A stretch of DNA of 64,000 bases from Candidatus Ozemobacteraceae bacterium. GTDB lineage: Bacteria > Muiribacteriota > Ozemobacteria > Ozemobacterales > Ozemobacteraceae. Below are positions 1-64,000 of the stretch, piece after piece. A model generated the notes under the pieces. The model had not been told where the DNA came from. It made no database searches and saw nothing but the letters and a program-made list of their open reading frames with translations. Where the stretch lies: positions 51,579 through 115,578 of the forward strand of contig DAOSOK010000013.1 of the NCBI GenBank assembly GCA_035373905.1, in the 5' to 3' direction. Within the stretch, counting starts at the first letter, position 1. Every line of letters begins with the position of its first letter. Both the position numbers and the translations under genes were made by a program.

Positions 1-1126
1 CGCCGATCGGGTAGTTCGGCTCGATCTGCTGGATCCGCTCCATGGTCAGCCTGGCCTTGATCGGGTTGTTCGTCAGCAGGTGGCACTTGTAGGCGCCGAC
101 CAGCGCCCGCAGGTTGAACGAGTCGGCGGCAAGGGCCTCGAGATAATGGTCGAGGGCTTCCTTCGCTTTCTTCATCTGCGAGGTCGAGCCGGCGAGCTGC
201 TCCTCGGCGAACAGCAGGCACTCTTGCCCCTTGATGAGGCTCTCCTCGAGGCTCTGCAGCTCGATCTTTTTTTTCAGCCGTAACGCCTCGTTGTCGCCCT
301 CGACAAGCCGCAGGAGCGTATCGACGCATGCCCTTGATTCGCGCAACCGACCGAGCTTGAACAGGATTTCCCCCTTGAGCAGAACGAGCCCGCGATGTAT
401 GGGCAGCACATCCTCGACGATGCCAGCCACGCGCAGGGCATCCTCGTATTTCTCGACCGACGCGAGGGCCTTGCATTCCACCCAGACCAGGTGAGACCGC
501 TTCTTGTTCATCTCGATCCAGTATTCCTGGGCTTTGTGCAGCCGGTCCTTCAGCTGGACGATCAGGTCGGCGCGGCCCAGCTCGGAATAACAGACCGACA
601 GCCCCCGGAGCCCGTCGATATGCATCGGTTCGATTTCAAGTACCTTTTTATATATTTCAAGGCATTCTTCAATATCGGGAATCAGCTCGGCCTGCATCTT
701 CTGAGGGTCCTTGTCCGCGGCCGCCTCGTCGGTGTGCTGCGGTTCGAGCAGAGAAAGGGATCTCGACAGGATCTCCTGCCATTGGGCGCGCGCCTTTTCC
801 AACTGTCTCGTCAGCAGCATGGCGCGAAGATCGGTATACTCGCGACGGTTTCCCATGAAGACGGGAAGTTCGTAGTGGAGCTTCTTGAAAACGTTGTAGG
901 CAGCGCCCGTTTCATTCCGCGCCAACAGTAGCTTTCCGGACAGGAACATCGTCGTCGCGGTTTCACCCGTGCGGTTTTTCAACTCTCCCAGGCGACGTTC
1001 GGCCAATTCATACTTCTCGAGGAGAATCGCGTCGATGACGGGCTGTGCGCCCTCGTCGAGAAGCCTGTCTTCCTGCTGGAATTCATCCGTCACGGCAGAT
1101 TTCGTCTCTTTCCGCTCCTGTGACAT
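1..1126 (-). CDS. TPR-repeat protein; window holds the N-terminal 375 aa, C-terminus lies beyond the window start
   Basis: The minus-strand frame is open from ATG (complement of 1124-1126) to position 1, and a stop lies immediately upstream of that ATG. The translation MSQERKETKS... is helical with TPR-like Leu/Ala/Tyr periodicity. The plus-strand ORFs here are low-complexity antisense shadows. Confidence 0.55.
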   Translation of the reverse strand, partial: MSQERKETKSAVTDEFQQEDRLLDEGAQPVIDAILLEKYELAERRLGELKNRTGETATTMFLSGKLLLARNETGAAYNVFKKLHYELPVFMGNRREYTDLRAMLLTRQLEKARAQWQEILSRSLSLLEPQHTDEAAADKDPQKMQAELIPDIEECLEIYKKVLEIEPMHIDGLRGLSVCYSELGRADLIVQLKDRLHKAQEYWIEMNKKRSHLVWVECKALASVEKYEDALRVAGIVEDVLPIHRGLVLLKGEILFKLGRLRESRACVDTLLRLVEGDNEALRLKKKIELQSLEESLIKGQECLLFAEEQLAGSTSQMKKAKEALDHYLEALAADSFNLRALVGAYKCHLLTNNPIKARLTMERIQQIEPNYPIG

Positions 1127-1401
1127 TCCTTCACCGCCGTTATTTTCGGATTGATCGGCTCGCTTGCCGCCAGTCGATGAGCAATACCTTCGTCGAATCT
1201 GACTCGATGCCCAACTGCCGAAGTTTATCGGTTCGGCGAACCTTTCGTCAACTTGCGAAAAATTGATTCAACCGCATGGTTCCCTTCGAAGTTGATCTCT
1301 AGATCCGTAATACGTACGCTCTGACATCAGAGTGGAGAAATTTTACACATGTTTGTATTCAGAGTAGAATGGGAGAGAAGTGAAATTCAGGAGGTTCAAC
1401 C

Positions 1402-1905
1402 GTGAAATCGTCGTTCAGGCAGTTCTGCTGTCTCATTCTCGTTGCCTCGCTCCTTTTCCAGACCGTTCCGATGGCCATGGCACAGGTCTGCCGGCCCGCG
1501 GGGCCGACGGCTGCCGTCTACAACGAACTTCTCGAGGCGCGGCGCATCTTGGGCATGGATGCCGGTGCGAAGGCATCCCAGGACTGCATCGTCCCCCTCG
1601 ATCGCGCCAAACAATTGGTCGCCGCCCGTGAATTTTCGAAAACCCATTCAGCTCTCGCATCGGACCTGATGCGCGGCATCGAAAAAGCCCGCCTCAAAGT
1701 GCTCTGGAATGACCGTAACGAGGCCCTCATGATCGTGAACCGCCTGCTGGGCCTTCTCGACGATTACGCGAAAAAGCCGATCCCCCAGACGCCATGCGGA
1801 AACGGCCCCGGCGCAGCCAGCGCGTTCGGTGCGGCCGTCGTCGCCGGTCTCGGCGCCCTGTTCGTCGCCATCATGTTCGGATTCGGCCAGGTTTCTCACC
1901 GCTGA
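1402..1905 (+). CDS. hypothetical exported protein (N-terminal signal peptide, C-terminal hydrophobic anchor)
   Basis: GTG start with AGGAGG 7 nt upstream. N-terminus LILVASLLFQTVPMAMA is signal-like; C-terminal AAVVAGLGALFVAIMFGFG is hydrophobic. Confidence 0.5.
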   Translation: MKSSFRQFCCLILVASLLFQTVPMAMAQVCRPAGPTAAVYNELLEARRILGMDAGAKASQDCIVPLDRAKQLVAAREFSKTHSALASDLMRGIEKARLKVLWNDRNEALMIVNRLLGLLDDYAKKPIPQTPCGNGPGAASAFGAAVVAGLGALFVAIMFGFGQVSHR

Positions 1906-1917
1906 TTCGATCGCCGC

Positions 1918-3477
1918 ATGTTCACGCGGGTGGTTTCCGGGGCGATCACGGGGTATGATCCGATCCTCGTCGAAGTAGAGGTCGATCTCGCTCCGGGTCT
2001 GCCGACGTTCAACGTCGTCGGATTGCCCGACACCTCGGTCAACGAATCGCGCGAACGCGTCAGAGCCGCGATCAAAAACGCCGGCTTCGATCTCCCCGCA
2101 AAGCGGATCACGGTGAATCTCGCCCCGGCCGACATCCGGAAAGAAGGCTCGGGGCTCGATCTTCCGCTCGCACTGGCGCTTCTGACGTGCGCCCAGGCCT
2201 TTCCGGCCGACAAACTCGAAGATCTGCTGATCATCGGCGAACTCTCCCTCGACGGCCGCCTCAGGCACACGAAGGGCATCCTTCCGCTCGCGCTGCTGGC
2301 ACGGGAAAAGGGCCTTCGAGGACTGATCGTCCCCGCCGCCAACGCCCGGGAAGCCCGCGTCGTGCCCGGCCTGAACGTGCACGCCTTCGAAACCCTCGCC
2401 GACCTCGTTTCGCAGCTCGTCTCTGCAGGCGATCTTCCTCTTCAGGCGGGCAAAGAGGAATCCGAAGTGGTCTCATCGACGTCCGAAGACGGCGAAGCGT
2501 CGTTCAATCACATCGATCTTGCCGAAATCAAGGGCCAGACGGCCTCACGCCGGGCCATCGAGATTGCCGCGGCAGGCGGCCATTGCCTCCTGCTCTCCGG
2601 GCCGCCGGGTTCCGGAAAGACGATGCTGGCACGGGCTCTGCCCACGATCCTGCCGCCGCTGACGTTCGACGAGGCGATCGAAGTGACTCGCATCTACAGC
2701 GTGCGCGGTCTGGTTCCGCCGGGTGGGGGCCTGATCGAGCGGCGCCCGTTCCGCGACCCGCACCACACCGTTTCCGACGCGGCGCTGATCGGCGGCGGCC
2801 GCACGCCCGGTCCGGGAGAGGTTTCCCTGGCGCATCACGGCGTGCTGTTTCTCGACGAGCTTCCCGAGTTCCGCAAGGCGGTCCTCGAAGGACTTCGCGA
2901 ACCCCTTTCCGAAGGCAGAGTCTCCATCTCCCGAGCGGCCGGGGCAGCCTGCTTCCCCGCCCGCTTCCTGCTCGTCGGGGCGATGAACCCCTGCCCGTGC
3001 GGTTTTGCGGGCGATCCCGCCAGGCACTGCACCTGCTCGGCCCGCCAGGTTCTCGCGTATCAGCAGAAACTCTCGGGGCCGCTTCTCGACCGCATCGACC
3101 TCCACATTCACGTGCCGCGCCTTTCCCCGGAGGAACTCTCCTCGTCCAAGCCGAACGAAGACTCGGCAACCGTCCGGGAGCGCGTCGCAGCCGCGAGGCG
3201 GCGTCAGCACGCGCGCCATCCGCGCGGCCCCCTCATGCTGAATGCGCATCTTCCCCCCCGGCGGCTCAAGTCGGATGCGATTCTCGACGATGCGGCGCAG
3301 CATCTTCTGCTCCAGGCCGTCCGTCGCTTCAACCTGTCGGCCAGGGCATACGACAAGATCGTCCGCGTCGCCCGCACCATCGCCGACCTGGAGGGCACCG
3401 CCGGCATCTCTCCTGCCCACGTCGCCGAAGCCGTCCAGTATCGCCTCTTCGAAGCCCCCAACGCCGTTCCCAGTTGA
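1918..3477 (+). CDS. yifB: YifB/ComM family Mg-chelatase-like AAA+ ATPase
   Basis: N-terminal Lon-protease-like domain (VEVEVDLAPGLPTFNVVGLPD), Walker A LLSGPPGSGKTML, Walker B VLFLDELPEF, C-terminal Mg-chelatase ChlI-like region. 519 aa is the family-typical length. Confidence 0.9.
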   Translation: MFTRVVSGAITGYDPILVEVEVDLAPGLPTFNVVGLPDTSVNESRERVRAAIKNAGFDLPAKRITVNLAPADIRKEGSGLDLPLALALLTCAQAFPADKLEDLLIIGELSLDGRLRHTKGILPLALLAREKGLRGLIVPAANAREARVVPGLNVHAFETLADLVSQLVSAGDLPLQAGKEESEVVSSTSEDGEASFNHIDLAEIKGQTASRRAIEIAAAGGHCLLLSGPPGSGKTMLARALPTILPPLTFDEAIEVTRIYSVRGLVPPGGGLIERRPFRDPHHTVSDAALIGGGRTPGPGEVSLAHHGVLFLDELPEFRKAVLEGLREPLSEGRVSISRAAGAACFPARFLLVGAMNPCPCGFAGDPARHCTCSARQVLAYQQKLSGPLLDRIDLHIHVPRLSPEELSSSKPNEDSATVRERVAAARRRQHARHPRGPLMLNAHLPPRRLKSDAILDDAAQHLLLQAVRRFNLSARAYDKIVRVARTIADLEGTAGISPAHVAEAVQYRLFEAPNAVPS

Positions 3478-3574
3478 ACGCCACGCCATGATGGCGCGGT
3501 ACCGGGGAAGCGTTGACAGGCGGGGGCCGGGTATTGCATCATGACACGACATTCAAGGATACGAGAGGAGCCAC

Positions 3575-5020
3575 ATGATTCAGACCGATTTTCTCAAGGG
3601 AGTCGCTCTTTTTTCAGGTCTCGGCGATGATGAATTCAAGCGCCTGAACGAGCGCGCCGAAGTCGTCAAGTTCGTGCGTGATGCCTTCATCTGCAAAGAA
3701 GGCCAGAAAGCCGACTCGATGTATATCATTCGCTCCGGTATCGTCCAGGTGTTCTGCGACGACGGACACGGCGGCAGAAAGATCCTGACCCACCTGAAGC
3801 AGGGCGAGTATTTCGGGGAAATGGCCCTGTTCACCGATGAACCGCGCACCGCCAGCGTCATCGCCCTCGCAGAGACGGACGTGATCCGGCTCAAGAAGGA
3901 TGACCTGTATGCGATTCTCGAGTCGGCACCCAAGGTCTCGATCGCCATCATTCGCACCCTTTGCGAACGCCTCGCCCGCGCGAACATCGGAAGCGCCGGA
4001 GTCAAGACCGGCTCGGTGTATGCGGTCATGGGCCCCGACACATCGTCAGGCAAGAGCCTGTTCGCGCGCAACCTCGCCCTCGCGATGCAGCAGAATCTCG
4101 GCAAGGACGTTCTCCTGTTCGACCCGAACCTGCGTGACGACCGCGTCGCCCGCCAGCTCGGCGTCGAGCAGCGCTCGCGCATCATCGACGAGCTCGTCGA
4201 CCGCGAGCGGATCGCCGACCTGAAGAAATACATCGTGAAGGCCCCCTGCGGCCTCATGACGCTGCTGCCCCAGGAAAACGGCCTGACCGACCTCCGCCTG
4301 AAGGAGTTCCACACCTTTGCCCTGATCAAAACCATCCTCGAATCCTTCGAGTTCATCGTCATCGATTCGAGCTCGATGTTCACGAAAGTGACCAAGGAGA
4401 TTCTCGAGTCGAGCAGCAAGATCGTGTATCTGATCTCGAGCAAGAACGTCTCCGTGCGCGGCCTGATCGACCATTTCGAGGAAACACGCCGCACCTGGAA
4501 GATCGCCCCCGAGCGCGTTGTCTACGGCGTAAACCGACTGACCGACGATCCGAAGCAGGAAGGCGTCATATCCGAGGCTGACCGCAAGCTCATCTCGTTC
4601 GAGATCCCCTTCGACAAGGCGCTTCACCAGCGCCGCGAGCCCGATCGCGAAACCCTGGTGCAGCGCGACCCCGCCCACCCGCTCGCCACCGTCGCGAAGA
4701 AGCAGGCCGAAGCGATCCTCTACGACCAGGTTCTCACGATCGCCCTGCCGGCTCTCGAAAACGACGCCGCCCGCCGCGAGCTCGCGAAACGCTGGGCCGA
4801 AACCGGCGTCCAGGAACTGTCGAAGAGCCTGCGCAACGTCGAGCTCAAAAGCTCGAAAGATGCCCAGGGCAACGCCTGCCACCTGCTGAGCGGCCGCACG
4901 GCAAAATGGCTGCTGAACCAGCAGATGGTCACCGTCATCGACTTCGCCGGCAAATACAAACAGGAGTTCGCCCTCGACAAGATCATCTTCACCCTCAACG
5001 GCCAGGAAAGCACCGTGTAA
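3575..5020 (+). CDS. cyclic-nucleotide-binding (CAP-type cNMP) domain fused to a CpaE/TadZ-like (MinD/ParA superfamily) pilus-assembly protein with a degenerate Walker A
   Basis: Residues 1-125 carry the cNMP-binding beta-barrel signature (FICKEGQKADSMYIIRSGIVQV ... GEYFGEMALFTDEPRTASVIA). The rest has the CpaE layout (VYAVMGPDTSSGKSLFARNLALAM ... VLLFDPNL ... FIVIDSSS ... VYGVNRL). GPDTSSGKS replaces the canonical KGGxGKT. Confidence 0.75.
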   Translation: MIQTDFLKGVALFSGLGDDEFKRLNERAEVVKFVRDAFICKEGQKADSMYIIRSGIVQVFCDDGHGGRKILTHLKQGEYFGEMALFTDEPRTASVIALAETDVIRLKKDDLYAILESAPKVSIAIIRTLCERLARANIGSAGVKTGSVYAVMGPDTSSGKSLFARNLALAMQQNLGKDVLLFDPNLRDDRVARQLGVEQRSRIIDELVDRERIADLKKYIVKAPCGLMTLLPQENGLTDLRLKEFHTFALIKTILESFEFIVIDSSSMFTKVTKEILESSSKIVYLISSKNVSVRGLIDHFEETRRTWKIAPERVVYGVNRLTDDPKQEGVISEADRKLISFEIPFDKALHQRREPDRETLVQRDPAHPLATVAKKQAEAILYDQVLTIALPALENDAARRELAKRWAETGVQELSKSLRNVELKSSKDAQGNACHLLSGRTAKWLLNQQMVTVIDFAGKYKQEFALDKIIFTLNGQESTV

Positions 5021-5039
5021 TAATTTCTCCTCGTGATGG

Positions 5040-5085
5040 CGAGCGCCGTGATCCGAAATGGATCACGGCGCTCTCTTTTATCGAT
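5040..5085 (+). terminator. intrinsic terminator after the cNMP-CpaE gene
   Basis: Stem gagcgccgtgatcc / ggatcacggcgctc with loop gaaat, followed by tcttttatc. Confidence 0.5.
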
Positions 5086-5112
5086 TCCCGTATATCAGGA
5101 GTCATTGCTGTA

Positions 5113-5212
5113 TCCCGTTCGTGCTGAGCCTGTCGAAGCACGAGATGTTCTCGCCCCCTTCGGCAGTCTCAGGACAGGCTTGGGCATGCTCAGGACGAGC
5201 GGGAGACATTCT
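5113..5212. repeat. REP/MITE-like palindromic element, family A, copy 1
   Basis: Core ccgttcgtgctgagcctgtcgaagcacga with internal hairpin gttcgtgc...gcacgaac. Shares arms with elements at 7120-7262, 9165-9315, 10698-10752 and 36020-36062. Confidence 0.6.
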
Positions 5213-5266
5213 CCAGAAACGAAATGGGTCATCCTCAACCACGAACCTTCTGTCGCAGAACCCGGT

Positions 5267-5848
5267 TCAGAAATGGTCCTGGGCGGGCGTGTCGAGCGGG
5301 CAGTCGAAGGCTGCTCTATAATTGTCATTGCTATTGTTTCCGTCGCCGTCCCAGCGGCCGTTGGCGAAGAACTTCAACTCGATCTCGAATTTGCCGAACT
5401 GCGGGTAGTATGGGGCGTTTCTGAAGAGCAGGTAATCGACGATCTCGCCGGGGCCGAGCGGCCTGAGGCCGCGCCCGACGGTCGGGTGGAACGAGAGAAT
5501 CCGAATGCGCTGGCGCCTGGCCGGCGTTTCTTCTTTCATCGTGATAAACTCGCGCGAGATGCCGTTGATGCTGAGGTAACAGTTCACCATGCCTTCCTGC
5601 GTGAGATACCCGTAATACTCGATGGTGACGGCAAACTCGCCCGGCCGCCGCAGCCACTCGACCGTGACGCTCACTTCGCCGTCGGCATCGACGAACGTGT
5701 GAGCCCGCGCTCCGATCGGCTCCTCATCAGGACTCAACATTCTGATGGTTTTTGGCTTCACGGCGGCCTCCCCCACTGCCTGAAACAAGAACAGGCTCGA
5801 AATCACTGCAATCACGAGGGCCAGAACGAATTCTCTCATCGGTTTCAT
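5267..5848 (-). CDS. hypothetical secreted protein
   Basis: Start MKPMREFVLALVIAVISSLFLFQAVGEA is signal-peptide-like, with GGGAGC RBS upstream. No recognisable domain. Confidence 0.5.
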   Translation of the reverse strand: MKPMREFVLALVIAVISSLFLFQAVGEAAVKPKTIRMLSPDEEPIGARAHTFVDADGEVSVTVEWLRRPGEFAVTIEYYGYLTQEGMVNCYLSINGISREFITMKEETPARRQRIRILSFHPTVGRGLRPLGPGEIVDYLLFRNAPYYPQFGKFEIELKFFANGRWDGDGNNSNDNYRAAFDCPLDTPAQDHF

Positions 5849-6182
5849 TTTTTGCTCCCGAGAATCCACGAACCCGGCAATCCGGGCTCAACAGACTGAA
5901 CGGACGTGAAACGACGAGATGGTCTAAGCATATTTGATGCCAACTCAAGGAATTCAGTTCAGACTACGGTCCGGCATCTCCACGACAGGCCTCATGCCGT
6001 GCTTTTCATCTTCATGTACGACCTTGGAGACACGAAGTCTCGTGAACCGGTCGGCATACAAAAAATGTTGAATTTTTGGATATCAACTTTTTTCCCACGC
6101 CGGCCGATCCGGTCATTTTCTCTTTCCGCGGCAGGCTCCTGGTCGGGGCGACAGCGACAACGGTATTCTATATCTACCGTTT

Positions 6183-7040
6183 CTATTTCTGTTCGTATTT
6201 TTTACATTCACCGGAAACAAGCTCTGCGATGGCTTTGATGATGAACTCTTCAGGCTGCCAATGGAGCAACCACTGGTATCGATCGTCCATATCGACCTCC
6301 AGGAAATACGTCGTGCCATCGAGGCCGACTTTGGAGCCGCGAGATTTGAGGTTCCGGAATTCCGTCGATTCGAGGAGACGGCGAAGCTCTTTGAGGACGG
6401 TGGTGTTCAAGTGTAATTCCGCTCGGGGGACATTGAAGTGCGTCGGAGGAAAGGCGATTGCCCGGCCCGACTCCAGATCGACCTCGAAGGCTCCACTGAC
6501 CGTGCCCATCGGCTGGATCAGGATACGGAGAGTGTTTTTCGGAAGAGGCTTCCAGCCCTGGTTTATCCCGTAGCTTGCGATGAACGACAGCGCCGTCTTC
6601 CTGTCTTCGGTGCCAATCCGGGGGAAGAGGGTGGCCGCTTCATCACCAACAGCGTCGGAATTGTCGGTGAAATTGTTTTTCGCGAACAGAGCGATACTGC
6701 CCCAGTAAGCTTTCTTGAACGCGCCGTTCTGGTGGTCGAGGAAAAACACGCCCATGTCGCCGGGTTTCACCTGCGGGTCGAAGTCCTTCAGCCCGCCGCG
6801 GGTGCTCAGGACGAAGGTCGCTTCGGGGTCTTTCACATCTCCTTTCAGGATGGCGTGAATCCGGATGGTGACCGTGTCCAGATTTTCGTTGTTCTGCGGA
6901 ACGACGCGGAGCACTTCGCCAAGGACGATCAGATTCGCTCTCAGGGGAAGCTCCTTCAGCGGCAAAAGAGCGATCTCTGAAGCCGATACGGCAGTTGCGA
7001 AACAGAGAATTCCGACAATCATGACAAGCAGTTTATTCAT
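6183..7040 (-). CDS. hypothetical secreted protein
   Basis: MNKLLVMIVGILCFATAVSASE signal peptide, GGGGGAG RBS 6 nt upstream of ATG. No recognisable domain. Confidence 0.5.
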   Translation of the reverse strand: MNKLLVMIVGILCFATAVSASEIALLPLKELPLRANLIVLGEVLRVVPQNNENLDTVTIRIHAILKGDVKDPEATFVLSTRGGLKDFDPQVKPGDMGVFFLDHQNGAFKKAYWGSIALFAKNNFTDNSDAVGDEAATLFPRIGTEDRKTALSFIASYGINQGWKPLPKNTLRILIQPMGTVSGAFEVDLESGRAIAFPPTHFNVPRAELHLNTTVLKELRRLLESTEFRNLKSRGSKVGLDGTTYFLEVDMDDRYQWLLHWQPEEFIIKAIAELVSGECKKYEQK

Positions 7041-7119
7041 GTTCACTCCCCCAGAAAGAATCGCCGTATGGACGGATAGACATCGTTCTTTCTTCTATAT
7101 TATTATCTATTGATTGCTG

Positions 7120-7262
7120 CGAGAAAAACATCCGTTCGCCCTGAGCTTGTCGAAGCCTGTCCTGAGCCTGCCGAAGGGGGCGAGAGCCTCTCGTGCTTCG
7201 ACACGCTCAGCACGAACGGGAACGCGACATTGGCTTTTGTCATGCAGGAATTAACAATACAT
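7120..7262. repeat. REP/MITE-like element, family A, copy 2 (full length)
   Basis: Left arm ccgttcgccctgagcttgtcgaag and right arm cgtgcttcgacacgctcagcacgaacgg are inverted repeats. Flanks (...gcttttgtcatgcaggaattaac) match copy 3. Confidence 0.6.
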
Positions 7263-7274
7263 GAACAGGTTTCG

Positions 7275-7763
7275 TTAGGCCTGTCTCTGATCGCCCAGCA
7301 GTTCGAGCGTTCTGTCGTCCTGGACGCCGGAATAATACTTGTCAAGAATCCGGTGGAATGGCGACCCGGGAGGCGAGACGCGGGCGAACAGCGTGGCGCA
7401 GGATTTCAACTTCATGTCGTCCGGCGAGCCGAAGATTTCGTGGGCCGACCGGCCCTCGACGCCGAGAACGGTCTCGGCGCACTCGATGAGCCTTGGGCCG
7501 AGAACGGGATGAGCGATGTATGCCGTCGCCTCGGCGAGGCTTTTGATCGAATACATCTCGGAGATCGGGCTGAAGCCGAGACCTTCGAACTGCGGGAAGA
7601 CGAACCACATCCAGTGGGAACGTTTTCTGCCGTTTTTGAGTTCGACGAGCACGTCGTCATAAACATCGTTTTGCGCCTGCACGAAGCGTTCGAGGTTGAA
7701 CGCATCACCGGATGTTCCGATATTTTCGCCGTTTTTCGAACGACCTTGTTCATGATCGGTCAT
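7275..7763 (-). CDS. DUF1810 family protein
   Basis: Motif HWMWFVFPQ plus the surrounding LERFVQAQ...YDDVLVELKNGRK pattern typical of DUF1810. ATG MTDHEQ preceded by GAGGAG. The upstream in-frame extension covers a palindrome and is unlikely to be translated. Confidence 0.7.
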   Translation of the reverse strand: MTDHEQGRSKNGENIGTSGDAFNLERFVQAQNDVYDDVLVELKNGRKRSHWMWFVFPQFEGLGFSPISEMYSIKSLAEATAYIAHPVLGPRLIECAETVLGVEGRSAHEIFGSPDDMKLKSCATLFARVSPPGSPFHRILDKYYSGVQDDRTLELLGDQRQA

Positions 7764-7834
7764 GGGGGCTCCTCTCGTATACATATTTGCATCATGGCTG
7801 CGCACACATTGACACATTTTCGCGTTTGCGAGGT

Positions 7835-7862
7835 GTGGGCGGGTTTCAAACCCGCCCCTACA
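7835..7862. repeat. GC-rich palindrome, family B, copy 1; terminator-like hairpin downstream of the minus-strand operon ending at 7940
   Basis: tgggcgggtttcaaacccgccccta is a perfect 10-bp-stem palindrome, near-identical to 45530-45560 and 61158-61184. Confidence 0.5.
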
Positions 7863-7939
7863 GAAGATGTATGAAGGATGTCGCACAAGATATTATCATA
7901 TAGTTTGTATTATAATACCATCATCCAGAAGACTGCTGG

Positions 7940-8233
7940 CTATGCGAGGGCAAGAAGGAGGGCGAGGATGAGGCCCCAGGTGACGATCTTGAAGGTCAGA
8001 AAGCCGATGAAGAATTCGGGGTTTTCGCTGGAAAGGAGGTTCTTTCGATAATACCTGATATTCTGGACATAGTAGGCGGTAATGATGCCGTAGGCGAACA
8101 TGCTCGGCAGGGCCTGAGGATGCGGCGACAGGACGAGATCGAGATAGAAAATCAGAAGCGTCAGGTAAAACGAGATTCCGTAGGGCCAACAGCACTCCCT
8201 CGAATAAAATCGCCTGATATTGTTCAACAACAT
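7940..8233 (-). CDS. small hydrophobic membrane protein, hypothetical
   Basis: MLLNNIRRFY... contains two predicted TM segments. It starts 3 nt after the stop of the upstream nuclease gene. Lower-GC patch. Confidence 0.35.
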   Translation of the reverse strand: MLLNNIRRFYSRECCWPYGISFYLTLLIFYLDLVLSPHPQALPSMFAYGIITAYYVQNIRYYRKNLLSSENPEFFIGFLTFKIVTWGLILALLLALA

Positions 8234-8235
8234 CC

Positions 8236-9170
8236 TCAATGCGATATCGTCCCCTTCCCGGGCCCGGCCGTTTCTGCGCCGCTTTTGATCGAGCGGCGCA
8301 GGCGTTCGATCAGCTCCTGCCGGGTTGCGGGCCGCAACCGTTCTTTCAGAACCCGGGCAAGGCGAACGCCGGCCCGCATCAACTGCATCTCGGCCACGGG
8401 TCTCACGCGCGCGAGCCATTCCGACGAAATGACGAACCCGGGCTGATACGAATAGCCCCATTCGTGACCGAGTGCGTGAGACTCGTTCACCCAGTCCGTA
8501 ACCGTGCCGGTGGCGAGGGCGGCGGTGTCGGTAGCCAGGATCTTTTCGAGGAGCATGCGGGCGATCTGCTTCTCGTTCATTCCGAACGACTCGACGATGC
8601 GAAAATCCCAGACATGATGAAGCTTCATCTTTTCGCCATTCAGCTCGACGATCGTGGTGTTTCCACCGGCGTCACCGCGATCGATGCAATGGAGCGGCTG
8701 ATGAAGGTCACCGACGATATGGACAAGGAATTTCAGCGCTTCCCGTCGTTCCCGTTCTGATTTCTCCGTATTTCCGACATCGTTCTGCATGCGCAGGAAC
8801 GCGTTCACGATGAAATCGCCATTCGGCGCATCCCGTCTTTCATCGTATCCAGGGGCGTCGAACGGAATCTCCACGTAATGATAATGCTCCGTTTCCGGTC
8901 TCTGGGGCCGGACATGATCGGCCCATCCGGCAACGGAAACGAGCGTGGCGGGACGACGTTCTGCCGAGAGCAGGCGCATCGCCTCTACGTATGCGCCCTT
9001 CGCATCCGCGACATCCGAGCTGATGCCGGGAATCGGCCGATCGGTCCTGAGGAGATCCGCGGCGAGGATGGCGATGATCCGATGGCCGGGGCCGCTCCAT
9101 GCGCCTGCCATCCGGACATCCGTGATGCCGCAGAGAAGAAGGATGACCAATATGAACCTGCTCTTGATTC
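8236..9170 (-). CDS. S1/P1 nuclease family (zinc-dependent single-strand-specific endonuclease) homolog; exact start uncertain
   Basis: WSGPGHRIIAILAADLL, HYHYVEIPFD and EALKFLVHIVGDLHQPLHCIDRGDAGGN...HHVWD align with the P1-nuclease Zn ligand blocks (WGxxGH ... LRFLVHFIGDMTQPLH ... HSDWD). The in-frame ORF extends to 9522 only by reading through the REP element. The likely start is a non-ATG codon near 9160-9170, or ATG at 9111. Confidence 0.7.
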
Positions 9171-9315
9171 CTGCAGCATGAAAGCCACCCGTTCGCCCTG
9201 AGCCTGTCGAAGGGCGAAATGAGGAATCATCGGCAAGTGGCTGTTCGTGCTTCGACAAGCTCAGCACGAACGGAGACACGAAGCTGGTTTTTGATATGCA
9301 GGACTCAATAGTTGG
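9165..9315. repeat. REP/MITE-like element, family A, copy 3 (full length)
   Basis: cccgttcgccctgagcctgtcgaagg ... gttcgtgcttcgacaagctcagcacgaacgg. Translates as ...FVLSLSKHE... inside the spurious ORF extension. Confidence 0.6.
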
Positions 9316-9376
9316 TGTGCCCTGCATATTCCACGATCGATGCCGATGATTCATAGTTCCTCGATATGTATGTCGT

Positions 9377-10629
9377 TCATTTGATGACAGTTCGTTCCCG
9401 TGCAAATTTCTCGGCCATGGCGATGCGGTCGATGGCGGGCGGGTGGCTATAGAGCCAGAAAACGCGCCAGGGATGCGGGAGCAGATCGCTCCGGTTGTCG
9501 CGCGCGAGGCGTGCCTCGGCATCGACGTAGACTTTTTCGAGGCCGGTCAGCTCGAGCGAGGCCCAGTCGGCCTGGCGTTCGAAATACTGGCTGATCTGGG
9601 CTTCGACGGGCGCCGTCAGCAGGCCAAGCACGATCGTCGCGGCGAGAAAGAACGGCAGGTTCGATGGTTTCCAGATTTCGCCCAGCAGCATCGCGGGGTC
9701 GCCCTGCAGCATCGGATACAGCCACCACAGGGCGAACGCGCCGGCGAGGGCGCCGAGAAAGCCAAGCGTGAGGCCGATGCGGACGTGATCGTGGCGCCAG
9801 TGGCCGGCCTCGTGGGCGAAGATCAGCGCCGCCTCGTCGACCGTGTGGCTCTTGATGAGCGTGTCGTAGAGAACGATGCGCTTGCGGCCGAAGAGGCCGG
9901 TGAAATAGGCATTGGTATGTTTCGAATACGTGCTCTCGTCGATCTCGTAGATGTCATCGACCGGCACTCCCGCCTGGCCCGCGATCTGCATGATGCGCTC
10001 GCGCAAGGCCCCTTCTGCCAGCGGCTTCTGCACGTAAAACAGCGGGGTGATGACGTAGGGCATCAGCAGGGTGACAGCAATTCCATACCCCGTCGTCGCA
10101 ACGGGCAGCAAGACGGGCCACCAGCTGCCGCACCATCTGAGCACGGCAAAAACCGTCATGATGCCGACGGTCTGGATCGTCCAGCCGACCAGGCAACCTT
10201 TCAGGTATCGCCAGGCCCATTGCGCCGCCGTCATCTCGCTGAACCCCATCCGGCGCTCGCAGACATGGCCCAGATAGTAATCGAACGGCATCATGCAGAG
10301 ACGCTCCGCCACGAGAACGGCGAGAACAAGCAGAGCCCCGGAAAACCAGAAACTTCCGGGCATCGCCGTTTCCAGACGCGTTTCGAGAAGTCTCATGACG
10401 CCGCTTCGCCAGAGTAGCAGCAGAATGAACAACTGGACGTAGCCGTACGCGACGCGGGCCGCGAAGCCGTTGCGGATGTATTCGCGGCCCCGGGCGATGT
10501 CGTCGGGGGTGAAGTGCCGCAGAACGAGATCGCGCCGGCCCGGGTCGGGGTCGCCATACCAGGCGAAGCCGAGAAGAATCGCCCTGACGAGCGCCCAGGC
10601 GATCACCAGCGCCCACACGTACCGCATCA
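9377..10629 (-). CDS. M48 family zinc metallopeptidase (Ste24/HtpX-like), integral membrane
   Basis: HEXXH in FAHEAGHWRHDH, multiple TM helices in the N-terminal half. Start MMRYVWALVIAW. The upstream ORF extension overlaps a REP copy. Confidence 0.8.
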
Positions 10630-10697
10630 TTCCATGCTTCCTCCTGCTGCCGCCTTGAAGCATACTCCGAGCTGAGGTGCACCGGCAATCCTCCAAT

Positions 10698-10752
10698 CGC
10701 CATAAGAGGCAGTTCGTGCTTCGATACCTCAGCACGAGCGGGAACGAAGGGT
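10698..10752. repeat. REP-like element, family A, copy 4 (right-arm half-element)
   Basis: agttcgtgcttcgatacctcagcacgagcgggaacg. Confidence 0.45.
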
Positions 10753-10841
10753 ATCGATCATGCCGCTAGATACACGTGTATCTTATCAGACAAGCAGTAT
10801 TGACAGGATTTCCGAGTGACGATACAAGTAGCAACGCACTC

Positions 10842-11054
10842 ATGACGACACAAGGTTCGAACAGCAAAACGGACGACGGCAAGAGCCGGCCGAAGATCGA
10901 CTGCCACCGGTGCGTGCACTATTTCGTCACCTGGCAGCCGTCGGCTCCGCACGGGTGCCGGGGGCACGGGTTCAAATCGCGGCAGATTCCTTCGGTCGTC
11001 GTTCAGTCGAGCTCGGGAATGCCTTGCCTACTCTATACGCCCAAGCGGTGAATC
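10842..11054 (+). CDS. possible small Cys/His-rich protein (about 70 aa)
   Basis: MTTQGSNSKTDDGKSRPKIDCHRCVHYFVTWQPSAPHGCRGHGFK... has CxxC ... HGC spacing suggestive of a zinc ribbon. No clear RBS. Sits in a 600-bp gap. Confidence 0.2.
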
Positions 11055-11343
11055 CGCCCTTCCGGGAAATGGTGTAACAACTTGGTTCCACACGCCTTTG
11101 GAGATGGGTGATGGGCATTACCAGAAATTCGCACATTTGCAATTTGGGGAGGCGTGTGATAAGGTACCGCGTCATTTCTGTGCAGGAGGCATGGTCTGGC
11201 CAGATTCGGAGGGTTCCGGGCGCATATCCGGTGCGCGTTTGTCGATTTTTCAAACAAAGTGCTCAGTTCTTTCGCGACTCGAGCCGATGAGTAACGAAGA
11301 AGATCGACCTACCGACAAACGCAAGGAGGCAATCAGCCTAACC

Positions 11344-12759
11344 ATGGAACAGTGCAACAGGATCCATTTCATCGGCATCGGCGGTGTGGGAATGAGCGGT
11401 CTCGCGCAGATCTGTCTCACCGCCGGCAAGCCGGTCAGCGGGTCTGATGTAGCCTCCAATGCCAACACCAGAGCCCTTTCCGCCGCCGGAGCCCGCATCT
11501 TCATCGGGCACGCCGCCGCGAACATCCCTGCCGATGCAGCGAAGGTCGTCGTTTCAACCGCCATTTCCGCCGAGAACGACGAGCTTCTGGAAGCGCGCCG
11601 CCGGAATCTCCCGATCTGCCACCGCTCCGATCTGCTCGCCGAGCTGTTCCTCGACGCGAACACCGGAATCGCGGTCGCCGGCTGCCACGGCAAGACGACC
11701 GTCTCATCGATGATCTCGACGGTGCTCGTCGAAGCCGGCCAGGATCCCACCTGCGTCGTCGGCGGCTTCGTGCCCGCCCTGAACGGAAACGCGCGCGCCG
11801 GCCGTTCCGAACTGTTCGTCGCCGAAGCCGATGAGAGCGACGCCACGTTCCTCAAGTATTTCCCGCACAGCGCTGTCATCACGAACATCGACAACGACCA
11901 CATGGACCACTACGAGAGCCTCGACGCGATCATCAAGGCATTCGAGATCTTCGCGAGCCATATCAATCCCGACGGCACGCTCTACCTCTGCACCGACGAT
12001 CCGATCGCGCGGAACATGACGCTTCCCGAAAACCGGCGGATCACCACCTACGGCATTTCCAACCCGGCCGATGTGATGGCCACCGAGATCGACCTCCAGC
12101 CGTTCGGCTCGAGATTCACGCTCGTCATCGGCGGCGTCCTGCGCGGCACGTTCGAGCTGCGCGTTCCCGGGCGGCATAACGTTCTCAACGCCCTTCCCGT
12201 GATCGCGTTCGGCCTCGATATCGGTCTCACCGTGCGCCAGATCCAGGACGGCCTCCGGCGCTTCCGCGGGGCCGGCCGCCGCTTCGAGCTGAAGGGCACC
12301 TGCGACGGCGTCACCGTCATCGACGATTACGGCCACCACCCGAACGAGATCAAGGCGACCCTCGCCGCGGCCAAGTCGCTGAATGCGAACCGCGTCATCG
12401 TCGTGTTCCAGCCGCACCGGTACACCCGCACCCAGTTCCTGAGCCGCGAGTTCGGCCGCTGCTTCTCGGAGTGCGACAAGGTGTTCATCACCGAGATCTA
12501 CGCCGCTTCCGAACAGCCGATCCCGGGCGTGTCCAGCAAGCTGATCATCGACCAGATGCCGGTCGCCGACCGGCGCAAGGCGAAACAGGTCAAGACCTCC
12601 GACGACCTGGCGTTCCAGCTGATGCAGATGCTCGAGCCGGGCGACGTGGTCTTCACCCTCGGCGCCGGCACGATCACCAACCTGGGAACGGAACTGCTCG
12701 ACCGGATGCGCATGAGAGCGCACCAGCTCGCCGAGCTCACCGCCCAGCCCGCCGTCTGA
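11344..12759 (+). CDS. murC: UDP-N-acetylmuramate--L-alanine ligase
   Basis: N-terminal IHFIGIGGVGMSGLA Rossmann motif, central AVAGCHGKTTVSSMI P-loop, DNDHMDHY and C-terminal Mur ligase domain. AGGAGG 13 nt upstream of ATG 11344. An alternative upstream ATG at 11287 lacks an RBS. Confidence 0.85.
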   Translation: MEQCNRIHFIGIGGVGMSGLAQICLTAGKPVSGSDVASNANTRALSAAGARIFIGHAAANIPADAAKVVVSTAISAENDELLEARRRNLPICHRSDLLAELFLDANTGIAVAGCHGKTTVSSMISTVLVEAGQDPTCVVGGFVPALNGNARAGRSELFVAEADESDATFLKYFPHSAVITNIDNDHMDHYESLDAIIKAFEIFASHINPDGTLYLCTDDPIARNMTLPENRRITTYGISNPADVMATEIDLQPFGSRFTLVIGGVLRGTFELRVPGRHNVLNALPVIAFGLDIGLTVRQIQDGLRRFRGAGRRFELKGTCDGVTVIDDYGHHPNEIKATLAAAKSLNANRVIVVFQPHRYTRTQFLSREFGRCFSECDKVFITEIYAASEQPIPGVSSKLIIDQMPVADRRKAKQVKTSDDLAFQLMQMLEPGDVVFTLGAGTITNLGTELLDRMRMRAHQLAELTAQPAV

Positions 12760-12935
12760 TTTTCAGGACTCGCCTCCCATGACGCACGTCATTGCAGCCC
12801 TGCTCATGCTGTCACTTCCGGTCTTTGCCGGCAGACTTCTTGTCGATGCGACGTTCAAATGCCTCGATTTCCTGAAACAGCGATACGGCACCTGAGGTAT
12901 TTCGCTCGTCAGGCAACAACGTCATCGGACATCAC

Positions 12936-12980
12936 CACGAGCGGGCGGGGAACACTTCCCCGCCCGCTCGTGCGTTTGAT
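12936..12980. terminator. bidirectional GC-rich hairpin between convergent murC and the M16 peptidase gene
   Basis: cacgagcgggcgggg aacacttc cccgcccgctcgtg forms a 15-bp perfect stem, followed by cgtttgat. Confidence 0.5.
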
Positions 12981-13010
12981 GCCGTGTCGCCGGCATCGCG
13001 CGTCAGCGCA

Positions 13011-15623
13011 TCACGGCGTCGTGACGCCGAGCACGTAGGAGCCGCTTCCGAGGAGGAACTCCTGCATGATCTTCTCGACGTCCTCGCGCTTCACGGATTT
13101 GATCAACTCGGGATACTTCTCGGCGTGCTCGAACCCGAGGCCGAGGAACTCGTCGCTCGAGAAGACGCCAGCCTGAGCCTCGTTGTTGACCAGTTCGAGG
13201 GCGTGCTGGCCGATAATATACTGTTTGGCATCATTGAACTCCTCGTCCGTGAAGCCCTGCGTCCGGATCTTTTCGAGTTCCTCGATCAGCCGGTTCTTTG
13301 CCGTCTCGGTCTTTTCGACGGCAGTGCTGAGAGTCGCGAAGAAGTATCCCGTCACGCGCGTGCCGACGTTCGTTGCGAACACCGAATAGGCAAGCGAGTC
13401 CTTGTCGCGCAGGTTGGTGAAGAGCCGCGAAGACATGCTTCCCGAGAGAATGTTCGTCAGGATGTCCATCGCGGGGCCCCGTGGATCGTTTCTGCTGAAG
13501 GTGCGAGTCGCAACCATGATCTGCGACTGCTCGCGATTCTTGCGCTCGGTGACCGTGACGGGAGAAGAGATCTTCTGCCATTTCGGCTCGCGCATCTCAT
13601 TGAGGCTGCCTTTATCGATGGCGGAGAGCTGTGACATCAGGCGGTCTTTCACGTCGCGAATGAAGATATCTCCGACGACCGCAACGACCATTCCCGAGCC
13701 GACGTACTGTTTTCGGAAGAATTCCTTCACGTGGGAACGGCGCATGTCCTTGACCTGGTCGGCAAGGCCGAGGCTCGGATACCCGAGAGGATGGTCGGGA
13801 AACAGCGCCTTGAGAACATGCCGGCTGGTGAACTGATACAGATCGTCTTCCTGCGCCTTGATCTGTTCGAGGGCCTGGTCACGTTCCTTTTCGAATTCAT
13901 CCTCCGGGAACGAGGCGCCGGTCAGGATCTCCATCACCAGGTCGAAGGAAGGGTCGAACTTTTCGGAGAGACACTGCATGTCGATCGACGCGTAACTTTT
14001 CGCGGCCGAACAGGAAATCTGCGTTCCGAGCGACTCGAACGCCCGGGCGATCTCTTCCGCCGACTTTTTTTCGGTTCCTTTGAGAAGCATCTCGGCGGTG
14101 AGGTTCGCCAGGCCGGCTTCGCCCTTGCCTTCGCGCATTCCGCCGGCATCGACATGGATCGAGACGGCAACGAGGGGCGACGAATGGTTCTCTCGCAGGA
14201 TCAGCCTGATCCCGTTTTCGAGGGTGACCATCTCAGGCTTCTGCGGACCTGTTGCGATGAGGGGTTCGTAGGAGATGAGGGATACGCCGTTGTCGGTGAA
14301 CAGCGTTCGGGCAACGCGCCGCACGTCATCGGTCGTGACCCCGCGAATGTGGTCGAGATAGGCATCCGCGTCTTCGAGTCGGCCGAGAATGCCCATCTGG
14401 CCGTAGGTAAACGCTTGGGACTCGGCGGTCTCGCGGGCGAAGATGGTTGCGGCAATCAACTGCTGTTTGGCTCTTTCAAGCTCTTCGGCCGAAATATCGC
14501 CGCCGGCGATCCCTTTCATCATCTCGATCACGCGCTCGCCGAACTTCCGGATCGCTCCCTGGGGCATCTGCCCGGAAACGATGAAGAGCGACGGGTCCTT
14601 GGTCGTGTAGTAGGCCGTGCCGACGTCGGTGACGAGGCGCTCCTTTTCGACGAGGGTCTGATACAGACGGGATGAACGGCCGCCGCCCATCAGCACCGAG
14701 ATGACGTCGCAGACGAAGTTGTCGGGATTGTCGATCGACGGGGCGTGCCAGGCGAGATTCGCATAGGCCTGCTGGATATCGCCCTCCTCGCGACGCTCAC
14801 GGCGGACGGTCTGGATGGGCTCGCTGGCGATCGTCTGGACGGGAACGGGAACTGCCGCTGCCGCCCCCATCGTGCGCTTCACCGTTTCGAGCGCCTGGTC
14901 GGCGTCCACGTCGCCGACGATCACGACCCACATGTTCGACGGAACATACCACCGTTTATAATATTCGTACAAAGCGTCCCTCGTCGCCGAGGCGAGAGAC
15001 GCCTCGTATCCGACGATCGGATGGCTGTAAGGATGGACCGTGTAGGCCGTTTCCTTCGTCATATCATAGAGACGATCTTCGGGCTGGTCCTTCCCCATGC
15101 GAAGCTCTTCGAGGACGACCTTCCGCTCCTTCTGGAACTCCGCTTCATCGAAGGCGCTGTTGAGCACCGCATCGGCCTGCAGTTCCATCAGCCGGGCAAA
15201 ATGCTCGCGGGCCCCGGTGACGTGGAAGCACGTGCAGTCGGACGACGTGAAGGCGTTCTGGGCGGCGCCGAGCTTTTTGATCTCGCTGTCCAGCTTTCCC
15301 GTCGGGTAGGTCGGCGTGCCCTTGAACATCATGTGCTCGATGAGATGCGTGAAGCCTTCTTCTCCGGGCCTTTCGTTTTTCGAGCCGACGCGAATCCAGA
15401 CGTTGACCGCGACGACGGGCGCCGACCGCATCTCCTTGATGAAGACGGTGAGGCCGTTTTCGAGCGTGAACAGCCTGCCGGCGTCCGCCTTTTTTACAGG
15501 GACGGCCTGTGCCGCAACGGCGGCGATGGAGAAAGCCACGAAGAGCAGACAGACAAGCGTTCGGAAGGTATTCCACGACCTGATGCGCACGGGACAAGGC
15601 CTCCTTGCTTCAATTCGGCGCAT
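13011..15623 (-). CDS. M16 (pitrilysin) family zinc peptidase, double-domain secreted form
   Basis: Inverted zinc motif HLIEHMMFKGT (HxxEH) about 60 aa after a signal-like segment LVCLLFVAFSIAAVAAQA. A second, inactive-type M16 half follows (GIRLILRENHSSPLVAVSIHVDAGG). Start chosen at MRRIEA (15623); a GTG at 15587 is possible. Confidence 0.8.
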   Translation of the reverse strand: MRRIEARRPCPVRIRSWNTFRTLVCLLFVAFSIAAVAAQAVPVKKADAGRLFTLENGLTVFIKEMRSAPVVAVNVWIRVGSKNERPGEEGFTHLIEHMMFKGTPTYPTGKLDSEIKKLGAAQNAFTSSDCTCFHVTGAREHFARLMELQADAVLNSAFDEAEFQKERKVVLEELRMGKDQPEDRLYDMTKETAYTVHPYSHPIVGYEASLASATRDALYEYYKRWYVPSNMWVVIVGDVDADQALETVKRTMGAAAAVPVPVQTIASEPIQTVRRERREEGDIQQAYANLAWHAPSIDNPDNFVCDVISVLMGGGRSSRLYQTLVEKERLVTDVGTAYYTTKDPSLFIVSGQMPQGAIRKFGERVIEMMKGIAGGDISAEELERAKQQLIAATIFARETAESQAFTYGQMGILGRLEDADAYLDHIRGVTTDDVRRVARTLFTDNGVSLISYEPLIATGPQKPEMVTLENGIRLILRENHSSPLVAVSIHVDAGGMREGKGEAGLANLTAEMLLKGTEKKSAEEIARAFESLGTQISCSAAKSYASIDMQCLSEKFDPSFDLVMEILTGASFPEDEFEKERDQALEQIKAQEDDLYQFTSRHVLKALFPDHPLGYPSLGLADQVKDMRRSHVKEFFRKQYVGSGMVVAVVGDIFIRDVKDRLMSQLSAIDKGSLNEMREPKWQKISSPVTVTERKNREQSQIMVATRTFSRNDPRGPAMDILTNILSGSMSSRLFTNLRDKDSLAYSVFATNVGTRVTGYFFATLSTAVEKTETAKNRLIEELEKIRTQGFTDEEFNDAKQYIIGQHALELVNNEAQAGVFSSDEFLGLGFEHAEKYPELIKSVKREDVEKIMQEFLLGSGSYVLGVTTP

Positions 15624-15781
15624 TTTAGCACAGGAAGCAACCAAACGGCAGATCCAGCGCTCCATTTCCCATAGGCCGTCGGAAAAGCCGCGCACGCGCC
15701 GAATTTGAAGTTTCTTTCTTGTGTCCGTGAAGAATTCTGCCGATAGCTAATGACAAACTCATTTCCATTGGAGAACGCCGA

Positions 15782-17011
15782 ATGAATCTGCGAACACGAA
15801 ATTTCCTCATCGGAAGCCTCTCAGCCATCACATTAACCGCAGCCGTGACCGATGTGCGGGTCCTCGAGGCCATCAGCGAGAACCCGGCTTTCAGCAGCGT
15901 CAGCCCCGAGCTTCGTCTCGGGGTCGACCTCGGTATTCTCGACGAGTCGGACCTGGACAGTGCCTCGCTTTCGGCACCGATCACACGCCGTTCATTCGCC
16001 GTCATTCTCAAGAAAGTCCTGCAGATGGTCGGCGCGCCGACCGGATCGGAACTTTCCGATCTCCACACGTCAGGGATTTTCAATCCAGCGCCGCATAAAA
16101 GGGGCGTATCGCGCAAGGCCGCACTCGAAGCCCTTGCCCGAACAACCATCTATCTTTCCGACAACGGCTTCATCACCCTCGAGGAAAAAACGGCTCAGAA
16201 TTTCACGGATTACCGGATTCCGGAAAAATACACCCAGGCGATCGCATTCCTGCGCGAGAAAGAGATCGCCCGCGGCTATCCCGACGGCCGGTTTGGCGTT
16301 TCCCGCCTTCTGTCGAAACGGGAAGCCGTCTCCCTGCTGTATCGTTTCTACGAGCAGATTTCGGCTTCGCTGATGATGAAAGGCGATACGAAAGGCCTCC
16401 AGTTCGTCGATCTGCCGCTCGATCATCCGGCCATGGCCAGTCTGAGAGCTATGGAAAACGCGGGCGCCTTCGACACGATGAAGTTTTCCCGGAGTTTCGA
16501 CGGGTATTCGCCCCTTCGCATCAACGAAGCCGTGGCAATCGTCGAAGGCATTCTCAACAAATACTCGCATACCGAGGAAGCGGCCGCCGTAAAAGGACTC
16601 CTGTCCGACCCGGCATCAACGCTTCCTACGACCCGTGGCGAGCTCACGATCCTGCTCGGGCACATGGTCAAGGCGTTTCCCGCCGAGATCGGCATCGTTC
16701 CCGAGGCCTACTGTTATAACGACGTTGCCGCCGGCACGAAAGAGGCGCAGGCCCTTGAGGCTCTCGGGAACAAGGGACTGTTCATCGGCTATCCGAACGG
16801 GACGTTCATGGGCATGGAAATCATCACCAGATTTGAAGCCGTCGGAATCATCGGCACGGTTCTCACCACCCTGCAGTTGGTTCCCTCCGATTCCGGCGTT
16901 CAGCTCGCCGGCAAATCGGATTTCGAGTCGTTCGCGAACCTTCTGAGGGAAAAGCGGGCGCGAATTCAGAGCATTCTCCATCGCAAGCCTCGTGCGTCGG
17001 CGGAGCGGTGA
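15782..17011 (+). CDS. S-layer-homology (SLH) domain-containing exported protein
   Basis: Signal peptide MNLRTRNFLIGSLSAITLTAAVTDV. SLH-like blocks: FTDYRIPEKYTQAIAFLREKEIARGYPDGRFGVSRLLSKREAVSLL, FVDLPLDHPAMASLRAMENAGAF, YNDVAAGTKEAQALEALGNKGLFIGYPNGTFMGMEIITRFEAVGII. Confidence 0.55.
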   Translation: MNLRTRNFLIGSLSAITLTAAVTDVRVLEAISENPAFSSVSPELRLGVDLGILDESDLDSASLSAPITRRSFAVILKKVLQMVGAPTGSELSDLHTSGIFNPAPHKRGVSRKAALEALARTTIYLSDNGFITLEEKTAQNFTDYRIPEKYTQAIAFLREKEIARGYPDGRFGVSRLLSKREAVSLLYRFYEQISASLMMKGDTKGLQFVDLPLDHPAMASLRAMENAGAFDTMKFSRSFDGYSPLRINEAVAIVEGILNKYSHTEEAAAVKGLLSDPASTLPTTRGELTILLGHMVKAFPAEIGIVPEAYCYNDVAAGTKEAQALEALGNKGLFIGYPNGTFMGMEIITRFEAVGIIGTVLTTLQLVPSDSGVQLAGKSDFESFANLLREKRARIQSILHRKPRASAER

Positions 17012-17045
17012 GAAAAAGATTCCCCCGGCCGAAGCCGGGGGAAAA
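17011..17045. terminator. shared hairpin between convergent genes; T-run on the minus strand
   Basis: cccccggccgaagccggggg; the minus-strand reading is followed by aatcttttt. Confidence 0.45.
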
Positions 17046-17064
17046 CGAAGCGAAAAGGCGGCAG

Positions 17065-17652
17065 CTAAGCGTTGCCGACCTCTCTCGTGAAGGACAAGGC
17101 ACGAACGACCGCGGCGTCTTTCACCGTAGGACACCCGATGATCTGGGAGACGAGAGACGCGGCCTCGAGGGCATTTTCGAGACTTCTTCCGCAATACAGT
17201 CTTACGGTGCTGAATCCCTGATGATTTCTCACATACGCCTTGATCGACCACATGCAGGCCTTCGCCGTCAGCAGGCATTCGGCCGTGGGACAGACTTCGA
17301 TCTGCATGATATCCATGAAGTGGCAGGAAGCCGACTGGTGAACGAACAGTCCGTTCTCCTCAAGTTCGATTTTTTTGTCGCGTTTGCTGATGACGACGTT
17401 TTTCCGATAGGTCATGATCATGCCGCCGATGGCGGCGAGAGCGACGGCGGCGCAAATGCTGCCGAGTTTCACGAAGCTGAAGAAACAGAGGAGCCGGTGC
17501 CCGGCCACGATCTGCCACGCCATGCAAAGGCCCGCCAGGATGAAGGCGAAACCCAGAGCGGAACAGCCGCGGGACGTTCTGAACACGACGTCGATCGGAC
17601 AGTTGTCTTCGATCTTCATACCTTTCAAAAAACTCAGGAATGTCATTCTCAA
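17065..17652 (-). CDS. hypothetical membrane protein with Cys-rich C-terminal region
   Basis: Two to three TM segments (LGFAFILAGLCMAWQIVAG, LGSICAAVALAAIGGMIM). C-terminal CHFMDIMQIEVCPTAECLLTAKAC cluster. No family recognised. Confidence 0.4.
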   Translation of the reverse strand: MRMTFLSFLKGMKIEDNCPIDVVFRTSRGCSALGFAFILAGLCMAWQIVAGHRLLCFFSFVKLGSICAAVALAAIGGMIMTYRKNVVISKRDKKIELEENGLFVHQSASCHFMDIMQIEVCPTAECLLTAKACMWSIKAYVRNHQGFSTVRLYCGRSLENALEAASLVSQIIGCPTVKDAAVVRALSFTREVGNA

Positions 17653-17853
17653 TGCTCCGCTCTCATCGATTTTATAAATGTATTCAACTTCGAAAGTAGG
17701 CGGATAGTATCAGATTTATTTGCATTGAGTCAACGCTTTTTGCCATTGAAAATGGCGTACCCCGGGACTTTCGCGCTCTATATATGTTTTAGATGAATAT
17801 TATTTTCCGTGTACATCTTATTCGGCTCCCGCAGAGGTTTTCCTGAAATATTT

Positions 17854-17880
17854 AAGGCCGGATTTTTCATCCGGCCTTTT
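17854..17880. terminator. hairpin with flanking T-runs in an AT-rich island; terminator of the DUF523 gene and/or of a plus-strand transcript
   Basis: aaggccggat ttttc atccggcctt followed by tt on the plus strand. The reverse reading is followed by aaatattt. Confidence 0.4.
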
Positions 17881-17912
17881 GCAACGCCTCGAGTACGGTT
17901 GTCTGTACATAT

Positions 17913-18461
17913 TTAAAAGCTTTTCCAGTTCAGACTCCGCGTAAGCAAGTGTACACATCCGGGATCCGTCTCGCGATTCCACGATTCAACGAGATCCTGG
18001 TGAGACACGGTCGGAATTCCCAGACGGTGCAGAACGAACGTCGCCAGCCCGACTCCGGCGATGGGCTTTCCGCCGAAACTGCCGTCATACACCCGATGTA
18101 CCCCGCACGACGGGCTCCGCTCCGAGAGAATAGCCCCGTCGGCGGTGAGCGTCCGGGCAATGTGGCCCGCGGCTTCCGCGCCTGCGACGAACGGTCTCGT
18201 CACGTCCGCCCCGTCGATCGCGAGGACGCGCGTGCGGCCGGCCAGAACCGATTCGGCGCTTCCCTGGAGTTCGGAGGGAAGCCTCGGCGTCGGCAGTCCG
18301 CCGAGCTGCTCGGGACAGACCGGAACAAAAACGATGCCCGCCGCTTTCGCGGCAGGCACCAGTCTGCAGAAGTGGGATTCCCAGGCCGGATGGAATGTTC
18401 CCTTGTAGTTGCTCGCTACGCCAAGAAGGCAGGCGCTGACGAGGATGATCCGGCCTGGCAC
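17913..18461 (-). CDS. DUF523 family protein (YbbK-like)
   Basis: N-terminal ILVSACLLGVASNYKGTF ... IVFVPVCPEQLGGLPTPR and CGVHRVYDGSFGGKPIAGVG match the DUF523 signature. Confidence 0.7.
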   Translation of the reverse strand: MPGRIILVSACLLGVASNYKGTFHPAWESHFCRLVPAAKAAGIVFVPVCPEQLGGLPTPRLPSELQGSAESVLAGRTRVLAIDGADVTRPFVAGAEAAGHIARTLTADGAILSERSPSCGVHRVYDGSFGGKPIAGVGLATFVLHRLGIPTVSHQDLVESWNRETDPGCVHLLTRSLNWKSF

Positions 18462-18474
18462 GGAGAATCGCCCA

Positions 18475-20004
18475 TCAATGGCCGAGAGCGGTCGGGAAAC
18501 TTCGAAGCATGTAGATCAGCGAAGGACCGATCAGCCACACGAAGATGCTCGGGAAGACGAAGACGACGAGCGGAATGAGAAGCTTGACCGGGAGCTGGTT
18601 GACACGCTCTTCGGCCTGGATCATCCGTTGATACCGCATCTGCTCGGCCTGGGCGCGGAGGGTGGGCCCGATTTCCGCGCCGAGGCGCTGTGCCTGGATC
18701 AGCGAACTGACGAAGGCGAAGAACGACAGCACCTGGACCCGGTCGGCCATCTCGGTCAGGGCCTCCTCGAGACTTTTCCCGTATTTGATGTCCGCCAGGA
18801 ACATCTGGAACTCGATGACGATGTCCGTCGGGCGGGATTTTTCGACGATCTTCTGCATGCCGCCGATCAGATCGAGACCGGCTTCGATCGACAGCGACAG
18901 GAGGTCGATCGCGTAGGGAAGCTCGTATTCGATGTTCTGCTGCCGCTTTCGGATCAATTGCGCAAGATACATTTTCGGCAGATAGAATCCGATCGGAAGC
19001 AGCACGATGAGAAACACGATTCCAAGGGCGCCGAACCGCAGGGGATTGAACAGGAAGAGAACGACGAGCACGAGGAGAACGGCGACAAGCTGTTGGACAG
19101 ACATGAACTCGTTTACCGAGAGGTCGCCGGGGTTCCCGGCGGCGCCAAGCAGATAGCGAAGTTCATCGCGCATGCGGTTGATGAGATTGCCCCCCAGGGC
19201 TTCGTTCACGCCGGCGAGCGGTCGCAGGATCACCTTGAGAATGGACCAGCGGCCCGCCTTTTTCTTCGGATCGTTGGCGACCGCCATCTGATCTTCCGGA
19301 TCGGGCATGATGCTGCTTGTCATGCGATTGATGAAGATAAGCCCAAGGATCGACGAAAGCAGGGAGGCGATGAGAACCAGCTGTCCGAGCGGATTGTCGA
19401 TGAGCGGCACGATATACGACGGGTGCCAGATGAAAATGAGGCCCGCGAAAACCAGCGGGAGAATTCCGATCAGGTTGCCGGAAATCCGCGCATGCGCCGT
19501 GCCGGCGACGATTTTCCCCATGATGCGCTTGCGCTCAGCGATGGTGATGACGATCTGTTTGTACAGATCTTCGAGGTTGCCGCCGGTATCCTGCTGGAAA
19601 ATCGTGGCGTTGATCGCGAGTCTGAGATCAGGGCTGTTCACGCGCCTCGCGAGGTTTCCGAGAGCCTCGACCATCGAAACGCCGAGGCGGCGCTCCTGGA
19701 CCAGCTTCTGAAACTCGTCGCACATCGGCGAGGGGGTCGAGACGGCCACCAACTCGAAGGCCTGATCAAGGTTGCGACCGGCCTTGAGAGCGGAGTTGAT
19801 CATCAGGAGCGCCTCGATCAGCTGATCGTCGAAACTCGCTCTCATGATGTCCTGCAGGAAGGTTCTCTTCTTGCCGTCGGCCGGCCCCTTCGACCTCCGT
19901 CGGTGCATCGACTCGTCCACCTGCTGTTCGAGGAACAGGTAGATCCCGACGACGAGCACGAGGATTCCCATCACCGCAACCAGGGTTTCTTGATTGAGAG
20001 CCAT
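18475..20004 (-). CDS. tadB: Tad/T2SS inner-membrane platform protein (T2SSF/GspF-TadB/C family), 509 aa, apparently both halves fused
   Basis: Two repeated T2SSF-type blocks with TM helices. The C-terminal end LIPLVVFVFPSIFVWLIGPSLIYMLRSF is characteristic of TadB/TadC/GspF. Directly upstream of the CpaF ATPase gene. Confidence 0.8.
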   Translation of the reverse strand: MALNQETLVAVMGILVLVVGIYLFLEQQVDESMHRRRSKGPADGKKRTFLQDIMRASFDDQLIEALLMINSALKAGRNLDQAFELVAVSTPSPMCDEFQKLVQERRLGVSMVEALGNLARRVNSPDLRLAINATIFQQDTGGNLEDLYKQIVITIAERKRIMGKIVAGTAHARISGNLIGILPLVFAGLIFIWHPSYIVPLIDNPLGQLVLIASLLSSILGLIFINRMTSSIMPDPEDQMAVANDPKKKAGRWSILKVILRPLAGVNEALGGNLINRMRDELRYLLGAAGNPGDLSVNEFMSVQQLVAVLLVLVVLFLFNPLRFGALGIVFLIVLLPIGFYLPKMYLAQLIRKRQQNIEYELPYAIDLLSLSIEAGLDLIGGMQKIVEKSRPTDIVIEFQMFLADIKYGKSLEEALTEMADRVQVLSFFAFVSSLIQAQRLGAEIGPTLRAQAEQMRYQRMIQAEERVNQLPVKLLIPLVVFVFPSIFVWLIGPSLIYMLRSFPTALGH

Positions 20005-20035
20005 AGATCCTCCTTAGGAACTTCCACTCATACGG

Positions 20036-22087
20036 TTACTTTTCGATTTTGAACAAACCGCCGACACGCTCGATCAGCCGCCCCGGGCACTCCCTGATGA
20101 AGAGCGGAACGTAGCCCGTCGGCAGCATTTCTCCGAACACCCGGCCGTCTTCGCCGATCCATTTCTTGTCAAATTTGAAGATGGTCTCGAGCTGGATCGA
20201 CACGTCCTGCATCCCGACCACTTCCGATATCTCGATGACGCGCCGCGTCCCGTCGGAGAGACGAGCGGTCTGAATGACGATGTTGACCGCGCTCGCGATC
20301 TGCTCCCGAACGGCGCGCAGGGGAAGGTCGACGCCCGCCATCAGAACCATCGTTTCGAGGCGGGCCAGGGCATCGCGTGAGGAGTTGGCGTGAAGCGTCG
20401 TCAGCGACCCCTCGTGGCCGGTATTCATGGCCTGGAGCATATCGAGCGCCTCTTCGCCGCGGCACTCCCCAACGATGATCCGGTCGGGGCGCATGCGAAG
20501 GGCGTTTCGAACCAGATCGCGAATCGTCACCTGGGTCTTCGCCTCACCAGCCTGCTGCCGGGCCTCGAGCCGTCCGAGGTTTTCCTGGGCGAGCCGCAGT
20601 TCGGCGGAGTCCTCGATGCAGATCACGCGTTCGTCGGGCTGCGTATTCATCGAGAGAACGTTCAGTAGCGTCGTCTTCCCGGAGCTCGCGCCCCCCGATA
20701 CGATGATGTTCCTGCGCATCTTCACGCAGAGCTTGAGAAACTCGGCTACGGAGGGCGTGAACGCCTTGAACCGGAACACGAGATCGTCGAGGCTGTAGGG
20801 CGTACTCGAGAATTTGCGGATCGTCAGCATCGGGCCCGTCAGCGAGAGCGGCGGAATGATCGCATGGACGCGCGAGCCGTCCGCGAGGCGGGCATCGACG
20901 AAGGGATTCCGCTCGTTGACCGTCCTGCCGATCGGCATGAGAATACGATCGATGACGGTCTTCACCTGGTCGGTATTGCTGAACGATTTCCCCGACAGTT
21001 GCAGTTTTCCCCGCTTCTCGATGAAAATTTTCGAAGGCCCGTTCACCATGATCTCGTCCACGTCGGGATCGCGGATGAAGTCTTCCAGGGGCCCCAACCC
21101 GAGAATGTCGTCCAGCAGGGCTTTTTTCAGCTCCGCGTATACGTTGCGGTTCTCGATCTGAGGCGGCGGATTCCGCTTGAAACTCAGTTCTATATTATGC
21201 TCTACTTTTTTCCGAAGCTCCTGGTCCGTCATCCCGAAGCGCTTTTCGAGTGTGGAGATGATCTCGCTTCTGATCGACCGCTGGTATTCGACCAGGACTT
21301 CGTCGACGGGAGGCACGACCTCCTGCTCGTCGGGCCGGATTCGCTCCGCGGCCTGGTTTTCCATCGCCTTCTCGGCGAGTTTCGCGATGGCCTCGTCGAG
21401 ATGCTTGTCGCCCGCGGCGCTTTCGACCGCGCTTCCCATCGGAAGGAGGAACTCGCGCGCATGAAGTTTCGATTCGGTGTCCTCGGTCTCGGTATCGACC
21501 ATGTTCCGAACCATGATGACCCGGTTCGTAAAGTTTGGCCATTTGCCGACTTCGATCAGGAACCGTTTCGCGAGTTCCGGGGAGCCGTCCTGTGCCGCGT
21601 AGAGATAATATATCACATCGGATGCCAGCAGAACCGCCTGGGGAAAGGGCGTCATGAAGAGCGTCAGATCGATGACGGCATAGGCGTTTCGCTGGGAGAG
21701 GCATCGCAACAGGCGATCCATGGCGGGACCGAGATCGGCTTCGTTCACGATGAATCCGGCACCGAGCGGCTCGTTCGGGCGAATGCCGGTGAAGGGCATC
21801 AACCAGAGGCCGTCCCGTTCGCTGAATTTCTCTGCGACGTTTTCCGGCGTCAAGCCGGTCCAGTCGCTCTTGAAATACTCCATGAACGACATGCCCGAGC
21901 TTTCAGCGAGATCGTATTTCGCGACGATCGCCGAGGGAGCGAACCAGTTACACTCGATGAAGGCGACGTTCCGCCCGCTTCGCTGACGAAGCGCCCGGGA
22001 AAATCGGAGGGCGGTCGAACTCTTGCCGATTCCTCCCTGGAAACTCGTGAAAACAAACACTTCGGCACGCGGTCCGGCGTTTGCCAT
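20036..22087 (-). CDS. cpaF: CpaE-like (MinD/ParA-fold, deviant Walker A) domain fused to a CpaF/TadA secretion ATPase (VirB11 superfamily)
   Basis: N-terminus VFVFTSFQGGIGKSSTALRFS ... VIDLTLFMTP ... IMVRNMVD is CpaE-like. C-terminus has Walker A VSGGASSGKTTLLNVLS, VICIEDSAELRL, and the CpaF signature RMRPDRIIVGECRGEEALDMLQAMNTGHEGSLTTLHANSSRDALARL. AGGAGAGG RBS before ATG 22087; an upstream ATG at 22111 is also in frame. Confidence 0.85.
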   Translation of the reverse strand: MANAGPRAEVFVFTSFQGGIGKSSTALRFSRALRQRSGRNVAFIECNWFAPSAIVAKYDLAESSGMSFMEYFKSDWTGLTPENVAEKFSERDGLWLMPFTGIRPNEPLGAGFIVNEADLGPAMDRLLRCLSQRNAYAVIDLTLFMTPFPQAVLLASDVIYYLYAAQDGSPELAKRFLIEVGKWPNFTNRVIMVRNMVDTETEDTESKLHAREFLLPMGSAVESAAGDKHLDEAIAKLAEKAMENQAAERIRPDEQEVVPPVDEVLVEYQRSIRSEIISTLEKRFGMTDQELRKKVEHNIELSFKRNPPPQIENRNVYAELKKALLDDILGLGPLEDFIRDPDVDEIMVNGPSKIFIEKRGKLQLSGKSFSNTDQVKTVIDRILMPIGRTVNERNPFVDARLADGSRVHAIIPPLSLTGPMLTIRKFSSTPYSLDDLVFRFKAFTPSVAEFLKLCVKMRRNIIVSGGASSGKTTLLNVLSMNTQPDERVICIEDSAELRLAQENLGRLEARQQAGEAKTQVTIRDLVRNALRMRPDRIIVGECRGEEALDMLQAMNTGHEGSLTTLHANSSRDALARLETMVLMAGVDLPLRAVREQIASAVNIVIQTARLSDGTRRVIEISEVVGMQDVSIQLETIFKFDKKWIGEDGRVFGEMLPTGYVPLFIRECPGRLIERVGGLFKIEK

Positions 22088-22287
22088 ATCCTCTCCTGAC
22101 ACTGATTTCACGCGTATTAGATCACAGCCGTCTGCGGACTGTCAATGTACGGGGAAGACCAAGGAACGTCTCACATTACTATTGCCGGAGCGTTGAGTCA
22201 ATCGATGCGTTCCGCCAAAAGCGTCATGCCTGATGTCGATACCGGCGTTGAACGGATACTCACTTCGGAGTATCATCGGATCACGCC

Positions 22288-23217
22288 ATGGCAACGAACA
22301 TGCAGACGGCCGTTTCGGTCGATTCCCTGACGAAGAGCTTCGGAAAACACGAAGCCGTGAAGGGCATCTCGTTCGACGTCGCTGCGGGAACGATCTTCGG
22401 CTTCCTCGGCCCCAACGGCGCCGGCAAGACGACGACCATGCGGATGATCACGGGCATGCTCGCCCCCACGTCAGGCCGCATCACCATCGCAGGCCTCGAC
22501 ATGCCCGACCGGCGCGATGCGATCAAAGCCTTGATCGGCGTCGTCCCGGACCACCAGAACCTGTACGACCGCCTGACCGCGCGCAGACAGCTTCGCCTCT
22601 TCGCCGATCTCACCGGAGCCGCGCCGGCACGCGTCGACGAAGTCATTTCGCTCGTCGGCCTCGGTGAGTATGCCGACATCCCTACCGTCAGACTCAGCAG
22701 AGGCTGGCGGCAGCGTGTCCTTATCGCGCGCGGTCTGCTCCATCATCCGAAGGTGTTTTTCCTCGACGAACCGACGTCCGCGCTCGATCCCCAGTCCGCC
22801 ATCTCGATCAGGGGCGTCGTCAGGCGTCTTCGCGACGAAGGCACGACTATTTTCCTGACGACGCATTACATGGAAGAGGCGTCCGATCTCTGCGACCGAA
22901 TCGCGATCCTCCACGACGGCCGGATCGTGGCTTCCGACACGCCCGACAACATCCGGATGCGGTTCGGCCGCCCCCTTATCGACGTCACGCTTCGCAGCCG
23001 CGAATCCGGCCCAGACAAAACGGTTTCCCTTCCCATCGGCGGTCCCGAAACCCCGGCCAGAATCTCCGGGTGGCTCGCGGACGGTTCCGTCGTTCGCATC
23101 CACACCCAGGAAGCAACCCTGGAAGAAGCGTTTCTCCGCCTCACCGGCTCGACCTGGCACCCCCAGCCCGAAACGTTCGACGACCTGCCGAAACCGTCAC
23201 AGGCGGAACATCCATGA
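22288..23217 (+). CDS. ABC transporter ATP-binding protein
   Basis: Walker A GPNGAGKTT, ABC signature LSRGWRQR, Walker B FFLDEPTSALD, H-loop. The stop overlaps the permease ATG (ATGA). Confidence 0.85.
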   Translation: MATNMQTAVSVDSLTKSFGKHEAVKGISFDVAAGTIFGFLGPNGAGKTTTMRMITGMLAPTSGRITIAGLDMPDRRDAIKALIGVVPDHQNLYDRLTARRQLRLFADLTGAAPARVDEVISLVGLGEYADIPTVRLSRGWRQRVLIARGLLHHPKVFFLDEPTSALDPQSAISIRGVVRRLRDEGTTIFLTTHYMEEASDLCDRIAILHDGRIVASDTPDNIRMRFGRPLIDVTLRSRESGPDKTVSLPIGGPETPARISGWLADGSVVRIHTQEATLEEAFLRLTGSTWHPQPETFDDLPKPSQAEHP

Positions 23218-24293
23218 ACCCGCGACGCATCTTCGCCCTGTTCAAGAAAGACCTTCTCGACGCCTCACGCAATTACCACGTGCTTTTGCTCGTCGCCACG
23301 CCGATCATTCTCTCCCTCCTCTTCTCGAATCTCTTTTCGGAAAGCCGCTCCAACACGATGATGCCCCGCGTCGGCGTCCTCGCCCCGGGCGGAAGTCCGC
23401 TTCTCGAAAAGCTGCAGCCGAAAGAGTTCGGAATCCGCCTCGTGAGCTTTTCCTCGCGCGATGAAATGGAGTCCCGCATCGCCGAAGGGGACGTGAGCTT
23501 CGGCCTTGTCCTTCCGTCCGTTCTCCCGCAGGCGTCGGGCCCTCGGAACCTGCCGAAGCTCACCATGATCTACCCCGTTGAAACGCCTGAATATGCCGTG
23601 GAACGGTTCCGCAGCACGCTCGAGGGAGAGTTGCGCAAATTTCTCGGAAAGCCGGCTCCGCCGCTTCCGATCGAGCTATCCTTCGAACCCATCGGCGGCA
23701 CATCTGCCAAACAGCGCAGTTTCGGCGGGGACATGCTCCCCATGCTCATCCTGATGGCGATGGGCATGATCGGGCTTCTCGCCCTCCCCCTCTCGTTTGC
23801 CGAGGAGCGCGAGAGACGCACCCTCGATGCCCTGTTCCTGACGCCGACCACCACGACGGAATTGATCGTCGGCAAATGCCTCTTCAGCTTCGTTCTCCAG
23901 CACGTCACGGTCCTCGCCATGGTCGCCCTGAACGGGCGCTGGGACGGAAACCAGCCGTATTTCTGGCTGTTCGTCTCGCTTGGAAGCTTGATGTTTTTGC
24001 TCGTGGGGCTGTTCGTTGCGGCCGTCGCAGAAACCCAGGCGTCCGTCAACGCGATGGGAAGCAGCCTGTTTCTCTGCTTCCAGATGGTTCCGACCCTCAG
24101 CGCCACCAACGATCTGCTGCGCATGGCGGCGAATATCGTGCCTTCGACCTACGTCCTTCGGGGAATCCGCAAAGCCCTGTTTCTCGATCTCTCGAAAGTC
24201 GATATCGTCGGCGACCTGCTGGTGCTGGCCGCCGTCACGGGAGTGCTGTATCTGATGACGAGGTTCGTTTTCCGCCGCATGCAGGTGGCGTGA
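23214..24293 (+). CDS. ABC-2 type exporter permease
   Basis: MNPRRIFALFKKDLLDASRN is an ABC-2 N-terminus, with a long extracytoplasmic loop then five TM helices. Translationally coupled to the ATPase. Confidence 0.7.
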   Translation: MNPRRIFALFKKDLLDASRNYHVLLLVATPIILSLLFSNLFSESRSNTMMPRVGVLAPGGSPLLEKLQPKEFGIRLVSFSSRDEMESRIAEGDVSFGLVLPSVLPQASGPRNLPKLTMIYPVETPEYAVERFRSTLEGELRKFLGKPAPPLPIELSFEPIGGTSAKQRSFGGDMLPMLILMAMGMIGLLALPLSFAEERERRTLDALFLTPTTTTELIVGKCLFSFVLQHVTVLAMVALNGRWDGNQPYFWLFVSLGSLMFLLVGLFVAAVAETQASVNAMGSSLFLCFQMVPTLSATNDLLRMAANIVPSTYVLRGIRKALFLDLSKVDIVGDLLVLAAVTGVLYLMTRFVFRRMQVA

Positions 24294-24373
24294 TCGTCTT
24301 GCAAAGAGAAGGGATTCAGGGTTATCCTTCGGAGCCACTCCATCAACAAGGTGTCTAGCAACAGCGATTTCTC

Positions 24374-26089
24374 ATGGAAAAAGTCAATTTCGACGACATA
24401 GTACGAAATCTCATGGTCTTCCTGAAAGGCCAGGTGCCGTCCCTGCAGTCAAAGCACTCACGGGACGACCTCGTGCACCAAATCCAAAACATCGTTTACA
24501 CGCTGAGAACGTTCCTCATCCAGCTCGAAGCAGCCTCTTCCTCGGATCCGCGCAAGACCCCCGAATACCAGAGCGCGCTACAGGAAATCGAGGGATTCAA
24601 GAAAACCAACGCCCGTCTCGAGGAATCCCTCTTCCTCGAGATGAGCAAACATCAGAAACTGACGGCCGAGATCGACAAACAGGCTGTTCTGCTCAAGGAT
24701 CGCGACCAGACTATCGCCCAGCTCAACAACGAGATCGCCGCGTTGCAGCGCCAGATCGGCGAACTCCAGAACAGGCCGGCGACCGAGGTGCAGAGCGCCG
24801 TTCTCGAGGCCCAGCAGGCGGCCCACGAGCAAGAAAAGGCCGCGTTCGCCGAAGAGAGAGCCCGCCTGGAAGCGGCGGCGGCCGAGGCCGCCTCGAAAGC
24901 GCAGTCTGCGACGGAAGAATTGATCCGGCTGTCGACCGAACTGAACAAGGTTCGCGATGAGTATGACCGCGCGACCCAGCGCCTCGACGAACTGCAGAGC
25001 CTCACCGAAACCATCGACCGCGAACGTCAGATGAAAGAGCGCGCAGAGCAGGCTCTCGGCGCCGCGAAGCTCGAGTTCAACCAGGAGCGGGAGCAGCTCG
25101 CCGCGGAAATCGAGAAGTATCGCAAGGACTATGAGGAACTGAAAAACCAGCCCCTCAAGGACCAGGACACCTATCGCAAGATCATCAAGGCGCTCCAGGA
25201 AAAGATCGACAAGCTCCAGCGCACCCTGCACAGCGGACCCGCGGGAGATGCAATTCAGAACATCCAGGCGGCAGCGGAGGCCCGGATCAAGGCGCTCGAA
25301 ATGGCCCTCGCCGAGGCGAAGTGCCAGATCGAGCTCGGCACGCCGGTCTCACCCGAAAAATTTGAAAACCTCACCCGCGAAAACAACGAACTCCAGCAAC
25401 GGATCATCGATCTCGAAGCGACCGTGCGGCGGCTCCTGGCCACCCAGGAACACGCGCAGAGCGGCCAGAACGAAGGCCTCTCGAGCGGTTTCCGGTGCGA
25501 CGAAATCATCCTGTTTTTCGAAGTGCTGACGACGCTCATCGCGAAGCTGGGCACAGCGCCCGAAAACCGCGATCTCCGGCAGAAGGCGGAAAAGGCATTC
25601 GCCGTCCTCGAGAAGACGCACGCGGTCGAGCCCGTCTCGTCACTCGGCCGAATGTATGAAGAGAAGATGCACAAGGTCGTCAAATCCTTCATCGCGCCGT
25701 TCCTCGACGACGGCATGATCGTCAACGAGATCAGCCGCGGGTATCTCTCGGGCGACCAGATCATCCAGCGCGCAGTCGTTTGGGTGGCGAAATCCCGTTT
25801 CCAGTGCTCGGATTGCGGCTCGCCGTCGAGGCCACAAGATAATTTCTGCCCCAAGTGCGGCCTCGAACTCTGCGCCCCCGACGGAACGCCGAAACGCCGG
25901 CTGCCTCAGCTTCCCACCGATCCGGAGATCGGCATCCAGCTTCTCGATATTCTTATCGAACGGCGCCAGATCAAGGCGATGCAAGGCCTTCTCTCGCATC
26001 TCATGATGGCGAATCCCGGCCATAACGGCCTTCTGATCCGCAACAAGCAGATCACCCAGATCCTTTCGGAATTGCCGCCGGAAGACTAA
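24374..26089 (+). CDS. long coiled-coil protein with C-terminal zinc ribbon
   Basis: About 350 aa of heptad-rich E/Q/K/A sequence, then CSDCGSPSRPQDNFCPKCGLELC (CxxC...CxxC). Confidence 0.5.
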   Translation: MEKVNFDDIVRNLMVFLKGQVPSLQSKHSRDDLVHQIQNIVYTLRTFLIQLEAASSSDPRKTPEYQSALQEIEGFKKTNARLEESLFLEMSKHQKLTAEIDKQAVLLKDRDQTIAQLNNEIAALQRQIGELQNRPATEVQSAVLEAQQAAHEQEKAAFAEERARLEAAAAEAASKAQSATEELIRLSTELNKVRDEYDRATQRLDELQSLTETIDRERQMKERAEQALGAAKLEFNQEREQLAAEIEKYRKDYEELKNQPLKDQDTYRKIIKALQEKIDKLQRTLHSGPAGDAIQNIQAAAEARIKALEMALAEAKCQIELGTPVSPEKFENLTRENNELQQRIIDLEATVRRLLATQEHAQSGQNEGLSSGFRCDEIILFFEVLTTLIAKLGTAPENRDLRQKAEKAFAVLEKTHAVEPVSSLGRMYEEKMHKVVKSFIAPFLDDGMIVNEISRGYLSGDQIIQRAVVWVAKSRFQCSDCGSPSRPQDNFCPKCGLELCAPDGTPKRRLPQLPTDPEIGIQLLDILIERRQIKAMQGLLSHLMMANPGHNGLLIRNKQITQILSELPPED

Positions 26090-26115
26090 GACTCGACAGA
26101 ACGGAGACCGGCCAC

Positions 26116-26283
26116 ATGTCGGACATCGAACAGAATTCTGATGCGAACCAGCTGACGACTCCCGAAGGGCATCGGGGCCCGTCCCTCGGCGATCAGATCG
26201 AGGAACTCGAAAACCGGTTTCCCTGGGGAATCATCGGTTTTCTCGGCGCCTGGGCGTATCTTCTGCTGACCTACTGGCTCTGA
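26116..26283 (+). CDS. possible 55-aa small membrane protein
   Basis: ATG with GGAG 9 nt upstream. Single C-terminal TM WGIIGFLGAWAYLLLTYWL. Not in the supplied ORF track (below the length cutoff). Confidence 0.25.
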   Translation: MSDIEQNSDANQLTTPEGHRGPSLGDQIEELENRFPWGIIGFLGAWAYLLLTYWL

Positions 26284-26289
26284 GTTTCG

Positions 26290-29200
26290 TCAGGGACGCT
26301 GGTCGAGAAGCCAGGCCTGTACCCTGTTCACGACGTTCTGGAGCGTCAGCGTCGTCTCTCCTGCGGTACCGTCCCGCCGGAAATACCGGCAGCCGTGGCC
26401 TTTCACGTCGGTGTTGACCGCGGAACCGCCGACCGTCGTCACCGGCATGCCGATCAACTGCACGCCGGCGTTCGTTCCCGACAGGTTCAGCCCCTTGATG
26501 CCGTAATCCCCCGAAACCGCCGAGTTGTACCGGTTCAGGAGCAGGCTGAGGTAAAACCGGCCGAGGGTGCGTGAGAACGGTTCGTTCGTGATGGCTTCGA
26601 TCGCCTGGTACCCGACCTTGGTGCCCGTGCTGAGGGCGCGCGTGATCTCCCTGGAGGTCGTGCCGTATCTGTTTGCCTCGGCGAGGAAGCGGACGAAGAG
26701 GTAGGAAAGTCCGTAACTTTCGATGCCGTACCAGTTCGTCAGCGACATCTTGTCGAACGCGGTCTGCGCCTGCATCATCTTGATGATCTGAGCGGTGTTC
26801 GCGTCGCCCGCCGAGATTCCATAGCCGGCGATATCTTCGGCGTATTTCGCCTCTCCCTCGGCAAGCCAGGTTTCTTCAAAACCGTTCATCGCGAGCCGTT
26901 TCTGGTAAAAGTTCACCATGTGCTGGAACTCGTGCGCGATCGTTCCGTATCGGACGACATTCGTCAGCCCGGAACTCGAATACCGCGCGTAGATGATTTT
27001 GCGCGCGTTGCTCTCGCGCAGCTGGACGTCGAGCGGGTTGTTCAGATAGAGGTCGGCGCCGTAGAACAGCCCGATGATCCCGTCTCGCATCGCGTTCGTC
27101 AGGAGGATCGTCAGGTGCGTGTCGTTGTCCGGTCCCTTCGCCGGCTCGTTGCCGTATGCGTCGCGAACCGCCGCGGCGATCCCTTCCTCGAACTTGAGCC
27201 GGATATCGGATACGAGGCCGTAATCGGGTGATCCGATCGAAGTATCGACATAGATATAGAGTTGATCGCTCGTCCCGACGCAGCGGGCCCTGATGACGTT
27301 GTTCGGAAACGCCGTCGTCGTCGCCACGTTTCCATAGGAAGTGATATAGAAGTTCCGTTCGTCGCCGACGACGACCGATGACCTGATCGACGCGGCCGGG
27401 CCGGCACCATCCACGTCCGGCATGCCGAGCGAGGCGAGCCTTCGCTCGAGTTCGCGCACGGCTGCTTCCGGCGTCGCGCCGAACGATTCCGGCAGAACGG
27501 GTTCTCCGGTCGTCACGACGTTCGGACTTATCCGGAAACTGGACGTCGCCTCGACGCCCACGACCGAAGCCAGGAGAGTTCGGCCTATCCCGAGATTCGG
27601 TACCGAGACGGCAGCGGTTTCCCCGCTCGAAAGCGTCACCGGGAAGCCGGCCGATCGGAAGTTCGTCGGAAGCGGCAGGTCAGCCGCCATCGTGAAGCCG
27701 GCCTGGACGCCGGTGATCAGCTTGTTCAGCGCCAGGTCCGTCGCCGAATTGTTGGCAAGCGAGACGATCTGGTAGGCGCCAGGCCAGAACGGCGTCGTCG
27801 GCGTCAAACGGAGGATGGACGGCGTTTCCCAGAATGTCGCGTAACTTCTCGCCGGGCTGAACGAGATCGCATTCTCCACGGACGTCTGGCTCATGGGCTC
27901 GCTGAACGTGAAGGTGATCGCCGTTCCCGTCGCGACGCCCGTCGCACCCGCCGCGGGAACGACCGAAAGGAGCGTCGGCGCCGTCGTGTCGGCGGTGATC
28001 GCCTGGAGCGTCGTGAAGCTGTTGGTCGAGGACGTCGCCGATGCCGTGCCGTCGGAAGCCCGGACCTTCCAGTAATACGTCTGACCGGCATCGAGGGCAG
28101 CCGGAACGTATGTCGGGGTCGTGAGCCCCGTGACGAGGGGCGTCGAAAGCGTACTGTTCAGCCCGAGGAACACGTCGTATGTGAGCGCATCGCCGTCCGG
28201 ATCGCTCGCCGTCCAGGAGAGCGTCGGCTGCGTGGCGACATGTGCGGCGGCGTTCGCCGGCGTGTTCAGCGTCGGTGCCAGCGGCGCCCCGTTCGCCTGC
28301 ACCGTCGTCGTGAACGTCCAGACGGAGGGGTTCGCGTTGGTCATTCCCCCGGCATCCTTGGCCACGACCTGCCATGAATATCTTGTGCCATTTTTCAGAA
28401 CGGCCGGCACGAGAAGATACTTGTAGGTGACGCCGCTGGCGACGCATGGCAGCGGGGCGGTCGTGCCCAAGAAGACGTCGTACGTCATGGCGTCGCCGTC
28501 GGGTTCCGTCGCGTCCCAGCGGAGCTGCGGCCTGGTTTCGACGCCGGTCGCCCCGTTGGCGGGATACACGGCCGCCGGGTCGCCGGGCGGGTTGTTCGGC
28601 CGGTCGTAGGTCCTGAAGCTCCAGGTGGGTCCGGTCGTCACCCCCGACCGTTCGTCCGATGCGACCACCTTCCATGAATACGTCGTGCCGAGAGCGAGAT
28701 TCTCGAGCCGCGCGACGGGGAAATTCGTGGTCGTCGCGAGCGCCGGCGCCTGCGTTCCCGTCGCGAGCCAGACCTGATAGGTGACGTGGTCGGAGGGGTC
28801 CGGGTCGCCGCCGATCCACATCAGGAGAATCGAGGGAAGCTGGCCTTGCGCCTGGTCGGCCGGGGTCGGGTTTTCGGGTGTATAGGGAAGGGTATTGTTG
28901 CCGTCGCCCGTCGTGAACTGCCACTGGGAATAATCCGCGCTGATCGCTCCTGACGTATCGCGGCAGATGACGTGCCAGATGTAGTCCTGGTAGACGGAAA
29001 GGCCGCTCACCTGCCAGTACGGAGTCGCGACGTTGCTCGCGATCAGTACCGCGGGGCTGCCCAGCTTCGATAGGAACACGTCGTAGACGAGCGCGTCGCC
29101 GTCAGGGTCGGTTGCCTGCCACCGCAGCGTCGGGGAAACGGACTGGCCGGTCGCCCCGTCTGCGGGCATCGGGGAAGTCGCTTTCAAGGGCGCCTGGTTA

Positions 29201-30183
29201 TTCGGGTTCCCTGGGCCGCCCGAACCGTCGGCGACGTAAACCGTGAAAGCGGCTTTGCCGGTTCCGCCCTTCCCGTCGTCTCCCGTCACCTCGACGACAT
29301 ACGTGCCTGCAACGGAAGGAGCCGTATACAGCGTGCTCTGGCCCTGGCTGTTGCTGAAACTTCCCGCCGTGCAGCTCCAGGCGAACTGGACGACGTCGCC
29401 GTCCGGATCGAGAGCCGTCGCAAACAGGCTTCCCTGACCGCCGGCGTTCAGCGACGAAAAAGCGGCGCTCACTTCGACGGTCGGGGCGTTATTTCGATTC
29501 ACGGCCGTGGATGGGGTGAGGGCGATCGTGACCGCCGTCTGGCCGGTGTCACGGAACGTGAGCAGGAAGATCCTGGTCTCGTATCCAGGAGCGGATACGG
29601 CGGCCTGCCAGGAACCCGGCGGAACCGGCCCGATCGACGCGTCCCCGCCCGCGCCGCTCGTGACGGATCGCCCCCACAGAGTGATTCTGGCACCCAGCAC
29701 GGCGGCGCCCGAATCGCGATTGAGAATCCGGAGCGTCAAAGTCCGAGCGGCATAGACGAGCTGGAGCGACGACGGCAATTGCCACGTCGCATACTGCGAC
29801 GAAACGCTGACGAGGTCCGAACGCTGCCTGTAGGCCTGGCCTCCCGCCGCAATTTCGGCGATCAGGTGCCACTTGCCGACCGGCACGTTCTGAATGAGAA
29901 ACTTTCCGTCGCCGTCGGTGACGGCCGTCAGATCAGGCCTCTCCTCGACGAACACCGTCGCGTTCGCCTGCCCGCCCCCGGCGGTTTGGGGAAGAAGCCC
30001 GGCCAGCGACTCCCTCGTGCTCCCAGAGACGGGCGCAAGTATTCTACCCTCTATATTTACAAGTGTCTGACCGACCGAAGGCGTCTGCCAATCTTCCGCG
30101 CCCCCGCCATTCGAACCGCATCCGGCGGCCACCAGAAGCAGGAGAAGGACGAACCCGAGACAGACGCCGGCCGAAAATCGCAT
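26290..30183 (-). CDS. giant secreted lipoprotein (about 1300 aa): carboxypeptidase-regulatory-like domains, about six DPDGD-type FN3/Ig-like beta-sandwich repeats, a Big/SbsA-type Ig domain, and a C-terminal Peptidase_MA-like HExxH domain
   Basis: Lipoprotein-like signal MRFSAGVCLGFVLLLLLVAAGC. Repeats of PxDGATGxxxxPTLxWxATDPDGDALxYDVFLG occur at least five times. Ig-like block TAPTLLSVVPAAGATGVATGTAITFTFSEPM. C-terminal YGTIAHEFQHMVNFYQ ... WLAEGEAKYAE is HExxH plus a downstream Glu, as in the Peptidase_MA_2 fold. Confidence 0.7.
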   Translation of the reverse strand: MRFSAGVCLGFVLLLLLVAAGCGSNGGGAEDWQTPSVGQTLVNIEGRILAPVSGSTRESLAGLLPQTAGGGQANATVFVEERPDLTAVTDGDGKFLIQNVPVGKWHLIAEIAAGGQAYRQRSDLVSVSSQYATWQLPSSLQLVYAARTLTLRILNRDSGAAVLGARITLWGRSVTSGAGGDASIGPVPPGSWQAAVSAPGYETRIFLLTFRDTGQTAVTIALTPSTAVNRNNAPTVEVSAAFSSLNAGGQGSLFATALDPDGDVVQFAWSCTAGSFSNSQGQSTLYTAPSVAGTYVVEVTGDDGKGGTGKAAFTVYVADGSGGPGNPNNQAPLKATSPMPADGATGQSVSPTLRWQATDPDGDALVYDVFLSKLGSPAVLIASNVATPYWQVSGLSVYQDYIWHVICRDTSGAISADYSQWQFTTGDGNNTLPYTPENPTPADQAQGQLPSILLMWIGGDPDPSDHVTYQVWLATGTQAPALATTTNFPVARLENLALGTTYSWKVVASDERSGVTTGPTWSFRTYDRPNNPPGDPAAVYPANGATGVETRPQLRWDATEPDGDAMTYDVFLGTTAPLPCVASGVTYKYLLVPAVLKNGTRYSWQVVAKDAGGMTNANPSVWTFTTTVQANGAPLAPTLNTPANAAAHVATQPTLSWTASDPDGDALTYDVFLGLNSTLSTPLVTGLTTPTYVPAALDAGQTYYWKVRASDGTASATSSTNSFTTLQAITADTTAPTLLSVVPAAGATGVATGTAITFTFSEPMSQTSVENAISFSPARSYATFWETPSILRLTPTTPFWPGAYQIVSLANNSATDLALNKLITGVQAGFTMAADLPLPTNFRSAGFPVTLSSGETAAVSVPNLGIGRTLLASVVGVEATSSFRISPNVVTTGEPVLPESFGATPEAAVRELERRLASLGMPDVDGAGPAASIRSSVVVGDERNFYITSYGNVATTTAFPNNVIRARCVGTSDQLYIYVDTSIGSPDYGLVSDIRLKFEEGIAAAVRDAYGNEPAKGPDNDTHLTILLTNAMRDGIIGLFYGADLYLNNPLDVQLRESNARKIIYARYSSSGLTNVVRYGTIAHEFQHMVNFYQKRLAMNGFEETWLAEGEAKYAEDIAGYGISAGDANTAQIIKMMQAQTAFDKMSLTNWYGIESYGLSYLFVRFLAEANRYGTTSREITRALSTGTKVGYQAIEAITNEPFSRTLGRFYLSLLLNRYNSAVSGDYGIKGLNLSGTNAGVQLIGMPVTTVGGSAVNTDVKGHGCRYFRRDGTAGETTLTLQNVVNRVQAWLLDQRP

Positions 30184-30255
30184 CGTCGGTGACAGAAGTG
30201 ATTCATTCCGGTCTTTCATCGCTCCCCATCATGCAGGAAATACCGACAAAAAACA

Positions 30256-30286
30256 AGTGGGGGAGGGTTTGAAACCCGGCCTCGAA
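30256..30286. repeat. degenerate family B palindrome (core gggtttgaaaccc) between the giant lipoprotein gene and the pseudopilin genes
   Basis: gggggagggtttgaaacccggcctc; the arms are only partly complementary. Confidence 0.3.
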
Positions 30287-30443
30287 GCGAACCGGTAGTG
30301 ATCGGTCATGACGGATCGTGTTGAGCCTTCGAGTCACGAAGGGTTCCCGGATACCCCAGGAGAGCGAACGGAATATCGATAGGTATCTGGAGGATTCGGT
30401 TGCATGACACCGATGTGAGTCGCATTCCCATTGCGACTGTTCG

Positions 30444-31880
30444 TCAGTTCCGCGACCTCTGTTCGCTCCCGATGAGGTCGATGTTCCCCTGCGCGAGGTC
30501 TCGGCTCTGGATGTAGGACTGCTTCACGACGGCGATGTCCACGAGGTCTTTGGCGGCGGAATACTGTTTCACCTCTTCCTTGGCATCGCCCGTGTTCATC
30601 CAGGTGAGATCGATTTTCGTCGAAGCCTCCTGGATCTTTCTCGCCTCCGCGGATCGCTTCTGAAAATCCGCATCCGACTCGGTGAAGGCGACTTCCCTGC
30701 CCTGACTGTCGTATTGGACCCCCTGCTTGATCTTCGACGCATCGAAACTTTCGAGAAGGCTCTTATAGGGAATCTCCTTCCCCTCGCTGTCCTTCTGCGG
30801 GTTTTTCTCGTAGGCCTCTTTCAGCGCGCGATCTTTCACCATCAGGTCATACGCCTGCCGATACGCCTGTTGCTCTTTCTGGTCGGACGGGAGTGTCGTG
30901 CCCGACGATTCGAGCGACCGCCTGAGAAATCTCTCCTCGTCGCGGTCGATGATCGTTCGCAGGGCCTTGACGTCGTTCTCCACGTCCTGGAGCTTGTCGT
31001 GCTTCAGGAGGTCTTCCTTGATCCTCGAGACGTCGGTATCCGTGCCGCCCCAGGTGAAGGGGTTATACCAGGTGGCCGCGCCTTTCGCATCGACGTCCTT
31101 CAACTGATCGTTGGTGTTGTTGATCTCCCTGTTTGCGTTACTCAACGATTCGGTTTCGCGCTGCATCATGAACGCAAGCTGTTGAGACGACATGTCCTTG
31201 AGCGCATCGGCCGTCAGCGTCGCCGAGAACATCGACGACTGGCCCTCGGTCCCGGTCATCTTTTCCGTCGCGTTCGTCAGCACCGCCATGGCGATCGAAC
31301 TCTTCACCGGCGCGGCCGCGATGAACTCGTTGCGCATCACGACGGTGGTCTTCTCGTTGTGCTCGATCATTTCCCGCGTCACCGGCACCTGCATCGCCCC
31401 GGTCAGGGAAATGTCGATCCGGGCCTGCGCGGTCTGCTGCATCCCGTCAGGCATCAGCGTGCCCGGTTCGGCCCCGCGGGCGAGATCGAAGGATTTCAGG
31501 TTCGAGCAAAGCAGTTTTTGCCCCTGGCCACCGACGTTGCGGTACAGTCTCGGTTTCCGGAATTCGTACACCACGTCGGCGACCCCCTTCGAGTCGATCC
31601 TGTTCGCGTCCTTGTTTTCGAGAAACCGCTGGAATTTGATCGTTCCCGAGTTCCCATCGGCAGCGCCGGCCACCTCCAGGGTGCCCGCCTTGATCGCCTT
31701 GAAATCGAGAGCTATCTGGTCGATGGTCTTGCGAATCTCGGACTGGAGCGCCTGCCGGGCGTTTGCCTTCGCGAAATTCCGCCGCGAGGCCGTCCAGACC
31801 TGGTAAGCGCCGCCGAGGACGACGCTGGAAAGAAGAACGCCGATCATCACTTCGACGAGGGTCACACCAGATTTGCGCAT
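30444..31880 (-). CDS. large pseudopilin (prepilin-type N-terminal cleavage/methylation domain, GspJ/PilW-like), 478 aa
   Basis: N-terminus MRKSG|VTLVEVMIGVLLSSVVLGGAYQVW has the class III signal with Glu at +5, then a long periplasmic region. GGGAG RBS. Confidence 0.65.
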   Translation of the reverse strand: MRKSGVTLVEVMIGVLLSSVVLGGAYQVWTASRRNFAKANARQALQSEIRKTIDQIALDFKAIKAGTLEVAGAADGNSGTIKFQRFLENKDANRIDSKGVADVVYEFRKPRLYRNVGGQGQKLLCSNLKSFDLARGAEPGTLMPDGMQQTAQARIDISLTGAMQVPVTREMIEHNEKTTVVMRNEFIAAAPVKSSIAMAVLTNATEKMTGTEGQSSMFSATLTADALKDMSSQQLAFMMQRETESLSNANREINNTNDQLKDVDAKGAATWYNPFTWGGTDTDVSRIKEDLLKHDKLQDVENDVKALRTIIDRDEERFLRRSLESSGTTLPSDQKEQQAYRQAYDLMVKDRALKEAYEKNPQKDSEGKEIPYKSLLESFDASKIKQGVQYDSQGREVAFTESDADFQKRSAEARKIQEASTKIDLTWMNTGDAKEEVKQYSAAKDLVDIAVVKQSYIQSRDLAQGNIDLIGSEQRSRN

Positions 31881-31907
31881 GTTCCGTCTCCCTTCGCGTG
31901 CGTCCGG

Positions 31908-32393
31908 TCAGTCGGATTCGGTATTATATATAGCATTAGATATACGCACCTGCCGCACGCCGGTCTTGTCGCCTTCGGTCCACCGGGCGTCGACCTGAAT
32001 CCAGACCTCTCGAATCGTTTCGGGCTCGTTGGGTCGCACTCTTCCCTTGCGGACCTTCAGCTTTCCTTCCCACTTGAGATCTTTCAGCTGCGAAGCGAAC
32101 TCGGCGAGAGATTCCTTCGTTTTCGGGTAGTAGTTTTCGTTCAGGACCTCCCAGGTGTTGTCCGCAAGCCCATCGTAGTCCTTGACGATCGTCTTCATGG
32201 GAACGAACTTGCACTCCTCGACGAGTCCCAGCGCCAGCCGCATGGCTTTCGAGTAGTTGTTTACCTTCACGGTGGACTTGGACCCGTATTGGATCGTCGA
32301 AAGCACCGGCAGCAGCGCTGCCGCCAGGATGAACACCGCGATCATGATCTCGATGAAGGTCACGCCGCGATACGTTGCCGCAATGCGTCTCAT
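31908..32393 (-). CDS. minor pseudopilin (GspH/I-like), 161 aa
   Basis: MRRIAATYRG|VTFIEIMIAVFILAAALLPVL with Glu at +5. Start overlaps the stop of the upstream gene by 4 nt (ATGA). The longer listed ORF is an upstream read-through without protein-like composition. Confidence 0.65.
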   Translation of the reverse strand: MRRIAATYRGVTFIEIMIAVFILAAALLPVLSTIQYGSKSTVKVNNYSKAMRLALGLVEECKFVPMKTIVKDYDGLADNTWEVLNENYYPKTKESLAEFASQLKDLKWEGKLKVRKGRVRPNEPETIREVWIQVDARWTEGDKTGVRQVRISNAIYNTESD

Positions 32394-35002
32394 TGGATCC
32401 TCCAGGCTTCCCAGCCGGGGGTGAGCGTCACCTGATACCGCTCGGGATCGTATTTCCCATGCTTCGGGTGGATCGAGTTCAGCGAGGCTCTCGTCTTGTA
32501 GCCGACGTAGGTGATCTTCACGGCACCTTGCGCGGAAGCCTTGTTGAACGTGTTCGTGATCCAGTTGCCCCTGATTTCCAGTCGCTTGTCGGGGAAAATC
32601 GCCAGGCCCTTGTCGGTATAGAGCGAGCCTTCGAACCGGACGGGATCGCTCGGCGCTCCTTCGTCGAGAATCACTCCGCCGCGCCGAGCGATAAGACTGA
32701 AGACCGTGCGTGGCGTGCCGGCCACCGTTTCCTGCGCCTCGTCGTACGGATCCTCGATATTGCCGTGAAGCGTGACGTTTCCGCCCGAGACGATCGAGCC
32801 GCGGCCGTAGACGTTGAACGTCGTGGAGCCGGGCGGCGGAAGGGTCAGGTTGTCGGCGACGAATGTGATACCGTTGAGGCGATAGCATTCCTTGCCGTTG
32901 ATCGCGATCGTTCTGTTCGGCAGATCGGCGAGGAAGTCCCGCTCGGTCGCGTAGTAATACGTCGCCTTCTTCGCATACTGCTCGATGGAATACAGGTTCG
33001 GCGGGGAGTTCTCGAGCTGGGATGGATCGTAGACCGTGACCGCGCCGTCCGGTTCCTTGCTCGCGTTCTCGGTCGCTTTCATCGGGTAAAAACTGTACTC
33101 GTATTTTTCACAGACATCGTGGGTGTGAACGAGCGGAATGGGGACCGGCGGCAGGTTGATGACTCCCGTGATCGGAATCTGTTTCCCGACCGGGAACGGC
33201 CCCATGGGATACCCCATGATCGTGAAATGCCACTGTTCGAACCGCTTCAGCACGCAGCCCTCGATCTCGCGGGTCATGGTCGGATACAGGGCGCCGGGCC
33301 CGAACAGGTGCGTCACGGTCGAGCCGAACGCCGGCATGGGAACCGGAAGGCCGACGCCCATGAACGAGAGTGGCCCGCCGCTGTGCGGCCAGTCCCACTT
33401 CTCGAACGGATCGAGCGATCCGAGGGGACCGGGAAGCGGCACCAGGTGCAGAGCCGGTTCGAACACCGTGCAGCCGTTCACTTTCGGAATGATGTTGAAC
33501 ATACCCGCAATATTGCTCGCGATATTCTTGAGGGTACTCGTTTTGTTCGTTCCCGCGGGAGGGGCGGGAGGGTTCGGGTTGATGGCCTTGATCACGTTCG
33601 TCTTTACGGAGTTGTACCCGGCCTCGACGCCGTTGAGCGCGTTGTCGACCCCGGCCTTCAGGCCCTTCACCTCGGTCGGAACGGGGGTCGTCGTCTGGTT
33701 GTGCGGCTCACGGCTGTAGATCGAAAACTCCTTCTGCGGCATCGAGATTTTGGCATCGGTGATGAGGAGCATTTCCGATACGCGGGCGAAGTTGAAGACG
33801 TCGCCGCTCATCGGATTCCCGTAAAACGAGACGTTGCACAGGGTCGGCTTCGTGCCGTTCACCCGGATCAGCCCGGGAAACACGTAGAATTCACCCGCCT
33901 CCTTGGCCAGGAGCCCCTTCATATTCGGAAAATTCTGGACCGTCAGCGGCCCCCCGGCATCGTTGAACACGATCTTGTCGTCGTTCAGGTTCGAAATGAA
34001 GAAACTGTAGCAGGGTGCCACCGGTTCGATGTCGGCGCATTTGAACTCCTTGGTGGCGAGAACATGCTTCGTCGTGGTTTTCGAATCCCCGTAGGTGATC
34101 GAGGCTTCGGCATCGATCGTGAGATACCCGTATTTTTCGACGCACTGGTTCTCGGAAAATGCCGGCACTGTTGCTCCGCCGAGCTTGGCGGCAAGCGGGG
34201 GAAACGTCCCCGCCGCAAGATGAATCTCATAGGGATACAGATCGTCCGGGAGAATTTTGCTCAAAAGGCCGTCGAAGGTGACGAAGCCCTTGATCTGGCT
34301 GGACCAGCTGTCGGGAAACACCCTCAGCATCACGTCGATCAGATCGATGTTCAGAAACGGCAGGCCGAGGTTGATATTGAGCGACAGCCATCTCGCGCTT
34401 TCCGGCAGGGAGAGTGTGAGAGCGGTATAGCCTTTGTTGTCGAGGAAATCCATCAGACCGGAATGGACGGCATACTCACAGTCGACGCCGGGAACCTTGT
34501 ATTTGTCGGCCCCCGACTCGGGCCCGGGAGCTATTTTCAGGGCCTTGTCGAGCTTGAGGGTGATCTTCACGTCGTAGGGGGTGCCGGCTTTTCCGACCAT
34601 GAACTCGACCATCTCGTCGAGTTCTCTCGTTTCGGGGGTCTGCAACTGGTCCTTGCCGAGAATCACCGGTGCGCCCACGGCCGAGACGTCGAGAGGAAGA
34701 TCGTTGCCGAGCACGTTGCCGAGGCCGTCGTAGGAACCGCCTTGCGTCTGCATCGGAAGCCGGAGCCGGTTGGCCAGCGACGTCGGATCCTTCATCTTTT
34801 CGGGATCGTTCAGGTCTTTGGCGAGAATCGACATTGCGCGCTCGAGCGCCGCTTCGGCGAGACACTGGGCGTGAATCGCACGATGCGACCGCTCGGTCAG
34901 GTAGGTTTCCTCGACGGTGTCGCGCATGAAAAACGTCGCGACGGTGAAAATGACGGCAAGGATTCCGATGATGATCAGGAAAACGTTGCCACGGTTTTTC
35001 AT
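32390..35002 (-). CDS. giant GspK/PilX-like protein (870 aa): pseudopilin-like N-terminus lacking Glu+5 plus a large extracellular region
   Basis: MKNRG|NVFLIIIGILAVIFTVATFF is a hydrophobic class III-like segment without E+5, the pattern typical of GspK. The remainder is Gly/Asn/Thr/Pro-rich and beta-rich. Protein-like composition versus the Arg/Gly-rich antisense ORF. Confidence 0.5.
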   Translation of the reverse strand: MKNRGNVFLIIIGILAVIFTVATFFMRDTVEETYLTERSHRAIHAQCLAEAALERAMSILAKDLNDPEKMKDPTSLANRLRLPMQTQGGSYDGLGNVLGNDLPLDVSAVGAPVILGKDQLQTPETRELDEMVEFMVGKAGTPYDVKITLKLDKALKIAPGPESGADKYKVPGVDCEYAVHSGLMDFLDNKGYTALTLSLPESARWLSLNINLGLPFLNIDLIDVMLRVFPDSWSSQIKGFVTFDGLLSKILPDDLYPYEIHLAAGTFPPLAAKLGGATVPAFSENQCVEKYGYLTIDAEASITYGDSKTTTKHVLATKEFKCADIEPVAPCYSFFISNLNDDKIVFNDAGGPLTVQNFPNMKGLLAKEAGEFYVFPGLIRVNGTKPTLCNVSFYGNPMSGDVFNFARVSEMLLITDAKISMPQKEFSIYSREPHNQTTTPVPTEVKGLKAGVDNALNGVEAGYNSVKTNVIKAINPNPPAPPAGTNKTSTLKNIASNIAGMFNIIPKVNGCTVFEPALHLVPLPGPLGSLDPFEKWDWPHSGGPLSFMGVGLPVPMPAFGSTVTHLFGPGALYPTMTREIEGCVLKRFEQWHFTIMGYPMGPFPVGKQIPITGVINLPPVPIPLVHTHDVCEKYEYSFYPMKATENASKEPDGAVTVYDPSQLENSPPNLYSIEQYAKKATYYYATERDFLADLPNRTIAINGKECYRLNGITFVADNLTLPPPGSTTFNVYGRGSIVSGGNVTLHGNIEDPYDEAQETVAGTPRTVFSLIARRGGVILDEGAPSDPVRFEGSLYTDKGLAIFPDKRLEIRGNWITNTFNKASAQGAVKITYVGYKTRASLNSIHPKHGKYDPERYQVTLTPGWEAWRIQ

Positions 35003-35048
35003 GACTCCCCTCCGTTGATGTGCCCGGGAAGCTGGACGGCGCCCCCCA

Positions 35049-35846
35049 TCATTTCGCCTGGTGCGGCGCCGAGAGCAGGTTCAGATTCGACAGGATGTTC
35101 GAGGTCTGGTCCATGAGTTGACGGGATCCCACCGGCATACCCGGACGACCTGTATACTCCTGGAGATACTGCCTCACGGAAGGATCCTGGGAGTATTTTG
35201 CGATCAGATCCGGGGATTTTCGCACAAACTCCATGCAGCCTCTCATATACTGAGCAATATTGCTCATCTCGGGAATCCGGCGCATGATCTCGAGCAGACG
35301 CGCGAATTCCTTCTCTTCGAGGTCTTTCATCCCGTTCGCCTGGTAATACCGGCACAACCGGTGGGACGCGGCAAAATGGAGGAAGGGGTTGTCCGTTTCG
35401 TCCTCGAGAATGCCCTGGAGGATTTTCACCGCCTCGACCGGACTCCCCTGCTCGAAGAGGAAGCCGGCCCGCCGAATGAGCGGATTGTACTGGGCCTGAA
35501 GGTATTCCTTCGCCGTCGGTGGATACCCGTCGAACATCCGCGCCGGCGGCGGGGCGCTCATGACCCTCTGAACAACGTCGTTCCACTGCTTGTCGACCTT
35601 CGGCGGAGCGCTCACGGCGGCGGCGACCTGCTTCCCTCCGCCAGATTTCTGGATGAAAGAAAAGCCTCCGCGTCCGCTTGCCAAGCGCTCCTTCACGGTA
35701 CCCGACGAAAATCCGCCCTTCGGTCCGCGCGACTGGTACACCAGAAAAATCACGGGTATGACCAGTAGAATCAGACCGACCACAAGCACCCGAACATCGC
35801 TCGGATCTATTTTTTCGAGCGGGTGTTTCTTCTCGTCGTTGCTCAT
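35049..35846 (-). CDS. membrane-anchored hypothetical protein, first gene of the pseudopilin operon
   Basis: MSNDEKKHPLEKIDPSDVRVLVVGLILLVIPVIFLVY is a single N-terminal TM, followed by a helical soluble domain. Confidence 0.45.
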   Translation of the reverse strand: MSNDEKKHPLEKIDPSDVRVLVVGLILLVIPVIFLVYQSRGPKGGFSSGTVKERLASGRGGFSFIQKSGGGKQVAAAVSAPPKVDKQWNDVVQRVMSAPPPARMFDGYPPTAKEYLQAQYNPLIRRAGFLFEQGSPVEAVKILQGILEDETDNPFLHFAASHRLCRYYQANGMKDLEEKEFARLLEIMRRIPEMSNIAQYMRGCMEFVRKSPDLIAKYSQDPSVRQYLQEYTGRPGMPVGSRQLMDQTSNILSNLNLLSAPHQAK

Positions 35847-36019
35847 CTTCCTCTCACTGTTCGCCCCGTGAGCCCCTTTCGGAATGGATGGTCATCCGCT
35901 GCGTTCATAGTAACATTCTTATTTTTTCCCGCAAAGAGCATTTGTTACAAATTTTCCTCCTCTCCATCCGTTTCTCTGCTCTCGCTTGGCCTTTCGAGGA
36001 AGACATACCGCAAAATTTC

Positions 36020-36062
36020 GCCCCCCGTTCGTGTTGAGCCTGAAAAACGAACGGCCCACCTT
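36020..36062. repeat. REP-like element, family A, copy 5 (short hairpin variant)
   Basis: ccgttcgtgttgagcctgaaaaacgaacgg: stem ccgttcgt/acgaacgg around a family A-like loop. Confidence 0.45.
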
Positions 36063-36294
36063 CCCTTGCCACATCAGACTTCGGGAAAGGCGCGGATGAG
36101 CAGGAGAACTCAACCCGCATGGCTTAAAATGAGACGGAGATACCAACCGAACGGTTCAGTTTTTATTACCTCACGATTTCGTGAGAAATACGACGTAAAT
36201 AAACGTATTATTTTATAAAATGCTTATAATCGTGTTTTTTTAAAATTCTTCGGGATTTCCATTGGAGCGAGGTGTACCGTATTAATACGACCTG

Positions 36295-36321
36295 TTAGCA
36301 CTCGGCGTTGGCGAGTGCTAA
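36295..36321 (+). promoter_or_regulatory. CIRCE operator (HrcA binding site) upstream of groES1
   Basis: TTAGCACTC-ggcgttggc-GAGTGCTAA is a perfect match to the CIRCE consensus TTAGCACTC-N9-GAGTGCTAA, 37 nt upstream of the groES1 ATG. An AT-rich promoter-like stretch (gcTTATAAT, 36207-36222) lies upstream. Confidence 0.85.
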
Positions 36322-36357
36322 CAAAAAAAGAAAACCACGCACACCCGGAGGAACTCA

Positions 36358-36644
36358 TGAACATTCACCCCCTCGGCAACCGAGTTCTGATCGAACTCCT
36401 CGAAAAGGAAGCGAAGACCAAGGGCGGCGTCTTTCTGCCCGAGACCGCTTCCAAGGAGCGCCCGATGCGCGGCAAGGTCATCGCCGTCGGCGCCGGCGCC
36501 CGCAACAAGAAAGGGACGCTGATCCCCATGCAAGTCAAGGTCGGCTCCAGCGTCGTTTACTCGCAGTATGCGGGTGACGAATTCGAGATCGAAGGCAAAA
36601 AGCTTCTTCTTATCAAGGAAGACGAGATCCTGGCCATCGAGTAA
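36358..36644 (+). CDS. groES: co-chaperonin GroES (copy 1)
   Basis: MNIHPLGNRVLIELLEKEAKTKGGVFLPETA..., 95 aa, GGAGG RBS. Confidence 0.9.
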
Positions 36645-36704
36645 TCCCCGTAATTCCCGGTCGCGGTCCGCGGCCGATATCACGTACCAAAGGAGACACA
36701 CACA

Positions 36705-38372
<1,668 letters not shown>

Positions 38373-38400
38373 TCCCCGAAACCGCCGGGAAACGACAAAC

Positions 38401-38464
38401 CACGGAGTCACGGAGACACGGAGAATGAAATGTTCCCAAAACTCTGTGCATCTGTGACTCTGTG
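38401..38464 (+). other. long imperfect RNA hairpin between groEL1 and groES2 (candidate processing/attenuation structure)
   Basis: cacggagtcacggagacacggag [18-nt loop] ctctgtgcatctgtgactctgtg. This is a 23-nt stem with 21 pairs when G-U wobbles are allowed. The first arm is a three-fold cacggag direct repeat. No downstream T-run. Confidence 0.4.
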
Positions 38465-38538
38465 ATGAATCGTTCCCGTCGTATCTCGATCATTCAGCTA
38501 CATTCATCAATAATCAAATATATCAGGAGGAATTTGAA

Positions 38539-38835
38539 ATGGCTTTCAATCTGACCCCTCTCAACGACCGCATCATCGTGAAACCCCGCGAGGCCCTGGA
38601 AAAGACCAAGGGTGGCGTCATCCTTCCCGAGACCGCTTCCAAAGAGAAGCCGATGGAAGGCACCGTCATCGCCGTCGGCCCCGGCAAGGTCTCCGACAAC
38701 GGCACCCGCGTGGCTCCCGAGGTCAAGAAGGATCAGCGCGTGATTTTCGCCAAGTATTCCGGCACCGAGATCAAGATCGACGACGACACCTATCTGATCC
38801 TGCGCGAAGAGGACATTCTTGCGATCATCAACTGA
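38539..38835 (+). CDS. groES: co-chaperonin GroES (copy 2)
   Basis: [33 protein letters not shown]..., 98 aa, AGGAGG RBS. Confidence 0.9.
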
Positions 38836-38883
38836 TCGTCCGTCATCTCACCCGCATAAGTATTATATAAGGAGATATTGATA

Positions 38884-40509
38884 ATGCCAGCCAAGCAACT
38901 CAAATACTGGGAAGAAGCCCGCCGCTCGCTCGAGCACGGCGTCGACATCGTCGCCAATGCCGTTCGCGCCACCCTCGGTCCGAAGGGGTGTTACGCCATC
39001 CTCGACAAGAAGTTCGGCAGCCCCACCGTCACCAATGACGGCGTGACCATCGCCAAAGAAATCGAGGTCGAGGACAAGTTCGAGAACATGGGCGCCCAGC
39101 TCGTGAAGGAAGTCGCCAGCAAGACCAACGACGTGGCCGGCGACGGCACCACCACCGCCACCGTCCTCGCCCAGGCCATCGTGCATGAGGGCTTCAAGAA
39201 CGTGGCCGCCGGCGCCAACCCCAGCTTCGTGAAGCGCGGCATCGAGCGCGCCGTCCACGCCGTCGTCGATGAGATCAAGACCCTCTCCAAGAAGGTCGAC
39301 GACAACAAGGACAGCGTCGCCCAGGTCGCCACGATCTCGGCCCGCGACCCCGAGATCGGCAAGGTCATCGCCGAGGCGATGGACAAAGTCGGCAAAGACG
39401 GCGTCATCACCGTCGAGGAAGCCAAGAGCTTCGACACCACTCTCGAGTTCGTCGACGGCATGGAATTCGACAAGGGCTATGTGAGCCCCTACATGGTCAA
39501 CGACCAGGAGCGCATGGAAGCCGTTCTCGAGAACCCCTACATCCTGATCACCGAGTCGAAGATCAACAACATCAAGGACATCCTGCCCCTGCTCGAGAAG
39601 ATCGTCCAGGTCAACAAGCCCCTGCTGATCATCGCCGAGGACGTCGAGGGCGAAGCCCTTGCCACGCTCGTCGTGAACAAGCTCCGCGGCACCTTCAACT
39701 GCGTCGCCGTGAAGGCTCCCGGCTTCGGCGATCGCCGCAAGGCCATGCTCGAAGACATCGCGATCCTCACCAACGGCAAGAAGATCGCCGAAGACATCGG
39801 CATGAAGCTTGAGAAAGCCACGATCGACATGCTCGGCCAGGCCAAGAAGGTCGTCGTCAGCAAGGAAAAGACCACGATCGTCGAAGGCGCCGGCAAGCCC
39901 GCCGACATCAAGGCCCGCATCGCGCAGATCCGCGCCGAGATCGACCAGAGCACCAGCAGCTATGACAAAGAAAAGCTGCAGGAGCGCCTGGCCAAGCTCA
40001 GCGGCGGCGTCGCCGTCATCAAGGTCGGTGCCGCGACCGAGACCGAGATGAAAGAACGCAAGACCCGCGTCGAAGACGCTCTCTCCGCGACCCGCGCGGC
40101 CGTCGAGGAAGGCGTCGTCGCCGGCGGCGGCGTGACGTATCTCAACGCCCTCCCCGCTCTCACCAAGCTGAAGGCCGAAGGCGACGAGAAGATCGGCGTC
40201 GACATCGTCCGCCGCGCCCTCTACGCCCCGATCCGGTTCATCCTCACCAACGCCGGCCTCGAAGCCTCCGTCATCATCGAGAAGATTCTCGAGAAGAAGA
40301 ACAACGGCTACGGCTTCGACGTCGTGAAGAACGATTACACCGACATGTTCAAGGCCGGCGTCATCGATCCGGCGAAGGTCACCCGCTCGGCCCTGCAGAA
40401 CGCCTCCTCGATCGCTTCGATCCTGCTCACCACCGAAGTGCTCGTGGCCGAACTGCCCGAGAAGAAGTCCAACGCCCCCGCCGCCCCCGGCATGGACATG
40501 GACTACTGA
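38884..40509 (+). CDS. groEL: chaperonin GroEL (copy 2), no GGM tail
   Basis: [21 protein letters not shown]... is about 85 % identical to copy 1 by eye, but ends ...[17 protein letters not shown] 9 nt upstream of ATG 38884. The track start at 38878 is a TTG. Confidence 0.95.
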
Positions 40510-40589
40510 TCCGCTCAGCACTGAAACGGCCCTCCCCGGCGCTCTCACGGCCGGGGGGGGCTTTCCTGAACCAGGGAGACGCAGTATCG

Positions 40590-41705
40590 ATGGGTGATCC
40601 ACGGAGGCAGGCAGAGACGTTCGAGCGTCTCGCCCCTGATTTGAACGACCGCCAGCGCAGGGTCCTCAAGGAGGTCTGCGACGCCTTCATCAACACCGGC
40701 ATCCCGGTCGGCTCCCGCACCATTTCTCGCTTCAGCAGCCTGTCATGCTCCCCGGCCACGATCCGGAACGAGATGGCCGACCTCGAGTCGATGGGCTATC
40801 TGTTCTCGCCGCACACGTCCGCCGGCCGCATTCCCACGGAAAAAGGGTACCGTTTTTACGTCAACTTCCTGCTCGAATACGATCGCCTCGGCCAGATCGA
40901 GAACGCCGTCATGGCCCTTCTCGACAGCCGCATCCAAAGCCGATCCCGTGAGCAGGAGGTCCTGCGCACCGCCATCAAGGTCGCGTGCGAGCAGACGGGC
41001 CTGCCGGGCCTCGTCCTCGCCCCCTGCAAATCGGGAAACGCGGTGCGCAACCTGCAGATCGTGCGCGTCCTCGAGACGACCGCCATGCTGGTCATGGTCG
41101 ACGAGTGCGGCCACATCACCGACCACCTGGTGACGATTCCCGCCGAGACGACGGACGAAGAGCTCCAGAAACTGGCGTTGCATCTTCGCGCCGAACTCAC
41201 GGAAAACCGGATCACCGACGCCGAGGCCGAGTTCCTGCGGCGCTCGAAGGATCTGCTGACCCGGCACAACCACCTGATCGCGCAGCTCACCGAGCGCGTC
41301 CGGACGGCCATTTCCAACCCTGCCTCCGACGCGATTTTCCTCGAGGGATTCGTCAACTGCTTCGACAAGCCCGAGTTCAGCGATCCCGAGAAGATGCGCA
41401 AGATGATCGGGCTTCTCGACCGAAAGGAACAACTTCTTCATCTCATGGCGCGAAGCCTTGAAAGCGGAGACGATATCATGGTAAATATCGGCTCCGACTC
41501 CGGTCTTGCGGTAACCGATCTGTCGGTGGTCACCGCGCGGTATCGCGGCCCGAACCAGTCGTTCGGCCGTATCGGCCTGATAGGGCCGCTGCGCATGGAT
41601 TACGCCCGCGTCGTCGCCACGCTCGGCAACATCTCGCGGGCATTGAGCGATCTCCTGCTCTCGGCGCTTCCGACCCCGGGAAGCCGCTCCGGGAGCGACA
41701 GTTAG
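40590..41705 (+). CDS. hrcA: heat-inducible transcription repressor HrcA
   Basis: N-terminal winged helix RQRRVLKEVCDAFINTGIPVGSRTISR, 371 aa, followed by grpE-dnaK-dnaJ as in Firmicutes-type operons. Confidence 0.9.
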   Translation: MGDPRRQAETFERLAPDLNDRQRRVLKEVCDAFINTGIPVGSRTISRFSSLSCSPATIRNEMADLESMGYLFSPHTSAGRIPTEKGYRFYVNFLLEYDRLGQIENAVMALLDSRIQSRSREQEVLRTAIKVACEQTGLPGLVLAPCKSGNAVRNLQIVRVLETTAMLVMVDECGHITDHLVTIPAETTDEELQKLALHLRAELTENRITDAEAEFLRRSKDLLTRHNHLIAQLTERVRTAISNPASDAIFLEGFVNCFDKPEFSDPEKMRKMIGLLDRKEQLLHLMARSLESGDDIMVNIGSDSGLAVTDLSVVTARYRGPNQSFGRIGLIGPLRMDYARVVATLGNISRALSDLLLSALPTPGSRSGSDS

Positions 41706-41706
41706 T

Positions 41707-42378
41707 GTGGCAAGCATTCTTCCAGAAAGCGAGACGATCATGACAGCCGAAGTGAACAAGACACAGCAGGCCCCCGAGGCTGCGCCGTCGCCCGCTCCGG
41801 AACAGGCCGCGAGCGAAAACGCCGCGCAACCGGCCGCAGGCACCAACGCAACCCAGGCTGAAGCCCCCCAGGGCGAGACCCCGCAGGCCGAAGCGGCCCG
41901 GCCCGAGGATCCCCTCGAAACCCTCAAAAAGGAAGTCGACGGCATCAAGAAGGAACTGGCCGAAACGAAGAACCGGTATCATCGCGCCCTGGCTGATTAC
42001 GACAACCTCAAGCGCCGGACCGACCAGAAGCTGCTCGAGATGTCGGAATACGGCTCTGAGGCGTTCGTGAAGAAGCTTCTGCCCGTGCTCGACACGTTCG
42101 AGTCAGCCATGCGCCAGCTGACCGACGCGAAGGTCGAGGCCAAGATCATGGACGGCTTCGAGATGCTCTTCTTCCAGTTCAACGACGTGCTCGAAAAGGA
42201 AGGGCTCAAGCCGATCCCGGCGAAGGGGCAGAAGTTCGACCCGAACCTGCATGAAGCCATGTCGAAGAGCACCGATCCGAACCAGGACGACGAGGTCGTC
42301 CTGATGGAGTATGAAAAGGGCTACATGTTCAAGAAACGCGTCATGAGAACGGCGAAAGTCGTCATCAACCACAAATAA
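41707..42378 (+). CDS. grpE: nucleotide exchange factor GrpE
   Basis: RALADYDNLKRRTDQKLLE ... FDPNLHEAM ... GYMFKKRVMRTAKVVI. GTG 41707 or ATG 41740 are alternative starts. Confidence 0.85.
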   Translation: MASILPESETIMTAEVNKTQQAPEAAPSPAPEQAASENAAQPAAGTNATQAEAPQGETPQAEAARPEDPLETLKKEVDGIKKELAETKNRYHRALADYDNLKRRTDQKLLEMSEYGSEAFVKKLLPVLDTFESAMRQLTDAKVEAKIMDGFEMLFFQFNDVLEKEGLKPIPAKGQKFDPNLHEAMSKSTDPNQDDEVVLMEYEKGYMFKKRVMRTAKVVINHK

Positions 42379-42450
42379 CCGAGTTTATTATATCCTTTCA
42401 CATACAGCGCCGCGGCGAGGCCGCACGCAACCAGACAGGAGGAACAATAC

Positions 42451-44319
<1,869 letters not shown>

Positions 44320-44387
44320 GTTGACGACACGCGGGGCGGGCCGCCAGGGTCCGCTCCGCATGGCCGCCGCGATTCCAGGAGACACAG

Positions 44388-45503
44388 ATGGCCAAGCGTG
44401 ACTACTACGAGGTTCTCGGCGTCGCGAAAAACGCCGATGAGGCCGAACTGAAGCGGGCCTACCGCACCCTTGCCCGCAAATACCATCCCGACGTGAACCC
44501 GGCGAAAGAGGCCGCGGAACAGTTCAAGGAAATAAACGAGGCCTACCAGATCCTCAGCGATCCGAAGAAGCGCAGCGCCTACGACCAGTTCGGCCACCAG
44601 GGGCTCGAAGGGGCCGGCTTCAACCCAGCCGACTTCCAGGGGTTCGGAAATTTCGGCGATATATTTGGCGATATATTGTCAGACTTCTTCGGCGGCGCGA
44701 GTCACAAGGCCGGCCCCCGCCGCGGCGCCGACCTGCGATATGACCTCGAGATCACCTTCGAGGAGGCCGTGTTCGGCTGCGAGAAGAAGATCACGGTCCA
44801 GCGCTCGGCAAACTGCACCCAGTGCGGCGGCTCCGGCGCCCAGACCGGAAGCAGCCGGAAGGTTTGCCCGGTCTGCCGCGGCAAAGGCACGATCTCCCTC
44901 GCCCAGGGTTTCTTCTCGATCCAACGCACCTGTCACCAGTGCCAGGGCGAGGGTGAGATCATCGACAAGCCCTGCAATACCTGCCACGGCCAGCGTCGCG
45001 TCAAGCACAGCGAAAGCCTCGACGTGAAGATTCCGCCCGGCGTCGAGACGGGCAGCAAACTGAAGCTCACGGGCGAAGGCGAAGCCGGTGACAAGGGCGG
45101 TCCTCCGGGCAGCCTGTACATCGTCCTGACGGTCGGCAGGCACGAACTGTTCGAACGTGTCGGTGACGATATCGTCTGCGAGCGCAACATCAGCTTCCCA
45201 CTCGCGGCTCTCGGCGGGGAAGTCGATGTTCCGACCCTCCAGGGCCCGGTCAAGATCAAGATCCCGACCGGCACCCAGACCGGCAAGGTGTTCCGGCTCC
45301 GCGGCTACGGCGTGAAGTCACTCCAGGGCGGCCAGGGAGACCAGCTCGTGAAGATCTTCGTCCGCACACCGACCGATCTGAGCGAAAAGGCGAAAGACCT
45401 CCTCAAACAGCTCGCGGCCGAGGACGGCGACGCCGATTCCAAGCTCGGCGAGGGCGGCAAGTCCTTCTTCGACAAGGTGAAGCAGGCCCTCGGAGGCCAT
45501 TGA
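44388..45503 (+). CDS. dnaJ: co-chaperone DnaJ (type I, with four CxxCxGxG zinc-finger repeats)
   Basis: J-domain DYYEVLGV...HPD, G/F region, CTQCGGSG / CPVCRGKG / CHQCQGEG / CNTCHGQR. Confidence 0.95.
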
Positions 45504-45529
45504 ACGGGCCGGATTTTTCTGTCATGTTC

Positions 45530-45560
45530 CGTAGGGGCGGGTTTCAAACCCGCCCCTACG
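45530..45560. repeat. family B palindrome copy 2; terminator-like hairpin right after dnaJ
   Basis: cgtaggggcgggtttcaaacccgcccctacg is a perfect palindrome 27 nt after the dnaJ stop. Confidence 0.55.
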
Positions 45561-45599
45561 CTGCATTCAAGGTGTTGTATAATGAAAGAGGAACGTTCA

Positions 45600-47075
45600 A
45601 TGTCGAATGGGGGGTTTGTCATGCGGTGCATCACTTTCGGCCTTTCGAGGCGCATTTTCAGGGTGATTCCCCACGCCCTCCTCCTGGCGGGTCTTCTTGC
45701 CCCCGCGTTCTGCGAGACTCCGGCGGCGAATGATGCGGTCCCGACCGTTTCCCAGGACTCCGGCAAGGCCGAGGACCTTCTGAAAAACCTCCATACGCTC
45801 TCGCGGATGAATCTCGAGCAGACCGAAACCATGCTCGAGATCTACCGGAAAAGCTTCGCCGCCGATTCGCGTTCCCCCGACACGCGCATCGTGTTATCGG
45901 CTCTCCTTCTTCGCAAGGCGAACCTTCTCAAGGCAGCCCCCTTCCCCGATGTCGAGGCATGCTTCATGGAAGCGGCAGACGTGATGCCCGATTCGTTCGA
46001 CGTTCAGTATCAATGGGGCCAGGCGCTGTTCGCCCGCGGAAATTTCGAGGCCGCCGTTCCGAAGCTGGAAGCCGCGGTCGCTCAGCGTCCCGAGCATCTC
46101 GACACGATCATGAAGCTCGGCATCTCGCAGCTGAAAATGATGAAATACGAGGAGGCACAGGCCCTCTTCGAGCGCGCCCAGAAACAGATCCCCAAGGATT
46201 ATCTCCTCCTGTATTTCCTCGGACGCTGCGCCTACGAACTGAAGGACTACGACAAGGCGGTCGAGTATTGGGAAGAGGCTCTCAAGCACATTCCCAACCA
46301 GGAGGAAGGCGCGGCGCTCCGCACCATGATCGGAAAAGCGCGCGAGCAGTCGGCCTCGATCGCGGGAACGACGACGGACGAGAACCAGCGGTTCGTGATC
46401 CATTACGCCGGCTCCTCCCAGAAGGATATCGGCGACGTGACGATGGAGGTCCTCGAGGACGTCTACGACCAGGTGACATCCGACCTGATGTATAAACCTG
46501 ACATTAAAATCAACGTCATCTTCTTCCTGACCGAGGAGTTCTACGAGATCAACAACTCCGGCCGCTGGGTCGGGGCCCTCGCCCAGGGCGAGAAGATCCT
46601 CGTTCCTCTTCAGCAGGGCTATTCCGACCTCCAGTCCGTGAAGGGCATTCTCGCCCACGAGTTCACGCACGTGATCGTGAACATGCGCACCAACAACCGG
46701 TGCCCGACCTGGGTCAACGAGGGGCTCGCGGTCTACGAGGAGTTCAAGTTCGCGAACGGCGATCCGACGGTGCTTCGCCCTGATTATGAGCGGCTGTTCC
46801 AGTCGAAGATCATCGGCGAGAAGCATTTCATCCCGCTCAAGGAGATCAATCTCAATCCCGCCCAGCAGACCTACGGCTACCAGATCGGCCTCGGGTATCT
46901 CCAGTCGTATCTCGCCATGAGGTTCCTGATCGAGCGCTGGGGCTGGCAGGCCGTCGATGCTCTTCTGAACTCAATCGGCAAAGGCGACTGGCTCGACGAC
47001 TCGTTGAACGAGGCGGCAGGCATGGAATTCTCCGAATTTCAGAAGGAACTGAACGACTGGATGCTGGGCCTCTGA
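45600..47075 (+). CDS. exported TPR-repeat protein with C-terminal Peptidase_MA-like (HExxH) domain
   Basis: Signal-like MRCITFGLSRRIFRVIPHALLLAGLLAPAFC. TPR-like helices through about residue 250. GILAHEFTHVIVNMRTNNRCPTWVNEGLAVYEE is HExxH plus a downstream Glu, as in the giant lipoprotein C-terminus. AGAGGA RBS before ATG 45600; an alternative start is at 45582. Confidence 0.6.
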   Translation: MSNGGFVMRCITFGLSRRIFRVIPHALLLAGLLAPAFCETPAANDAVPTVSQDSGKAEDLLKNLHTLSRMNLEQTETMLEIYRKSFAADSRSPDTRIVLSALLLRKANLLKAAPFPDVEACFMEAADVMPDSFDVQYQWGQALFARGNFEAAVPKLEAAVAQRPEHLDTIMKLGISQLKMMKYEEAQALFERAQKQIPKDYLLLYFLGRCAYELKDYDKAVEYWEEALKHIPNQEEGAALRTMIGKAREQSASIAGTTTDENQRFVIHYAGSSQKDIGDVTMEVLEDVYDQVTSDLMYKPDIKINVIFFLTEEFYEINNSGRWVGALAQGEKILVPLQQGYSDLQSVKGILAHEFTHVIVNMRTNNRCPTWVNEGLAVYEEFKFANGDPTVLRPDYERLFQSKIIGEKHFIPLKEINLNPAQQTYGYQIGLGYLQSYLAMRFLIERWGWQAVDALLNSIGKGDWLDDSLNEAAGMEFSEFQKELNDWMLGL

Positions 47076-47087
47076 TGCCCCTTTTCG

Positions 47088-47810
47088 ATGACCTCGACCA
47101 TCAACTTCTATGATGTTGCCGGCGCCATCGGAGTGGCTGCTTGGCTGTCGTATTCAACGTCGGGTTTCATTCGCAGTTCGGTGCCGCGGGAATCGGCTCT
47201 CGGGGCTTCGATATCTGCGCTCATCCTGGGTGTTCTCGGGGCCAGGCTTTTTTCAGGTTTCCTGGCTCTGGGCAGGCTGCCGACCCTGTCGGAGCTGCTG
47301 CATTTCGAGCGAGGCGGGTTCGCGTTTCACGGTTTCGTGCTGGGCGTCGTGATCGGAATTGCCGCAGCCGCCCAGGTGGTTCGCGCGAGGCTCCCCGAAC
47401 TGCTCGATGCTGCCGCTCCGGCGATGGCCCTGGCAACTGCCTGCTGGAGAACGGGCTGCTTTTTCAACGGCTGCTGCTGGGGAATCATCACCTATTCGCG
47501 ATTCGATCTTCCCCTTCCGGGCCATCACTCCCCTCCAACGATCGGCCTTCCCCTCCCTCTTTTCGAAGCATGCTTTCTCATCTCCGTTTTCCTGGCTCTG
47601 CATGCTCTGACGAAGCGTCAATTTCTCCCGAAAGGATGCATAGCAGCGCTCTATCTTTCATTCCACGCCGCATATCGGGTTGCAGCCGATGTCTGGCGCC
47701 CGGATTATTCGAACGTTTTCTATGGCATTTCCGTTTTTCTGTTGATATTCGGAGGTCTCTGGCTCCTCAAATTGCGAGGACAGGCACGGCTTAACAAACG
47801 CCAGCGCTAA
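47088..47810 (+). CDS. polytopic membrane protein, possible Lgt-like prolipoprotein diacylglyceryl transferase family
   Basis: Six or seven TM helices. The RTGCFFNGCCWG block resembles the Lgt signature region (G-N/C-F-x-N-G-x-x-x-G). Confidence 0.4.
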   Translation: MTSTINFYDVAGAIGVAAWLSYSTSGFIRSSVPRESALGASISALILGVLGARLFSGFLALGRLPTLSELLHFERGGFAFHGFVLGVVIGIAAAAQVVRARLPELLDAAAPAMALATACWRTGCFFNGCCWGIITYSRFDLPLPGHHSPPTIGLPLPLFEACFLISVFLALHALTKRQFLPKGCIAALYLSFHAAYRVAADVWRPDYSNVFYGISVFLLIFGGLWLLKLRGQARLNKRQR

Positions 47811-47876
47811 CACACCCTTGTTTCCCACCGCACTCTGAAAATTCTTGCCGATACGCACTGATTGATTTCCACCCTA

Positions 47877-47906
47877 TTGACTTCCCCGAAGAATGTAGAA
47901 TATAAT
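47877..47906 (+). promoter_or_regulatory. sigma70-type promoter for the pilus/T2SS-like operon
   Basis: TTGACT - 17/18 nt - aTATAAT in an AT-rich patch 45 nt upstream of the gspE ATG. Confidence 0.45.
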
Positions 47907-47952
47907 ACTTGTCTGACTATTTCCGTCATCGTTATATATTCTAAGGAATTTA

Positions 47953-49602
47953 ATGAAGCAAATCGGTAGTTATCTGGTAGATGCAGCTCTCATCACGCAT
48001 GAGCAGTTGCAACGAGGGCTTGCTGTCAGCGAGAAGCAGAAGATCAGGCTCGGCGCAGCCCTCATCGACATGGGCTTCATAACCGAAGACGATCTTCAGA
48101 CGGCGCTGTCGAGTCAGTTCGGAATACCTAGAATCGACGCCGACGAACTGGTCGTCGATCCGACGGTTCTTCACGAGATTCCGGCCCAGCTTGCCCGACA
48201 ACTCAACGTGATTCCCCTGCACATCAAATCGGGGGCGCTCGTGGTCGCGACATCGGATCCTCTCAACATCAGCATTCTTGCTGACCTCGAAAGCAAGATC
48301 AAGCGGCGCATCGTGTTGGTCATAGCCTCCACCCACCAGATCAAACACGCCATTTCCCGCTACTACGCCGGTCGGGAGAGACTCGACGAGAGCATCAATC
48401 AGGTTCAGCTCATCGAAAACGAAACGTCAATCGACGAATTGGAAGCGGCCGATGCACAGATTCAAAGTGCCCCGATCGTGAAGTTCGTGAATCAGATCCT
48501 CCAGGGGGCGGTTAGAGAGCATGCTTCTGATATTCATGTCGAGCGCGACAATCTCGAGTTTCATATCCGGTATCGCATCGATGGCATGCTGAAAACGATG
48601 TTCCGACCCAAGCAGCATCTCCATCAGCTGATCGTATCGCGCATCAAGGTGATGGCACGACTTGACGTCAGCGAACATCGGATTCCCCAGGATGGTCGGA
48701 TCATGATGACGATGGATAACCAGCCAGTCGACTTTCGCGTGGCTATCTGTCCGTGCATTGACGGTGAGAATGCCGTCATCAGGGTTCTGAATCGTGACAA
48801 TCAAGCCATGGATCTCACCCATCTTGGTTTCAGCCCGGCCGGTCTGGAAAAACTTGAATCACTCATCTCGCGCAATTTCGGGTTGGTTCTCATTGCCGGA
48901 CAAACCGGCTCCGGAAAAACGACGACGCTGTATGCGATTCTGCAAAAGCTGAATGAAGAGCGGAAGAAGATCATCACCCTCGAAGATCCCGTTGAAAAGA
49001 GACTTCCGCTGCTCAATCAGATTCAGATCAATCCCAAAGTCGATCTCACGTTTGCAACCGGCCTTCGCTCCATCCTCCGAATGGATCCGGACATCATTCT
49101 CATCGGCGAGATCCGGGACGGCGAAACCGCCAATCTCGCGGTGAATGCCGCGATGACGGGCCACCTGGTCTTTTCGACGATTCACTGCGGCATCGCCGCC
49201 GAAGTGCCCGTGCGCCTGACCGAGATCGGCGTCGAACCGTATCTCGCCGCGAACGTCCTCCTCGGCACCATCGCCCAGCGTCTCGTACGCTTGAACTGCC
49301 CGAATTGTCTCGTCGAAGAAGAGCTGTCAGAGCAGATTCGCAAGCGCTTCGACCCCGACTTCCAGAGCTACCGGGGAAAAGGCTGCGCCGCGTGTGCCGG
49401 CATCGGATATCGCGGTCGGGGCTGTATCGAGGAAGTGATGCCGGTAACCGACGAGATCAGGAAATTGATGCTTGCCCGTGCGACAACCCGTCAACTCGAG
49501 GAACAGGCCGTCAAAAACGGAATGGTTCCGTTGCTGGAATCGGGCATTTCCAAAATTCGTCATAAGCAAACCAGCTTCATGGAGCTGGCCAGAGTCCTTT
49601 GA
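47953..49602 (+). CDS. gspE: GspE/PilB/MshE-family secretion-pilus assembly ATPase with MshEN-type N-terminal domain
   Basis: Walker A LIAGQTGSGKTTTL, Asp box, Walker B DPDIILIGEIRD, His box, and the tetracysteine motif CPNC...CAAC. The N-terminus carries RLGAALIDMGFITEDDLQTALSSQ. Confidence 0.9.
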   Translation: MKQIGSYLVDAALITHEQLQRGLAVSEKQKIRLGAALIDMGFITEDDLQTALSSQFGIPRIDADELVVDPTVLHEIPAQLARQLNVIPLHIKSGALVVATSDPLNISILADLESKIKRRIVLVIASTHQIKHAISRYYAGRERLDESINQVQLIENETSIDELEAADAQIQSAPIVKFVNQILQGAVREHASDIHVERDNLEFHIRYRIDGMLKTMFRPKQHLHQLIVSRIKVMARLDVSEHRIPQDGRIMMTMDNQPVDFRVAICPCIDGENAVIRVLNRDNQAMDLTHLGFSPAGLEKLESLISRNFGLVLIAGQTGSGKTTTLYAILQKLNEERKKIITLEDPVEKRLPLLNQIQINPKVDLTFATGLRSILRMDPDIILIGEIRDGETANLAVNAAMTGHLVFSTIHCGIAAEVPVRLTEIGVEPYLAANVLLGTIAQRLVRLNCPNCLVEEELSEQIRKRFDPDFQSYRGKGCAACAGIGYRGRGCIEEVMPVTDEIRKLMLARATTRQLEEQAVKNGMVPLLESGISKIRHKQTSFMELARVL

Positions 49603-49643
49603 CGCGCTTCCACGCGCCCCAGGGCTGATTATCAGGAGAACCA

Positions 49644-50861
49644 ATGGCTATATACGAGTTTCAGGCAAAAGACAGCGAAGGCAAGACCGTCAGCGGAACA
49701 CTTACTTCGAGCGATGATTCCGCCGCCATGGCCGAACTCACGTCACGAGGGCTGTGGGTCGCCTCGCTTGTCGAAACGTCGAGCGCCACCTCCCTCAGTT
49801 CCGAGATTCGATTGTTCTCGTTCGTTTCCGCGGAAACGCTCAATACATTTCTTCTGCAACTTTCGATCATGATCAAGTGCGGCGTGAGCCTTGCCGAAGC
49901 CCTGCAATCGCTGGAACAAACCGAAACCAGCACGGTATTCAAGCAGGCGCTTTCGGACGTCAGGCTCGATGTGGCCGCCGGCAAATCATTTTCGGAAGCC
50001 CTTTCCCGGCATCCGGAAATCTTCGACAGATTCATGATTGCCATGGTCCGAATCGGTGAAACTGGTGGCGTTCTCGAAGAGGTTCTCGCCAAACTGGCAT
50101 CGACGAGCAAGCGTCGCCTTTCCCTGAGAAACCAGATCCTGGGATCGCTTGCCTATCCCATGCTCCTTCTCTGCGTCGCGACGCTGGTCGTCACGGTCCT
50201 GGTCGTTTTCGCCGTCCCCAAGTTCGCCGTATTGTTCGAGTCCGCGAAAGTCGAGCTTCCCGTCACGACCAGGGCCCTTATCGCCGGAAGCAAGCTGATC
50301 GAGGAACACATCAGATTGGTCGGCGGGCTGTTCGCCGCCGCCGTCGTCGGCGGCATTCTGACGCTGTTCAATTCGACCGTTCAATGTCACCTCGGGGAAG
50401 CAGCCATGCTTCTCCCCGTTCTGAGGCAGGTCGTGCAGAAATACCATGTGGTGTTGATTTCCGAGCCGCTTTCCATGCTGCTTGCCGCCGGAGTTCCGTT
50501 GCGCGAACTTCTGATAGCAATCGAGAACACGATCGAGATGACGACCCCCAAATCAGTCGTGATCAAGATGCGTGAGCACATCGAACGGGGAGCAAGCCTC
50601 CAGCAAGCGCTCGAACAAAATCCGATCTTTCCTCCGATGGCCGTCAAGCTCGTGGAGACCGGCGAACGCACCGGAGCTCTCGACAAAATGTTCAAGGAAA
50701 TCGCCGAGTTCTATGACGATCAGCTGCAGACAGCCATGAAATCGGCTCTCAGCCTTCTCGAACCGCTCTTGATCCTCGGCGTTGCCGTCATCGTCGGTTT
50801 CATCATGCTATCCGTCTTCGTGCCCATCTACCAGATGAGCTTCATGATCAAAAAGGCCTGA
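49644..50861 (+). CDS. gspF: GspF/PilC-family inner-membrane platform protein
   Basis: Two T2SSF repeats and three TM regions. C-terminal ...LEPLLILGVAVIVGFIMLSVFVPIYQM. Confidence 0.9.
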   Translation: MAIYEFQAKDSEGKTVSGTLTSSDDSAAMAELTSRGLWVASLVETSSATSLSSEIRLFSFVSAETLNTFLLQLSIMIKCGVSLAEALQSLEQTETSTVFKQALSDVRLDVAAGKSFSEALSRHPEIFDRFMIAMVRIGETGGVLEEVLAKLASTSKRRLSLRNQILGSLAYPMLLLCVATLVVTVLVVFAVPKFAVLFESAKVELPVTTRALIAGSKLIEEHIRLVGGLFAAAVVGGILTLFNSTVQCHLGEAAMLLPVLRQVVQKYHVVLISEPLSMLLAAGVPLRELLIAIENTIEMTTPKSVVIKMREHIERGASLQQALEQNPIFPPMAVKLVETGERTGALDKMFKEIAEFYDDQLQTAMKSALSLLEPLLILGVAVIVGFIMLSVFVPIYQMSFMIKKA

Positions 50862-50862
50862 T

Positions 50863-51387
50863 ATGAAGCGAACCGGGCCTTCAGGCTTTTCCCTATGGGA
50901 GCTTCTGCTCACCTGTGCCGTTGCGATCGTTGCGGCTCCCCTCGTCCTACCGCTCTTCTTCGTGGATTCGCATGCGGCATCAGACGAAACCGCCAGTCGG
51001 ATCATCCTCGGAGCCATACAGCAAACACGCAGTGCCGGCCTTGCAGGCAGGGTCGTCGGAGGGCGAATTTCGTTTACCAGCGCGACGTCGACGTTTACGA
51101 TGCAGTCCGACCAGCAGGCTCTTCCGTCCGGTTATGTGATCAAATCGATATCTCTCGACGGCACTCAGATTTCGGCCATAGAGGCCGGGTTCGATCCGCT
51201 CGGAAACATCTCTTTCACCCCATACGGGAACCAAGCGGTCCTGACGCTCGCAAGAGCCGACGGCACAGAAATCCGGACGATCACCCTCGAAGGCAAAGGA
51301 ATCCCAATTCCGCAACCGACTGCCGGAACTGCCGAAACCGGCGGTTCTTCGGGCGGCGGCGGCGGACGAGGGTGCAGATGGTTGTGA
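50863..51387 (+). CDS. pseudopilin (class III signal, E+5)
   Basis: MKRTGPSG|FSLWELLLTCAVAIVA. Confidence 0.65.
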   Translation: MKRTGPSGFSLWELLLTCAVAIVAAPLVLPLFFVDSHAASDETASRIILGAIQQTRSAGLAGRVVGGRISFTSATSTFTMQSDQQALPSGYVIKSISLDGTQISAIEAGFDPLGNISFTPYGNQAVLTLARADGTEIRTITLEGKGIPIPQPTAGTAETGGSSGGGGGRGCRWL

Positions 51388-51815
51388 AATCATTTTCCAG
51401 AGGGTTTTCTCTTGCCGAGATCCTCGTGGCGATCCCCTTAGTCGCGGTGATCTCCATGAGCCTCGCCTACTTCGGTTCAATCTACTCGTTTTCCAATTCT
51501 CAGACCATCGGCAGGTTCCGCTGTCAGATCGCCGTTCACAATCTCCTGACGCTGGTCCAGGCGGCAAGCGATACCGCCGCCCTGACCGTCGTGAGCCGCC
51601 ATATTCAGGGGGGCGGCACCGCAGGCCCGCTTCTGACCTCATCACCCGCCCATCCTGACGGCTCCTCGGCACTCACGGTGTCTTCGAGCGTTTCCTCAGT
51701 GACCGGATACGGCATGACGTTCGGCGGATCTCCCGCCATGCCGTTTCATGTCGCCGTAACCGATGAGACAACCGGAGCGCGCTCTGAAATCATCACCTAT
51801 GTCACAACCCACTGA
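51378..51815 (+). CDS. pseudopilin (class III signal, E+5)
   Basis: MVVKSFSRG|FSLAEILVAIPLVAVI. Overlaps the previous gene by 10 nt. The track ORF 50895..51815 is a spurious N-terminal extension in this frame. Confidence 0.6.
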   Translation: MVVKSFSRGFSLAEILVAIPLVAVISMSLAYFGSIYSFSNSQTIGRFRCQIAVHNLLTLVQAASDTAALTVVSRHIQGGGTAGPLLTSSPAHPDGSSALTVSSSVSSVTGYGMTFGGSPAMPFHVAVTDETTGARSEIITYVTTH

Positions 51816-51819
51816 TGTC

Positions 51820-52227
51820 ATGAACAAACGATATGCACGCATAGGATTCACGTTGATGGAGCTCCTTTCCGTCATCGCCCTTTCCACCATTTTTGCCGGG
51901 ATATCTCTCGGCCCCCTCATGATGCAGTTTTCGCTCGTTTTCGAAAGCAACGCACGCGTCGCCGAAGTCAATCGTCTGATGGAAGCGGCTCTTCTCGTTT
52001 CGCGCACAATCACCCAGAGTCGTGCCTTTGCATCGAGTTTCGCCTTCACCGGAGACGAGAATCTCACCTGGACCGATGAGACGGGCCAGGTCCATACCAT
52101 CCTCGAACAGGTGACGGGCTCGATAACGACCGATGCATCGAATGACCAAACCGTCGTCATACGCCTCGAAGGCAAGAGAATTCCCGGCGGAGCGACCGTC
52201 CGCATGCTTGCCTATCCGTTGAGATGA
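51820..52227 (+). CDS. pseudopilin (class III signal, E+5)
   Basis: MNKRYARIG|FTLMELLSVIALSTIFA. Upstream in-frame ATGs at 51763 and 51799 are also possible. Confidence 0.6.
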   Translation: MNKRYARIGFTLMELLSVIALSTIFAGISLGPLMMQFSLVFESNARVAEVNRLMEAALLVSRTITQSRAFASSFAFTGDENLTWTDETGQVHTILEQVTGSITTDASNDQTVVIRLEGKRIPGGATVRMLAYPLR

Positions 52228-52253
52228 CCCTCCCCACGAAGCCCGGAGAACCT

Positions 52254-54233
52254 ATGAGAGAACGAACACCTTCGATATCGTGCAACCGAGGATACATTCT
52301 TGCCGCAATCCTGTTTCTCATTCTCGTTTCAGCGTCGATAGCGCCGCTTCTGCTGCATGACGCGCAAACCATTCCGAAACGCCCCCAGACATTCGAAGAG
52401 ATGTTTCGCATCCATTGGGCGCTCGAAGGGGCAAATCAGTGGCAGTTGCACGAAGCGAACATAAACGTCGTCGAACCCTTCTGCGGCTTCGTGAACTCCG
52501 TTGCGACATTTTCCTATCCTGATGGTTTCAAGGTTCGCGTCGATCTTCTCGAAGGTCGAACGATGCTTGCCAGAAACAGATTTCTCAAGGCTTCTGCCAA
52601 GGCATATCACGGGAATGTCGCCGCCGATTATGATTTCAGCCGGTTGTCATCCGCGCCTGCGGCCATTCCCGGCGTGACCGCAGGGGGTGCTCACAGTTTC
52701 GGCTGGAAAGCGAACGGCTCTCTCCTTGCCTGGGGACTGAATACGAATGGCCGGCTTGGCACGAACGACACCGCCCAGCGCGCGACCCCGACTCCTGTGA
52801 ACAAGGGCGATTGTTTGGACGTCGGAACCGATTTCAGCCAGGGGTGGAACGTCGCGGCGGGTGGAGACCACAGCCTCGTGCTCGACATGCACGGAAATGC
52901 GTGGGCGTTCGGAAACAACGCCTACGGGCAGCTTGGCTCCGGGAACACCACGGCGTATTATGCTCCGCATGCCGTCACGAACGGGTCCGACCACCTTTCA
53001 AACGTGAGCGACATCGCCGCCGGCACCTCGTTCAGTCTCGCGATCATCCGTCCGAACGGTAATGTTCTAGCCTGGGGACTGAATTCGAATGGACAACTGG
53101 GCAACACATATCCGAAACCCTGGCTAGGAACCCCCTCGAATTCCTCCGTTCCGGTGACCGTTCGAACCTCGCAAAGCAGCATCATCGGGATCGTCGGCAT
53201 TGCCGCGGGTCGTGAACACGCTCTGGCGATCGATAAAACAGGCCATATTTACGCTTGGGGGAACAACGCCAACGGTCAGATCGGATTTGACGCGGGTAAC
53301 TACTCGCCTTTTGCCGTTACGGTCAATAGCGGCGAAATATCCGAGATCGCTTCTTCTCCTTTCACGACCACCGCAAGGACGAATCCCGGAACGACGCAGG
53401 TCTATATCCCGTCGAGATTCGGCATATCCAGCATAACGGTGGAACTGAACGTCGCGATACCGTGGAATTTGTGGGGCGTTTCTTCGTATGCGAAATTTCA
53501 GCATCTGAGCATTTCCACCTACTCCGTCAACGTCATCTTCAGTTCATACACGAATCCATCGTCAAACCGGTATATTTGGAAATTCGATCAGATCGAGTCG
53601 GAGACGACATACGAATTTCAATATCCGGGAACATACACCCTGACGGTTCAAGCGCCGAGTTCCTGGCTCAGCACCTCGGCATCGAACGCGAATGGAAAAT
53701 GGTTCTACACCTCTTCCCCCGCCAAGATCGGCGTTCATACGCTGCGCGGCTATCCCAAACTTCCGACGGCTTACATCGGCGTTGCTGCCGGAGATTATCA
53801 CTCGATCGCCGTCGCAAGCGAATCGAACACGACGTCGCTTCTGGCATGGGGGCTGAATTCGAGCGGGCAACTCGGACTCGGCGATACCGTTTCTCGCGAT
53901 CGCCCGGTTCCCGTTCCAAACTGTTCGAACGTCCGACGGGTCGTTTGCGGTGCCTACCATACCCTCGCGTTGAAGAATGACGGAACGGTCTGGGCATGGG
54001 GAGACAATTCGTACGGACAGCTCGGGATCGGCTCGACGGTGTCCAAATCCGTCCCGACGCGAATTACGTCTCTCACCGACATCGTCGGAATCGCGGCCGG
54101 CTCGTATCATTCCCTCGCGATTTCCGCGAATGGAACCGTGTATTCATGGGGCCGCGGCGACAACGGCAGACTCGGAACCGGCGCCGTCAGCGGCAATCAA
54201 ACTTCACCGGCGATCGTTACGGGTTTTCCGTAA
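52254..54233 (+). CDS. GspK/PilX-like N-terminal pseudopilin segment (no E+5) fused to a seven-bladed RCC1-repeat beta-propeller
   Basis: MRERTPSISCNRG|YILAAILFLILVSASIAPLL. There are seven RCC1-type blades: WGLNTNGRLGTND, FGNNAYGQLGSGNT, WGLNSNGQLGNT, WGNNANGQIGF, WGLNSSGQLGLGDT, WGDNSYGQLGIGST, WGRGDNGRLGTG. Confidence 0.75.
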   Translation: MRERTPSISCNRGYILAAILFLILVSASIAPLLLHDAQTIPKRPQTFEEMFRIHWALEGANQWQLHEANINVVEPFCGFVNSVATFSYPDGFKVRVDLLEGRTMLARNRFLKASAKAYHGNVAADYDFSRLSSAPAAIPGVTAGGAHSFGWKANGSLLAWGLNTNGRLGTNDTAQRATPTPVNKGDCLDVGTDFSQGWNVAAGGDHSLVLDMHGNAWAFGNNAYGQLGSGNTTAYYAPHAVTNGSDHLSNVSDIAAGTSFSLAIIRPNGNVLAWGLNSNGQLGNTYPKPWLGTPSNSSVPVTVRTSQSSIIGIVGIAAGREHALAIDKTGHIYAWGNNANGQIGFDAGNYSPFAVTVNSGEISEIASSPFTTTARTNPGTTQVYIPSRFGISSITVELNVAIPWNLWGVSSYAKFQHLSISTYSVNVIFSSYTNPSSNRYIWKFDQIESETTYEFQYPGTYTLTVQAPSSWLSTSASNANGKWFYTSSPAKIGVHTLRGYPKLPTAYIGVAAGDYHSIAVASESNTTSLLAWGLNSSGQLGLGDTVSRDRPVPVPNCSNVRRVVCGAYHTLALKNDGTVWAWGDNSYGQLGIGSTVSKSVPTRITSLTDIVGIAAGSYHSLAISANGTVYSWGRGDNGRLGTGAVSGNQTSPAIVTGFP

Positions 54234-54338
54234 CCTGCCGATAGGCGAACAGTTCTTCTTGCCATTCTCAGGCAGTTCGTATAATAATCGATATTTCTCC
54301 ATTGTGCCGCTGATGTCACATCCTGAAGCCGGAGGTAT

Positions 54339-55820
54339 ATGATGACCGCTCGCACGTATCAGAAACCGGGCTTTGTCGAAATCGAATCATCCTATGCCCG
54401 GCTTGTCCGTCACGAAACCCAGGGATGGGCATGCAAGACCATCCCGCTGGTAGGCGATTCCCCCTGGCCGCTCCTCAAAACCGAGATGCAATCGTTTTTT
54501 CCCGGCGGATCGCAGCTGGTGTTCGTTTTTCAGGAGCGATGCGGAATACGGATGTTTCATTTCCCATCGACCTTGTCACCAACCGAAATTCTTGGAAATC
54601 TCCGCCTTCGGCGAGATGAATACTTCGGTTCTCGAGAAGAGTATCTGCTTTCCCTTCGGATGGGCAATCCGGTCGACGGCAAGAATCGGGAAGTCTATGT
54701 CACGTTCGTTCCCCGATCCCTGAGTGACTCAGCCCAGGAACTCTGCGCCAGCCTGGGCTATTCCCTCCAACGCATCGTAACCGGCTTCGATGCGCTGCTC
54801 GGAGCCACGGCCCGCCAGCTCGGCCGCAACAACCCCGAAACCGTCGTCATCGCGAGTCTCGGATATTCGCAGGTGAATCTGGCTGCATGGCGCGGCGGAG
54901 AACTCATCATGGTCCGGTCGCTCCTTACCGGTTCCATCAAAGAACTCGAAAACGCCGTGTTCTCCGCATTTTCGATCACCCCGCCCGATCTCATGAGAAT
55001 CCTGTCGGAATCGCTGGAAGTCCCCCCGGCCGTCAAGAATTCGATCGCCGATAACCGACAGGAGATCATGACGCACATCGGAACGCTTTTCGCCGAACTT
55101 CGAGGCCGAAAGCTCCTCTCCGAGAACCCGACCCTGTTCCTTTGCCAGCCGGTCGTCGCGGAGCCTCAACTTGCGTCCATGTTGTCCGAAAGATTCTCGG
55201 CACGAGTCATCGAGCTGAACGGCATCATGCAAGATGAAACGGCCGTCGGCGAGGATTTTCCCAGGTGGAGCTGGCTCTTGGGCGGCGTCATGCCGGCGGC
55301 CATCAACGTGCTTCCCCCGCGCACCCGGAGGGAACGTCTTCTGGCGGCATCTCCCCGGCTCGCCTTTTTCGCCATGATCGTGATGTGCATCGCCCCGTTC
55401 ATTCTCATGAGATCGTTGAAATCAAATATCGCCCTGGAAAACGCTCTGCTCATCGAACAGAATCAGGCTTTCAACCAGATCGTCGAACTCAATCGGTCCA
55501 ACCAGGAGTTGTATGCCGGTGTCGAGACGATAGCCAGCGGAGTAACCGCCGACATTTCCCGGCGCGGCCAGACAACCACGCTCATTCGATATCTTTCCGA
55601 AAGCCTGCCCGCCTTAACACGGCTCGAAAAGCTGGAAATATTGAACAAAGAAGGCAAAGTGACCATTTCCGGGAAATCCGTGGACACGGAATCCTCTCTT
55701 CGGTATCTCGATGCCGTGAAAGCGTCACCGTTCCTCGAAAAGGTGGAAATCTCCTTCGACTCGCCGGGCGGAACGACCGTTTCCTTCTCCATCACCGGTC
55801 TGCTCACCAAGAAGGGATGA
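54339..55820 (+). CDS. PilM-like (actin-fold) domain fused to PilN-like domain
   Basis: The 330-aa N-terminal cytoplasmic domain has divergent PilM-like organisation. Then INVLPPRTRRER (PilN INLLPxR motif), TM LAFFAMIVMCIAPFILM, and a periplasmic coiled-coil/beta domain. Confidence 0.5.
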   Translation: MMTARTYQKPGFVEIESSYARLVRHETQGWACKTIPLVGDSPWPLLKTEMQSFFPGGSQLVFVFQERCGIRMFHFPSTLSPTEILGNLRLRRDEYFGSREEYLLSLRMGNPVDGKNREVYVTFVPRSLSDSAQELCASLGYSLQRIVTGFDALLGATARQLGRNNPETVVIASLGYSQVNLAAWRGGELIMVRSLLTGSIKELENAVFSAFSITPPDLMRILSESLEVPPAVKNSIADNRQEIMTHIGTLFAELRGRKLLSENPTLFLCQPVVAEPQLASMLSERFSARVIELNGIMQDETAVGEDFPRWSWLLGGVMPAAINVLPPRTRRERLLAASPRLAFFAMIVMCIAPFILMRSLKSNIALENALLIEQNQAFNQIVELNRSNQELYAGVETIASGVTADISRRGQTTTLIRYLSESLPALTRLEKLEILNKEGKVTISGKSVDTESSLRYLDAVKASPFLEKVEISFDSPGGTTVSFSITGLLTKKG

Positions 55821-55827
55821 CATTTCA

Positions 55828-56373
55828 ATGTTTGAGCGAATATTGCGGTATCTGGTCATCATCGGGCTTTTGTTCCTGCCGTGGCGCTATTCTCTGCTCG
55901 CGGAACTTTCACAGCTCAAGGCAGGCCGTCAGCAAAACGTCGATACGACCGCCACGATACGCCATCTCGCGGACGGACGCGGCGAGGTCATGAAAAAAGC
56001 CCTCGAACTGCAACGCCAGCAACTCAAGGCACGGCAGAGGGCGCTTTCCTTCATTCTCCCCCCGTTTTCCCAAGCCCGCGCGAACCTCATGGCGTCATTC
56101 GATACGGTGCGTTCGCAAATTCCCGGCGAATGGGAAGTCGTTCCCGAGGGGAAGTTCCATTCGGAAGGAATGCATGTCGTCTGGCCGTTCCGGTTCAAAT
56201 ATATCGGCACCTATGCGAATGCGGTCAAGGCGCTCGCCGCGATGGAGACGGCCCCCCAGTTGCTGCGCCTCACCAGGACGACCGTGACCGGGGCCGGAAG
56301 CAGCGTCATCGTCGAAGGGAACGTCGAGATGGTGTATCTTGATGACACCGCGTCAGGGGGGGTGAGCCTGTGA
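55828..56373 (+). CDS. PilO-like bitopic protein
   Basis: N-terminal TM ILRYLVIIGLLFLPW, then a coiled coil, then an alpha/beta domain. Position after PilN and 4-nt overlap with the next gene. Confidence 0.45.
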   Translation: MFERILRYLVIIGLLFLPWRYSLLAELSQLKAGRQQNVDTTATIRHLADGRGEVMKKALELQRQQLKARQRALSFILPPFSQARANLMASFDTVRSQIPGEWEVVPEGKFHSEGMHVVWPFRFKYIGTYANAVKALAAMETAPQLLRLTRTTVTGAGSSVIVEGNVEMVYLDDTASGGVSL

Positions 56374-56777
56374 ACGACACGCTGAAATTCGCCGTCGTGG
56401 CTTCGACGGTATCCCTGGTTCTGTTCGGATTGAATGTCTACCACATCCTCTTCGGGAACCTCACTCCCCGCATGAGCGATATCGCCAACATCCAGATCGC
56501 CTTCGTCCAGACCATCGTCTCCCCGTCCGCGTCGAAGTTGATCGAGTCTCTCCACGAAACGCTGAAACCGTTCACTCCCTTCTTTTACGAGAACATGAAG
56601 CTGTACGGCATGCGCCGTTCCGGAAACGCCGAATGGACCGCGCTGTTCGCGGGAGAGTCGGAAAACGTCATCGCGCTGAAACCGGGCTCCTCATACGAGG
56701 GGGTCACGGTCGTCAGAACGGATGAACGATCCTGTCATGTGACATACGGCACCGTCGAACGCGATTTTTCCTTATAA
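56370..56777 (+). CDS. PilP-like small periplasmic protein
   Basis: N-terminal TM/signal FAVVASTVSLVLFGL, C-terminal beta-rich ...ALKPGSSYEGVTVVRTDERSCHVTY, directly upstream of the secretin. Confidence 0.4.
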   Translation: MNDTLKFAVVASTVSLVLFGLNVYHILFGNLTPRMSDIANIQIAFVQTIVSPSASKLIESLHETLKPFTPFFYENMKLYGMRRSGNAEWTALFAGESENVIALKPGSSYEGVTVVRTDERSCHVTYGTVERDFSL

Positions 56778-56821
56778 CGATAATAATATATTTACCCACA
56801 CACCACGGGAGCATCGATGAT

Positions 56822-58747
56822 ATGAACCGGTTCAAACCAAGCAGGATCGTGTCGGCCACCGCCGTCGGTTGTCTGTTGCTGGCCTCCAGCCATCTGTTGA
56901 AGGCCGCATCCGGGAATGATTCTCAAAAACCAGAAACGCCGCCGGCGCTTTCCGCTCTCACGTCCGCTCAGAAACAGGCCGTCCCGTCGGGCTCCCTCTC
57001 GATGGTCATTCGCGGGATGCCGACCGAGCAGGCGCTGGAGCAGGTTGCAGCGAATTTCGGTCTTCAACTCCAGCCGCAGGTCGAATTGCCCGGGGCCGTC
57101 AACCTCGAGTTCGACGGCGCCGGCCTCGACCAGGCAATGAGCGAGATCGTCGGTCCGCTGAACCTCGACTGGATGGTTGAAAACGGCCGTCTGCACGTCT
57201 TTCAACCCCGCCAGCCCTGGACGCACGTGAGCGACGCCGCGAACGGCGCCCCGTCCATGGCGGCCATTCCGCTCGTGAAGCCGGAAGAGCCTGTCTCGAG
57301 CCGCATCGTCGTCCTGAAAAAGCGAAAGGCCGAAGACATTCAGAAGCTCATCAAGGATCTGAGCACCGGCATGAACATCGTCACCGACGCGCCTACGAAC
57401 TCCCTCATCTGTCTGGGCACCGAGAAGCAACTCGCCGAAGCGGAGCAGCTCGCGAAGAGTCTCGACGAACTGCCTCCTTCCGCCCAGGGAGTCGCCTCCT
57501 CCCCGCTCGTGGCGAAAGTCGAGTTCATCACCGAGATCTTCAAACTCGACCATGTCGACTTCGACAGTCTCGAGAAAGAGCTGACGTCGGTGATTGCCCG
57601 CGAAACCTCAGGAACGGGGAGCTCAAATCAGCAAGCGGCGCTGACAAAAGACGGCAAGCCGATCGAGAAAGAGTATTTTCTCCTCGATCGGGAACGGCGC
57701 ATCGTTCTCATCCATTCAACGCTGGAAAAAATTGCCAGTCTCAAAACCTATTTCACAACGATCAACCAGCCGCTCGCTCAGGTCATGATCGAAGCCCAGA
57801 TCGTCGCGGTCGACACCGACTTCGAGAAGAACATGGGCATCAAATGGAACACCTCCGTCGGGTATACCGGCCCCGCCAATGCCTGGAGCACGGGGAAATT
57901 CGATCCCGTTCAACTTCCGCCCGCGAACTCCGTTCAATCACCGAACGCGGATACCTACCAGTCCTTCCAGTTCGGCAAGTGGAGCCTGAACAACCTCCAG
58001 GCACTTCTCGACACTGCCCAATCCCAGAACAAGGCGCAGGTTCTCTCGAGGCCGAAGATCATGTCGGTCACCGGGAAGAAGGCGAAGATCCAGATCGGCA
58101 CGAAGATTCCCTACACCACCTCGACGACGCTCACCGACGGCGGGAATACAACCGAAAACGTGAATTTCGTCGACGTCGGCATCATTCTCGACGTCACGCC
58201 CATGATCCACACCGACAATCACACGGTTCGCATGACGGTGAAGCCCGAGGTTTCCGATGCGATCGCCTACGCGAAGAACGGCGCCCCGATCATCGCGACA
58301 CGCCAGACGGAAGCCACCGTCGAGGTGAGGAACGGGGAAACGATGGTCATCGGCGGCCTCCTGACCAGCGAAAACGGCAAATCAACGACCGGTGTGCCGC
58401 TGCTCCGAGACGTTCCCGTTCTCGGCGAATTCTTCAAGTTTTCCAAGAGAACCAACAAGAAGACGAATCTCATGATTCTCATCACCACCCGCATCGTCGA
58501 TACCGAATTCGAAGGCACCCTTTCACCCAGGCTCGCGACATCGATCAGCATGATGCACGGCAATCCCGCGGTCATCGCCTCTTCACCGATCGCAAGCCTC
58601 ACGCTCCCCCTGAGCTTGAAGTCTGAAGGGTCGTCCAAACAGGCCCCATCCGAAAAGAAAGCCCCCATCGTGAAAGATCATCGGCTTTCCAACGTCGCCA
58701 AGGAATCAACCGCCCCCGCAGGAAACGAAAAAAAGCCCCAGCGATAG
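56822..58747 (+). CDS. secretin (GspD/PilQ family outer-membrane channel)
   Basis: Signal peptide, N0/N1-type domains, and the secretin C-domain ...AQVLSRPKIMSVTGKKAKIQIGTKIPY ... GETMVIGGLLTSENGKSTTGVPLLRDVPVLGEFFKFSKRTNKKTNLMILITTRIV. Confidence 0.9.
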   Translation: MNRFKPSRIVSATAVGCLLLASSHLLKAASGNDSQKPETPPALSALTSAQKQAVPSGSLSMVIRGMPTEQALEQVAANFGLQLQPQVELPGAVNLEFDGAGLDQAMSEIVGPLNLDWMVENGRLHVFQPRQPWTHVSDAANGAPSMAAIPLVKPEEPVSSRIVVLKKRKAEDIQKLIKDLSTGMNIVTDAPTNSLICLGTEKQLAEAEQLAKSLDELPPSAQGVASSPLVAKVEFITEIFKLDHVDFDSLEKELTSVIARETSGTGSSNQQAALTKDGKPIEKEYFLLDRERRIVLIHSTLEKIASLKTYFTTINQPLAQVMIEAQIVAVDTDFEKNMGIKWNTSVGYTGPANAWSTGKFDPVQLPPANSVQSPNADTYQSFQFGKWSLNNLQALLDTAQSQNKAQVLSRPKIMSVTGKKAKIQIGTKIPYTTSTTLTDGGNTTENVNFVDVGIILDVTPMIHTDNHTVRMTVKPEVSDAIAYAKNGAPIIATRQTEATVEVRNGETMVIGGLLTSENGKSTTGVPLLRDVPVLGEFFKFSKRTNKKTNLMILITTRIVDTEFEGTLSPRLATSISMMHGNPAVIASSPIASLTLPLSLKSEGSSKQAPSEKKAPIVKDHRLSNVAKESTAPAGNEKKPQR

Positions 58748-58800
58748 GCCGCACGTCTCAGAATGCAAAACGTCCGATGAACCTGGTTCATTTTACATTC

Positions 58801-58829
58801 TTGACTGAAATGACATCTTCGCTTATAAT
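58801..58829 (+). promoter_or_regulatory. near-consensus sigma70 promoter for the pilin gene
   Basis: TTGACT - 17 nt - TATAAT, about 50 nt upstream of the pilin ATG, in an AT-rich patch after the secretin gene. Confidence 0.5.
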
Positions 58830-58882
58830 TCACACCTCGTCAGTTCTGTTCAAAACACTCACACACCGGAGGCCACCTTCAA

Positions 58883-59335
58883 ATGATCCGTTCAAATCGT
58901 GGTTTTACCCTCATGGAACTCCTTCTCGTCATTGCCATTCTGGCAATCGTCGCCGCCGCCGCTGCCCCAAGTTTCTTCGGCGGCGCGACTGATGCGATGA
59001 AAGAAGCTCGGCGGGCTGCTTTCGTCTCTAATTTCAATAGCGTTCTTTCTGCCGCTAATATTTACCTTGCCAACGAGCAGGCAGCCGGAAGAGCAGGTGT
59101 AAAAGCTGGTACAGTTGTCTATTCGGCTCTTAAAGATAAAATGATTTCTGCACAAACGTTCAATGTGAAAAATTCTGCAGGAACGGTTGGCACCATTACA
59201 GCTCAAATCGTTCAGGCTGATGCCACCCTCAATACCTTCAAAGTATCTATGCATCAGTGCAAAGATAATGCCGGTACAGTTACCGGTAATGAAATTACCG
59301 ATCCGGGAGTTACTTTCGATACATTCACTCCGTGA
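58883..59335 (+). CDS. type IV pilin / major pseudopilin
   Basis: MIRSNRG|FTLMELLLVIAILAIVAAAAAPSFFG has E+5. 150 aa, with C-terminal Cys pair C...C (MHQCKDNAG...). Confidence 0.8.
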   Translation: MIRSNRGFTLMELLLVIAILAIVAAAAAPSFFGGATDAMKEARRAAFVSNFNSVLSAANIYLANEQAAGRAGVKAGTVVYSALKDKMISAQTFNVKNSAGTVGTITAQIVQADATLNTFKVSMHQCKDNAGTVTGNEITDPGVTFDTFTP

Positions 59336-59365
59336 AGAAGTTTTGTTTTTTATAAACCGCCCGAT

Positions 59366-59393
59366 CTCGGGCGGTTTTTTTATTATTACAAAA
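59366..59393 (+). terminator. canonical intrinsic terminator after the pilin gene
   Basis: accgcccga tct cgggcggt followed by ttttttt. Confidence 0.75.
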
Positions 59394-59489
59394 TATTCCT
59401 GTTCAGTGGCGTTCCAATTGAGTTCAATTCATTCATCAGGGCATTCTGGTGAGTTGCCGAACGTTACGCACTTCGTTTAGAATTGAATC

Positions 59490-60095
59490 ATGACAAAAAG
59501 CACCAGGCACGCAGCCCTGGCGGGGGGTCCGCCACCCAAACGCACGTGGCCGGCGGGCACCATGTTGGGGCCCGTTCCGGCGGTCATGGTTTCCTGCCAG
59601 GGGCGGGAAGGTCCTCCGAACATCATCACGGTGGCCTGGGCCGGCACGCTGTGCACGAACCCGCCGCTTCTGGGCATTGGCATCAGACCCGAACGACACT
59701 CGTTCAGGCTGATTTCCGAGACGGGCGAGTTCGTCGTCAACATGCCTTCGCGCTACGAGGCATTCGCGACCGACCTCTGCGGCGTCGTCTCGGGCCGCGA
59801 CGGAGACAAGTTCGCGCGCGCCGGCCTGACGGCGGCGCCGGCGGAGCATGTAAAGGCCCCCATCATCGCCGAGTGCCCCATCAACATCGAGTGCCGCGTC
59901 AAGCAGACGCTTCCGCTCGGTTCGCACACGCTGTTCATCGCCGAAATCGTCGGGGTTCAGGTCACCCGGCGGCTGATTTCCGCCGAGAACCACCTCTCGA
60001 TCGAGAAGGCCGGCCTTCTCGCCTTCGCGCACGGAACCTATTTCGAACTCGGCAAGGCCATCGGCAGTTTCGGCTTCAGCGTGAAAAAGAAATAA
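59490..60095 (+). CDS. flavin reductase-like (FMN-binding split-barrel) protein
   Basis: PVPAVMVSCQGREGPPNIITVAWAG ... GEFVVNMPS ... GDKFARAGL match the flavin reductase domain pattern. An internal start at 59562 is possible. Confidence 0.7.
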   Translation: MTKSTRHAALAGGPPPKRTWPAGTMLGPVPAVMVSCQGREGPPNIITVAWAGTLCTNPPLLGIGIRPERHSFRLISETGEFVVNMPSRYEAFATDLCGVVSGRDGDKFARAGLTAAPAEHVKAPIIAECPINIECRVKQTLPLGSHTLFIAEIVGVQVTRRLISAENHLSIEKAGLLAFAHGTYFELGKAIGSFGFSVKKK

Positions 60096-60124
60096 GAGCG
60101 GCATATACTATATCTATGACAATA

Positions 60125-60340
60125 GAACAAAACGGTCTCGAAGCACGCATCGTAGAGCTGGAGATGAAAGTTTCCTACCAGGACAAGACGATCGAAGATC
60201 TGAATGAGACCGTCACGAGCCTCCAGCGCGAGGTGCAGCAGCTCGATCGGCTCATCTCCCAAGTCAGGCAGAAGCTCTCCCCCTCGTCGATGACCGAGGC
60301 CGACATCAACATCGCCAATGAAAAGCCGCCCCACTATTGA
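60125..60340 (+). CDS. slyX: SlyX family protein (71 aa)
   Basis: MTIEQNGLEARIVELEMKVSYQDKTIEDLNETVTSLQREVQQLDRLISQVRQKL...EKPPHY. The coiled coil and PPHY C-terminus are typical of SlyX. Absent from the ORF track because a longer overlapping out-of-frame ORF was reported. Confidence 0.7.
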   Translation, partial: EQNGLEARIVELEMKVSYQDKTIEDLNETVTSLQREVQQLDRLISQVRQKLSPSSMTEADINIANEKPPHY

Positions 60341-60457
60341 TTTCTCACCACCCAGACATCGATTTTCGCACGGCGGTCTTTGCCCGGAAGAAGAAATCTG
60401 GTAACGTGTGCCGACAGGGTACGATGCGTTCAATTCTACAAAAAGCGGTGGTCATCA

Positions 60458-64000: not shown

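Follow-up and report, generated by a model that had tools for sequence, protein, structure and literature searches.

The window, a stretch of 64,000 nucleotides of genomic DNA from a Candidatus Ozemobacteraceae bacterium, contains a genuine open reading frame of 481 codons, with GAGGAG ahead of its ATG start (Table 1). Its product matches a protein of Candidatus Ozemobacteraceae metagenome-assembled genomes (candidate phylum Riflebacteria) with 100% identity. This is a real stand-alone gene, which represents an uncharacterised three-domain family conserved across Riflebacteria. A promoter-like site of its own and a strong terminator flank the gene, which is thus predicted to be monocistronic. 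The promoter candidate agrees with the sigma-70 consensus at 10 of 12 positions, a consensus match only, and is the sole such site between positions 3300 and 5400. A scan of positions 1-12000 of the window against Rfam did not return any RNA family.

Table 1. Features of the locus, with positions given for the window
Feature	Positions	Strand	Details
YifB/ComM-type Mg-chelatase-like AAA+ gene	1918..3477		upstream of 3575..5020
Sigma-70-like promoter candidate	3513..3542	+	TTGACA, 18-nt spacer, CATCAT; ends 33 nt 5' of the ATG
Whole ORF	3575..5020	+	481 aa; cNMP-binding, MinD/ParA-fold and ferredoxin-like C-terminal domains
CRP-type cyclic-nucleotide-binding domain	3575..3982	+	residues 1-136; long C-helix 119-136 (nt 3929-3982)
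Phosphate-binding cassette (PBC)	3812..3856	+	residues 80-94; FGEMALFTDEPRTAS
Flexible linker	3983..4012	+	residues 137-146; pLDDT <50 at 137-144
MinD/ParA-fold P-loop NTPase domain	4013..4720	+	residues 147-382
Non-canonical Walker A	4031..4057	+	GPDTSSGKS, aligned to FleN GGKGGVGKT
Switch I / Walker A'	4109..4135	+	VLLFDPNLR; DPNL aligns to FleN DADL
Walker B	4352..4375	+	FIVIDSSS; Asp264 invariant
Family-specific C-terminal domain (predicted)	4727..5017	+	residues 385-481 (97 residues); ferredoxin-like beta-alpha-beta-beta-alpha-beta(-beta)
Intrinsic terminator	5041..5073	+	15-bp stem (10 GC pairs), then TCTTTTAT; begins 21 nt past the stop codon
TadZ-like + TadA/CpaF fusion protein	20036..22111	-	691 aa

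Database names for the family are "CRP-like cAMP-binding protein" or "cyclic nucleotide-binding domain-containing protein", which cover about the first quarter of the protein. Pfam assigns cNMP_binding to residues 31-117 (E=3.6e-25, 88.2 bits vs a cutoff of 27.5), and its MinD/ParA-type matches are below threshold (AAA_31, 25 bits; CbiA, 21.7 bits). NCBIfam gives a partial CRP match to residues 19-136, and the CRP model match covers profile positions 14-132 of 214. Beyond this part, the NCBIfam matches are weak. The top one is the BY-kinase-type pepcterm_TyrKin (E=2.2e-10, residues 131-291), with EpsG at 5.8e-7. These are followed by minD_arch (E=6.1e-5, 22.3 bits vs a cutoff of 201.75), and minD_bact has 15.6 bits vs a cutoff of 212.9. 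There is no model for the family or for its C-terminal domain in either Pfam or NCBIfam.

The N-terminal cyclic-nucleotide-binding (CNB) domain has dimeric CRP/FNR regulators as its best structural matches, over 147-162 residues and with the C-helix included. This helix is strongly conserved, is of the kind that forms the dimer interface in CRP, and is connected through the short flexible linker to the MinD-fold domain. Residue conservation was counted in an alignment of 56 family members. None of the PBC residues F80, G81, E82, R91 and A93 varies in these 56 sequences. The cassette is thus intact, and the concern that it might be absent or degenerate, raised when the locus was initially annotated, can be dismissed. 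Residue 92, which varies between T, N, S and I in the family, does not indicate whether cAMP or cGMP would be the ligand. Two distant members (P0125 and P0129) are devoid of the PBC Arg; cNMP binding is thus not universal in the wider family. Unlike CRP/FNR transcription factors, the 481-aa protein does not carry a helix-turn-helix output, and no helix-turn-helix family was found in Pfam.

The second domain belongs to the MinD/ParA superfamily (SIMIBI P-loop fold). It has the fold and, in canonical order, GK[ST], the Walker A' Asp and the Walker B Asp. The initially annotated order of a cNMP sensor followed by a MinD/ParA-fold domain is supported by the Pfam match described above and by the fold and profile matches. 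When the family profile was compared with PDB sequences, FleN (4.8e-9), the BY-kinase BceF (2.4e-7) and MinD (6.3e-7) were matched, as were VpsO, CapB and Wzc. FleN/FlhG and MinD are the best sequence-profile and structural matches among solved structures. They have the same fold and share the P-loop GK[ST] and the Walker A' and Walker B Asp residues.

The non-canonical character of the P-loop, also an initial observation, was confirmed. In the Walker A, Asp155 occupies the position of the signature Lys and TS replaces GG, with the canonical G159-K160-S161 being retained. In the Walker A', Asp183 is retained, Asn185 is at the position of MinD Asp40, and Arg187 corresponds to the Walker A' Arg of BY-kinases. 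Six residues are invariant across the 56 aligned members (G159, D183, P184, D264, S265 and S266), and K160, S161, Asp155 and Asn185 are each found in 55 of the 56. The best-conserved segments are nucleotide-proximal loops, in a protein with 55-81% identity among full-length clusters, which argues for a functional nucleotide site.

Asn185 aligns with the second Asp of "DADL" in FleN and of "DFD" in MinD. It is this Asp (MinD D40, Soj D44) that activates the water for hydrolysis; when it is mutated, dimers are trapped in the ATP-bound state. Accordingly, the FleN chains 8pb9 and 8p53 have Ala (DAAL) at the spot that matches Asn185. According to a rough regex census, Asn at the D40 position also occurs in about one-sixth of outgroup proteins, so that this feature alone is not unique. 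At the signature position, 116 of the 128 outgroup proteins with a recognisable motif have K or R. Among ten members from outside Riflebacteria, seven have GRS or GRT in the P-loop and one has CQT, and none has the signature Lys. That the P-loop Lys is often Arg or lost, and the signature Lys never present, fits binding without turnover. The suggestion that the protein is a regulator or pseudo-ATPase has thus gained weight from Asp155, Asn185 and the distant P-loops. As judged from its motifs, the domain retains the predicted nucleotide- and Mg-binding residues (G159-K160-S161, Asp183 and Asp264) without both of the residues expected to drive hydrolysis. The canonical ATP-sandwich dimer may not form, because the signature Lys is absent and an acidic residue is found instead.

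One alternative is a normally cycling ATPase of the FleN/FlhG or MinD kind, acting in positioning or as an anti-activator, which has simply gained a cNMP input and places or counts a cellular structure (divisome, flagellum or secretion machine). We regard this as unlikely. FleN and MinD have xKGGxxGK[ST], whereas GPDTSSGKS is devoid of the signature Lys, and the Asp expected at D40 is replaced as well (DPNLR). The minD_bact score is far below its cutoff, and there are no minC/minE, flhF or flagellar neighbours. Finally, there is no C-terminal amphipathic membrane-targeting helix as in MinD/FlhG. It is replaced by a folded domain of 97 residues, which is predicted to be ferredoxin-like. For this domain, no relative was found in Pfam, NCBIfam or PDB. 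Based on the structural model, we consider it to be a previously undescribed ferredoxin-like domain, found only in this family.

The presence of several BY-kinases among the profile matches raises the question of whether the protein is a P-loop protein of the BY-kinase type (bacterial tyrosine autokinase), through which cNMP would control the synthesis of polysaccharides or of the envelope. The best NCBIfam matches of the C-terminal part (pepcterm_TyrKin and EpsG) and the PDB matches to BceF, VpsO, CapB and Wzc speak in favor of it. As in the BY-kinases (Wzc, CapB and BceF), the P-loop is of the S/G-P-x-x-x-x-GK[ST] type and has no signature Lys, and an Arg is found four residues past the Walker A' Asp. 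A Mur ligase and an SLH protein are encoded among the neighbours. However, all of the HMM matches are far under the curated cutoffs (40 bits vs 230), and structural similarity is below that to MinD or FleN. The Walker A' is DPNLR rather than DxDxR, lacking the second Asp, and the Walker B is DSSS rather than DxxP. A C-terminal tyrosine cluster is absent: the last 25 residues contain 0-2 Tyr (none in 42 of 56 sequences, one in 12 of 56). There is no transmembrane activator, and neither a Wzz-type activator nor an EPS locus is found nearby. We consider a BY-kinase-like function very unlikely.

The homology search returned about 57 orthologue clusters, almost all of them full-length (mostly 481 aa), with 55-81% identity. 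Wherever the taxon is named, it is Riflebacteria or Ozemobacter; P0004 is the orthologue from Ca. Ozemobacter sibiricus. Beneath these clusters, the score drops sharply to a few proteins that are about 30% identical. When one genome per GTDB species was scanned, full-length orthologues (49-97% identical) were found in 43 species genomes. Nearly all of these are labelled Riflebacteria, Ozemobacteraceae or Rifleibacterium, and they have one full locus each, with one exception.

For more distant relatives, a profile of residues 138-481 (344 positions) was searched exhaustively with HMMER against 1.84 billion cluster representatives. Just 11 proteins scored below 1e-30. Those from outside Riflebacteria align through both the MinD-like and the C-terminal domain, and an N-terminal cNMP_binding match was found in all seven of the non-fragment proteins scanned. 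The fusion is thus conserved in relatives, a point initially flagged for checking: full-length relatives down to about 22% identity all keep the cNMP_binding match, the MinD-like domain and the C-terminal domain. We conclude that the three-domain combination is a conserved, selected unit. Proteins of the next tier, with E from about 1e-20 to 1e-11, are matched in the MinD-like part only. Most of them are about 400 aa long, with the ATPase domain starting at about residue 145. Pfam was run on 100 of the 137 proteins in this tier and returned AAA_31 for 100, Response_reg for 61, cNMP_binding for 3 and TadZ_N for 2.

Proteins with cNMP-binding and canonical MinD-like domains also exist elsewhere. 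P0147 and P0223 (about 410-430 aa, metagenomic, uncharacterised) have the same first two domains as the 481-aa protein, in the same order. CNB and MinD-like domains are thus fused in other proteins, too, and not in this family alone. P0147, the sequence of which was read, differs from the 481-aa family in keeping the canonical deviant Walker A (SAKGGVGKS). Both proteins match the profile only up to about position 245 of 344, and hence do not have the C-terminal domain. They are encoded on short contigs, where the flanking fragments have radical-SAM, TPR and ABM domains, and no Tad context (no CpaF) was found there. Literature searches for cNMP-MinD/ParA fusions did not retrieve a relevant publication. 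What seems unusual in the family, going by its motifs, is the combination of an intact cNMP sensor with an apparently disabled ATPase.

The initial annotation had described the protein as CpaE/TadZ-like. This has a real basis as far as the layout is concerned, since the nearest relatives outside the family are receiver-fused MinD-like proteins (COG4963-like; about 400 aa, receiver and AAA_31; bit scores 58-88). A solved example of this architecture is TadZ 3fkq. As in the 481-aa protein, a sensor or adaptor of about 130-140 aa at the N-terminus is followed by a linker and by a MinD fold that starts at about residue 145, and the catalytic motifs of these relatives are frequently degenerate, too. 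They differ in that their sensor is a (pseudo)receiver, while that of the 481-aa protein is a cNMP-binding domain. The latter protein also does not have the signature K/R and the GG, carries the ferredoxin-like C-terminal domain and is encoded outside a Tad locus. From these sequence comparisons, the family appears to be a derived offshoot of receiver-fused MinD-like kin, in which the signature motif was lost, the sensor was swapped and the C-terminal domain was gained.

A second CpaE-like domain, fused to CpaF, had been reported at 20-22 kb, and this is indeed encoded there, on the minus strand. The 691-aa protein has a TadA/CpaF-family ATPase domain at about residues 321-629 (T2SSE, E=5.7e-54; TadA-family model, E=4.5e-90), which is preceded by a MinD-like region with the motif SFQGGIGKSS. 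It is followed by a 509-aa T2SSF protein (18475..20004). Elsewhere, the window codes for a PilB-like MshEN ATPase (47953..49602). A preprint (10.64898/2026.07.08.737194) reports a TadZ-TadA hybrid ("TadZA") from Bdellovibrio and quotes K/RGGXGXS/T as the Walker-like consensus of TadZ. The 691-aa fusion fits this consensus except for Q in place of K/R; the 481-aa protein does not fit it. When the N-terminal region of the 691-aa protein was compared with the 481-aa family by hhalign, the match was weak (probability 51%, E=1.5e-4). With this fusion, the Tad-like operon already has its own TadZ module.

A CpaE/TadZ paralog that localizes or activates a Tad-like pilus machine in response to cAMP or cGMP would be compatible with the sensor and MinD-like layout and with the receiver, AAA_31 and TadZ_N content of the nearest relatives. 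The TadZA-T2SSF operon is 13.5 kb away in the window, and T2SSF is about 9 kb away in at least nine other Riflebacteria loci. Nevertheless, we consider this function improbable. Among five testable hallmarks of CpaE/TadZ, the MinD/ParA-fold domain is present and the other four (family HMM, motif, receiver domain and locus) are missing. The TIGR03815 model (CpaE_hom_Actino) gives E=0.019 and 14.1 bits vs a cutoff of 154.45. The family has P-D-T-S-S-G-K-S rather than the TadZ motif. There is neither an atypical receiver domain nor a TadZ_N match; the N-terminus has a CRP-like fold and matches cNMP_binding. The C-terminal domain is additional. The gene is monocistronic by prediction, and genes for an M48 peptidase, a Mur ligase, an M16 peptidase and an SLH protein intervene before the Tad genes, which already include a TadZ module fused to TadA. 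FleN, MinD, BcsQ and BY-kinases match at least as well as TadZ by sequence and fold, and TadZ (3fkq) is missing from the profile-vs-PDB list at E<=1, where FleN, BceF and MinD are present. The 481-aa protein can thus not be classed with the CpaE/TadZ proteins of Tad pili. There is no indication of a functional connection with Tad, though one is conceivable.

The gene order is conserved in Riflebacteria: YifB, the cNMP-MinD gene, M48 peptidase, Mur ligase, M16 peptidase, SLH protein and T2SSF. In the rumen/gut clade, the cNMP-MinD gene alone is inverted relative to both neighbours. A conserved position combined with this lone inversion is the behaviour of an autonomous core regulator. The conserved order is backbone synteny of an autonomous gene among housekeeping genes and does not reflect an operon. 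In the 43 genome loci and the metagenome contigs, no operon partner was found for Riflebacteria. Given the backbone synteny, the promoter-like site and terminator of its own, and the lone inversion, the context does not reveal a target. A ParB gene is not found among the neighbours and ParA_partition scores only E=0.058, so the protein is not a generic partition ParA adjacent to ParB, which had been considered at the outset.

In the window and in the two closest relatives, a 4.3-kb block is inserted between the cNMP-MinD gene and the M48 peptidase gene. It codes for two secreted proteins, a 203-aa ORF, for which no family match was found, and an S1/P1 nuclease, and it is interspersed with three copies of a REP-like repeat.

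In a distant clade outside Riflebacteria, the gene immediately downstream codes for an orthologous HEAT-repeat protein of 520-554 aa (four independent contigs). It has a lipoprotein-type signal peptide and is predicted to be a lipoprotein. In L055, the stop codon of the cNMP-MinD gene overlaps the start of the HEAT-repeat gene. As a partner in the organism studied here, this lipoprotein was rejected: no homologue of it was found, either in the window or in the flanks of the Riflebacteria loci.

PADLOC matches the 481-aa protein, which might suggest a Pycsar-type anti-phage effector that is triggered by a cyclic nucleotide produced upon infection. These matches do not extend beyond the generic CNB domain, none of the effector domains (TIR, transmembrane or nuclease) is present, and a cyclase is not encoded among the neighbours, which are housekeeping genes. 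Unlike a defence island, the gene is syntenic in a housekeeping backbone and usually single-copy across the 43 species genomes. The defence reading is essentially refuted by this distribution, and we assign it a negligible probability.

Chromosomes, divisomes, flagella, pili and organelles are organised by ATPases of the ParA/MinD family, which normally work through an ATP-driven dimer cycle that is reset by a partner protein. For the 481-aa protein, the reading that we favor, with about even confidence, is that of a cNMP-gated, hydrolysis-impaired cytoplasmic switch of the MinD/ParA (SIMIBI) class, as suggested by its sequence motifs and the AF2 model of the monomer. The CRP-like C-helices would dimerise the protein, and binding of cAMP or cGMP would re-orient the two MinD-like modules. 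These modules may hold ATP as a structural cofactor, with hydrolysis being slow or not occurring at all. The on/off decision would then be made by the cyclic nucleotide, which would replace the ATPase cycle and the activator (MinE, ParB) of the canonical relatives. The C-terminal domain would serve as an output or as a partner-binding surface. As targets, we would consider in the first place the assembly of an envelope or surface machine, and in the second place the conserved TadZA-TadBC operon, which is 9-13 kb away.

It is tempting to speculate further, though with considerably less confidence, that the family is a distinct MinD/ParA-fold class. In this class, the hydrolysis timer would be disabled, and a cyclic-nucleotide switch would be combined with a novel ferredoxin-like output. 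It would be a core regulator throughout Riflebacteria, which makes the assembly of an envelope machine, or its placement, dependent on the level of cAMP or cGMP. The significance is tempered by the fact that fusions of the CNB module to many outputs are common, as is seen in the list of homology matches. The practical gain is a better annotation, as current names cover a quarter of the protein and leave the 97-residue C-terminal domain unmodelled. If the proposed switch proves true, keeping the nucleotide pocket, dropping both hydrolysis residues and adding a cAMP/cGMP sensor would be a second way to run the MinD/ParA fold, with a second messenger in direct control. It would also open a way into the cNMP signalling of Riflebacteria, for which this candidate phylum is represented here by metagenome-assembled genomes only.

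The initial annotation had placed a CpaE-like domain joined to CpaF at 20-22 kb, which was confirmed as a TadZ-TadA (TadZA) hybrid. Its TadZ-like domain carries the Walker-like motif SFQGGIGKSS. A T2SSF gene and a 2-thiouracil-desulfurase-like gene follow, and no Flp pilin, TadV or RcpA genes adjoin the hybrid and T2SSF genes in the window. The same TadZA architecture was recently described for Bdellovibrio (10.64898/2026.07.08.737194). A second type IV pilus/T2SS-like cluster occupies 47953..58747 (+).

Features of the window and HEAT-repeat protein genes at loci of relatives (L handles)
Locus	Coordinates	Strand	Feature	Details
Window	5121-5144	+	REP-like repeat	between probable genes
Window	7190-7213	-	REP-like repeat	between probable genes
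Window	9244-9267	-	REP-like repeat	in N-terminal extension of ORF 8236..9522
Window	8236..9522	-	S1/P1 nuclease ORF	428 aa
Window	17913..18461		2-thiouracil-desulfurase-like	after T2SSF gene
Window	18475..20004	-	T2SSF (TadB/C-like)	509 aa; next after TadZA hybrid
Window	20036..22111	-	TadZA-type hybrid	691 aa; TadZ-like MinD-fold domain + TadA/CpaF ATPase
Window	24374..26089	+	GrpE-like region (residues 331-473) + zinc ribbon	571 aa
Window	30444..31880	-	prepilin N-methylation motif	478 aa
Window	47953..49602	+	PilB/GspE-type ATPase, MshEN domain	pilus/T2SS-like cluster
Window	49644..50861	+	T2SSF	pilus/T2SS-like cluster
Window	52224..54233	+	RCC1-repeat protein	669 aa; pilus/T2SS-like cluster
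Window	56822..58747	+	secretin	pilus/T2SS-like cluster
Window	61335..63905	+	Major Vault Protein domains	856 aa; MVP_shoulder E=7.7e-31, Vault_3 E=1.4e-7
L055	2916..4484		HEAT-repeat protein	
L056	3466..5130		HEAT-repeat protein	
L007	8445..9272		HEAT-repeat protein	
L010	3434..5148		HEAT-repeat protein	

Vault-protein-like genes, one of which is found here, are uncommon in bacteria. The GrpE-like gene stands apart from the canonical hrcA-grpE-dnaK-dnaJ operon (40590..45503).

The focal gene is separated from the M48 peptidase gene by an inserted 4.3-kb block (about 5.0-9.4 kb). This block codes for two secreted proteins, a 203-aa ORF without a family match and the S1/P1 nuclease; homologues of its first three genes were detected in L011 and L012, the two nearest relatives, and nowhere else. 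The REP-like repeat GTGCTGAGCCTGTCGAAGCACGAG occurs three times in the window (at most 2 mismatches; chance expectation 0), and all copies are inside this block. The true start codon of the nuclease ORF is probably further downstream than called, because the nuclease match begins only at residue 142 and the N-terminal extension contains a repeat copy.

Outside Riflebacteria, the gene of the focal protein's family is directly followed (3') by a gene for a HEAT-repeat protein (520-554 aa), which is orthologous among the loci and carries a signal peptide of the lipoprotein type. An AhpC/TSA-type redoxin gene precedes the family gene in L007/L008 and L010. The HEAT-repeat protein, which is absent from the window, may be a partner.

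Follow-up and report, generated by a model that had tools for sequence, protein, structure and literature searches.

A type IV filament operon with PilM–PilN and pilin-like–RCC1 fusions in an uncultured Riflebacteria lineage

An operon of 11 genes occupies positions 47953-59335 (+) of the window, the 64-kb stretch of DNA analyzed here, which comes from the MAG of an uncultured Candidatus Ozemobacteraceae bacterium (Riflebacteria). All genes run in one direction with intergenic gaps of at most 135 bp, the successive spacings from g1 to g11 being 41, 1, −10, 4, −4, 105, 7, −4, 44, and 135 bp. Open reading frames and domain matches bear out the gene inventory and order given by the sequence-only reading, all on the plus strand and at the place it named. 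A promoter-like site, called by consensus match at 11 of 12 positions (TTGACT, 18 nt, TATAAT), lies upstream of the ATPase gene g1 at 47877-47906 (+). A second such site, also matching at 11 of 12 positions, falls at 58801-58829 (+) inside the 135-bp gap preceding g11, and an intrinsic terminator-like hairpin with a 10-bp stem (7 GC pairs) follows at 59354-59377 (+), reaching 59387 with its T-run. The single 11.5-kb unit had been described as uncommonly compact; one locus does hold it, but the description is overstated. The gsp genes of T2SS usually lie in one operon as well. A single locus is also the near-universal arrangement for MSH and Tad systems, scattering being typical of T4aP genes only (PMC6668835).

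The first gene, g1 (47953-49602, +), encodes a PilB/GspE-type extension ATPase (Pfam T2SSE, 1.6e-121; MshEN, 4.4e-22). Residues 3-55, at its N-terminus, hold a c-di-GMP-binding motif of MshE type; a tetracysteine motif and a second MshEN-like domain are also present. Its best PDB matches are the PilB/PilF proteins of Geobacter, Myxococcus, and Thermus, to which it aligns over its full length. The inner-membrane platform protein g2 (49644-50861, +) belongs to the PilC/GspF family, carries two T2SSF repeats (Pfam, 2.4e-57), and is closest among solved chains to M. xanthus PilC (185 bits). A second ATPase and platform pair, of Tad/VirB11 type, is present in the window at 18478-22111 (−).

System class was tested with NCBIfam equivalog and subfamily models at their own cut-offs. 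The ATPase scored 531 bits against PilB (cut-off 676) and 508 against GspE (cut-off 630); the platform protein scored 288 against GspF (cut-off 424) and 221-238 against the PilC models (cut-off 700). No component of the operon reached the cut-off of an equivalog or subfamily model for T4aP, T2SS, or MSH, so that a clean filing under T4aP or T2SS fails, as the sequence-only reading had anticipated.

The c-di-GMP motif of g1, a tandem 24-residue motif kept in 10 orthologs, does exceed its cut-off (NF053729, 51.9 against 38), and together with the MshEN domain it raises the possibility of an MSH-like, c-di-GMP-switched adhesive pilus, a single-locus sister lineage to T4aP that would lack a dedicated retraction ATPase. 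We consider this reading very unlikely. Because PilB and certain GspE proteins have MshEN motifs as well, the motif is not diagnostic of MSH. The single-locus organization resembles that of MSH (PMC6668835), and the window holds no PilT; against this, the secretin g10 scores below cut-off with MshL (146 against 250) and lower than with PilQ or GspD, no operon protein matches any MSH-specific NCBIfam model except MshL at E ≤ 0.01, and one relative carries PilT alongside the operon.

Class III signal peptides of the form G↓F-x-x-x-E are present in g3, g4, g5, and g11, and these motifs, with the transcription signals given above, agree with the earlier account of three E+5 pseudopilins and a major pilin that has a promoter and a strong terminator to itself. 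The first minor pilin, g3 (50863-51387, +; 174 aa), carries G↓FSLWE; its orthologs carry G↓(F/V)TLMELL and include N_methyl matches. The second, g4 (51378-51815, +; 145 aa; G↓FSLAE), matches N_methyl and TIGR02532 weakly and shares 80% identity with its counterpart in locus L002 and 38-40% with those in L006 and L008; its reading frame is hidden within a longer spurious ORF (50895-51815). The third, g5 (51820-52227, +; 135 aa from this start, with alternative starts at 51763 and 51799), carries G↓FTLME, matches N_methyl at 6.5e-4, and has orthologs in related loci.

The major pilin g11 (58883-59335, +; 150 aa) has a 7-residue leader followed by G↓FTLMELL and matches N_methyl (1e-8) and TIGR02532 (1.8e-8), while its GspG score is only 27 bits (cut-off 88.9). 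No other protein of the operon differs as much between strains: identity to the L002 counterpart is 52%, against 74-100% for the rest. The secretin–pilin segment has also been exchanged by recombination. Judged from these sequences, g11 is hypervariable between strains and not GspG-like.

Between the minor pilins and the alignment genes lies g6 (52224-54233, +), which encodes a modular minor pilin-like protein of 669 aa (Pfam RCC1, 3.5e-75; WD40_RLD, 4.8e-88); NCBI annotation places its start at 52254 (P0003). The N-terminus consists of a G↓YILAA hydrophobic helix without Glu5 and a small sheet (residues ~22-129). In the AF2 model, residues 150-370 and 520-669 form a 7-bladed RCC1 propeller into which a beta-sandwich (residues 391-476) is inserted. 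Mean pLDDT is 74, the propeller being modeled with high confidence and the N-terminal pilin-like part with low confidence (pLDDT 40-65); Foldseek matched g6 to UVR8 with a TM score of 0.87. The hydrophobic G↓(Y/V) N-terminus without Glu5 is kept in 7 orthologs. Pfam and NCBIfam searches with g6 returned no K/PilX match, and the N-terminal pilin-like part matched no family. Of the "GspK-like–RCC1 fusion" originally proposed, the RCC1 fusion thus stands, whereas the GspK label derives from gene position and the conserved Glu5-less N-terminus. Counterparts of 658-686 aa recur in independent assemblies (34-87% identity, for this fusion and that of g7 alike), demonstrating that the fusion is real. 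Two related loci, L009 and L012, have the operon without the RCC1 fusion inside it, and the machine can therefore do without the fusion. Within the 120 top-ranking RCC1 homologs of g6, the pilin-like N-terminus is restricted to Riflebacteria proteins.

Precedents exist for such an architecture. One is PilX2 of the Saccharibacteria (TM7x) T4P-2, whose pilin-like N-terminal helix, likewise lacking a canonical PilD signal, precedes a heptabladed RCC1 beta-propeller; efficient host binding requires PilX2, which has been proposed as a tip adhesin (PMC11623550). It differs in that its host is a monoderm member of Patescibacteria without secretin or PilMNOP, that those 120 homologs revealed no sequence relationship to g6 outside the RCC1 repeats, and that g6 has the extra beta-sandwich within its propeller. 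Modular pilins, in which a module is grafted onto a pilin carrier, are widespread (PMC8179133), and like the PilY1/PilC tip adhesins they (S. sanguinis PilB/PilC, CofB, ComZ, GspK) place a bulky binding module at the tip via the minor-pilin complex. PilY1 likewise uses a beta-propeller, but one of family IPR008707 and not RCC1, and is itself no pilin. No IPR012902/N_methyl signature is detectable in g6, so that the published survey of modular pilins would not have picked it up (PMC8179133).

The second fusion, g7 (54339-55820, +; 493 aa), joins PilM and PilN end to end, with an actin-like PilM domain (residues 1-~320), a retained PilN-type INVLPP motif (~321-326), a TM helix and coiled coil (339-407), and a ferredoxin-like PilN domain (411-489). 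The N-terminal domain has the full PilM fold. This fusion, too, is real, with counterparts of 492-499 aa in independent assemblies, and its family was found only in Riflebacteria MAGs.

The two proteins that follow had been called PilO-like and PilP-like. Their position and N-terminal membrane helices agree with these names, which are assigned by inference, with no sequence or profile match behind them. g8 (55828-56373, +; 181 aa) is a bitopic membrane protein at the PilO/GspM position, with an N-terminal TM helix, a predicted coiled coil, and a C-terminal domain, and is conserved in 10 loci; it matched nothing in Pfam or the PDB, showed no detectable homology to PilO or GspM, and in hhalign gave a non-significant 5% probability against the PilN part of g7. 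g9 (56370-56777, +; 135 aa) is a bitopic membrane protein at the PilP/GspC position with a small conserved C-terminal domain, conserved in 9 loci, again with no match in Pfam or the PDB and no detectable homology to PilP or GspC. The outer-membrane secretin g10 (56822-58747, +; Pfam Secretin, 8.9e-47; Secretin_N, 5.9e-10) has a signal peptide and one detected Secretin_N domain. It scored 209 bits against PilQ (cut-off 284) and 187 against GspD (cut-off 351); its best PDB match is the GspD-type chain 5wln of P. aeruginosa (123 bits), with PilQ at ~95.

The operon could alternatively encode a type II secretion system, in which g11 would build a short pseudopilus in the periplasm with g3-g6 as its cap, folded exoproteins would be pushed through the secretin, and g7, g8, and g9 would correspond to GspL, GspM, and a minimal GspC. 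g9 shares its TM-helix anchor with GspC; PilP has a lipid anchor instead. The locus has an E-F-pseudopilins-K-L-M-C-D-like order in a single operon, a layout also found in T2SS, with no PilT, the platform and the secretin lean slightly toward T2SS in their best GspF and GspD-type matches, and the Glu5-less fourth minor pilin parallels GspK. GspL itself is a PilM plus PilN fusion (PMC10191384), and Denise et al. moved many atypical systems from outside Proteobacteria to T2SS (PMC6668835). We nevertheless regard this reading as unlikely. The GspE, GspF, and GspD scores all fall short of their cut-offs, and no GspC, GspM, or GspL profile matched in the operon. The g7 cytoplasmic domain is of the full ~320-residue PilM type with the INLLP motif kept, against ~240 residues in GspL; it matches PilM far better than GspL, and its family matches Pfam PilN and PilM_2, never GspL. 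The hypervariability of g11 is unexpected for a periplasmic pseudopilin. Where GspK has an alpha-domain, g6 has an RCC1 propeller, and a 55-kDa propeller on a tip subunit resembles T4P adhesins, PilY1-like tips being missing from T2SS (PMC10191384). The mixing of T2SS with T4aP logic claimed for the gene order is mainly a question of names, given that GspL is such a fusion and that the two kinds of machine are nearly identical (PMC10191384).

Compared with the T4aP of M. xanthus, T. thermophilus, and P. aeruginosa, the operon shares the full-length PilB alignment, the PilC-like platform, the complete PilM fold with PilN motif and domain, a secretin, a major pilin with a short leader and Phe+1/Glu+5, and a set of four minor pilin-like genes of which one lacks Glu5. 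It differs in its fused PilM and PilN, in PilO- and PilP-position proteins unrecognizable by sequence, in the absence of detected AMIN domains in g10, in equivalog scores below cut-off, in a propeller fused to g6 in place of a separate PilY1, and in one operon holding all but PilT and PilD, where T4aP is usually multi-locus (PMC6668835). The reported lack of PilT and prepilin peptidase was confirmed across the 64-kb window and extends through the 8 kb upstream of it. In L006, from a related genus, two PilT/PilU-family ATPases (464 and 427 bits; cut-off 319) directly follow the pilin gene of the orthologous operon, and other Riflebacteria MAGs also have PilT, among them ADurb.Bin157 with its related locus. 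Gene order varies within the lineage, relatives having the E-F, pilin, and MN-O-P-Q modules in permuted arrangements. The "distinct subtype" proposed earlier is a fair label only in the sense of a Riflebacteria-specific variant.

Taken together, the weight of evidence from g11, the full PilM fold of g7, and PilT beside the operon in a relative favors a surface pilus over a secretion pseudopilus. The reading that we think reasonably likely is a complete type IV filament machine of the T4aP/T2SS/MSH clade that spans the envelope of a diderm and most likely builds a surface-exposed pilus with an adhesive tip. In such a pilus, a prepilin peptidase encoded elsewhere would process g3, g4, g5, g11, and possibly g6. 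Gene order and motifs suggest that the three Glu+5 minor pilins and g6 form a priming and tip complex comparable to GspH-I-J-K and FimU-PilV-W-X of characterized systems; with g6 in that complex, its propeller and beta-sandwich would sit at the pilus tip, where they may act as a ligand-binding module as in modular pilins and PilY1. Hexameric g1, whose MshEN motif probably places it under c-di-GMP gating, would drive g2 to polymerize the separately promoted g11, with g7, g8, and g9 as the alignment subcomplex that connects the motor with g10, the secretin from which the fiber would emerge. Retraction, if any, would depend on a PilT encoded elsewhere in the genome. The two fusion architectures have precedents in GspL, modular pilins, and Saccharibacteria PilX2, and the operon is no novel kind of system but a lineage-specific variant of a well-known machine type, with two genuine fusions.

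The eleven genes of the operon, g1 to g11, lie on the + strand at 47953-59335 and are separated by overlaps or by gaps of at most 135 bp. The complete, compact single-operon type IV pilus/T2SS-like machine with fusions proposed at 47877-59393 by the sequence-only reading is present as an eleven-gene unit, with unambiguous Pfam/NCBIfam matches for five proteins: the ATPase g1 (T2SSE 1.6e-121, plus MshEN), the platform g2 (T2SSF 2.4e-57), the RCC1 protein g6 (RCC1 3.5e-75), the secretin g10 (Secretin 8.9e-47) and the major pilin g11 (N_methyl 1e-8). Four proteins, the minor pilins g3, g4 and g5 together with g11, carry a class III signal peptide (G|F-x-x-x-E). No Pfam/NCBIfam family rose above its cut-off for four of the eleven proteins (g3, g7, g8 and g9). 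The second minor pilin gene, g4 (51378-51815), is concealed within a longer spurious ORF, and the third, g5, has three candidate starts (51763, 51799 and 51820). A predicted sigma-70-like site matching the consensus at 11 of 12 positions precedes the operon (47877-47906, +), a second is predicted in the gap before g11 (58801-58829, +), and a terminator-like hairpin with a 10-bp stem and a following T-run closes the unit (59354-59377, +). An Rfam search of the window found nothing.

The two fused proteins of this operon are genuine. NCBI HOT28179.1 (PLU72_08305), annotated as a hypothetical protein of a Candidatus Ozemobacteraceae MAG, matches g6 at every residue; this family belongs to the candidate phylum Riflebacteria. 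An identical copy lies on a 183-kb JGI contig and in GCA_029547365.1. The closely related locus L002 (~82-85% DNA identity) has eleven genes in identical order, including a 658-aa RCC1 fusion and a 492-aa g7. Both fused ORFs are also retained in the more distant loci L006/L007, L008 and L010, where g6 is 39-42% and g7 39-40% identical. Across Logan, JGI, ENA and NCBI assemblies the fused ORFs recur in different species at 34-87% identity, and these independent assemblies rule out a frameshift or assembly artefact.

We interpret g7 as a whole PilM and a whole PilN joined end-to-end in one polypeptide. Its AF2 model (mean pLDDT 84.5) comprises an actin-like domain (1-~320), a membrane helix with a coiled coil (339-407) and a ferredoxin-like domain (411-489). 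The junction keeps the motif AINVLPP, with NLLP or NLIP in homologs and N323 invariant in the closer set; we take this motif to correspond to the N-terminal INLLP peptide of PilN that binds PilM in complexes 5eou and 2ych. In Foldseek searches g7 matched PilM at 9e-19, against ~5e-8 for GspL cytoplasmic domains. Pfam recovered PilN in seven of 13 g7 family members and PilM_2 in two, with no match to GspL among the 13, and among PDB sequences the family profile found only M. xanthus PilM. The PilM actin-like protein and the PilN typical of T4aP are thus both contained in g7, and the T2SS set of GspM, GspC and a GspL made of a truncated actin-like cytoplasmic domain, a TM helix and a periplasmic domain was not found. 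A fused PilM and PilN is the architecture of GspL (PMC10191384); g7 has this architecture, but is probably not a GspL ortholog. As a natural PilM-PilN tether, g7 could aid structural work on the alignment subcomplex.

The g6 protein places an RCC1 propeller behind a pilin-like N-terminus. In seven g6 orthologs, this N-terminus consists of a basic stretch, a conserved Gly-1, (Y/V)-(I/L/M)-L and a hydrophobic helix that lacks Glu at +5. A conserved segment of ~100 residues follows; its low-confidence AF2 model is lollipop-like, with the continuation of a long helix and a small sheet. The remainder is a confident seven-bladed RCC1 propeller (Foldseek UVR8, TM 0.87), interrupted at 391-476 by a beta-sandwich; propeller and inserted sandwich together make up an extra grafted functional module, as in modular pilins. 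Pfam/NCBIfam K/PilX families and N_methyl gave no match to g6, and from its gene position, motif and lollipop-like model we infer that it is GspK/PilX-like. Among the 120 best RCC1 homologs of g6, the pilin-like N-terminus is found only in Riflebacteria proteins. Modular pilins occur widely, and 264 architectures have been described for them (PMC8179133); an RCC1-propeller pilin of Saccharibacteria, PilX2, is a probable tip adhesin (PMC11623550). The g6 protein would be a second, independent RCC1-propeller pilin, supporting propeller tips as a recurrent solution to pilus adhesion.

The remaining small components are typed less specifically. Both g8 and g9 are present in every related locus and fit PilO and PilP by position, size and N-terminal membrane helix. 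Neither matched PilO/GspM or PilP/GspC when Pfam was run on all family members or when PDB chains were searched with profiles, and an hhalign comparison of g8 with the PilN region of g7 was not significant; the two proteins are given their putative roles by their place in the operon only. When Pfam and NCBIfam were used to type the minor pilins as H, I, J or K, only N_methyl matched, apart from a trace of GspH at E 0.19 in one ortholog. The minor-pilin pattern itself, three Glu+5 pilins and one protein without Glu5, is present.

Class assignment was assessed with NCBIfam scores, which stand in here for a TXSScan/MacSyFinder assignment, and no component reached an equivalog or subfamily cut-off. 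The ATPase scored 531 bits with PilB TIGR02538 (cut-off 675.65) and 508 bits with GspE (630.25); the platform scored 288 bits with GspF (424) and 221-238 bits with PilC models (700); and the secretin scored 209 bits with PilQ TIGR02515 (284.35), 187.5 bits with GspD (351.35) and 146 bits with MshL TIGR02519 (250.2). The GspE, GspF and GspD equivalogs of a T2SS were therefore not recovered, nor was the MSH combination of MshL with MSH-specific components: among the operon proteins, no MSH-specific NCBIfam model other than MshL matched at E <=0.01. Pfam detected no AMIN domain in the secretin. In PDB comparisons the ATPase was nearest to PilB/PilF over its full length, the platform to PilC and the secretin to a P. 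aeruginosa GspD-type chain. The machine is about equidistant from T4aP and T2SS. A total of 884 'generic' type IV filament systems likewise resist classification (PMC6668835), and the present machine is a lineage-specific T4aP/T2SS-type variant.

Between a secretion apparatus and a surface pilus, the evidence favours the pilus. The major pilin g11 has a short leader, MIRSNRG, followed by FTLMELL with Phe+1 and Glu+5, as in a T4aP major pilin. The GspG model TIGR01710 gave it only 27 bits against a cut-off of 88.85 and covered the N-terminal helix alone. Between strains g11 is the most variable protein, at 52% identity against 74-100% for the others. In locus L006, the pilin gene is followed directly by two ATPase genes of the PilT/PilU family (464 and 427 bits; cut-off 319). 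A surface pilus is favoured because g11 is not a GspG and is the most variable protein, the ring protein is of PilM type and PilT/PilU genes stand beside the L006 operon. The machine is most probably an adhesive pilus and possibly a retractile one.

Retraction genes were sought more widely. As the sequence-only reading had stated, the 64-kb window has no copy of PilT or of a prepilin peptidase, and neither occurs in the 8 kb upstream (GCA_029547365.1, JAKPPM010000117.1); this absence counts against the pilus reading. A homolog search with the L006 PilT returned many Riflebacteria PilT proteins, one of them (P0150) assigned by name to bacterium ADurb.Bin157, a MAG that also carries the related locus L013. 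One of the L006 PilT proteins is fused to cNMP-binding and MshEN-like domains, and PilT is paired with a cNMP-binding protein on several other Riflebacteria-type contigs. At L006 17315-21313 and on L021-L024, the Riflebacteria PilT genes are consistently followed by a gene for a cNMP-binding protein of ~329 aa. The PilT fusion and this recurrent pairing suggest cyclic-nucleotide control of pilus retraction in Riflebacteria. Within the window, a separate protein with cNMP_binding and AAA_31 domains is encoded at 3575-5020.

The assembly ATPase carries a further nucleotide-related signature. The N-terminus of g1 has the tandem 24-5-24-residue MshEN arrangement, in which the second motif (R32-Q55) fits the consensus and the first (Q3-S26) departs from it; ten orthologs preserve the motif, in both copies. 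Like the MshE-type ATPase of MSH systems, g1 passes the c-di-GMP-motif model NF053729 (51.9 bits; cut-off 38). It is reasonable to suppose from this motif that c-di-GMP would gate assembly.

DNA identity within the operon is mosaic. Comparison of window ~56100-59300 with its relatives gives ~80-85% identity across most of the operon, with jumps between ~80% and 100%. In L003 and L004, the stretch spanning g9, secretin and pilin is 100% identical. L002 matches at 100% over 56440-57440 and then drops to 69-73% across the 3' end of the secretin gene and the pilin gene. Because identity jumps from ~80% to 100% inside the operon, the secretin-pilin segment appears to have been exchanged by recombination, and the pattern points to breakpoints within the operon and to exchange of pilin alleles.

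A short gene of the Lgt family (prolipoprotein diacylglyceryl transferase) adjoins the pilus operon in the window (47088-47810, +), in L006 (21356-21997, -) and in L013 (15194-15799, -); the three share 26-30% identity and the loci are arranged differently. A liposecretin tied to this gene was considered and rejected, as the Cys of 'AVGC' is confined to the window and L002 and the signal peptides of the other orthologs are ordinary ones. With no conserved lipoprotein character, the secretin gives no account of the Lgt linkage.

A single locus is the rule for T2SS. The same holds for MSH and Tad systems, and a single locus is unusual only for T4aP, which are usually multi-locus (PMC6668835); all structural genes here lie within one 11.5-kb unit, and the sequence-only reading's 'uncommonly compact' was an overstatement. 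Gene order moreover varies within Riflebacteria, where three arrangements were found: E-F-pilins-RCC1-MN-O-P-Q-pilin; MN-O-P-Q-E-F-pilins, with no RCC1 fusion inside the operon; and E-F-MN-O-P-Q (E-F, ATPase-platform; MN-O-P-Q, g7-g8-g9-secretin).

The g7 family is narrow. Word-indexed searching yielded two homologs. When 1.84 billion representatives were scanned exhaustively with HMMER, 20 cluster representatives were recovered (~13 full-length, 483-517 aa), and a profile from a 6-sequence alignment found seven g7-type loci in 185,579 species genomes. Three of these are labelled Riflebacteria, two uncultured bacterium, one bacterium ADurb.Bin157 and one Erysipelotrichia, the last probably a mislabel. 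Contig L010 (SABV01000125.1) carries a full Riflebacteria-type operon in a MAG labelled 'Erysipelotrichia bacterium', a label that probably reflects faulty binning or taxonomy in the public entry. At L008 136-5152 (-), a second, divergent pilus set stands back-to-back with the main operon and comprises a pilin, a 552-aa ATPase, a 404-aa platform and a 494-aa g7 homolog (24% identity); since both sets occur together, Riflebacteria have at least two paralogous systems with a PilM-PilN fusion. The literature on Riflebacteria and Ozemobacter yielded nothing on pili. The operon represents a type IV filament machine in a form restricted to one phylum.

Several other gene groups share the window. At 18478-22111 (-), a 691-aa TadA/VirB11-like ATPase (TIGR03819, 302 bits, below cut-off; T2SSE domain 338-615) is paired with a 509-aa protein bearing two T2SSF repeats; this second type IV filament-type pair appears to belong to a Tad-like system with no relation to the operon, and is not PilT. 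The region 26293-35846 (-) may be a giant-pilin or surface-protein cluster: it encodes a 478-aa protein whose N-terminus bears an N_methyl pilin motif (30447-31880), 870-aa and 265-aa proteins without a family match, and a protein of 1309 aa that combines Ig-like, fn3 and Big_5 domains with a weak match to Peptidase_M30. Directly upstream of the operon, a large chaperone cluster (36315-47075, +) holds two Cpn60/GroEL paralogs, each after an ORF of ~100 aa, then hrcA-grpE-dnaK-dnaJ and finally a TPR and Peptidase_MA protein. Apart from this cluster, the 571-aa product of 24374-26089 is GrpE-like and carries a zinc ribbon. An 856-aa bacterial protein with major vault protein domains (MVP_shoulder 7.7e-31, Vault_3 1.4e-7) lies at 61335-63905 (+), and is 96-97% conserved in L002 and L003 in the same position after a guanylate kinase gene.

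The operon leaves the understanding of how type IV filaments work unchanged, and its sequences offer seeds for profiles with which TXSScan-type tools would be able to detect systems of this type in uncultured phyla. A bolder reading, which we hold to be rather unlikely, is that the Riflebacteria machine marks a second, independent origin of the GspL-type architecture, joining a complete PilM to a complete PilN with INLLP kept, in a PilT-associated pilus lineage near the T4aP/T2SS split, with the RCC1 propeller on a Glu5-less minor pilin giving a PilY1-like tip function. If this were true, the lineage would be a natural snapshot of T4aP-type machines remodelled towards T2SS-like organisation, and the RCC1 tip may mediate cell-cell attachment, as in Saccharibacteria.

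Follow-up and report, generated by a model that had tools for sequence, protein, structure and literature searches.

A seven-bladed RCC1 propeller on a probable cap-type minor pilin lacking Glu5 in a secretin-containing type IV filament locus

The stretch of DNA analyzed here (the window, 64,000 nucleotides) carries on its + strand the genes of a type IV filament machine, and all the features given below are on this strand. The set begins with an assembly ATPase of the PilB/GspE type (47953..49602), with an N-terminal MshEN domain (Pfam MshEN and T2SSE on the identical public gene), whose NCBIfam match is slightly better as PilB (3.1e-159) than as GspE (1.8e-152), neither reaching the equivalog cut-off. 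It is followed by a platform protein of the PilC/GspF type (49644..50861; NCBIfam GspF 1.1e-85, PilC 1.5e-70), by three minor pilins and by the gene under study, which codes for a protein with RCC1 repeats. Next comes a 493-aa assembly protein (54339..55820), likely a GspL-like fusion of PilM and PilN; this assignment is mostly positional, with a weak Pfam PilN match at residues 417-472 (E 0.0013, below the cut-off) and no match among PDB sequences, and both size and position are kept in all long loci. A 181-aa protein in the PilO/GspM position (55828..56373) and a 135-aa protein in the PilP position (56370..56777) are placed by conserved position only, with no Pfam or NCBIfam match, and precede the outer-membrane secretin (56822..58747; Pfam Secretin 8.9e-47, Secretin_N 5.9e-10). 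The major pilin (150 aa, 58883..59335) starts with G↓FTLME, the arrow marking the predicted cleavage position, and is recognized by Pfam N_methyl (1e-8), TIGR02532 (1.8e-8) and PDB pilin matches; TIGR01710 aligns with its first ~40 residues only (27 bits, cut-off 88.85), and a match to Myxococcus PilA is longer but weak (6.6e-7). Of the parts of the window that were scanned, none contained a prepilin peptidase gene.

The three genes upstream of the RCC1 protein all have G↓F(S/T)LxE prepilin motifs, and G↓FxLxE is present in all four other pilins of the locus. Minor pilin 1 (174 aa, 50863..51387) begins with G↓FSLWE, as read directly at its N terminus, and has a Gly/Ser-rich tail and then a conserved C-terminal GCRW[FL]; its family profile matches type IV pilins of the PDB through α1N (E 4.9e-8) and the α1N of Escherichia coli GspH in hhalign (E 7.7e-6). 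Minor pilin 2 (145 aa, 51378..51815), identified by TIGR02532 and alignment, begins with G↓FSLAE and has an invariant Cys in α1C (KCQ[VI]A), a TIGR02532 prepilin domain (E 0.0019, 17.9 bits, cut-off 16.3) and an hhalign match to the α1N of GspI (E 3.2e-5). Minor pilin 3 (135 aa, 51820..52227, start codon read) begins with G↓FTLME and is matched by Pfam N_methyl (8.2e-4) and TIGR02532 (16.4 bits, cut-off 16.3), its family profile matching PDB pilins with an E of 1.6e-7. The PDB matches of all three profiles run through α1N only, and the hhalign alignments of the family profiles with GspH, I, J, and K of E. coli K-12 are restricted to the same segment; therefore, the assignment of H, I, J, and K identities goes no further than gene order and Glu5 status.

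The open reading frame of the RCC1 protein spans 52224/52254-54233, with a likely start codon at the ATG in 52254, preceded by GGAG 8 nt upstream. The same product, of 659 aa, is obtained in public gene calls and is 100% identical to a protein of a 'Candidatus Ozemobacteraceae' MAG. Combining the ORF, the profile matches, and an AlphaFold2 (AF2) model, the protein (52254..54233, stop codon included) is described as a probable modular cap-type minor pilin, as argued below, with an RCC1 propeller. A leader peptide of residues 1-13 (52254..52292) is followed by a pilin module of residues 14-125 (52293..52628), comprising a hydrophobic α1N without Glu5 and with an invariant Pro at +18, an amphipathic α1C, and a three-stranded antiparallel sheet. 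RCC1 blades 1-4 (residues 136-365, 52659..53348) are separated from blades 5-7 (residues 506-659, 53769..54230; Pfam RCC1 stretches, motifs at residues 532, 582, and 632) by an all-β insert of ~140 aa seen in the AF2 model (residues 366-505, 53349..53768), which belongs to no Pfam or NCBIfam family. The initial annotation placed this protein directly after three minor pseudopilins and ascribed to it roughly 600 aa containing seven RCC1-type blades. The placement and the blade count (seven Pfam stretches, seven motifs) are borne out, and the three upstream genes all carry Glu5 motifs; the undivided stretch of blades resolves instead into a pilin-like module of ~110 aa, the propeller, and the non-RCC1 insert.

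The N terminus reads MRERTPSISCNRG and then YILAAILFLILVSASIAPLLL (NRG↓YILAAILFLILVSASIAPLLL), that is, a basic leader, a Gly, and ~21 hydrophobic residues, with Ala rather than Glu at +5. This corresponds to the class III signal-peptide layout, in which a short basic leader ending in Gly is followed by ~20 hydrophobic residues. Of the 16 family members, 15 keep the Gly that ends the leader, where the prepilin peptidase is predicted to cut, in register with GspK RG↓V; Leu at +3 and Pro at +18 are invariant, and +5 is Ala, Pro, or Ile across the family. The α1N segment also aligns in register, although weakly, with RG↓VALLIVL of E. coli GspK, and the hhalign comparison of the N-terminal family with E. 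coli K-12 GspK covers α1N only (36 columns, E 0.003, probability 10%). On the other hand, neither the full-length protein (N_methyl, T2SSK, gspK, PilX_N) nor the isolated N-terminal module (N_methyl PF07963, TIGR02532, T2SSK, PilX_N, even at E<=10) is matched in Pfam and NCBIfam, and the family profile retrieves from the PDB sequences only a chance GPCR match (E 1.2). The absence of Glu at +5 reported in the initial annotation is confirmed by direct reading, and the proposed likeness to GspK/PilX stands for the Gly at -1, the missing Glu5, and the weak GspK alignment, and fails for membership in the profile families. In the AF2 model, obtained from only 16 sequences, a continuous helix (residues 11-70) packs on a three-stranded sheet with a pLDDT of 78; Foldseek against the PDB gives no significant match (best E 0.7), and the α-domain typical of GspK is absent, three consecutive strands being found instead. 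According to this model, the pilin part would be a minimal core of GspI size.

The propeller itself is recognized by Pfam RCC1 (248.8 bits, cut-off 21.7, seven stretches) and WD40_RLD (296.3 bits, cut-off 150), and seven motifs of the WGxNxxGQLG type are present. All seven repeats are above the Pfam gathering scores (RCC1/RCC1_2/RLD), and this part of the protein constitutes an RCC1-like domain with a closed seven-bladed propeller fold, and in Pfam only RCC1-type families match it, with none of the PilY1-type propeller families. The insert between blades 4 and 5 is modeled as a β-sandwich with ~10 strands (pLDDT ~50-83), and it is far bigger and Cys-rich in the distant members P0128-P0130. Mean identity across the family is 56% in the globular pilin part, the most conserved region, ~50% in the blades, and 29% in the insert, the most variable one. 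This distribution is in keeping with a docking part that is conserved and an exposed part that diversifies, and the insert is a candidate specificity determinant.

The same gene order (ATPase, platform, three pilins, RCC1 protein, PilMN-like protein, two small genes, secretin, and major pilin) is found in the window and in four related loci (L001, L004, L013, and L014), whose RCC1 proteins are 39-47% identical to the one described here. A PilT-like ATPase, of PilT size, is adjacent to the machine genes in L001 only, where it comes after them. The four-gene cassette of three Glu5 pilins and the RCC1 protein recurs at eight or more related loci, not all of which have machinery genes beside it: L005 and L006 have it with neither assembly nor secretin genes adjacent, and L017, on a short contig, has it with an N-terminal module only ~23% identical. 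By direct reading, the RCC1 gene lacking Glu5 stands fourth after three Glu5-bearing pilins in the window, L001, L004, L005, and L006, and L013, L014, and L017 share this layout. Searching 1.84 billion representative proteins with the profile of the N-terminal module (E <= 0.001) retrieved 14 clusters, 10 of them full length with RCC1 repeats, two short N-terminal fragments, and two misfits, P0131, where HAD-hydrolase sequence follows the module, and P0132, an unrelated autotransporter. In L016, two stand-alone RCC1-pilin paralogues lie side by side in divergent orientation. The initial annotation had asked whether related genomes would carry the same fusion or would disconnect the RCC1 protein from pilus loci; the fusion after three pilins recurs even where the adjacent assembly and secretin genes are missing, in orthologues down to 23-42% identity.

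Taken together, these data indicate that the RCC1 protein is probably a modular, Glu5-less cap minor pilin of a four-pilin priming complex in a secretin-containing type IV filament machine, with its propeller displayed at the tip. In the best reading, it holds the cap position that belongs to GspK in type II secretion and to PilX/PilK in type IVa pili. Lack of Glu5 is an expected trait of a cap subunit, a known exception among pilins. Filament growth starts at the tip, formed by the H-I-J-K complex, and proceeds toward the base. The hydrophobic α1N would insert the protein into the inner membrane, the prepilin peptidase would remove the 13-residue leader after Gly13, and the small pilin module would then bundle with the three Glu5 minor pilins with which it is coinherited. 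The subunit lacking Glu5 would end at the very tip because, with this direction of growth, nothing lies above the top subunit to form the salt bridge. Finally, the seven-bladed propeller and its variable insert would pass through the secretin and be exposed at the tip as a ligand-binding head, the most likely role of the propeller. The role of PilX and that of PilY1 as a propeller adhesin, which are separate in type IVa pili, would be merged in one polypeptide. The interpretation given in the initial annotation is supported, with the propeller as a candidate adhesin. A bolder extension, which we advance only tentatively, is that the cap pilin without Glu5 and the PilY1-like propeller adhesin are one polypeptide in diderms of the Riflebacteria type, forming a distinct secretin-dependent tip architecture in which the hypervariable insert would be the receptor-binding determinant and stand-alone paralogues such as those of L016 would be swappable tips.

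The locus could also be read as a T2SS-like machine, whose short pseudopilus would stay in the envelope and whose cap pseudopilin would use the propeller in the periplasm or in the secretin vestibule, either as a head that docks substrates or as the face of a piston, rather than as an external adhesin. T2SS-like traits are found in the layout, E-F-(H-I-J-K-like)-(L-like PilM/N fusion)-(M-like) and no separate PilY1, in the best score of the platform protein as GspF, and in the lack of a PilT gene adjoining the locus within the window; contact with substrate is also reported for the H-I-J-K complex of T2SS (PMC10191384). However, the major pilin is not GspG-like, as reflected in its TIGR01710 score and its longer PilA match, and the order PilMN-O-P-secretin is that of the type IVa pilMNOPQ operon. 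The ATPase has a slightly better score with the PilB model, in L001 an ATPase of PilT size comes after the locus, and the one characterized RCC1-bearing minor pilin works in cell-cell binding. This reading is considered unlikely.

Less probable still is a bitopic protein of the inner membrane whose N-terminal signal anchor stays uncleaved and in which the periplasmic propeller would be an accessory or alignment factor, contacting for example peptidoglycan or the secretin, and would never be part of the filament. A plain anchor has no use for the near-invariant Gly that directly precedes the hydrophobic segment, this segment is modeled as the start of a long helix lying on a sheet, a hallmark of pilins, and coinheritance in L005 and L006 links the gene to the three minor pilins rather than to the secretin or the PilMNOP genes. 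The features that suggest an anchor are the absence of Glu5, of any prepilin profile match, and of Foldseek support for a pilin fold, together with the fact that PilX2 of TM7x is likewise devoid of a predicted PilD site; nonetheless, a cap subunit is expected to lack Glu5. As for a plain RCC1 protein, secreted through Sec or exposed at the surface, that happens to lie beside the pilus genes, we regard it as very improbable. Many bacterial RCC1 proteins are extracellular, and most of the best 120 RCC1 homologues have ordinary signal peptides or lipoprotein signals along with other surface domains such as SLH, Big, and fn3. But the hydrophobic stretch of ~21 residues is long for a Sec h-region, the alignment of 16 family members reveals no conserved small-x-small signal-peptidase-I site downstream of it, and the conserved Gly is at the start of the segment and not at its end. 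Moreover, the N-terminal ~125 residues are a conserved family of their own, tied to RCC1 repeats and to the position after three pilins in at least eight loci. An ordinary Sec signal, which the initial annotation had named as one of the observations that would overturn its reading, was consequently rejected.

With the cap minor pilin as the preferred reading, the RCC1 protein is a good new example and not a new principle, because the pilin-RCC1 design was recently described in other bacteria. The principle of modular pilins, by which a binding domain is grafted on a pilin and presented by the filament, extends here to the cap subunit without Glu5 of a machine that has a secretin and belongs to an uncultured phylum (Riflebacteria-type host), and searches based on the canonical N-methylation motif overlook such proteins. 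As a natural fusion of PilX/GspK-like and PilY1-like roles, it could aid the modeling of large tip cargo crossing secretins, and the small, sharply bounded family (14 representative clusters, in which the pilin module is conserved and the insert varies) is tractable for structure prediction of the tip complex. Its practical impact is limited since the organisms are uncultured and the idea has a precedent backed by experiments.

Among the known systems, the tip complex capped by a subunit without Glu5 (PMC10191384) is the reference for GspK, PilX, and PilK, which share with the RCC1 protein the fourth place after three Glu5 minor pilins, the Gly at -1, the lack of Glu5, and the bulk expected of a cap subunit. 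In GspK the additional domain is an α-domain inserted in the pilin sheet, whereas here an RCC1 propeller follows the pilin core at the C terminus. Membership in the GspK family was rejected, as there is neither a T2SSK/gspK match nor an α-domain, and so was membership in the PilX family, since the N-terminal module has no Pfam match even at E<=10. PilY1/PilC would resemble the protein proposed here in placing a large β-propeller at the pilus tip on a minor-pilin complex, as a modular carrier of adhesion. However, PilY1 is not a pilin, docks noncovalently, and bears a propeller of a separate family (IPR008707), whereas in our case the propeller is covalently fused to a pilin; with only RCC1-type matches and a pilin-like N terminus of its own, the protein was not assigned to PilY1/PilC.

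Bulky nonpilin domains on tip minor pilins that capture ligands are also known from Thermus ComZ (β-solenoid) and ETEC CofB (β-repeat and β-sandwich) (PMC8179133), although the appended folds and the systems, a competence pilus and a type IVb pilus, respectively, are different from those described here. The modular pilins of Raynaud et al. (PNAS 2021, PMC8179133), such as PilB (vWA) and PilC (lectin) of S. sanguinis, are alike in having a small N-terminal pilin module and a C-terminal functional domain that is not pili-specific and is predicted to be tip exposed, and their Dataset S1 lists four pilin-RCC1 (IPR012902-RCC1) architectures, with one protein each. These proteins were gathered via the IPR012902 N-methylation motif and bear Glu5, whereas the RCC1-pilin family is devoid of the motif, so that a search keyed to IPR012902 would miss it, and occupies the Glu5-less cap position; the protein falls within the definition of a modular pilin without the IPR012902 match that the paper used to collect them.

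A close counterpart is PilX2 from the T4P-2 locus of TM7x (Nanosynbacter lyticus, Saccharibacteria), a minor pilin whose lollipop pilin part is followed at the C terminus by a seven-bladed RCC1 propeller (ISME J 2025;19:wraf119, PMC12206443; preprint PMC11623550). It is the largest pilin of its locus, has a noncanonical signal peptide with no predicted PilD site, and is the proposed tip adhesin; when it is deleted, host binding drops by half but filaments still form (PMC12206443, PMC11623550). Together with the architectures of Dataset S1, PilX2 softens the statement in the initial annotation that RCC1 propellers are not a normal pilus component. By its published description, PilX2 has in common with our protein a pilin-like part, a seven-bladed RCC1 propeller, and a noncanonical signal peptide. 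Nonetheless, its host is a monoderm-like ultrasmall episymbiont without a secretin, whereas here the propeller, which unlike that of PilX2 accommodates a β insert of ~140 aa, would have to pass an outer-membrane secretin to reach the tip.

The open reading frame at 52254-54233 (+) encodes the RCC1 protein, of 659 aa, which is 100% identical to an NCBI protein from a 'Candidatus Ozemobacteraceae' metagenome-assembled genome (MAG), the host genome being itself metagenome assembled and of the Riflebacteria type. Public gene calls begin at the ATG at 52254, which is preceded by a GGAG at a distance of 8 nt; an alternative in-frame ATG lies 5' of it, at 52224. The strongest evidence for a pilus cap comes from the genomic context. 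The gene is preceded by those of a PilB/GspE-type ATPase (47953), a PilC/GspF platform protein (49644), and three small pilins with the motifs G/FSLWE (50863-51387, +), G/FSLAE (51378), and G/FTLME (51820), the slash marking the predicted end of the leader. It is followed by the genes of a 493-aa protein that weakly matches PilN (54339), two small proteins (55828 and 56370), a secretin (56822), and the major pilin (G/FTLME, 58883). Identical gene order surrounds orthologues of 39-47% identity at related loci L001/L002/L003, L004, L013, and L014; the related loci derive from Ozemobacteraceae and Riflebacteria MAGs. With the RCC1 gene behind three Glu5 pilins in the orthologous loci, the link to pilus loci proposed in the initial annotation is borne out in related genomes. 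In L005 and L006, where no machinery genes adjoin the cassette, three Glu5-bearing pilin genes still stand directly 5' of the RCC1 gene, and the short contig L017 also holds the cassette, its member being merely ~23% identical in the N-terminal module. Because it is kept in these three loci, the conserved unit is the cassette of three Glu5 pilins and one Glu5-less RCC1 protein, a layout that, by analogy, corresponds to that of the H-I-J-K tip complex.

Minor pilin 1 has a Gly/Ser-rich tail and then a C-terminal GCRW[FL], also found in L001 (8644-9195) and L004 (8648-9199); in L006 (153-707) it ends in RCSF, and the motif is absent in L005. Minor pilin 2 carries one invariant Cys in alpha1C (KCQ[VI]A), and a disulfide between subunits of the tip complex is conceivable. 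The L013 locus (SABV01000125.1), with the whole cassette and the machinery genes, belongs to a MAG labelled 'Erysipelotrichia bacterium', a surprising label given that the family otherwise occurs in Riflebacteria-type MAGs with secretin loci, and mis-binning is possible. In L016, two pilin-RCC1 paralogues of 835 and 845 aa are neighbours in divergent orientation (31-2538, -, and 2980-5517, +), and no minor pilin genes adjoin them. Directly 5' of the pilus locus, the window encodes a TPR and Peptidase_MA protein (45582-47075, +) and a prolipoprotein diacylglyceryl transferase (LGT) homologue (47088-47810, +); an LGT homologue borders the L001 locus too.

The alignment of the N-terminus of the RCC1 protein, MRERTPSISCNRG/YILAAILFLILVSASIAPLLL, covers 16 family members: a word-indexed search supplied 7, and an exhaustive HMM search against 1.84 billion representatives the other 9. 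The class III-type segment without Glu5 described at first holds across the family: a basic leader is followed by a Gly kept in 15 of the 16 members, Leu+3 and Pro+18 are invariant, and Glu never occurs at +5 (0/16). The observation of an RCC1 protein with a pilin-like N-terminus is confirmed in its ORF, N-terminus, and neighbours. Residues 14 to ~125 form a distinct conserved module, which had been overlooked. For this module alone (pLDDT 78.4, 16 sequences), AF2 predicts a single helix from 11 to 70, kinked near 40, and then three long antiparallel strands, giving moderate support to a pilin 'lollipop'. Autotransporter anchors of a helix plus hairpin score 6-6.5. A Foldseek search with the model gave no significant match. 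When compared with E. coli K-12 GspK by hhalign, the leader and alpha1N alone align (E 0.003, probability 10%), in the register RG/VALLIVL (GspK) and RG/YILAAIL (RCC1 protein). An unrelated Sec-secreted protein could likewise begin with a hydrophobic stretch; the alignment holds no conserved small-x-small signal-peptidase-I site after it, the residues there being [ST]-E-[TS]-like, and this origin is extremely improbable. An uncleaved, membrane-anchored accessory protein is a more credible possibility, none of the prepilin, GspK, and PilX sequence profiles matching the module; set beside the retained leader-end Gly, it is still improbable.

The type of machine bears on the remaining alternative. 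The T2SS-like traits are a platform protein whose best score is as GspF, a putative PilM-N fusion similar to GspL/PulL, and the lack of a separate PilY1. On the T4aP side, the ATPase scores slightly higher as PilB, and the PilMN-O-P-secretin order is that of pilMNOPQ. The major pilin, which is unlike GspG, shows a weak resemblance to Myxococcus PilA, and an ATPase of PilT size lies 3' of the L001 locus. Because of this mixture, a pseudopilus cap acting in secretion is kept as the main rival, albeit an unlikely one. A second type IV filament pair is encoded in the window by a T2SSF-type platform protein (18475-20004, -, 7.6e-24) and a 691-aa T2SSE-type ATPase (20036-22111, -, 5.7e-54), which indicates more than one machine of this kind in the host genome.

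In the propeller, RCC1 motifs 4 and 5 are separated by a 200-residue gap, within which lies a ~140-aa all-beta insert (aa ~366-505, 53349-53768, +). This beta-sandwich between blades 4 and 5, also overlooked in the initial annotation, has no family match in Pfam or NCBIfam and is the most variable region of the family, with a mean identity of 29%. Mean identity is 56% in the globular portion of the pilin module (aa 39-135), about 50% in the RCC1 blades, and 40% in the leader with alpha1N (aa 1-38), values that we take to reflect a docking part that is conserved and an exposed part that diversifies. In distant members (740-926 aa), the insert is much larger and Cys-rich, reaching several hundred residues in P0128-P0130. 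As a pilus cap, the RCC1 protein would be inserted into the membrane by alpha1N, lose its leader to the prepilin peptidase after Gly13, and bundle with the three upstream minor pilins, where the lack of Glu5 would place it at the very top. Then, the filament tip would display the propeller and its variable insert as a binding head. Of this scheme, the analysis shows the N-terminal motif, the predicted fold of the module, the co-inheritance with the three pilins, and the RCC1 fold, from which cleavage, incorporation, tip placement, and binding are inferred.

Searched against 1.84 billion proteins, the profile of the N-terminal module retrieves just 14 representative clusters (E <= 0.001). Ten are full-length members, all with RCC1 repeats, two are short N-terminal fragments (P0121 and P0127), and in P0131 the module precedes HAD-hydrolase sequence; P0132 looks spurious, being an unrelated autotransporter. 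In the set of the 120 best RCC1 homologues, almost every other protein carries an ordinary signal peptide or a lipoprotein signal. P0119, an unrelated metagenomic protein from a short contig (L015:809-3733, 974 aa), has a PilX-like N-terminus without Glu5 (KG/FALPTILIASVIML), then tandem RCC1 propellers, and also a Cys-rich region. This protein is possibly an independent fusion, a hint that pilin-RCC1 fusions arose more than once.

Elsewhere in the window, tandem Cpn60/GroEL paralogues (36705-38372, +, 2.2e-78; 38878-40509, +, 9.1e-80) are directly followed by HrcA, GrpE, DnaK, and DnaJ (40590-45503) in a compact chaperone island. An 856-aa vault-protein-like gene, here in a bacterial MAG, occupies 61335-63905 (+; Pfam MVP_shoulder 7.7e-31, Vault_3 repeat 1.4e-7), and 26290-30219 (-) encodes a surface-type protein of 1309 aa whose domains include Big_5, CarboxypepD_reg, fn3, and PKD-like ones.

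The best explanation is that the RCC1 protein would work like a GspK/PilX cap having taken over the role of PilY1. Membership of these families is rejected: the protein matches no T2SSK, PilX_N, or PilY1-type profile, the alpha-domain of GspK is absent, and the propeller is RCC1-type, whereas PilY1 has its own type. The protein fits the modular pilin class defined by Raynaud et al. 2021 (PMC8179133), whose Dataset S1 lists four IPR012902-RCC1 architectures, one protein each. Its closest described counterpart, judged from the published description, is PilX2 of Saccharibacteria, a minor pilin that combines a hepta-bladed RCC1 propeller with a non-canonical signal peptide; its deletion leaves the filaments in place but reduces binding to the host by half (PMC12206443, PMC11623550). 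The pilus cap with an RCC1 head in the initial annotation is supported, whereas its supposed unusualness is not, being preceded by these listings and by PilX2. Compared with the known pilin-RCC1 proteins, however, the pilin module here escapes the standard prepilin profiles, the propeller carries an insert, the machine is diderm and secretin-dependent, and the RCC1 protein is explicitly the fourth, putative cap, member of an H-I-J-K-like cassette.
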